Origin: a virus
Taxonomy: Duplodnaviria; Caudoviricetes
DNA length: 27,823 bases
Strand: one strand, 5' to 3'
Virus record (IMG/VR): IMGVR_UViG_3300025296_000094
Span: 1-27,823 of that record
The notes beneath the pieces are model-generated. The model saw only the letters and a program-made list of their open reading frames with translations. It was not told where the DNA came from and searched no databases. Of this stretch, positions 1 through 27,823 are shown one piece after another (the first letter of the stretch is position 1; every line of letters begins with the position of its first letter). The position numbers were made by a program, and so were the translations under genes.

Positions 1-1
1 C

Positions 2-1342
2 TACGACCACCTGGTTGAATGGTTAGAGCAGAGTGCAGAATACCAGAGCCAGCATACTGCACCCCCAGAGGAGACCCCTGCTGTTTCGGCTCCGCTCCCC
101 CCCTTACAGGGACAACTTGGTGTGGACGGGATGGCCTTTCAAGATGACACCGGTAGGCGTGTGCCGTTGTTTTGTCATGCCGGAGATCTCCTCATGTTGT
201 TTGTGGAGGGGCGTACGCGAGAGGATGCCTCGATTGAATTTCGGGTGCATCAGGCGTTTGCTGATCTGCGCGATCACGGCTATGCAGGACTCCGGTCCTG
301 GTGGTCGATCCGCTGGAGTGGACAGCCCCATCGGTACTGGGGGGATCGACGACTGAATCCCTCTGATGACACCCATCGACGGCTCATTGCCGAGTGTCTA
401 CGGATTGGGTCAGAGGACTATGGGCTGCAATGGCATCTGGCGTTGGGGTCGGCTGAAGACGTACCGGCTCACCAGATGACCGAGGCGTGGCACTGGATGG
501 CTGAGGTGGTGGCCGCGCATCCGCAGTGGTTTGCCCTGATAGAGGGGCTGAACGAAGCCTATCACACAGGCGAGCCCAATCCAGACGTGGTAGAGAAGTG
601 GGTCAATATCTGCCGGAAGCGGAACCCCACCGTCCTCCATGCGCTGAGTGCCGCCGCTGGCGCTGGCGGGAGCGAGGAGAAGGACGAGCTGGCAAAGTGG
701 ACACCGGACTGGCAGCAAATCTATCTCGTCCATGCCAGCCGTGACAATAACTGGGGCGACCAAACCCGTCATGTGTTTTCCACGGGGTACAAGCGGGGAC
801 CACGTCGGCTGGGGTGGAGTGGTGAGCCGCCGGGGATGCGGTGGGGACCCCATCAGCGTGTCTCAGGGATGCCACAGGCCCATGAGTGGACGGATCGCCC
901 GTGGCGCTATGCGTTGTATCTCGCGGTCACTGCGATGTGCCGACAGATGCCGACCTTTATGTGTAGTCATGGCGTGTGGCTGGAAGGCCGTTTCCGTGAT
1001 GCCCCCGCCTTTGGATTGGCTCCTCGGCTCATTAGTGACCTGCCGTCTGATGTCATGGCCTATGACGAGATATTTCATGGGGGTGAGACCCATAAATCCC
1101 GGCGTGTAGTGGAGGCTCCCCTCCACTGTCGGGCTGATCACGTCAAGAAAGCCACAGGGGAGTGCGTGATTGCGATCTACCCTGAGCGTCCTGATATAAG
1201 CACAACTAATCTCCGCTTTGATCGGGACTGGACTGGGCGCATTCACGACGAACATGGCTATGTCGATACGGCTATTGCTCGAGGGACACACCTGTCCCGT
1301 GATATTTCCAGTGGGCTCTTGCTCGTTGGGCGAGTACTCTGA
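2..1342 (+). CDS. Putative virion-associated glycoside hydrolase (clan GH-A/GH5-like TIM barrel); 5'-truncated
   Basis: Frame is open from base 2 (YDHLVEWLEQSAEY...PPEETPAVSAPLPPLQGQLGVDG), so the GTG at 122 is probably not the start. LGVDGMAFQDDTGRRVPL resembles GH5 N-termini. WFALIEGLNEAY gives an NE acid/base-like motif (E at 554-556) and GWSGEP a candidate nucleophile (E at 824-826). The stop overlaps the next ATG (TGATG). Confidence 0.6.
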   Translation, partial: YDHLVEWLEQSAEYQSQHTAPPEETPAVSAPLPPLQGQLGVDGMAFQDDTGRRVPLFCHAGDLLMLFVEGRTREDASIEFRVHQAFADLRDHGYAGLRSWWSIRWSGQPHRYWGDRRLNPSDDTHRRLIAECLRIGSEDYGLQWHLALGSAEDVPAHQMTEAWHWMAEVVAAHPQWFALIEGLNEAYHTGEPNPDVVEKWVNICRKRNPTVLHALSAAAGAGGSEEKDELAKWTPDWQQIYLVHASRDNNWGDQTRHVFSTGYKRGPRRLGWSGEPPGMRWGPHQRVSGMPQAHEWTDRPWRYALYLAVTAMCRQMPTFMCSHGVWLEGRFRDAPAFGLAPRLISDLPSDVMAYDEIFHGGETHKSRRVVEAPLHCRADHVKKATGECVIAIYPERPDISTTNLRFDRDWTGRIHDEHGYVDTAIARGTHLSRDISSGLLLVGRVL

Positions 1343-3387
1343 TGCCCTATCCGATCCAGACACAAGTTTTCTCGGTGTTCATGGGGACCCAGGAGGGGAT
1401 TCATTCGGTGGCGCTGCCAGCGATTTACTCCTCCTCGGGCTCACGGAACCTCTGGATCGATAAACTGGGACGGGCTAAAAAGATTCTAGGGTATGCCAAG
1501 CAGAATACGTCAGCGGTCACCACGAATACAGGGGGGACAGCGACGTTAGTGCGTGCCCTCCGTGCCTATCGTCAGACTGGAGCCTCCTTTACGCGGCAAC
1601 TGGTGGGGGTTTTTGACGACGCCACGGATGAATATGAGTTGTGGTACAGCACCAATGACGGGACAAGCTGGACGTTCATCGCAGATCTTGGCAGTAGCTC
1701 GGTAGGGGCGATCCCGGATTTCGCGCAGGTAGGCAACACCCTGTTCTTTACCAATGGCGTAGTGGCTCCACGGGCGTGGAACGGGTCCAGTCTCTCCACA
1801 GCGGGCCCTGCTTCACAGTCCCCAACGCCTACTGCAGCGGTCAACACGGCAACAGGGCTGCTTGTTGGGGGCTACTCGTGGAAACTGGTTAGTGTTGATG
1901 GGGCTGAAGCCCGGTCAGCAGGATCCGTAACGTCCAATATTATCCAGCTCCAGAATGAACAGGCCAACCTCTCCTGGACAGCCGACAGCAACACAGATAT
2001 TACAGGCTATGAGCTGTACCGTACTACAGGTACCGGAGCCAACTTCTATTTTGTCACGTTCATTGATGGGCGCACGACGGCGAGTTATACCGACAACGCC
2101 TCAGATTTGGACATCCTTGAAAATCGCCTCTTACAGGAGCACGGAGATGCCCCACCCACCGGATCGTATTTCTGTGCACCCCACATGCAGCGCCTCTGGT
2201 GGGGACGTACCGACACCAATCCCCGCCGTGTCTTTTTCTCCGACCCTGACATTGCCGATCAAGTGGGGGCCTCGAACTACCTGGATTTTACAGATCAGAG
2301 CACCTTGGGGGACGTCCTCACCGGGATGGTGGGGGACTTCAACAACACGCTGGTCGTGTTCCTGGAACGCTCCGTCTGGACCGTGAGTGGGACCGGGCAG
2401 ATCGTTAGTGATGTCATGGACTGGGAACGCACCAAGACCAATGCTGTCATTGGGGCAGTGTCACAACAGTCCGTAATACAGGTTCCAGCTGGGGCGGTCT
2501 ATACCAATGCCTCCGGGGACCAGGTGACAGCCCCCCGTTCCATGTTGGGGTATTTTACCCCCCTTGGCGACATTCGACTGTTTGACGGGCAGAACGATAT
2601 TGTGATCTCTACTCCCGTCAAGGAAACCTTGAAGACCTTTCTCTATGCGCAAGGCAAGAAAGTGCATGCCTTGCATGACATTGAGAATGCGCATGTGGTG
2701 TGGTTCTGGCCAGGGCCGACCCCTGCGGGGGGACGGGCTGAATGCACACAAGCCGTGGTCTGGAACTATCGCTGGGGGGTGTGGTATGTGTGGCCTGATA
2801 TGCCCATGGCGGCTTCCACCATCGTAGACACAGCCAGTGATACGCAGGTACTTCTGACGGGCGAAGCCCAAACAACCAAAGGCGGCTTTTGTTATCAGTT
2901 CTTCAGTGGCGATAGCTTTGACGGGGACACTATCCCATCACGCTGGATGACGAAAGTGATTTACGGGACTGACAATTCCTGGAACTCACGGGAATCCCAG
3001 CAGCTGATGGCTTACGTGAAACGCTATCGGTGGTTGGATCTGATTGCCGAAGCTGATGCTGATGTCACGCTCACGATTGAATGGATGAGTGGGAGTGCCT
3101 CAGATGATGCCGTCAGTCGAGGGGCAGCCAGTAAGAGCCTGGAACCGATTGGCTTGCAGCTCATCACAGCTGACGGCAACGGGCTCGATACGGCTGATGG
3201 CAGTAATATCACGGTGCCGTATGATTCTGTGCAGAAGATTATCAATCTTGAAGGGACTAATGGGGATTACATTCAGGACGTGGGGTGCCGGATTCGTATC
3301 AGCGATGATGCAGCCAATGGCAGTTGGAGTCTGGAAGGCATGACCCTGGGATATCAGCTCTTACCAGGCGCGACACGGAGACTCTAA
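1342..3387 (+). CDS. Tail nozzle/hub (P22 gp10 stabilization protein or T7 tail tubular protein B-like), 681 aa
   Basis: N-terminal NLWIDKLGRAKKILGY pattern, beta-propeller-like segments (RLWWG, RVFFSD, LVVFLERSVW, WNYRWGVW), typical length and position upstream of GNAT and ejection genes. Confidence 0.8.
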   Translation: MPYPIQTQVFSVFMGTQEGIHSVALPAIYSSSGSRNLWIDKLGRAKKILGYAKQNTSAVTTNTGGTATLVRALRAYRQTGASFTRQLVGVFDDATDEYELWYSTNDGTSWTFIADLGSSSVGAIPDFAQVGNTLFFTNGVVAPRAWNGSSLSTAGPASQSPTPTAAVNTATGLLVGGYSWKLVSVDGAEARSAGSVTSNIIQLQNEQANLSWTADSNTDITGYELYRTTGTGANFYFVTFIDGRTTASYTDNASDLDILENRLLQEHGDAPPTGSYFCAPHMQRLWWGRTDTNPRRVFFSDPDIADQVGASNYLDFTDQSTLGDVLTGMVGDFNNTLVVFLERSVWTVSGTGQIVSDVMDWERTKTNAVIGAVSQQSVIQVPAGAVYTNASGDQVTAPRSMLGYFTPLGDIRLFDGQNDIVISTPVKETLKTFLYAQGKKVHALHDIENAHVVWFWPGPTPAGGRAECTQAVVWNYRWGVWYVWPDMPMAASTIVDTASDTQVLLTGEAQTTKGGFCYQFFSGDSFDGDTIPSRWMTKVIYGTDNSWNSRESQQLMAYVKRYRWLDLIAEADADVTLTIEWMSGSASDDAVSRGAASKSLEPIGLQLITADGNGLDTADGSNITVPYDSVQKIINLEGTNGDYIQDVGCRIRISDDAANGSWSLEGMTLGYQLLPGATRRL

Positions 3388-3860
3388 TGCCCGCCTCAGG
3401 CACCCGCCGGTTTCTGCCAACCCTGAACTATGCCCAGATTCGGGCAGAGGCAGGCACCTTCACGGAACGGGCGCTGCGTTCGTTGTATTTCGCCCTGATG
3501 GACGGGCGACGACGGACACAACATACGCGCAATACCTTAGAAGCAGCTGTGCAGATTGGCCCTGTACGGGATCAGCAGTTTGTAGCCCCGAGTCAGACTG
3601 TAGCGAATGCTGGGGTGCTCTTCCTCCCTGCCTATACGGGTGGGGTACTGGTTGTGCGCTCAACAAATGACGTAGGGCTGTTCTTACTGGATACCGGGAC
3701 AGTCACAGCCCTCCATGATCCCAATAGTGCCTTTGCTGTGGCAGTGGATACCTCCTCGAAGGTGAATCTGTATTGGTCTGCCAGTAATAGCCGATTCGAA
3801 CTGCAGAATAACAGTGGAGGCAGTCGGTTAATTGCCCTAACGTACTTGGGGGCTGCCTGA
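3387..3860 (+). CDS. Small tail-associated structural protein (157 aa), position of P22 gp26/tail-tip proteins
   Basis: ATG at 3387 overlaps the upstream TAA (TAATG), preferred over the track start at 3324. Helical N-terminus and beta-rich C-terminus (DTSSKVNLYW...ELQNNSGGSRLI) reminiscent of tail-fibre C-terminal domains. Confidence 0.65.
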   Translation: MPASGTRRFLPTLNYAQIRAEAGTFTERALRSLYFALMDGRRRTQHTRNTLEAAVQIGPVRDQQFVAPSQTVANAGVLFLPAYTGGVLVVRSTNDVGLFLLDTGTVTALHDPNSAFAVAVDTSSKVNLYWSASNSRFELQNNSGGSRLIALTYLGAA

Positions 3861-3875
3861 CCCACAGCGTATAAT
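3846..3875 (+). promoter_or_regulatory. Possible sigma70-type promoter upstream of the GNAT gene
   Basis: Perfect TATAAT at 3870-3875 in a short intergenic gap of a GC-rich region; weak -35 TTGGGG at 3846-3851 with an 18-nt spacer; GAGGA SD before ATG 3892. Confidence 0.4.
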
Positions 3876-3891
3876 CAATCCAGAGGACTCT

Positions 3892-4356
3892 ATGGCTGAA
3901 TGTACCCTGCGGGCGTTTACGCAAGCAGATGGCGATTGGCTGCGAGAGTGGTTTCAGACGGACGCACAAGGCCTGGGTCAATTTCTGGGCTTTGCCTTGG
4001 AGAATGAAGGAGCCTGTATTGCAGGATTCAACAGTCTTTTTTCGGGGTGTCAGCAGGGGACAGCCCAGTTCTGGATGATTGATCGGGGAGCAGATCCGAT
4101 CGGCTTTGTGGCCCTGACGGATGTGCCTGCGACCCTGGATGTAGGGCGGGTGCATATCTACATTGAGCCTGCACAACGACGCTATAGCCTCCGGGCTGCG
4201 CGTGCCGCTCAACAGACGATTACCGAATTAGGGTTCAAGCGGCTGGTAGCTACACAGGCACGGGACAATAAAGCAGCAGCCGCTTTGGCCAAGCGTGTGG
4301 GGTTTCTCCCACATCCTATGGTGGTGTTAGAGAAACAGTTACACCCGGAGGGTTAG
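3892..4356 (+). CDS. GNAT-fold (RimJ/RimL-like) acetyltransferase-like protein; positional analogue of P22 gp14/T7 gp13
   Basis: LRAFTQADGDWLREW start, PIGFVAL strand, IYIEPAQRR motif A, DNKAAAALAKRVGF motif B. Confidence 0.85.
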   Translation: MAECTLRAFTQADGDWLREWFQTDAQGLGQFLGFALENEGACIAGFNSLFSGCQQGTAQFWMIDRGADPIGFVALTDVPATLDVGRVHIYIEPAQRRYSLRAARAAQQTITELGFKRLVATQARDNKAAAALAKRVGFLPHPMVVLEKQLHPEG

Positions 4357-4360
4357 CGCA

Positions 4361-5317
4361 ATGGGCATGGAATCGGCGTATATTCCGTTGATTATGGGGG
4401 GCCTGGGGGCTTTGCAAGGAGGTCTGGGGGGTGGAGGAGACCAAGAGCCCTTCATGCTTGAACCCTATGGGGGATACCCTGGTGCGTTCCTTGATCCTCG
4501 CCGGATGCTGACACAGAACGTGCGGGATGTGGCTCATTTGGGGGCTGTGATGGGGGAACGGGCTGCAGCTCCTGTGTCACTCCCCAGTGCGTTTGTGCAG
4601 CCTACCCAGTGGTATGGCGGAGGGGGTCTTCCTTTTCCCATGGGACGTACGGCAATGGATCCGGCCCTGTTTGCCCCAGACCAGTATCAGACACGCCCAG
4701 GTGCGAAGTTTGCTGAACCAGAGTATGTAACCCATACAGTCGACGGGGAGGAGCGCACTGCCATGGCCCGCCCAGAGCGCTGGTTGTTTGGGGCAGATCA
4801 GCCTGTACCACGAGACGCCGACAATAATATTATTCCCCAGTTGGAGGGAGGTTATGCTCCCCGAGAGACAGGGGGCCATTTTGATGTGGGGGACACGCCC
4901 CTTGCAGGAGGGGCAGCCAAGCGTACGCTCGAATCCATGCGCCCCCAGGGACCAGCGAGATGGGCTGCCTTGGATCAGGGCCCTACCACCCCTGCCCCTA
5001 CTGTAGGAGGGGGCGTCCCACGATTGATGGCGAATCTGGAATTGATGGGGGTGACTACTGATCCCAACACAGGGGGGTTGGTCAATCAGGGACCAGACGA
5101 GATTGGGAACCTGGCACTCTTTACGGGAAGTGGCAACGTGAAGCGTCGCTATCCTGGAGGGCCAGCACCAGGTACGATTCAGACCCCGACCTGGGCTCCA
5201 GCAGGGGGTGACCTTGGGGCACCCTTACCCATTCCCGAGGGTACTGCACGCCCGAACCCTGGCACGTTTGGGTGGCCGACTTCCATGTTGAAGCAGCCAC
5301 CAGCACGGATTACCTAG
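4361..5317 (+). CDS. Putative internal virion/DNA-ejection protein (318 aa)
   Basis: Hydrophobic Gly-rich N-terminus (IPLIMGGLGALQGGLGGGG) typical of the first ejection protein after the GNAT gene; Pro/Gly-rich. Confidence 0.65.
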   Translation: MGMESAYIPLIMGGLGALQGGLGGGGDQEPFMLEPYGGYPGAFLDPRRMLTQNVRDVAHLGAVMGERAAAPVSLPSAFVQPTQWYGGGGLPFPMGRTAMDPALFAPDQYQTRPGAKFAEPEYVTHTVDGEERTAMARPERWLFGADQPVPRDADNNIIPQLEGGYAPRETGGHFDVGDTPLAGGAAKRTLESMRPQGPARWAALDQGPTTPAPTVGGGVPRLMANLELMGVTTDPNTGGLVNQGPDEIGNLALFTGSGNVKRRYPGGPAPGTIQTPTWAPAGGDLGAPLPIPEGTARPNPGTFGWPTSMLKQPPARIT

Positions 5318-5347
5318 GAGCGGTTCTTGTAGAGGAGGGATATAGAT

Positions 5348-7084
5348 ATGGCACGTACTCCAGGCATGGGGGGAGCAGGCCCAACAGGGTTTGAAGACTA
5401 CCCGGACTGGGAAGGCTATGCGGATGCGTGGCCTGGGACTGCAGCCACAGATCCTACCGGGATCCCTCCAGCCATTTCGTCTGACTGGACAACGCATTTT
5501 CGTCCCGGTGATATCCCTGGGGCCTACGACCAGTATCAGGACTGGGCACAGGCACAGGGACAAGACCCGCTCCCAATCGACCGGTTCAACGACTTACAGT
5601 ATCAGCAGGGCGTTGGTGCGATTCCTGACGCACCTCCCGGTGACCCGGCGGCTCTTGCGAGCCAAGGCTATGGGCTGCAGTTTGATCCACTGTCTACGGC
5701 GAACACCGGCTGGAATCTGAACTACGACATTCTCAATCCACAAGGACAGCGGACGGGGTTTGACCTGTCCTCGACGGGTCCCTATGAACACTTCCCGTGG
5801 GTGCCAGGTGGGGCAGCCTATGCAGGCGGTGGTGGTGGTGGAGGTGGCGGTGGTGTGACTGATTTAGGTATACCGGGTGCAGGTCCCAAGGACAGTCCGG
5901 GAGACTTCGTGGATGATGAGATCGACTCCCCCGTTGAAGGGGGTGTGCGCACGGTTGATACTGGGATTCCTGACCCCCAGTTTGGGGATGTGCGTGACGC
6001 ACCTGCGATTACAGACTACCCCTTTGCTGTCCCAGAACAGCAACTGATCGGGATGACACAGGTGGGGGATGACCCCATCTCTGAACTCATGAACGCCACC
6101 CTGACGTCCCTAGCCACCGCAGGGGGTGTAGCTCCTACAGGCTATACCGGTCAGACCCAACAGGCGTTGTCGTCTATCCTGGAGGCGGGCGGGCAAGGGG
6201 CTGAGATTCCTGGGCAGTTGGGGTGGGAGGCACAGAATCAGCTCTCCCATTTGATGGGTCAACAAGGACAGAGTGCTGCTCTTGAAACGCCACTGGGACA
6301 AAATGTGCAGCAGCAGCTCGAAGAGCTCCTGGCTAATGCGGGCCAGCTGCCAGCTGACGCACAACGTCGAGCCATGGAAATGGAAACCCTGCGTGATCCG
6401 ATCGAAGCGTTCCGTCAGGCCCAACTGTCCCAAGGACAGGCTGAATTGGCACGTCGAGGGTTGATGGGGCAGGGTCCAGAGGGGGCTTTCATGGAAGGGC
6501 TTGAAGAACGACTAGCCCCTATGTATGCCCAGGCTGGCCGGGACATTGCGTTGTCTGATGCGGCACGCCAAGAGAAACGCTATGCCGATGCGTTGGTTAC
6601 AGCGCAGGCCATGAGCCAACAACAGGCGCAGCGTCGAGAGGATCTCTACCAGCAGGTGCTTGATCGAGCCGTCGCGCAGGGAGATACAGCTGCCCTACGG
6701 CGCGAAGATCGCTTAGCCAATACCCTCCAACTGGCTTCGGGGATGACACAAGAGCAGAGTCGCAATCTATTGGCTACTGCCCAAACATGGACAGAGCGTC
6801 AGCGGATGCTTTCTGATGTGGTACAAAAAGCGCTAGATCAGGACTTCTTGTGGAATAAGTTCCTGGCCGAGTATGGGTTGGAGCGCGACCAAGCAATAGA
6901 GATGATTCAGAGTGGACGGTTGAATGCGATTTTGCCTGTGCTTCAACAGTTCCTGACCCAAATTGGGGTGGCAGCTGAGGGCTTTGTGCCATATTACGAT
7001 GAGGATGCTGAGGGTGTGCGTGGTCAGGGTCGCACGGCTTATACCCAAGCAATTCAGCAGCAACAAGGAGGGGGAAGGAACTAA
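5348..7084 (+). CDS. Putative DNA-ejection/pilot protein (578 aa) with Gln/Ala-rich helical repeats
   Basis: GGAGG SD; acidic Pro/Gly N-half, Gly10 linker, Gln-rich coiled-coil C-half containing ELARRGLMG and 22-aa repeats. Confidence 0.7.
   Translation: MARTPGMGGAGPTGFEDYPDWEGYADAWPGTAATDPTGIPPAISSDWTTHFRPGDIPGAYDQYQDWAQAQGQDPLPIDRFNDLQYQQGVGAIPDAPPGDPAALASQGYGLQFDPLSTANTGWNLNYDILNPQGQRTGFDLSSTGPYEHFPWVPGGAAYAGGGGGGGGGGVTDLGIPGAGPKDSPGDFVDDEIDSPVEGGVRTVDTGIPDPQFGDVRDAPAITDYPFAVPEQQLIGMTQVGDDPISELMNATLTSLATAGGVAPTGYTGQTQQALSSILEAGGQGAEIPGQLGWEAQNQLSHLMGQQGQSAALETPLGQNVQQQLEELLANAGQLPADAQRRAMEMETLRDPIEAFRQAQLSQGQAELARRGLMGQGPEGAFMEGLEERLAPMYAQAGRDIALSDAARQEKRYADALVTAQAMSQQQAQRREDLYQQVLDRAVAQGDTAALRREDRLANTLQLASGMTQEQSRNLLATAQTWTERQRMLSDVVQKALDQDFLWNKFLAEYGLERDQAIEMIQSGRLNAILPVLQQFLTQIGVAAEGFVPYYDEDAEGVRGQGRTAYTQAIQQQQGGGRN
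5825..5854 (+). repeat. GGN repeat encoding a Gly10 linker
   Basis: ggc ggt ggt ggt ggt gga ggt ggc ggt ggt, in frame with the 578-aa ORF. Confidence 0.9.
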
Positions 7085-7392
7085 TGCCTATTGGACCTCG
7101 AGGTGAACCCTTACCGTATAACGGGGAGTCAGACCCCAAGCCAGTACAGCGGCGTCAGGCAGGAGGACGCCCGCCCAAGCGCAGGATTCCAGCAGCATCT
7201 GGGGGACTAGGCCCAATTGCTGGTGCCCAGAGTGCCCTCCACGAGCCAGCGCAGATTGGGCCAGAGTGGCCAGCCGCGAATCCCATGGGACTGGGGGCGT
7301 ATGGAGCCATGGGGGGTGTGCCAGGTGTAGGGATGGACGGTGCTGTTGATCCGCGTGCGGTCATGAACACCCCACGCCGGAGGCTCGTCTAA
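7084..7392 (+). CDS. Hypothetical Pro/Gly/Arg-rich protein (102 aa), likely virion-internal
   Basis: TAATG overlaps at both ends; purine-rich GGAGG/AAGGA upstream. Confidence 0.65.
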   Translation: MPIGPRGEPLPYNGESDPKPVQRRQAGGRPPKRRIPAASGGLGPIAGAQSALHEPAQIGPEWPAANPMGLGAYGAMGGVPGVGMDGAVDPRAVMNTPRRRLV

Positions 7393-7682
7393 TGCCTGGG
7401 TGGAAAGATGCGCTTGTGGGATTCGGAGGGGGTGTCGGACAGGGGTTGATGTTTAATCAGATGAAGGGGATGTTCGGAGATACACCCCCCGCGGAGCAGG
7501 GAGGGCTCGCTGCTTCTCAACTCCTAGGGCTGCAACGTCCTAAGCAATTGAGTCCAGTTGCTGGCGTCTGTGCGCAATTTGGCGGTGAACTCCAGCTTGA
7601 TGGACGGTGCCTGCTCCCCAATGGGGAAGAAGTGGATCTGTTTCAAGGCCAGGGTACAGAGGTACGCCGCCCCAAACCCTAG
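7392..7682 (+). CDS. Hypothetical protein (96 aa): Gly-rich hydrophobic N-terminus and DUF333-like two-Cys motif
   Basis: TAATG coupling with GGAGG SD; ALVGFGGGVGQG; SPVAGVCAQFGGELQLDGRCLLPNGEEVDLF. Confidence 0.65.
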   Translation: MPGWKDALVGFGGGVGQGLMFNQMKGMFGDTPPAEQGGLAASQLLGLQRPKQLSPVAGVCAQFGGELQLDGRCLLPNGEEVDLFQGQGTEVRRPKP

Positions 7683-7691
7683 GAATCTCTT

Positions 7692-8978
7692 ATGGCTATT
7701 CAACGTAGGCGCTCATATGCTCGTCGCCCTCAAGCCGAGTCGCAATCAGCGAAAAGTCTTGAAACGATGATGAACCAGATTTGGCCTATGCTCCTCATGG
7801 GGATGCAGTATCGGCAGCGGGCAGGGGAGACGGCAGCGGGGCGTGCCCATAGTGCAGACGAAGCCCGCAAAAGCCGCCTGTTCCAGGCACAACAGGCCCA
7901 GCAACGCCAAGATTGGGCGCAGGCAGAACGGGATGAAGCGCTTGCGCAACGGGCACGGGAATATGCGGGCGGGCAGATTGGCCCCACGACGGGTCCAGAT
8001 GAGTTGGCCAGTATCACCACCCAGGCAGCACAACGGTTTCCTGGTGCGGATATTGGAGAGCTTTCGATGCTGCCTCAACGGGAGCGGGTCCAAGCGGCAC
8101 TTGGACAGGTGGCTGGTATCGGTGGGGGTGAGGCATCAGATCCTGGGTATCTTCCGAGTGTAGCGTCTAAGTACCATTTGGGGCCCTTGCAGGAGATAGT
8201 TGAACCCCAGCACGGACCGATACGCCCACCAGAGGTTACACAGGCTCTTGGACGACCTCCTGATGCTTTACTTTCTACTGAAAGAGAAACGTGGGAAACG
8301 CCTGCAGGTACAGCTTTAAGGGATGCGATGGAAGGCCGCCGAGCCGCTTTGATAGGGGAAATGGATTACGATGCGCAGCGGGCAGGACTAACAGCTGAAG
8401 CGACGGCGCAAGGCCAACTGCCTTCTGCCCTGATCAGGCAGGCGGATCAAGCGCGTCACGGCCTCGGTGCACAAGCGCATGCCGCCGAGCTTGCTGAGCA
8501 GACGCAGGCTCGGACGCCAACAGAGGTTGAATACACGGGTGTTGGTATTCCTTATCCTGGGGGGCAGGATGTTTACTTAAAAACAGGCGACCAATATCAA
8601 CTGGTACACCTCCATCAAAATTGGACTGGCAGTCTGTTGATGCTTCCAGAGCAGATGCCAGGCCCAGCTGATCCTGAAACCGGAATACGACCTTCCCTTT
8701 CTGTGGTTACAGCGATTCGCCCTGAAGGGGACCCGCTGACGCCTGAACAGGCAGGGTTACATGAAAAGATGATCGCTGGCTACCCTGATAGATTCTCAAT
8801 GCCCTCACCAGTTACAGGGAGCGCTGCTGAGCAGGCCATTACTGCTGCACAAAATGAGGAGGCCCTGCGGATACTTGAGGACGCCCAGGCGCTTGACTTC
8901 TTCCAGCCGTCTCCTGCACCTGTGGGAGGCGTTCAGCGCCGTCAGTTGTTTCCTTCCATAGACAGACCCCGGCGATAG
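7692..8978 (+). CDS. Putative internal virion/ejection protein (428 aa)
   Basis: AGGA SD; Ala/Gln/Arg-rich helical composition; lies directly before the giant ejection protein. Confidence 0.7.
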   Translation: MAIQRRRSYARRPQAESQSAKSLETMMNQIWPMLLMGMQYRQRAGETAAGRAHSADEARKSRLFQAQQAQQRQDWAQAERDEALAQRAREYAGGQIGPTTGPDELASITTQAAQRFPGADIGELSMLPQRERVQAALGQVAGIGGGEASDPGYLPSVASKYHLGPLQEIVEPQHGPIRPPEVTQALGRPPDALLSTERETWETPAGTALRDAMEGRRAALIGEMDYDAQRAGLTAEATAQGQLPSALIRQADQARHGLGAQAHAAELAEQTQARTPTEVEYTGVGIPYPGGQDVYLKTGDQYQLVHLHQNWTGSLLMLPEQMPGPADPETGIRPSLSVVTAIRPEGDPLTPEQAGLHEKMIAGYPDRFSMPSPVTGSAAEQAITAAQNEEALRILEDAQALDFFQPSPAPVGGVQRRQLFPSIDRPRR

Positions 8979-8991
8979 GACGACCATCCCA

Positions 8992-11900
8992 ATGCCTCCA
9001 GAATCTTCGGCTCAAGCGCAGGCGCGGGCTTTCTTAGCCCAAATGTTGCAGCAGCCCGGTAGTCCAGCGCAGGTACGGGCTATTCAGCGGCTGATGGAGA
9101 GTGTTACACACGATGAGCAGACTGCACATGAGGTGTTACGGCGTCTTGGGGGGCAGTCTGTCCCTGACGTTGCACCTCCTAGTGTAGTACCCCCGACACA
9201 GCCTCCACCAGTACCGTCGCCTGCTCCTACTGTGGAAGGGGTAAGACGGCCTGCTCCTGAGATACCAAGTGGCCCAGGGTCACTGCCTCCTGGGATGCGG
9301 GGGATAGCCCCCACCCCACGGACAGCAGCGGAGACAGCCGAGGTACAGAGACGTCGGATATCTGGGATCACGAAGACTGCCCCAGCTCCCATAGATAGAC
9401 CAGCCCCTCCACCTGAGCCATTGCAATATCAACAGCAGTCGCAGGGCCTCTGGGGATCAGACCCAGAGCGGGCCGAAGAGCTGCTAGATTTTGCGCATGG
9501 GGTGGAGCTGTGGGATCTCCCCGCACTGGGGTATGAGATTAAGCGGGGCGCTAGGCCGTTTGTCCAAGGGCTCGTACAGCAGGCCAAGAAGGAAGGGAAG
9601 AAACTAACCCTCAAAGCCCTACGGCCCTACCTGGCAAAGAAGGTTGCGAAAGCGGCAGTACCTGCAGCATTTGGCCCTGCTGGGGCAGCGGCTGGGACTG
9701 CGTTAGGGATTGGCAGCACCGCATGGGATGTTGCCAAACTTGGGGGTCGACTGGCCAAGGGTGGGTGGCAGAATATTCCGCGAGCTAATCTGGCGCAGCG
9801 TATCGGGCGGGGAGTTTCGGCTCCCATTGCAGCCACTGCAGGCGCTGCCCGTATTGGGGAAGGCGTCCTGAGTGGAGATCCCCTTGGTGTGGGGTTGGGG
9901 ATTGGTGAGATTGGTTTAGGGGTAGCGTTACCTGCAGGCCTTGCCAGTACTGCAAGCCGCCGAGCCGCACGGACAGAGGCCGGAGAAGGTGCATTCTCAA
10001 CAGCCCTGGAGTATCTCAGTGGGACTCCCTCACCTGCAGCCGAAGATATCTATCGTCGTGTGCCGGACCTTCCTGCACCGGAGCCCCTCACACCGAAAGA
10101 CGCCACACCTTCAGTAACTGGCCGAACGCGGAAGCGCCCTGCTCCCACAGGTCCATCAGGGCAGCGGGTTGTTGATGAGGCCCAACGCCCCACGCCTCCA
10201 CCGGGAGAGGTTGCCCCGACAACTCGTGTGACCGACTTGGGACTCACAGTGCCAACCGGGAAGAAACCCCGTAGGGCCTTCCGCACAGTACTGAAGAGTG
10301 TTGTCGAGGCGGCATCTCCAACAGAAAAGGGGAGAGGGGTAAACAATAGACGGGTCGAGGCCATTATCGAGGAGGCCAAGAAGGATCCCACCGGCAACAC
10401 CCAAGCGTCTCAATGGGTCAAAGAAGCCCTGGCTACACACTATAAGGTCCCGCCTGACGAGCTTGTGGCACCTGTGCGAGGGCGCAAGCGCACGCGCAAG
10501 CCTAAGCCTCCTGCTGCGCCAGAGGTCCCTGAGGCAGCAGCGCAGCCTAGCAAGATTCCCTATAGCTCAAACCCTGAGCTGGGCACTGCAGACGAGCAGG
10601 AGGCATGGCGTGTTGCGACAAGGCTTGTGGGTACCGAGGCAGATGACGCCTGGGATCTTGTAGAGTCAACAGACATCAAAAACGTCAACAGGCTAGCCCA
10701 TCAGATCTTGCAAGGCGACCTCAAGGGGTCAGGCCTGGACCCTGAAGAGATGCAGGCTGCCCAGCAAGCCATCCTGGAGGGGGTCACAGCTAAGAGGGCT
10801 CAACTGGACCAGCTCCTCAAGGGGGAGCCAGCGCAAGTTGTCGATGAGGTCGTGGATGAGGTTCAGGCCCCAGCACCCACGGGGGTACTTGAGGGTAGAG
10901 GTGATCCCATCCCTGAAGGCTTCGAACGTTTGGTGCTCCCGAAAGGGGCAGAGTCTGTCGAACATAAATCAGGAATCTTCAAGCGTGCGCGGGAGGTGGT
11001 ATCAGACACCTTCGGGATGCCCATCTCAACGAAGCCCAGAGGGAATACGGACCTCAATCGGTTGACTGGGCAGATCCTTACGCGCCCAGAGGATCTCCAA
11101 CAAGCGAATCTCCGTAATCAGATTATCCGTGAGGTTATGGGTGAGGGCGCACTGGTTGAGACTCCCAAGGTGCCCAAGGTCCGAACACCGCGTACCACCA
11201 AGGTCACCAAGGAAGCGGGCGAAGAGGTCATAGATCCCACAGTGGTCGAAGAGGTTGCTGATGTCGTACCCATACCACCAGAAACGGGCGCAGCGGCTCG
11301 TGTGGTGGCGGCCACCCCCGAACAACTCGACGAGCTGGATACGGGATTTGAGCAGCTGGTGTCTGACATCCGCAATCTCGCTGATGAGGACTTGGGTGAA
11401 GAACTCGCTGATGCTCGCCTTGGGTGGGAGGAGGTGTTTGAGCGTGCAGTCGACCGCACGAGAGTCGGAGTCGAAGGGATACAACACCCTGCAGGAGGCA
11501 CTGTAGCTGCACGGGAACAGGTGTTAGAGATTGCGGATGAGCTGATCGCCCAGACAGACGCACTGGACCCCGAGGCCCAAGCCTATGTGAATACCCTCCG
11601 TGAACGGCACGGTGAGGTGGGTGGGGCGATGGCGAAGGTGGATGCCCCGACTGGATCCCCGCGATTACCACGCACCGATCCCCCAACTGCAGGGGAAGCC
11701 GGTGTCAAAGCCGTACCCACTGAATATACTGCCAAACAGCTCCAGGGGCGGAGTAAGCGGGTTCTACAGCTCAGGGAGGACTATCTCAAGGTTGAAGGCG
11801 CAACCAAAAAGACCTGGAACGCTGCCAAGAGGGGGAATGAAGCAGCCCTGCGATCGGTCAATGCCACGCTTGGACGGGCACACGGCACAGGGGCTACGGG

Positions 11901-14900
11901 AGAAGTGGCAGGGCCTGCCCGCCAGCTTGAAATAGCACGCGGAGCTGCTGAAGTTCCGAAATCGCCGGAGCAGCTGCTCCATTTAGCTGAGCAAGCGAGA
12001 GAGGAAGCGACGGCCCTGGCGAGCCGCGCACGCGCAGTAGAGGGTGCTGAAGAAATTACTGAGCAGGGGCGTGTGTTGTCTGACGTGCCCACCATGGTGG
12101 GGAAACTCAAGACACCACAGGAAGCGCTTACTTTCACCATCAAGTTGCAGCGTAGTGTCACTGCGATCCAGGAGGACTTGGTTGCTGTACTGAATCAGAT
12201 TGCAGACCTGCCCGCGCATAAGGATTTCTTTACGCGGACTGGCTCAGGGCCCACCAAATGGGAAACCGAAGCCAAGCAACTGATCGCTAAAAGACGCCAG
12301 TTGCGGACTGATCTTGAAGACCAGGAAGCGGCGTTAAGCGCCCTGCAAGAGCAAGCACGTACACACGAAGGGGTTTTCTTTGAGCGCACACGTGCGGGAG
12401 ATGTCCCCTCCGAGCAACGGGCTCCTGTTCCGACTGCGCTTACAGACCTGAACACCACGATCCCCGCACTGCAACGGAAGGTGGGTGGCACATCAGTCGA
12501 AGACGAAATCAGGGAGGTCTTTAAGGGGCGCTCGTCAACAGTGGAAGGGGCTACGCAAGCTGATGTGCTCTTGGACAGCATACGCCGGTATGCAGAGGCT
12601 GTACAAACAGGTGTCGTTGGTACCACGAGGGGCGCTGCAAAACTCTTCAGTACACACCTTGAGAATCTGGCCTTACATTTGGTGGATGCTGCGAACGAAG
12701 CAGGCCGCGTGACTCCCCGTAAGCTGGATCCGCCAGGGGCAACAGAGGCGAAACTAGGGCGCAAACCCTATGGGAAACTCAAGTTTGCAGGGGAAGGGCA
12801 GAGAGGGTGGACGCTTCGAGGATTTGGGCCAGGGAAGGGGAGCATGCCTGGTACACGTACCGGGAAAGACGAGGGCTTTACTTTCTTTCAATCCTTCGAT
12901 GCTGACATGGCGGACCCTGACGTGCGGGAAGCAGTACATAAGGATGCCATCAATAGTCTCCAGGCAGCCTTTGGACGGATTCAGCAAGAGGGGCAAGCGG
13001 CAGGAGAAGCGGCGATTCCCGTGAGTGGCGTCCCATTCCAGGATGTCATGAAACTGGTAGAGGTGCTGGAGGGCGCAAATGCTCCCGAGCAGGGGCAGCG
13101 TATCTGGACACAGTTCGTGCGGATGAACTGGGCACGCCGACAGGCCCTGAAAGCTGAGGGGTTGATGCAGACGATCTGGTCTGACCCTACGGCCCCGAAA
13201 CAACCGTTTGATGACGAGTTCATGGATGTGTTTCAAGCACTCTATGATGGATCTGTTAACGAGATTACCCGCTGGGCCAATGCCATAGCGACATCCCAAC
13301 TACCACCAGGTACTGTAAAGTGGAAGCCTTCCACAAAAGCGAGTCTCCTCCGCTATGAACAGGGGACGGATACACCTCGACGTGCCCATGAGAAGTTATG
13401 GCAGCAAGATATTGACGTACCCCGTGCCAACCTTACAGCCTGGCGTACACGGCGATCAGTAGAACCCGTACAGCAGATGATGTCTCAACCAGCAGGGGTA
13501 GAGGGCCTAACCGTTGAGCGGATGGGACAGGAGTTGGATGACTATTTGAAGGCTGTGAACTCGGCTGTTGAGGCGGCCCTTGGGGCCAGGACTGGGGGTA
13601 ACACCCTCAACTTGATGATGAATGTTGGGATGATCCCTCGCAAGCATCTACCAGCAGCTATATCCGGTACTGTTGGGGGCCTGGGTGGCTGGGAGCAAGG
13701 CGAAAATATTGTAGCCGAAGAGGGCATGACAGGCCTACCCGCAGCAGCGACACGGCTCGCTACGACAGCAGGGGGTATGGCGTTTGGGGCTACCACACCA
13801 GGGTATCTGGCTCCTCGCCTGATTACGTCGGCGAAGGGGACAATCAAAACAGCAACCAAGGCTGGGTCCTTGATGATGAATTGGTTGCTCTCCAGTCCAC
13901 GTTCGATCCTCAAAGCCTGGATGGGAGCCCACAATGGGACCATCTATGCAGGTAATGAGCGCATATTGGAGGGTTTGTACTCGCAGCTGGGGAGTCTACA
14001 ACTGAAACGCACCGCTACGACGCCGCGGCAGAAGGAGCGGGCAATCAAAGCCGAGACACAAGGGCGTGCTTTAGTCAAAGATGGGCTCAATATTCTGAAG
14101 GGTGTTGCTGGGGAGGATCTCCGCTTTGCCGCTAACCTGGTACCCAAAGCAGTGCGGAAACACCTGGGAGCTTTTGATGCCTTCGCAGACAAGAGCCTGA
14201 TTAAACAGGTGTTCGGGTTGGATGTGACAACGCCTGAAGGTAAGCAGGCGATGCGGGGCTTATCCGCCCAGTTCAGCCGGATGACTGATGAACAGTTCGA
14301 GGCGTTGCTGGAGTCTGACCGACTCGATGGGCGGCTCAGTAATGCCATTATTGGGAGACTGTTTCGGTCAGCGGACTGGGCGTTTCAGAACATCATGACC
14401 AAGAACAACGTGCCCTTTGAGAAGGCACGGCAGTACACCCTGACCGGGAAGCTCGATACAGCAGATGCACAGCGGGTCATGGATTTCTTCCAGCCCCCGA
14501 AAGGCCCCACGAGTACTCTAGGGACTGTCGCCAAGAAGCTCGTCTCGCCCGTGCCACGTGTAGGGTTACAGGCCTTGGAGCGGGGGGTCGAACGTACGCT
14601 TGCGCCCGTGCATTACCTGGCCAAGCGTGCCATGGGGGCTCCGCAGGTCCGTCCGTCCCAGAGTCCGTTTGGCAAGCTCACCCCTCGAAGTACCCCGGAT
14701 GCGTTAGCTAAACTGACCACGGCAGGAGGCGCTGCGGGGGTGGGGGCACTTGGGACAGAGCACCTGAACCCCCGGTTACAGCCTATGTTTGCAGCGTTCA
14801 TGGGACCTGGTGCGATCCCAGCGACAGCAGCGGCGGGCGTCATGGAGGGACTGCGTGCAGGTACAAACCCCCTGACCGGGGCTATCTCCCGTATTAGCCG

Positions 14901-15882
14901 TGAGGCAGCTCCTATCAATCTAGAAGGCCAGGCAATTAACACCTCGAATATTGGAGGGGAGCTGTTGCGGCGGCTGGTTGTCCCATCCCACGCCCGGGAT
15001 TGGGCCCAGATAGGGGATTTGGCAGCTCCCGAAGGCCGGATCAGCTCGGGCCCCCAGTTAATGCGGGCACTGGCGGAAGGGTCCTTGGACCTTAGCCGCC
15101 CAGGGGGTGCCTTCCTGGAGAACGCCATGACACTTGGCCCCAAGTGGTCGAGGCCGTGGACCACAGGGGCTGCTGCGGAGCTGATGCTTGCCTCGCCGTA
15201 TCATCGCCAGGGTCTGCCTCCAAAGCCCTTGGTGAACCGTGATGTGATGGGACAGGAAGCCTTCCCGGTAGGGGGATTACCCGCACCACCGACCATCCCA
15301 TTTTTGCAGGAGGGGTGGCAGACACTCCGTCGTCCCTCCACGGAGGCACAAGTGAATGCTGCCGCTGAACTCCTGCGCGGTCCACAACCCCAGACGTTTG
15401 GGTCTGGTGGGGCACAGCCTGTAGCTGATGTGCTGCAAGCCCTGGGACGTGTGGGGTCAGAAGCGGTAGGGCGCACCCTGTTTCCTACGTACCAGTCTAT
15501 GCGGCCTACTGCCCCCACGGGGATCGATCCAGTCCTCCAGGAATTGGCGACCTGGGGGGCTGCTGACTTGGTGCAACAACGTGGGCTGCCTGGATTCACT
15601 CCCGATCCTACAACAGGGGGCGGCCTCCGTGATCCCCTGACGAACCTGCCAACGACACCCCAACGGCGGGGACGGGAACTGGCAGCTGAAGTTGCGGGTC
15701 AGGAGATGGCTGGTATCTATCGCACCGTGCAAGGGATGATGGCTTCTGGTCAGTGGGAGCAGCTATCTGCTAGAGAACGGCGGCTCTTCATTAATCAACT
15801 ACGCCGGAACTTGGGGGCGTTGCCAGGTGGGGGTGGGAATCGAGTCGCTGGTGCGATCTGGAGACGTCCACCTGTACCCTAA
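8992..15882 (+). CDS. Giant internal virion/DNA-ejection protein (2296 aa; T7 gp16/P22 gp16-like position)
   Basis: Last gene of the virion arm. Ala/Gly hydrophobic segments, a central coiled coil, and C-terminal motifs (LLSSPRSILKAWMG, RLFRSADWAF, ARQYTLTG, PVPRVGLQALERGVERT) resembling the C-terminal region of large podoviral ejection proteins. Confidence 0.75.
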   Translation: MPPESSAQAQARAFLAQMLQQPGSPAQVRAIQRLMESVTHDEQTAHEVLRRLGGQSVPDVAPPSVVPPTQPPPVPSPAPTVEGVRRPAPEIPSGPGSLPPGMRGIAPTPRTAAETAEVQRRRISGITKTAPAPIDRPAPPPEPLQYQQQSQGLWGSDPERAEELLDFAHGVELWDLPALGYEIKRGARPFVQGLVQQAKKEGKKLTLKALRPYLAKKVAKAAVPAAFGPAGAAAGTALGIGSTAWDVAKLGGRLAKGGWQNIPRANLAQRIGRGVSAPIAATAGAARIGEGVLSGDPLGVGLGIGEIGLGVALPAGLASTASRRAARTEAGEGAFSTALEYLSGTPSPAAEDIYRRVPDLPAPEPLTPKDATPSVTGRTRKRPAPTGPSGQRVVDEAQRPTPPPGEVAPTTRVTDLGLTVPTGKKPRRAFRTVLKSVVEAASPTEKGRGVNNRRVEAIIEEAKKDPTGNTQASQWVKEALATHYKVPPDELVAPVRGRKRTRKPKPPAAPEVPEAAAQPSKIPYSSNPELGTADEQEAWRVATRLVGTEADDAWDLVESTDIKNVNRLAHQILQGDLKGSGLDPEEMQAAQQAILEGVTAKRAQLDQLLKGEPAQVVDEVVDEVQAPAPTGVLEGRGDPIPEGFERLVLPKGAESVEHKSGIFKRAREVVSDTFGMPISTKPRGNTDLNRLTGQILTRPEDLQQANLRNQIIREVMGEGALVETPKVPKVRTPRTTKVTKEAGEEVIDPTVVEEVADVVPIPPETGAAARVVAATPEQLDELDTGFEQLVSDIRNLADEDLGEELADARLGWEEVFERAVDRTRVGVEGIQHPAGGTVAAREQVLEIADELIAQTDALDPEAQAYVNTLRERHGEVGGAMAKVDAPTGSPRLPRTDPPTAGEAGVKAVPTEYTAKQLQGRSKRVLQLREDYLKVEGATKKTWNAAKRGNEAALRSVNATLGRAHGTGATGEVAGPARQLEIARGAAEVPKSPEQLLHLAEQAREEATALASRARAVEGAEEITEQGRVLSDVPTMVGKLKTPQEALTFTIKLQRSVTAIQEDLVAVLNQIADLPAHKDFFTRTGSGPTKWETEAKQLIAKRRQLRTDLEDQEAALSALQEQARTHEGVFFERTRAGDVPSEQRAPVPTALTDLNTTIPALQRKVGGTSVEDEIREVFKGRSSTVEGATQADVLLDSIRRYAEAVQTGVVGTTRGAAKLFSTHLENLALHLVDAANEAGRVTPRKLDPPGATEAKLGRKPYGKLKFAGEGQRGWTLRGFGPGKGSMPGTRTGKDEGFTFFQSFDADMADPDVREAVHKDAINSLQAAFGRIQQEGQAAGEAAIPVSGVPFQDVMKLVEVLEGANAPEQGQRIWTQFVRMNWARRQALKAEGLMQTIWSDPTAPKQPFDDEFMDVFQALYDGSVNEITRWANAIATSQLPPGTVKWKPSTKASLLRYEQGTDTPRRAHEKLWQQDIDVPRANLTAWRTRRSVEPVQQMMSQPAGVEGLTVERMGQELDDYLKAVNSAVEAALGARTGGNTLNLMMNVGMIPRKHLPAAISGTVGGLGGWEQGENIVAEEGMTGLPAAATRLATTAGGMAFGATTPGYLAPRLITSAKGTIKTATKAGSLMMNWLLSSPRSILKAWMGAHNGTIYAGNERILEGLYSQLGSLQLKRTATTPRQKERAIKAETQGRALVKDGLNILKGVAGEDLRFAANLVPKAVRKHLGAFDAFADKSLIKQVFGLDVTTPEGKQAMRGLSAQFSRMTDEQFEALLESDRLDGRLSNAIIGRLFRSADWAFQNIMTKNNVPFEKARQYTLTGKLDTADAQRVMDFFQPPKGPTSTLGTVAKKLVSPVPRVGLQALERGVERTLAPVHYLAKRAMGAPQVRPSQSPFGKLTPRSTPDALAKLTTAGGAAGVGALGTEHLNPRLQPMFAAFMGPGAIPATAAAGVMEGLRAGTNPLTGAISRISREAAPINLEGQAINTSNIGGELLRRLVVPSHARDWAQIGDLAAPEGRISSGPQLMRALAEGSLDLSRPGGAFLENAMTLGPKWSRPWTTGAAAELMLASPYHRQGLPPKPLVNRDVMGQEAFPVGGLPAPPTIPFLQEGWQTLRRPSTEAQVNAAAELLRGPQPQTFGSGGAQPVADVLQALGRVGSEAVGRTLFPTYQSMRPTAPTGIDPVLQELATWGAADLVQQRGLPGFTPDPTTGGGLRDPLTNLPTTPQRRGRELAAEVAGQEMAGIYRTVQGMMASGQWEQLSARERRLFINQLRRNLGALPGGGGNRVAGAIWRRPPVP

Positions 15883-15885
15883 CTT

Positions 15886-15894
15886 TGATATACT
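15886..15894 (+). promoter_or_regulatory. Possible extended -10 element (TG-A-TATACT) pointing antisense to the replication genes
   Basis: Fills the 20-bp gap between convergent genes; only very short + strand ORFs follow. Confidence 0.35.
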
Positions 15895-15902
15895 ACAGGG
15901 GC

Positions 15903-16241
15903 TCAGTCAGTCTGATGTACTCCTCCTTCGGAGAGGGATGACGGGGCGGGATCATCCCGCTCCGCATTCCGTTTGAGCCACTCTCGATAGTAGGCTTCAA
16001 AGTGCAGGGGCATGACAGGGGTACCCACGAGACAGAGGGGACAGCCAGGACAGGGACCGTGGACACGATTCCAGCCCCAGGTCCATGCGCGTGCAACTGT
16101 GCCCCGTAACGGATTCTCCCACCGCTGGTGTTGACGGCGACAGGCGCTCCCACCCCGTTTGGCGGCACTTCGAATCTGTTGGCGCAGGGGGACCGCAGTG
16201 GACGTAGCCGGATCTTTGCGTACGCGGTGGCTAGAGGACAT
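15903..16241 (-). CDS. Small protein with Rmf/CrpP-like motif and Cys cluster (112 aa)
   Basis: ATG overlaps the end of the polymerase gene. AAKRGGSA-x9-NPL-x7-WTWGW parallels RMF AHQRGYQA-x9-CPY-x8-WLGGW. Followed by HGPCPGCPLC. Confidence 0.6.
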   Translation of the reverse strand: MSSSHRVRKDPATSTAVPLRQQIRSAAKRGGSACRRQHQRWENPLRGTVARAWTWGWNRVHGPCPGCPLCLVGTPVMPLHFEAYYREWLKRNAERDDPAPSSLSEGGVHQTD

Positions 16242-18963
16242 AGGGCTCTAAGCAGTCCCACGCTGGGCCCCACTGGGCTTCGACATCAATGGCGAGGTGT
16301 GTCCCCATCTTCCACTCGGCAGGGAGGGGTAACCACGGGACAGGTTGTTGCATGATACGTGCGACTGTCTCGACAATGTGCGGAAGTTCTGTAATCGCAC
16401 ACTCACCCACGAGGGAGTCATGAATAAACAACCGCAAGGCCCGCAACGCTGTGGGGGAATGCTGTGCCACTGCGCGTACAGCCCGACGCCCGATCGCAGC
16501 GGCGGCATGCTGGGGGTTGAAGGCAATCAAGGCCTTGGCGGAGGGACCGTAGGTCCAGGTCCAGCTATCATCAGACACCCGTGTCCAGGTCAGCACCCGG
16601 AAGTAACGATGGAGCATCCCTGAGGGATTGCGTACCCACCCTGCGCCTGCGTCAATACCCAAGCCGGGATCGCTGGTGCTATCGGTCCCATCGACACGCA
16701 GGCAGAGCTGTTGCTGCCACCGTGTAATCTCAGGGAAGAGGGCATCATAGAACTGGAAGAACGCCTTGATATCTTTTACGGGAATGACCCGATTGAGTTC
16801 CTTGAGGAGGACTTCTTGCGCCTTGAAGGGTCCCATCATGTAGTGATGTCCATGTACCAGGCGCTTGCGCACGAAGCGTTCCTTCGGGAAGTCCTGCTTG
16901 AACTGGTGTAAGGACGCCCGGAGGGTGGCATCGTCCCAGTCCAACTGTGGCAGGTCACTAGCTGGAATGACCTTATCAAGGTGGTGGAGGGCATGGGCAT
17001 TCACATAGTCATGTACCCCCATGCGGGCGAGGCGGATCAACTGGGGACTGCGTGCAAAGTACCCCACCAACACAGCTTCGATCCCCGTGTAGTCGATCTC
17101 CCAGAAGGCTGAGCCTGTGGGAGCCACGAACATGGACTTGACCAGGGACTGCAACCCACCCCCATGGGGGATCTGTTGCAGGTTGGGGTTTACCATCGAG
17201 GTGCGCAGGGTGTCCGGGTTGTTAGTAATGGTGGGGTGGCAGCGTCCATCAGCCTGGACAGGCAATCCCCCAACGACCTTGCCCCGCACCAGCTTCCCGA
17301 TGTAGGTCCCCGCCAGCTTCTGCACCTCACGGTAGTCCAACACCAGGGGATAGAGGGAGTCATCCGGGTGCTTGAGGAGGAGAGCACGCAGGGCGGTCTC
17401 GTCTGTCGTACGCTTCCCTCTCCGCCGGATGGCCTGATGCCCTTGAAAGTCCTGCCACTTCTGGATGTTCTGCCAGCTGGCGACAAAGGGGAGCGGCACC
17501 TCCCAGGCTTCCCCTTGGATGGTGCGCGTCTCGAGGAGGAGGGTACGGTCTGCCTTGACGCAGGGATGGCGGCTCCCCAACTGGCCCTCCTTGCCGCACG
17601 CAGGACAGTGCTGTACTTCCAGGGGTACAGGTACCGTGTAGCCGTGTGGAAATTTGTGGCGTGCCCGGCCCACGTGCTTGTAGCGCTTCTTGGGCTTGAG
17701 CATCAGGGGCACCACCGCCTGAATCTGCTCATCAAGGGCTTCCAGTTTGGTGTGTAAGGTGCCAGCATGCGTGCGTCGGATGGTCGCATCAATCGGCATG
17801 CCCGCTGCGTGCATGCGCTGGAAGATGGGTTCACACCCTACGATCTGGTCTTGATACAGTCGCCACATCCCGACCTCCTTGAGGAGGTCCCATGTTTTGA
17901 GTGTGATCTGGCGGGCGGCATCACTGTCGATCGCATTGTAGTAGGCGGGGTTCTCTCGGCTTAGGTGCTTCCACCGTGACTGGTTATCCAGGAGGAGCGA
18001 GGCAGCAAAGCCCAGGCTCTTGGGCAGGTCTGAGTGCAGCACATGCCATGCCACCATCCCATCATAGATGTCACCCTTGATGGGATACCCCTTGGCTTCC
18101 AGTCGCGGGCAATCGAATGCCGCATTCCACACAATCTTGGGATTCGGACTCGCCAAAATTTTGTGAATGGTGGGGTGCATGCGCCGAGTGACCCTAATGC
18201 TGAGTGCCCGTCCGGGTGCGGTGGCAAAGCTGATCCGATCAATGGGGGCACTGGCTTTGAGGTCCAGTTCATCCTCATCACGGGCCTTGTCCCGTGTCTC
18301 AATGTCAAAGGCGATGGGGGTGTCAGGGTTCTGGAGTTCTTTCGCGGCCCAGGCTGCGGCTGCATCACTGGTGGGATCCAAGGCATAGTGGTGGCGCGTG
18401 CGGTGATGCCCCGTGGTGGCAATGCGCATGGCCAACTGTAGATCATGAATCAGTACGGCAGCAAAGTTGGCGTTGCCCCGTAGGATGTAGCTGGGATGGA
18501 CGGAGGGGAGCAGCAGGTGCTGTCGCCAGTAGGAGACATACCCACGTGCAGCCAGGAGTGGTGTTGGGCTCCCGCCCGTGAACTGTTGGAAGGCTGTATT
18601 CCCTAACGGTACGATGACCCGATACGAGGGCTTGCCTGCATAGATAGCAGGTAAGAGGTGTGCATCCCAGCAGTGGGCTAAGGCGCGTGGTACTGCAGGG
18701 TGGGTAATGTCATTACGTGGAGGGCGACACCAGAGGGCATTCGCAATGCTAAATTGACTACGCTCGAACCCGGCCCGTGCGATGCAATCATTCAACACCC
18801 GACCAGCCGGACCCACAAAGGGCCGACCTTCTCGCGCTTCCTCTGCGCCAAGGGCTTCTCCAACGAGGAGGACACCAGCGGTGCCCTCCCCATCGAGTGC
18901 CATGAACCCCTCCCCTGCCTGATCCAAGGGACAGCCTTGGCAGGCGGCAGGTTTGGTGAGCAT
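16231..18963 (-). CDS. polA: Family A DNA polymerase with N-terminal family-4 uracil-DNA glycosylase and 3'-5' exonuclease domains (910 aa)
   Basis: UDG: CQGCPL, GEALGAEEAREGRPFVGPAG, NALWCRPP, HPSY. Exo: FDIET, WNAAFD, YNAID. Pol: PNLQQIP, motif A DYTGIE, motif B RFVRKRLVHGHHY, motif C IHDS. Confidence 0.95.
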   Translation of the reverse strand: MLTKPAACQGCPLDQAGEGFMALDGEGTAGVLLVGEALGAEEAREGRPFVGPAGRVLNDCIARAGFERSQFSIANALWCRPPRNDITHPAVPRALAHCWDAHLLPAIYAGKPSYRVIVPLGNTAFQQFTGGSPTPLLAARGYVSYWRQHLLLPSVHPSYILRGNANFAAVLIHDLQLAMRIATTGHHRTRHHYALDPTSDAAAAWAAKELQNPDTPIAFDIETRDKARDEDELDLKASAPIDRISFATAPGRALSIRVTRRMHPTIHKILASPNPKIVWNAAFDCPRLEAKGYPIKGDIYDGMVAWHVLHSDLPKSLGFAASLLLDNQSRWKHLSRENPAYYNAIDSDAARQITLKTWDLLKEVGMWRLYQDQIVGCEPIFQRMHAAGMPIDATIRRTHAGTLHTKLEALDEQIQAVVPLMLKPKKRYKHVGRARHKFPHGYTVPVPLEVQHCPACGKEGQLGSRHPCVKADRTLLLETRTIQGEAWEVPLPFVASWQNIQKWQDFQGHQAIRRRGKRTTDETALRALLLKHPDDSLYPLVLDYREVQKLAGTYIGKLVRGKVVGGLPVQADGRCHPTITNNPDTLRTSMVNPNLQQIPHGGGLQSLVKSMFVAPTGSAFWEIDYTGIEAVLVGYFARSPQLIRLARMGVHDYVNAHALHHLDKVIPASDLPQLDWDDATLRASLHQFKQDFPKERFVRKRLVHGHHYMMGPFKAQEVLLKELNRVIPVKDIKAFFQFYDALFPEITRWQQQLCLRVDGTDSTSDPGLGIDAGAGWVRNPSGMLHRYFRVLTWTRVSDDSWTWTYGPSAKALIAFNPQHAAAAIGRRAVRAVAQHSPTALRALRLFIHDSLVGECAITELPHIVETVARIMQQPVPWLPLPAEWKMGTHLAIDVEAQWGPAWDCLEPYVL

Positions 18964-19488
18964 TTATGGACGGACGAAGTAGAAGATGTTGGCGCGGGCG
19001 GGCACCTTCTTTCCATCCGGGTTGGTTACATAGGGGAGTTTCTCCCCCGGTTTGTCTGGGTTATCAGGGAAGTCCTGATAGTTATTGGCAAGGACTACTT
19101 GGGCATCCTTATCCCAGCACCGCCATGAGACTTCCGCTTCAAAGAAACAGCCTGCTGTGGAACGCACAGCCCCCATGGCCTCGTCGACATTGTTGGTCCC
19201 GAGTGGGGGGATCCCACAGGCTTTGAGGTAGTCGGTCAAGCGTGAGCCATTCCCACTGCGCTTGGGCTTGAAGCTCGCTCGCACGAAACGGATGCTGTCG
19301 TAGTAGCCCTCGGGTGGATCCTCAATACTAAGGTCCATGACCACACCCAGGTAGCCTTCGTCTTCGTAGAACTCGAAGTCGGTAGGAGCCTTGAAGGTAT
19401 AGCGCCCGGCTGGAACGGGGCCTTCAAATTCACGGTCATCCCATTGGGTTGGATCTGGTCCTTTGAGTCCGGTTGGATCGAATGTCAT
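18964..19488 (-). CDS. Putative phage single-stranded DNA-binding protein (DUF669-like OB fold), 174 aa
   Basis: GPVPAGRYTF N-terminal motif, LTDYLKACGI; located between the Sak4-like ATPase and the polymerase; ATGA coupling. Confidence 0.7.
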   Translation of the reverse strand: MTFDPTGLKGPDPTQWDDREFEGPVPAGRYTFKAPTDFEFYEDEGYLGVVMDLSIEDPPEGYYDSIRFVRASFKPKRSGNGSRLTDYLKACGIPPLGTNNVDEAMGAVRSTAGCFFEAEVSWRCWDKDAQVVLANNYQDFPDNPDKPGEKLPYVTNPDGKKVPARANIFYFVRP

Positions 19489-20399
19489 ACTGCTGTACTC
19501 CTTCGCTCAGATTGTTGTAAACGTGTTTGTAGTTCTTTGGCAGCTGCCGCTTCACGGGCAGCCAAGATTCGTAACGCTGTCACGAGTGAGGCTGGTTCGA
19601 TTGAGGCTGGCACCTGAACCTCTGCACCCGCCTTGGGTAGACGGGGGTTGGACAGGACCACTGTGCGCGGTCCCAGCTGGGGGTCTGTGTGCGGGGATAG
19701 GTGGAGATGGTATTTCCCTCCGGTCATGGAGCACCGGAACGTGTAGTCCATCCACCGTGGCAGCTGTCCCGTCAAGGCATCCCCTACTACAAGGGGACCC
19801 AGGACGGGGGTGTTCGCTGCACTCTCACCCCGGCGGGCACCAGCCGTATAAATGTGAGGCACCGGGGGTTTCTCTGCAAGCACCCCCTCCCGTATCTGTA
19901 ATTGGGCCATTCCGTAGTGGGCCATGTTGGAGGTGCCCACCTTTAACGTGTCTTTGCCCTCTCGAATAGTGACATTCCATGCGCCTTCTCCCCCGATGTT
20001 GGTTCCTGCGGAGGACATGGTAGCCATGGTAGACATGAGCAGTTCTGCGTAGGCCGTCAAGCCTTCATGCACCACCAGACCTACCCCCTCGTTCCCTTCA
20101 CCAGCAACGGTTTCATAGGTTTGTGTTTGTGCGTTGCGTACCTCCCCACGGAGCGCGTGGTGTATCCATAACCAGGGGTTCCCCCCGTTGGGGGTATAAA
20201 GTGTGGCAGCTCCGTGCTCTGCCAGAATACGGTAGGGCTTGACGCTGCCCCGGTCAGCTAGAAAGATGGCACTGGTGGTGCCACGGGTGACGTAGAGTTC
20301 TTCTACAAGTTCGGCAATGATGGTGGACTTGCCGTGTCCAGTGTCTCCCCACAATAGGACAGACAATTCTTTAGGTAATATGAGTGGTTGCTCAGTCAC
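19485..20399 (-). CDS. Phage AAA_24/Sak4-like P-loop ATPase (RecA-like single-strand annealing protein), 304 aa
   Basis: LLWGDTGHGKST Walker A; LVVHEGLT atypical Walker B; GP.VVG..LTGQLPRWMD pattern; GAGGAGG SD with GTG start; sits between a nuclease and an SSB. Confidence 0.8.
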   Translation of the reverse strand: MTEQPLILPKELSVLLWGDTGHGKSTIIAELVEELYVTRGTTSAIFLADRGSVKPYRILAEHGAATLYTPNGGNPWLWIHHALRGEVRNAQTQTYETVAGEGNEGVGLVVHEGLTAYAELLMSTMATMSSAGTNIGGEGAWNVTIREGKDTLKVGTSNMAHYGMAQLQIREGVLAEKPPVPHIYTAGARRGESAANTPVLGPLVVGDALTGQLPRWMDYTFRCSMTGGKYHLHLSPHTDPQLGPRTVVLSNPRLPKAGAEVQVPASIEPASLVTALRILAAREAAAAKELQTRLQQSERRSTAV

Positions 20400-20479
20400 T
20401 CGTCCTCCTCTTCAATGATAACGATCTCTGTGCTTACAAGAATCCATAACCATATCATGGCCAAAATAACGATACTCAT
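20396..20479 (-). CDS. 27-aa single-transmembrane peptide, MSIVILAMIWLWILVSTEIVIIEEEDE (not in ORF track)
   Basis: Exactly fills the gap: its ATG overlaps the nuclease TGA (ATGA) and its TGA overlaps the ATPase GTG (GTGA). Hydrophobic stretch followed by an acidic tail. Confidence 0.65.
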   Translation of the reverse strand: MSIVILAMIWLWILVSTEIVIIEEEDE

Positions 20480-21711
20480 TGCGGTCGCCCTAGGTCTTCA
20501 TTCTCGACTTTCCTTTCACACAGCCCCTGTTCTGCGAAGTGGTGGGGGCGGCGGGGTGAGTACAAACCACTGCCTGTTGGGTCAGTTTGTACGGGTTTAA
20601 CGTGACAGGCTTCAAAGAATTGGCAGCGTCCGTAGCCTGTTTCGCATTGGGTCATGACCATCGGGAACTGGGTGCGGTGGACATCTGGCTCAGCACCATG
20701 GGTACACCGCAGGGCATGGATCTCCCGCTCCCGTGCAGCGAGCTGGGGTAGGATCTCTTCCCGCATCAAGCGGGTCTTCAGGAACAGGGGGTTCGTGCGG
20801 GGGAAGCACTTGGCCACCATCTCTGGTTCTTTTTTGTGGAGCTGGGCAATCCATCCCGGCATTCCCCCGTCGGGATACTCTGTGGTATTGAACCGTTCGA
20901 ATCCCGTGCGGCGTTTGGTGCCGTAGGTTGGCTCGGTCACACCCGGTGTGCCGGGGTGTCGATAGCCGTAGACCAAGGGATGATACAGCACCCCCTTGCG
21001 CCCACTGCCTTTGCCAAGCCCTTGCACCCAAGCGCCTGTGATGGGGGTACCCAAGGCTTCTTCGGCAGCAAGCATGGTCAGTTGTTGTTGTAGACTCCAG
21101 TCCCACTTGCGATTGTTCCATGAGGTGAAGGTCTTGAAGTCGGGATACCAGATGTCCCCTGTCTGTTTGTCCTTCAGCAGCAGGTCGGGGCGCACCATGA
21201 AGGTCACCCCATCGACCTGCATTTCCAGTTCCTGTTCAACGGCAATGGGTTCAAACTGTGTCATCCATTCAGGCCATAGCACCTGAAAGAACCCTGCTAG
21301 GAGGGCCCGTGCTGTGTCCTGCTGGTCATTGGAGAGGGACTGCCAGACATTGATGGGGGCACGGGGGTCAATTTGGTCAGCGGCTCCTGGTCCCAAGCCT
21401 TCCATCATCCACTGTCCCCCCTCTGCTGGAGGGCACTCGAAGTCCATGGAGGGTACCCACCGATTGTGATCGGCGATAGTATTCTCTAGGATCTGGTACT
21501 CGAGTCCCGTATGGACTGCCAGTCCGAAGGCCAGTGCGGGGGAGGGCACACTAGGTTGCAACCCAGACGGCCACCCCATTGTGGTCTCGGTTCCAATGTA
21601 GAGGGGATCGCTTGGCCCTAAAGCATTAAATTCGGTCGACCAGTAGCGCCGTCGAGGGCACGCCCAGTCTGTTTCGATGCGGGAACGGTCAGTTAATATG
21701 CTCAATCTCAT
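20476..21711 (-). CDS. PD-(D/E)XK Cas4/RecB-like exonuclease with probable Fe-S cysteines (411 aa; start may be TTG at 21705)
   Basis: WACPRRRYW, FGLAVHTGLE, VEQE, VRPDLL, YPDFKT, Q..M, C-terminal CETGYGRCQFFEAC. AGGAGG abuts the ATG but lies 6 nt from the in-frame TTG. Confidence 0.85.
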   Translation of the reverse strand: MRLSILTDRSRIETDWACPRRRYWSTEFNALGPSDPLYIGTETTMGWPSGLQPSVPSPALAFGLAVHTGLEYQILENTIADHNRWVPSMDFECPPAEGGQWMMEGLGPGAADQIDPRAPINVWQSLSNDQQDTARALLAGFFQVLWPEWMTQFEPIAVEQELEMQVDGVTFMVRPDLLLKDKQTGDIWYPDFKTFTSWNNRKWDWSLQQQLTMLAAEEALGTPITGAWVQGLGKGSGRKGVLYHPLVYGYRHPGTPGVTEPTYGTKRRTGFERFNTTEYPDGGMPGWIAQLHKKEPEMVAKCFPRTNPLFLKTRLMREEILPQLAAREREIHALRCTHGAEPDVHRTQFPMVMTQCETGYGRCQFFEACHVKPVQTDPTGSGLYSPRRPHHFAEQGLCERKVENEDLGRPQ

Positions 21712-21721
21712 CCTCCTGAGA

Positions 21722-21738
21722 GTGTGATACTATCACAC
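21722..21738. promoter_or_regulatory. Perfect 17-bp palindrome GTGTGATA-C-TATCACAC: candidate bidirectional extended -10 promoter/operator
   Basis: Reads TG-A-TACTAT on + (6 nt before ATG 21740) and TG-A-TAGTAT on -, within a 28-bp divergent gap. Confidence 0.65.
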
Positions 21739-21739
21739 C

Positions 21740-22654
21740 ATGCAACTATCATCGTTACTCCCACCTAATGAGGTGAGTGTGTTGGCTGGCGCTTCGGGAG
21801 CTGGCAAGTCTACCCTGCTGCTCCAGTTTCTGAAGACCTGGCAGGCCGGAGACTCCTTCCTAGAGATACCGCCCCCCAAGCAGCGAATAGCGTATCTGGT
21901 AGGGGACCGTTCCATCCGCTCGCTCCAACAGCGAGCAGTCGATGTTGGTCTGGACCTGGCGTCGTTTCCCTGCTCGTCGTTGATTGACGATCGGGACTTG
22001 GACATTCAGCAGTTCAAGGTAGACCCGTTGGGGTTGCTCTTCACGTTGCTGGATGCCTTGGAAGGACCGCTCTTTATTGTCGATCCGTTGATTGTCTTTC
22101 TCGGTGTGGACTTGAATCGGTATAACCTCGTTGCGCCTCAACTAATCCAGCTGAATCGCTTTTGTCAACAGCGGAACTACACCGTCTTGGGCACACATCA
22201 CACTACGAAAGCCCGCACGGACTTCGCCTTCCTCCGACCACAAGACCGCATCTCAGGTAGCTCTGCGTTGAGTGCGTTTACGTCAACCCAGCTCGCCCTC
22301 ACCTCCCCGGATGAAGTGCAACATGCTGTGCCTTTGTTGGAGTCGGCGGCTCGGTTGGATGTGGTGAGTCACTTGGCTGCCCCCGAAACCCACTGGTTAA
22401 GTCGGGGACCACAAGGACTGTTCACGCCGATGGGACCAGAAGCCGAGAAGATTCTGCAGGTCTGTGGCCCGGCAGGTTTGGCGGTGTATCAAGCCATCCC
22501 ACCGAGCCGCAGTCTAGAAACCGCTGAGATCATCGGTGCCCTGGAAGGGGTGACCTCACGGGCCACCATCTTCCGGCATCTGGAGAAGCTCGTCGCCGCT
22601 GGGATTCTCCAGCGACAGGAGCGGGGGTGTTATCGTCGAGCGTCTGTTCACTAG
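21740..22654 (+). CDS. AAA_25/RepA-like (SF4-related) helicase-type ATPase with C-terminal winged HTH (304 aa)
   Basis: VSVLAGASGAGKST Walker A; FIVDPL Walker B; LGTHHTTK; ISGSSAL; C-terminal TAEII...SRATIFRHLEKLVAAGILQRQERGCY wHTH. No SD, so probably leaderless. Confidence 0.85.
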   Translation: MQLSSLLPPNEVSVLAGASGAGKSTLLLQFLKTWQAGDSFLEIPPPKQRIAYLVGDRSIRSLQQRAVDVGLDLASFPCSSLIDDRDLDIQQFKVDPLGLLFTLLDALEGPLFIVDPLIVFLGVDLNRYNLVAPQLIQLNRFCQQRNYTVLGTHHTTKARTDFAFLRPQDRISGSSALSAFTSTQLALTSPDEVQHAVPLLESAARLDVVSHLAAPETHWLSRGPQGLFTPMGPEAEKILQVCGPAGLAVYQAIPPSRSLETAEIIGALEGVTSRATIFRHLEKLVAAGILQRQERGCYRRASVH

Positions 22655-23070
22655 CCTCCGACTTGGCACACACCACACCACTGCCAGCCGTGGACATCAG
22701 GCTCCAGTGCATTCTCGATGACCACGAAGCGGGCTTGTTGTCCGCAGTCAGCGCAGGGATACCGACCGGGTGAGGTGCCTGTGGTATCGACGAAGGTCAC
22801 AGGGATCATGAACACATGGCGATTGAGCATCCAATAGGGCGCGGCCCAGACGCCTTTGGACGTTGGGGTCATGGGGGTCAGGCGTGAGTCTGCCCGTTGA
22901 TGCCACACTGTGACCTGCTCAGGGTGGGGATCGGGCACGACCTTCCCATCCTTGGTGAAGCCCTCCTTCTCCATGCGTGCTGCGTGCTCCTCAGCGCTCC
23001 ACGCCTCACGCTGACGGCGTTTCTCTTCGTTACGTGCGGCTAGCCCTATACTGTGCAATTGCTCAGTCAT
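22651..23070 (-). CDS. Hypothetical protein with C-terminal CxxC...CxxC zinc ribbon (139 aa)
   Basis: AGGAG SD; CADC...CGVC; its TAG overlaps the TAG of the convergent helicase gene (CTAG at 22651-22654). Confidence 0.75.
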   Translation of the reverse strand: MTEQLHSIGLAARNEEKRRQREAWSAEEHAARMEKEGFTKDGKVVPDPHPEQVTVWHQRADSRLTPMTPTSKGVWAAPYWMLNRHVFMIPVTFVDTTGTSPGRYPCADCGQQARFVVIENALEPDVHGWQWCGVCQVGG

Positions 23071-23087
23071 GCTGTCTCTCTCCTATG

Positions 23088-23258
23088 TTAGAGGTCGCTT
23101 CGTGCCCCGATGGGTTGGGTGGTGAAGAACCTGAGAATGAGGTTGGCGACGGCCAACAGTTGGGCAATGGTTTCGGGGTTGGGCTGCTCCAAGGCAGACG
23201 CTACACCCAAGGTGGCGAGGTTCAACCAGAAGGTCTTCGACTTATACCATGCTTTCAT
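23088..23258 (-). CDS. Small holin-like membrane protein (56 aa)
   Basis: AGGAGG SD before ATG 23258. MKAWYKSKTFWLNLATLGVA...LLAVANLILRFFTTQPI has two hydrophobic segments and the common phage WYxSKTxWxN...NxxLRxxTxxPI pattern. Near an M15 peptidase. Confidence 0.7.
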   Translation of the reverse strand: MKAWYKSKTFWLNLATLGVASALEQPNPETIAQLLAVANLILRFFTTQPIGARSDL

Positions 23259-23268
23259 TGTGTCCTCC

Positions 23269-23607
23269 TTAGTGGACATGCTTGGGGGGTACAGGTATAC
23301 GCTCAGTGGGGAGTCCGACTGAGGACCAGAGTCCTTCAAAGAGATGCACACACATCTCACTCTGTTCCTCCTCGCTGCCGCAATCACGCACAAGCACAGA
23401 CATTACACTCATGAGCGCAGTCAACAACTGCCCAGCTGTGAGGTCATTCTCCTCAGCTTTCTGCATAACAATCTGGGCAAAGCGGAGGGTATCACGCACC
23501 ATCTGAGGGGTGGTGCCTAAATTCTTGGCAGCTTCCTCGACAGATTCAGCGTCACCCAGGTCGATGTCAATTGTTAGGGGAAGGACACGGGTTTTAGGGG
23601 AAGTCAT
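23269..23607 (-). CDS. Hypothetical protein with possible helix-turn-helix (112 aa)
   Basis: ATG at 23607 overlaps the peptidase TGA (ATGA), GGAGG upstream. SVEEAAKNLGTTPQMVRDTL resembles an HTH. Confidence 0.65.
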   Translation of the reverse strand: MTSPKTRVLPLTIDIDLGDAESVEEAAKNLGTTPQMVRDTLRFAQIVMQKAEENDLTAGQLLTALMSVMSVLVRDCGSEEEQSEMCVHLFEGLWSSVGLPTERIPVPPKHVH

Positions 23608-23984
23608 GTTGTAGTTGGCCTCCAAGGTTCGCTCTTGCGTTGGCGTATATCCCATTCAATATGGATATGATTGTAGTGGCCGGGACTGTCGAAGACGACA
23701 TCAAACCCCAGCCCGAGCGCCCCTCGTAGATGCTGATCCAACAGGACCAGCGCTGGTTTGGAGGGGCTGGTGTTAGGGGGTGGACCCTTGAAGACTTGCA
23801 GGTCCACGGCGAGGTTCTTGTAGTGCAGGCTGCGGCTGGTGTGGTCGTGGTCATTCATAGAAGTGACGATGACATCACTCCCATAGCGGGCTGACCAGAT
23901 GGCTGCCTGATTCAGCACCTCTACGATGGGAGCTTCCAAGAATCCTACTCGCACATCGCCACGTATTCCCCTGAAGCGTAGCAT
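23604..23984 (-). CDS. Peptidase M15-family Zn peptidase (putative endolysin/peptidoglycan peptidase), 126 aa
   Basis: IVTS...SLHYKNLAVD (SxH-x6-D) and HIHIEWD Zn-binding motifs; AGGAGG SD. Confidence 0.85.
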   Translation of the reverse strand: MLRFRGIRGDVRVGFLEAPIVEVLNQAAIWSARYGSDVIVTSMNDHDHTSRSLHYKNLAVDLQVFKGPPPNTSPSKPALVLLDQHLRGALGLGFDVVFDSPGHYNHIHIEWDIRQRKSEPWRPTTT

Positions 23985-24007
23985 CGGTAATCCTCCTGAA
24001 AATTTTG

Positions 24008-24040
24008 AGGAGCCTCGGCTGTATCTACCGAGTGACTCCT
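24008..24040. other. Stem-loop AGGAG-c-CTCGG-N9-CCGAG-tga-CTCCT upstream of the peptidase gene
   Basis: Two 5-bp helices read directly from the sequence; one arm is also complementary to the peptidase SD at 23993-23997. Confidence 0.55.
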
Positions 24041-24055
24041 TTAATATGTGTGTTT

Positions 24056-24267
24056 GTGAGACTAGGGTAGTAATAATGTTATAACTCCTTCTAGGTTAGA
24101 GAGTTAGAAAAGTCTCACCACCCCCTGATTACCCCGCACTCAGGTGAGACGGTGAGACTTAGAAGTATACCACATGACTCATATTGGTCTCAACCTTGGG
24201 TTAATCTCAGGGGGTTGAGACGATACTAAGTCAGGTGTTTTCTGCGGGTTAGCTGCTGAAGTCTCAC
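24056..24267. repeat. Seven (G/T)TGAGAC motifs in mixed orientation: candidate replication origin or operator array
   Basis: Copies at 24056(+), 24112(-), 24144(+), 24152(+), 24187(-), 24215(+), 24261(-). AT-rich spacers. Two TAA(C/G)TC-N13-G(A/G)GTTA motifs at 24082-24106 and 24227-24251. Confidence 0.75.
24164..24193 (-). promoter_or_regulatory. Sigma70-type promoter TTGAGA-N18-TATACT with TGTG extended -10, facing the peptidase/holin cassette
   Basis: Minus strand reads TTGAGA ccaatatgagtcatgTGg TATACT; both boxes are 5/6 matches to consensus. Confidence 0.6.
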
Positions 24268-24281
24268 GCAGCACACCATGT

Positions 24282-24545
24282 TCAGGTCACGAACTCATCC
24301 GCACCGAGAATGAGGACGGGTCCGTAGAGGGATTGTTGTAGCAAGTGAGAGGCTGTGTGATTAGGATCTAGCTCCAGGATCAAGCCTTCTTCGTTGACCC
24401 AGACATCATGCCCCTCATACTGTTGGGGGCAGCGTTCAATATGGCCTTGCACACAGTGTTGTAGTTCCGCCAAGGTCCACTCGTTGGAGGCTGCCTTGGG
24501 TGTGACGATCGTCTCGGTCCCATCGGGTTGAATGAGTCGGGCCAT
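24282..24545 (-). CDS. DUF3846-like phage protein (87 aa)
   Basis: Start at ATG 24545 (TAATG overlap); TLAELQHCVQGHIE, VWVNEEGLILELDPNHTAS, GPVLI. Confidence 0.8.
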   Translation of the reverse strand: MARLIQPDGTETIVTPKAASNEWTLAELQHCVQGHIERCPQQYEGHDVWVNEEGLILELDPNHTASHLLQQSLYGPVLILGADEFVT

Positions 24546-24772
24546 TAGATGTTCTCCCCATTGGGGGCGTGAACCTTGGCATCCCACTCAGCTAGCAAGA
24601 GTTCCAAGGTCTTTAGCTCAGTCGTAACGTGGTCTAGGTCTGCTTGCAGTGCAGCACAACAGCTGCGCCTGTCTTCAATCTTTGCACGCAGATCCTCCAA
24701 GAATCCAAGGACGGTGCGCCGTTGGCGAGCTTCGCGTGTCGTGGGTGTGGTTGGGATCGTGTTGGTTGTCAT
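24545..24772 (-). CDS. Small coiled-coil hypothetical protein (75 aa)
   Basis: GAGGAGG SD 7 nt before ATG 24772 (ATGA overlap); heptad-like LEDLRAKIED...LQADLDHVTTELKTLELLL. Confidence 0.7.
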   Translation of the reverse strand: MTTNTIPTTPTTREARQRRTVLGFLEDLRAKIEDRRSCCAALQADLDHVTTELKTLELLLAEWDAKVHAPNGENI

Positions 24773-25002
24773 TCGCATTCCTCCTCTACGAGTGTATCCA
24801 GAAAAGTCAGGGCTGTTTCCATGGTGTGCCAGTCGGCCTCCGTGAATCCGGTCTTGAGCCACTCCCGATCGGCAGCCGGGAGGTCGGGCATGGCGTGTTG
24901 TATGAGGGTGCCTCCTTTCCAGTCAGCGAGTTGCTGTTCCGTGACCGGCAAGTCCCGTGTTACGGTGGTCTTGGTGAGTGGACTGGTGCGCGTCAGCTTC
25001 AT
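24769..25002 (-). CDS. Conserved-looking phage hypothetical protein (77 aa)
   Basis: AGGAGG SD before ATG 25002; RTSPLT..DLPVT..W.GG.LIQ.AMP.L...REWL.TG.T..DW pattern recalled from many phage early regions. Confidence 0.75.
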   Translation of the reverse strand: MKLTRTSPLTKTTVTRDLPVTEQQLADWKGGTLIQHAMPDLPAADREWLKTGFTEADWHTMETALTFLDTLVEEECE

Positions 25003-25012
25003 TGGTCCTCCT

Positions 25013-25915
25013 TTAGACAGTAACCCGCACGTGTGCATGGACAGGGGGGGTGATGGTGGCCTGCAATTCGAGCGCTTCCTCCGCGACAGCTCGTGCAGTC
25101 TCTTCACGCCAGAGGGCGGGGTTCGTCCAGAAGGTACCCGTGCTGGTGAGTGTTGCGTAGATGAGGTTCAAGGCTTGAATCGCTGGACGGTAGGGGTGAC
25201 TGCGGGTGTGCGCTGGAGCCTTAAGTGATCCACGCCCATTCCCTACTGCCATTGGATTGACGCGCACTTCTAGTGTGCCATGTGCGTCAAAGGACTGGTA
25301 GTTGACTGCCCAGTACCGCCCGTAGAGATCCCCTCGTTGGTTCGGGGCACAGTAGACATCCGCCTCCTCCGTGGAACGCCCTTCCGTGAGCCGCTTGTCC
25401 AACCACTGTCGGGTCTGGGGTGAGCAGCCCTCACCAATCCGCGTGAGTGAGGCTATCAGCAGGTTCCAGTAGAGTGGGTCGAAGGCGAAGGACCATTGGT
25501 CCCGTGTGCACCCCATGTGAATGTGCAGTCCGCACTTCCAGTCCACTATACTGGGGTAGTTTACAAGCACAAACTCCATCACCTCAGGCCAGCTCCGCAG
25601 GATCTCCGAGGCAGCTTCACCGGAGACATGCGTACCCTGGAGGTGACGCGGGAGGTGCACGGACCCATCTGACTTCAAGCCCAGCTCACGACGTGCGCGT
25701 CGCAGGGTATAGCCATCATAGGTTTCCTCGTTGCAGTACTCGCACCGCACCCACTCACCATATTCGTCATCGAAGTAGCACTCGTCGCAGTCTTCTGGCC
25801 GCGTGTTTTCGCCTGCGAGTCCTTCGTGTGCCCAATACCCTTCGAGTTCAACGCCTACTGTAGTGATGCCGTTGGGGAAGGAGAGCCTGTCGAGTTCGTC
25901 GTGTGTATAGAGCAT
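25013..25915 (-). CDS. Putative amidoligase (COOH-NH2 ligase, Amidoligase_2-like, glutamine synthetase/GCS fold) with CxxC...CxxC insert, 300 aa
   Basis: TVGVELE, KSDGSV, GEAASE, CGLHIHMG, RYWAVN, GTLEVR motifs; CDEC...CEYC insert. Confidence 0.85.
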   Translation of the reverse strand: MLYTHDELDRLSFPNGITTVGVELEGYWAHEGLAGENTRPEDCDECYFDDEYGEWVRCEYCNEETYDGYTLRRARRELGLKSDGSVHLPRHLQGTHVSGEAASEILRSWPEVMEFVLVNYPSIVDWKCGLHIHMGCTRDQWSFAFDPLYWNLLIASLTRIGEGCSPQTRQWLDKRLTEGRSTEEADVYCAPNQRGDLYGRYWAVNYQSFDAHGTLEVRVNPMAVGNGRGSLKAPAHTRSHPYRPAIQALNLIYATLTSTGTFWTNPALWREETARAVAEEALELQATITPPVHAHVRVTV

Positions 25916-25929
25916 AGTTGGTGTCCTTT

Positions 25930-26793
25930 CTACGCGAGGTTGACGGGGAAGTAATCACGTTTGGGTGTCACCCAGTGGTCAAGACAGTCCTGACAGATGG
26001 GTTGATGGTCGATCGTGGCTGCCTCCCCGCCCTCGAGGAGCGGGGTGTTGCATCCTGCACAGGTGTGTACGACGACTGGCGTAGCTGGCGTGGCTTCCCA
26101 TTCGAGTTCGACGACATCATCCTCGTAGTCATCCCACCCCATGTAGCCATAGTCCCGCCAGCGCTTCTGCCCCTGTGCCTGTGAGGGTGTGAAGAAGCGG
26201 GAGGTGATGGTCTGTGACCAGCAGTGATGCAGGTTGCTATACAAGCAGCCTTTGGTGGTGTCAGGGTTGATGGTTGTGCCCTTCGTCCACTGTCCATACG
26301 TGCGTATCCCTGCGGCAGTGAAGAGGGCCAGCTTCCCTGCCTGCTTCGCAATGAAGTCAGCAACGCTGTCCTGGTTGGTGTTCTGCGCCTCCTTCCACAG
26401 GACATAGGCCATGATGCGTGTGTCCGAGACCGGTCCACGCAGGGCTGCCCGCCGCTCGAACTGGGCATGCTCATTCCAGACACCGTTGTGGAACAGGAGT
26501 TCCTTGGCCTGTCCCTGCAGGGTGACCCCCACGTTGCGGCTCACGGGGAAGGGATGACAGAGCAGGGGTGACATCCCCCCGTGTGTCGCCAGTCGGAAGT
26601 GCATGATGAAGGGCAGCGGGAGTGAGGTAGCGAGTTCCTGTGCCTCCTCCACTGAGAGGCCCTTCTTCCAGGTGATGAGCCGGTCATGTGGTTCTTGGTA
26701 GGCCACCCCAATACCATCACGGTTGGTAGCATCTGCGTCGATGATTTCCTGTGCGGCAGGGCGAGCGGTCTTTGCGATGAGTGCTAAACACAT
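25930..26793 (-). CDS. Class II (Ntn) glutamine amidotransferase with C-terminal zinc ribbon (287 aa)
   Basis: Start M-C at 26793 behind an AGGAGGG SD (Cys becomes the N-terminal nucleophile); NRDGIG, HFRLATHG, HPF, FHNG, SDTR; CAGC...CQDC tail. Confidence 0.9.
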   Translation of the reverse strand: MCLALIAKTARPAAQEIIDADATNRDGIGVAYQEPHDRLITWKKGLSVEEAQELATSLPLPFIMHFRLATHGGMSPLLCHPFPVSRNVGVTLQGQAKELLFHNGVWNEHAQFERRAALRGPVSDTRIMAYVLWKEAQNTNQDSVADFIAKQAGKLALFTAAGIRTYGQWTKGTTINPDTTKGCLYSNLHHCWSQTITSRFFTPSQAQGQKRWRDYGYMGWDDYEDDVVELEWEATPATPVVVHTCAGCNTPLLEGGEAATIDHQPICQDCLDHWVTPKRDYFPVNLA

Positions 26794-26812
26794 AGTGGAT
26801 GTCCCTCCTGGG

Positions 26813-27424
26813 TTAGGTGCGTGCGATGGTGACGGTAGTGGTGGTGGTTTGTGGGTAGGCGTAGTGGTGGTGACGCAAGGTTTCGAAGGCATTGCGCAGT
26901 GTTAGGTGTACACGCGCACAGTCTTCCTCCAGTTTGGCGTCATACGTGTGTTCCCACAGGCTTTCGTGGTCACTCGCGTTCACCATACGCACACGGAACT
27001 TCCGTGTGAGGTACTTGGTCTTGGTGAACAGCCGCAGGAACCCCAAGTGCGAGTGCCAAGCCTGATTGAGCCGCAGTGAGGGGTTGCCGTTGTAGGTTGG
27101 CGTCTCACAGTGCTCAAGGTTCCACGCTTGTAGGTTGTGGGTATCCAAGGGTTCTAGTACCTGTGGACACGAGCAGTTATTTAGCTGCCCGAAGTCCATG
27201 AGTGGCTCAGCGTTCGACCCTCGGGCCACGAGCTGCTCGGCCAACGCTTGCATCCACTCCACGAGTCCGGCATGGATGGTCATGCGTACTTCCATCCAGT
27301 CCGTTGGGGTAGAGCTGCCGTGCGACCAATGGGGTGAGGGTGTGTCCGGTGACAGGAGCACTCGACGAATCGACCACTCTGCCAAGTCTTCACCTTTGGG
27401 GATATGAATTACGTGTTGTGGCAT
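26813..27424 (-). CDS. Hypothetical protein (203 aa) directly upstream of the GATase/amidoligase pair
   Basis: AGGAGGG SD; same TAACCCAGGAGGG leader as the GATase gene. Confidence 0.75.
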   Translation of the reverse strand: MPQHVIHIPKGEDLAEWSIRRVLLSPDTPSPHWSHGSSTPTDWMEVRMTIHAGLVEWMQALAEQLVARGSNAEPLMDFGQLNNCSCPQVLEPLDTHNLQAWNLEHCETPTYNGNPSLRLNQAWHSHLGFLRLFTKTKYLTRKFRVRMVNASDHESLWEHTYDAKLEEDCARVHLTLRNAFETLRHHHYAYPQTTTTTVTIART

Positions 27425-27435
27425 TGATTCCCTCC

Positions 27436-27471
27436 TGGGTTATGGGTTATGGGTTCTGGGTGTGTGGGTTA
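27436..27471 (+). repeat. Five degenerate TGGGT(TA) units in an intergenic region
   Basis: tgggtta tgggtta tgggttc tgggtgtg tgggtta; reads as AACCC-rich on the mRNA strand. Confidence 0.75.
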
Positions 27472-27822
27472 TCGGTCTCCTTTCGCATAGGCTTGTAAGC
27501 GCTCAGCCAATGCCGAGATGTAAAGCTCTCGTGTCTTGAAGGACTGCGCAATTGGCAGCGTCTGCCCCATGCTGTCAAGCTGAGCGTTCAATGTCGGCAC
27601 GTCGAACGCCCCTGCTGCCTCAGTTCCCCGCACCAGGTACTCAGCCATCTTCCTGAACTGGGCGTCTGTTGTCGCCGTCAGTCCCATCTTCGTGAGGGGT
27701 GAGCAGATGACTGGCGCTGGCTTCGGGTCAGGCTGCCCAGCGTTGGTGAGTGGGAGTCTGCCTTCATACACCTCCTTGGTGTCTGTGTCTGTGACCGTGG
27801 CATAGACATGCTGTGCTTCATC
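27469..27822 (-). CDS. Hypothetical protein, 5'-truncated at the window edge
   Basis: Frame stays open past the track's GTG (27771) to the end of the window (DEAQHVYATVTDTDTKEVYEGRLP...). Confidence 0.65.
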   Translation of the reverse strand, partial: DEAQHVYATVTDTDTKEVYEGRLPLTNAGQPDPKPAPVICSPLTKMGLTATTDAQFRKMAEYLVRGTEAAGAFDVPTLNAQLDSMGQTLPIAQSFKTRELYISALAERLQAYAKGDR

Positions 27823-27823
27823 C

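What the first reader, a model, noticed from the sequence alone, without database searches (positions are those of the whole stretch)
16414..17094. Polymerase active site with His at position 762 and several other non-canonical residues
Seen: motif B R-FVR-K-RLV-H-GHH-Y-M puts His (16852-16854) at the E. coli F762 position and Met after the Tyr instead of Gly. Motif A is DYTGIEAV (no ELR Arg), motif C is HDS rather than HDE, IAFNPQH lacks the Asn of N..IQG, and just upstream in the protein TLRTS replaces TGRLS. Known: position 762 is usually Phe, Tyr or Leu and controls ddNTP discrimination, speed and fidelity. Inference: a divergent PolA lineage with altered nucleotide selectivity, possibly for modified dNTPs, and of biotechnological interest. 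The catalytic Asp residues, Lys and Tyr are retained.
Basis: partly seen in the sequence, partly recalled or inferred. Interest (0 to 1): 0.7.

Follow-up and report, generated by a model that had tools for sequence, protein, structure and literature searches.

The report
Phage DNA polymerase with histidine 762
An uncultured marine phage, like a large group of uncultured relatives, has histidine at a DNA-polymerase position known to hold phenylalanine, tyrosine or leucine; neighbouring residues change along with it, so the enzyme likely grips ordinary nucleotides in a tyrosine-like way rather than serving modified DNA bases.

Summary
Confirmed. ORF 16231-18963 (-) is a 910-aa uracil-glycosylase/proofreading/PolA fusion whose His704 aligns with E. 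coli Phe762. His is the hallmark of a separate clade of uncultured phages: 167 of 189 non-redundant relatives against 0 of 16 reference enzymes. Asn845-to-Ala and loss of the motif A Arg are also clade traits. HDS, TLR and Met767 are variable or ordinary. When the clade leaves His it mostly goes to Tyr (9 of 16 changes). In 8 of 9 Tyr/Phe lineages position 765 turns Leu/Phe, against 0 of 167 His enzymes, and Tyr723 usually turns Phe. This points to a polar 723/765/762 unit; Tyr-like contact with the nucleotide is inferred, not measured. Modified-dNTP use is unsupported: no PurZ or thymidylate-synthase-like gene in 37 relatives' records, Tyr766 kept, uracil glycosylase residues intact, no kinship to DpoZ. 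UDG-PolA fusions are known. His762 was not found in my paper searches, and one survey kept only Phe/Leu/Tyr. This scan noted His762 before on another phage (e1-6094341).

The parts
16231..18963 (-). 910-aa UDG / 3'-5' exonuclease / family A DNA polymerase gene (P0001)
18430..18945 (-). Family 4 uracil-DNA glycosylase domain (aa 7-178) with Cys8/11/79/98, Glu42, Phe49, Asn75, His156
   Evidence: PF03167 E 1e-20; aligns to 1ui0/1l9g at E about 1e-21; conserved in family
17923..18309 (-). Proofreading exonuclease motifs I-III (Asp220, Glu222, Asp284, Tyr342, Asp346), intact
17560..17607 (-). Thumb insertion with Cys453, Cys456, His466, Cys468, a predicted zinc site
   Evidence: Cys 147/162, Cys 151/161, His 138/164, Cys 116/158 of aligned rows; metal binding inferred
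17197..17211 (-). TGR-type motif, here TLR; Arg668 equivalent kept, middle residue variable
17071..17094 (-). Motif A: Asp705 and steric-gate Glu710 kept; Gly at 708, Ala at 711, Val at 712 (clade traits)
17038..17040 (-). Leu642 = E. coli position 723 (Tyr in 151 of 167 His762 relatives; covaries with 762 and 765)
16831..16878 (-). Motif B / O-helix: Arg754, Lys758, His762, His765, Tyr766, Met767
16852..16854 (-). His704 = E. coli Phe762
16843..16845 (-). His707 = E. coli Ile765; Asn/Ser/Ala/His/Gly in all 167 His762 enzymes
16507..16536 (-). Motif 6: Ala814 = Asn845, Pro817 = Met848, Gln818 = Gln849
16414..16422 (-). Motif C His-Asp-Ser (ordinary in phage PolA)
18964..19488 (-). 174-aa conserved neighbour, likely single-strand DNA binding protein
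   Evidence: cluster in 34 of 54 loci; one of five members tested hits phrog_378 at E 5e-4
19485..20399 (-). 304-aa conserved neighbour, likely Sak4-type annealing ATPase
   Evidence: cluster in 38 of 54 loci; four of five members tested hit phrog_124
20476..21711 (-). PD-(D/E)XK exonuclease
   Evidence: cluster in 34 of 54 loci
21740..22654 (+). AAA_25 ATPase, likely replicative helicase
   Evidence: cluster in 27 of 54 loci

Best explanation
This is a uracil-glycosylase/proofreading/family A polymerase fusion with histidine at E. coli position 762, likely the phage's replicase for ordinary A/C/G/T DNA, in which the histidine is predicted to act like the tyrosine of T7 polymerase. Shown: the His sits at 762, marks a separate clade, and changes together with positions 765 and 723. 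Inferred: the imidazole packs on the incoming nucleotide's sugar and hydrogen-bonds toward the beta-phosphate, held in place by a polar residue one turn along the helix (Asn765; His in this subgroup) and by Tyr723. Predicted: weaker ddNTP rejection than Phe762 enzymes, with rNTP exclusion kept by Glu710/Tyr766. The glycosylase domain likely removes uracil from the template, as shown for SP15-like enzymes.
For: Activity: catalytic Asp705 and Asp882 are in 189 of 189, Lys758 in 188, and exonuclease residues are intact. All PF00476 matches fall in this one gene region in 37 of 37 records; no family B or C polymerase in 18 of 18 near-complete records. It sits in a helicase/exonuclease/Sak4/SSB module. 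Clade: stem 0.39, support 98.8/100, 16 members against 16 references (raw tree); profile scores split at 236 versus 177 bits. Tyr-likeness: parsimony root His; changes go to Tyr 9, Leu 4, Asn 2, Phe 1, versus His-to-Tyr 75 of 449 at other columns, p 0.0005. Coupling: Leu/Phe at 765 in 8 of 9 Tyr/Phe lineages versus 0 of 167 His enzymes, top of 1,695 column/residue tests; Phe723 in 7 of 9 versus 3 of 167. A single Tyr clade is rejected (AU p 2e-7; at least 5 changes forced by well-supported branches). In a second set, 26 of 26 His762 proteins have Asn/Ser/Ala/Thr at 765. T7 Tyr526 hydrogen-bonds the beta-phosphate (10.64898/2026.05.20.726624); F710Y in Bst admits ddCTP (PMC10520511).
Against: His-to-Tyr is a single transition while Phe needs two base changes, so Tyr over Phe may reflect mutational access. 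His is shorter than Tyr and may not reach the phosphate (recalled geometry). In the second set the two Tyr/Phe family members lack Leu765 (0 of 2), and 3 of 14 Tyr762 rows keep Asn765. The p-values treat related His sequences as independent and are too small. At least 10 more family members have Leu762, so the polar contact is dispensable in part of the clade. The window is 66% complete and its six closest relatives' records only 48-75%, so unknown modification genes could be missed.
Confidence: 0.55

Rival explanations
1. His762 is a Phe-like stacking residue. The 723/765/762 coupling only keeps the fingers packed, and nucleotide selectivity is ordinary.
For: Covariation shows structural coupling, not substrate chemistry. 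The clade also fixed small residues nearby (Ala711, Gly715, Ala727), which fits repacking. Leu762 subgroups exist.
Against: Partners are polar with His and hydrophobic with Tyr/Phe, and replacements include Asn twice but Phe only once.
Confidence: 0.25
2. The pocket is adapted to a modified dNTP (dZTP, hm-dUTP or an unknown base).
For: Other UDG-PolA phages (SPO1, SP-15, YerA41) have modified thymine. Some relatives carry MazG, dGTP_diPhyd_N, nucleoside deoxyribosyltransferase or dCMP deaminase, and 25 of 189 have Phe766. The PF00303 control missed SP-15.
Against: 0 of 37 records match PurA/PurZ, thymidylate-synthase-like, QueD or TGT families; Thy1 in 2 of 37 points to normal dTMP. The modified-thymine enzymes phiLo and YerA41 have Phe at 762. 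No pool-editing gene is conserved across the clade. Position 762 contacts the sugar.
Confidence: 0.1
3. The rebuilt site (His762, Ala845, Pro848) makes a relaxed, lesion-tolerant polymerase that reads through the abasic sites made by its own glycosylase.
For: N845A lowers fidelity in Klenow (PMC10520511, PMC3347538). His762 and Ala845 also co-occur in at least 3 of 4 distant His762 proteins. The glycosylase residues are conserved.
Against: Phe762 UDG-PolAs already bypass abasic sites (PMC13697223 section 19). Proofreading residues are intact, and this is the only polymerase found in 45-97 kb genomes.
Confidence: 0.1

Closest known systems
SP15-like and SPO1-like UDG-PolA (Missoury 2026, PMC13697223; Czernecki 2023, PMC10201439)
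   Same: Family 4 UDG with catalytic residues fused to exonuclease and PolA.
   Different: phiLo and YerA41 have Phe at 762; the Spounavirinae enzyme LysYB1 has Phe762 and Asn845 and does not group with this clade. This protein is 910 aa versus 1306 aa for YerA41. No thymine-modification gene was found in relatives.
N4-like UDG-PolA (cluster 17 of Czernecki 2023)
   Same: Same three-domain order and similar length.
   Different: N4-like enzymes have a degenerate UDG and Phe at 762; the Schitoviridae enzyme XC38 scores 70 bits and lies outside the clade.
Bacterial Pol I large fragment (Klenow, Bst, KlenTaq)
   Same: Closest fold (Z 31-32) and best profile score among references (157 bits); catalytic residues shared.
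   Different: Phe762, Asn845, Gln708, Leu711 and Arg712 are replaced; no 5' nuclease; UDG and a Cys/His thumb insertion are added.
Tyr762 polymerases (T7 gp5)
   Same: Proposed working analogy: a polar ring at 762.
   Different: Not related closely (15 bits); T7 has Leu765 and Asn845 and no UDG. The analogy is untested.
DpoZ (phiVC8-like, Wayne-like)
   Same: HDS in motif C; phiVC8 also lacks Asn845.
   Different: Leu or Phe at 762 and Phe766; purZ in the genome; 47 and 19 bits; not sister to the clade.

Membership tests
Family A DNA polymerase | PF00476 domain and Klenow-type fold | tested here: met
   E 1.7e-21; Foldseek 8oo6 E 1e-25; Z 32.3, rmsd 3.2, 551 aligned to 4dsj
Family A DNA polymerase | Arg668, Asp705, Glu710, His734, Arg754, Lys758, Tyr766, Gln849, His881, Asp882 | tested here: met
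   all present in P0001
Family A DNA polymerase | Templated DNA synthesis in vitro | not testable with these tools
   needs purified enzyme
Known 762 classes (Phe, Tyr, Leu) | Phe, Tyr or Leu at 762 | tested here: not met
   His; classes as in PMC6302109, PMC9069017, PMC10201439
UDG-PolA fusions (class) | N-terminal family 4 UDG fused to exonuclease and polymerase | tested here: met
UDG-PolA with active UDG | Four Fe-S cysteines and uracil-pocket Glu, Phe, Asn, His | tested here: met
   aligned to T. thermophilus UDG 1ui0 and conserved; residue roles recalled; Pro of the GE-x-PG motif is Leu here; activity not measured
SP15-like UDG-PolA | Phe at 762 and large inserts with C-terminal domain | tested here: not met
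   Phe930/Phe1055 and 1306 aa, versus His and 910 aa ending just after motif C; no SP15-like sequence was put in the tree
SPO1-like UDG-PolA | Grouping with SPO1-like enzymes; hmU pathway in genome | tested here: not met
   LysYB1 and 010DV005 group apart (SPO1 itself not fetched); PF00303 0 of 37 versus hits in both of these phages
N4-like PolA | Degenerate UDG, Phe762 | tested here: not met
DpoZ | Phe at the Tyr766 position | tested here: not met
   Tyr708 in P0001
DpoZ | purZ in the genome | tested here: inconclusive
   none in 28 window ORFs but the window is 66% complete; 0 of 37 relatives' records, control 2 of 2

The most novel reading that the evidence does not exclude
A fourth natural chemistry at position 762. 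A hydrogen-bonded Tyr723-Asn765-His762 unit is ancestral to a large phage PolA clade and has repeatedly swapped as a set to Phe723-Leu765-Tyr762. It gives sugar selectivity unlike Phe, Tyr or Leu enzymes, for example pH-dependent acceptance of dideoxy or 3'-modified nucleotides. The His-steric-gate polymerases arose from within the same clade.
Probability: 0.3. Interest if true: 0.75.

Novelty: new variant of a known kind. Interest (0 to 1): 0.55.

Why it matters
Position 762 is the textbook switch for ddNTP acceptance and is used as a marker of phage lifestyle, always as Phe, Tyr or Leu. One major survey kept only those three residues (PMC9069017), so this clade would have been dropped by design. 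It spans at least 150 clusters at 50% identity. The repeated coupled swaps at 723/765/762 name candidate compensating residues, the kind of change that the 2026 T7 preprint lists as open for Leu enzymes, and give a ready set of natural double and triple variants to test. Any biotechnological value depends on kinetics that nobody has measured.

Tried and rejected
(1) A tree with DpoZ added onto the existing alignment drew DpoZ next to the clade; realigning from scratch removed this, so I treat it as an artefact. Support labels in the re-rooted printouts are shifted along the root path; I quote the raw tree. (2) HMUDK_hel and Tet_JBP searches gave 0 of 37 but no control rang: uninformative. QueD and TGT had only cellular controls. 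(3) No relative in GTDB genome contigs: 55 pattern matches, none confirmed. No close cultured phage: best 29% identity over pieces; mostly hit an insertion. (4) No RNA holder listed. (5) HDS, TLR and Met767 rejected as diagnostic. (6) Paper searches for His762, H762, F667H and related terms found no description. Schmidt 2014 was not held. No supplements were read, and bioRxiv supplements are closed; His rows may lie there. In Nasko 2018 the Phe/Tyr/Leu counts add to 2,045 of 2,095 peptides, leaving 50 unexplained. I have a vague, unverified recollection that workers on position 762 have mentioned a His class; no call supports it. (7) Of 435 neighbour-ORF representatives, 300 were scanned with Pfam; 133 short singletons and 2 over 1,500 aa were not. 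(8) Search of earlier findings by sequence gave nothing.

Full report
Observation. The finding lies in ORF 16231-18963 on the minus strand, 910 aa. Pfam finds a uracil-DNA glycosylase domain and a family A polymerase domain. Three checks place it at E. coli 762: a profile of 34 relatives aligned to Klenow fragment, MAFFT with E. coli Pol I whose numbering I verified on the fetched sequence, and an AlphaFold model (pLDDT 91.7) with Arg696, Lys700 and His704 on one helix and Tyr708 at its end. The model's best matches are Pol I large fragments. No residue-level structural superposition was available. The stretch is held by 20 marine metagenome runs from 17 studies, one of which may be the source. 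In four runs laid on it, the only listed change in the His codon is synonymous (part of that table was cut).

How widespread. His is in 49 of 49 proteins of the first search and 50 of 51 IMG/VR loci with motif B. A profile search of 50%-identity representatives listed 150 hits, all above 628 bits. Of 258 pooled rows, 230 covered the polymerase domain and 189 remained at 80% identity or less: His 167, Tyr 14, Leu 5, Asn 2, Phe 1. None of 14 reference enzymes or two DpoZ has His. Sixteen members form a clade against 16 references (stem 0.39, SH-aLRT 98.8, UFBoot 100). Among 124 further proteins, 101 had the motif B Lys aligned. The 34 scoring 236 bits or more have His22/Leu10/Phe1/Tyr1; the 67 scoring 177 or less have Phe55/Tyr7/His4/Leu1. 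No close cultured phage and no GTDB contig was found, so the host is unknown.

Which oddities matter (n=189). Clade traits are His762, Ala/Ser/Gly at 845 (189 of 189; Asn in 12 of 14 references), Pro848 (182), Ala711 (180), Gly/Ala/Ser at 708 (189) and loss of Arg712 (kept in 3). Gly715 and Ala727 are also nearly fixed. Met767 and Leu667 are variable. HDS is shared with 5 of 14 references, and the DpoZ paper notes the same Ser in T5. Arg754 is Tyr in 89 of 189 but Arg here. N845A is a fidelity mutant in Klenow according to two reviews.

Evolution of the site. Parsimony on a tree built without columns 754 and 762 gives His at the root and 16 changes: Tyr 9, Leu 4, Asn 2, Phe 1. At 334 other columns His goes to Tyr in 75 of 449 changes (p 0.0005). 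Fourteen of the 16 return to the known Phe/Tyr/Leu alphabet, which also supports the register. Position 765, one helical turn away, is Asn128/Ser14/Ala9/His8/Gly8 in His enzymes, but Leu or Phe in 8 of 9 Tyr/Phe lineages; this was the top of 1,695 tests. Position 723 came second: Tyr in 151 of 167 His enzymes, Phe in 7 of 9 Tyr/Phe lineages. The Tyr lineages are not one clade (24 rows; AU p 2e-7; at least 5 changes forced). In the second set all 26 His762 proteins have Asn/Ser/Ala/Thr at 765, but its two Tyr/Phe family members lack Leu765, and 3 of 14 Tyr rows of the first set keep Asn765. The p-values ignore relatedness. This window's subgroup has His765 and Leu723; 7 of 8 His765 rows lack Tyr723, likely one event.

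Role in the phage. The window is a virus record, 66% complete. The gene follows an AAA_25 ATPase, a PD-(D/E)XK exonuclease, a Sak4-like protein and a likely SSB, found in 27, 34, 38 and 34 of 54 loci, many of which are truncated. PF00476 matches fall only in this gene region in 37 of 37 records. No family B or C polymerase was found in 18 near-complete records. Exonuclease residues are intact. The UDG aligns to family 4 enzymes at E about 1e-21 with four cysteines, Glu42, Phe49, Asn75 and His156 in place (residue roles recalled).

Modified bases. In 37 whole records: PurA/PurZ 0 (control 2 of 2 Z phages), thymidylate-synthase-like 0 (control 3 of 4, SP-15 missed), QueD 0, TGT 0, Thy1 2. Two further families were uninformative. 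Pool enzymes occur patchily in distant relatives: deoxyribosyltransferase 8, dGTP_diPhyd_N 7, MazG 4, dCMP deaminase 2 of 54 loci. DpoZ shares Phe766; this protein has Tyr. Modified-thymine UDG-PolAs have Phe762. A modified genome is not excluded but has no positive support.

Mechanism. Shown: identity of the residue, the clade, and the coupled changes. From papers: Phe762 packs on the incoming sugar; T7 Tyr526 adds a hydrogen bond to the beta-phosphate; Phe-to-Tyr in Bst admits ddCTP. Inferred: His can both stack and donate a hydrogen bond, a polar 765 and Tyr723 orient it, and when Tyr replaces it these partners relax to hydrophobic residues as in T7 (Leu765). I estimate about 0.97 that the His is at 762, 0.9 that this is the active replicase, 0.8 that it copies canonical bases, and about 0.55 for the whole reading including Tyr-like behaviour.

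Literature and novelty. UDG-PolA fusions are known (PMC10201439: passages and methods section; PMC13697223: abstract, passages and section 19). Position 762 is given as Phe, Tyr or Leu in PMC6302109, PMC9069017, PMC10201439 and two preprints (passages only), and PMC9069017 kept only those three. PMC8599892, PMC10520511 and PMC3347538 were seen as passages. Nine searches found no His762; subscription papers and supplements were not seen. Four His-steric-gate proteins group inside the clade, one with His at both 710 and 762.

Verdict. A real, conserved, apparently undescribed variant of a known enzyme kind, with a testable coupling signal and no support for modified-nucleotide use. Interest 0.55.

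Noticed in passing
P0156, P0158, P0171, P0178 (also P0230, P0248, P0254, P0264): Polymerases with His at the steric-gate Glu710 position group inside the His762 clade, mostly with Leu762; P0171 has His at both 710 and 762.
   Followed up: partly
window 17560-17607 (-): Conserved Cys-Cys-His-Cys insertion in the thumb, a predicted zinc site found across the clade.
   Followed up: partly
L008 13504-18876 (-) and the matching ORF of L015 (G002:C1:8114-8656, G004:C1:15473-15703): A tyrosine-recombinase-like match (PF00589, E 1e-8 and 1e-7) lies inside 1,792/1,825-aa ORFs of two close relatives; none in the window.
   Followed up: partly
L019, L028-L030, L032, L036, L038, L039, L042, L043, L050, L051, L053; P0045, P0046: The polymerase gene is often split or interrupted, some with endonuclease or methylase genes in between, and several proteins carry intein-like insertions at or before motif A.
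   Followed up: no
L021, L022, L023, L031, L032, L033: A subgroup with Phe at Tyr766 (the DpoZ-like change) has MazG, dGTP_diPhyd_N or deoxyribosyltransferase neighbours but no PurZ match.
   Followed up: partly
L054 (MW202554.1) 3138-4364: Weakly supported nearest outgroup, with Tyr762, Tyr754 and Ser845; the gene is in two pieces.
   Followed up: partly
window 8992-15882 (+) and 3892-4356 (+): A 2,296-aa ORF without Pfam or PHROG match and a GNAT acetyltransferase lie in the plus-strand block that also holds a virion-protein match.
   Followed up: no
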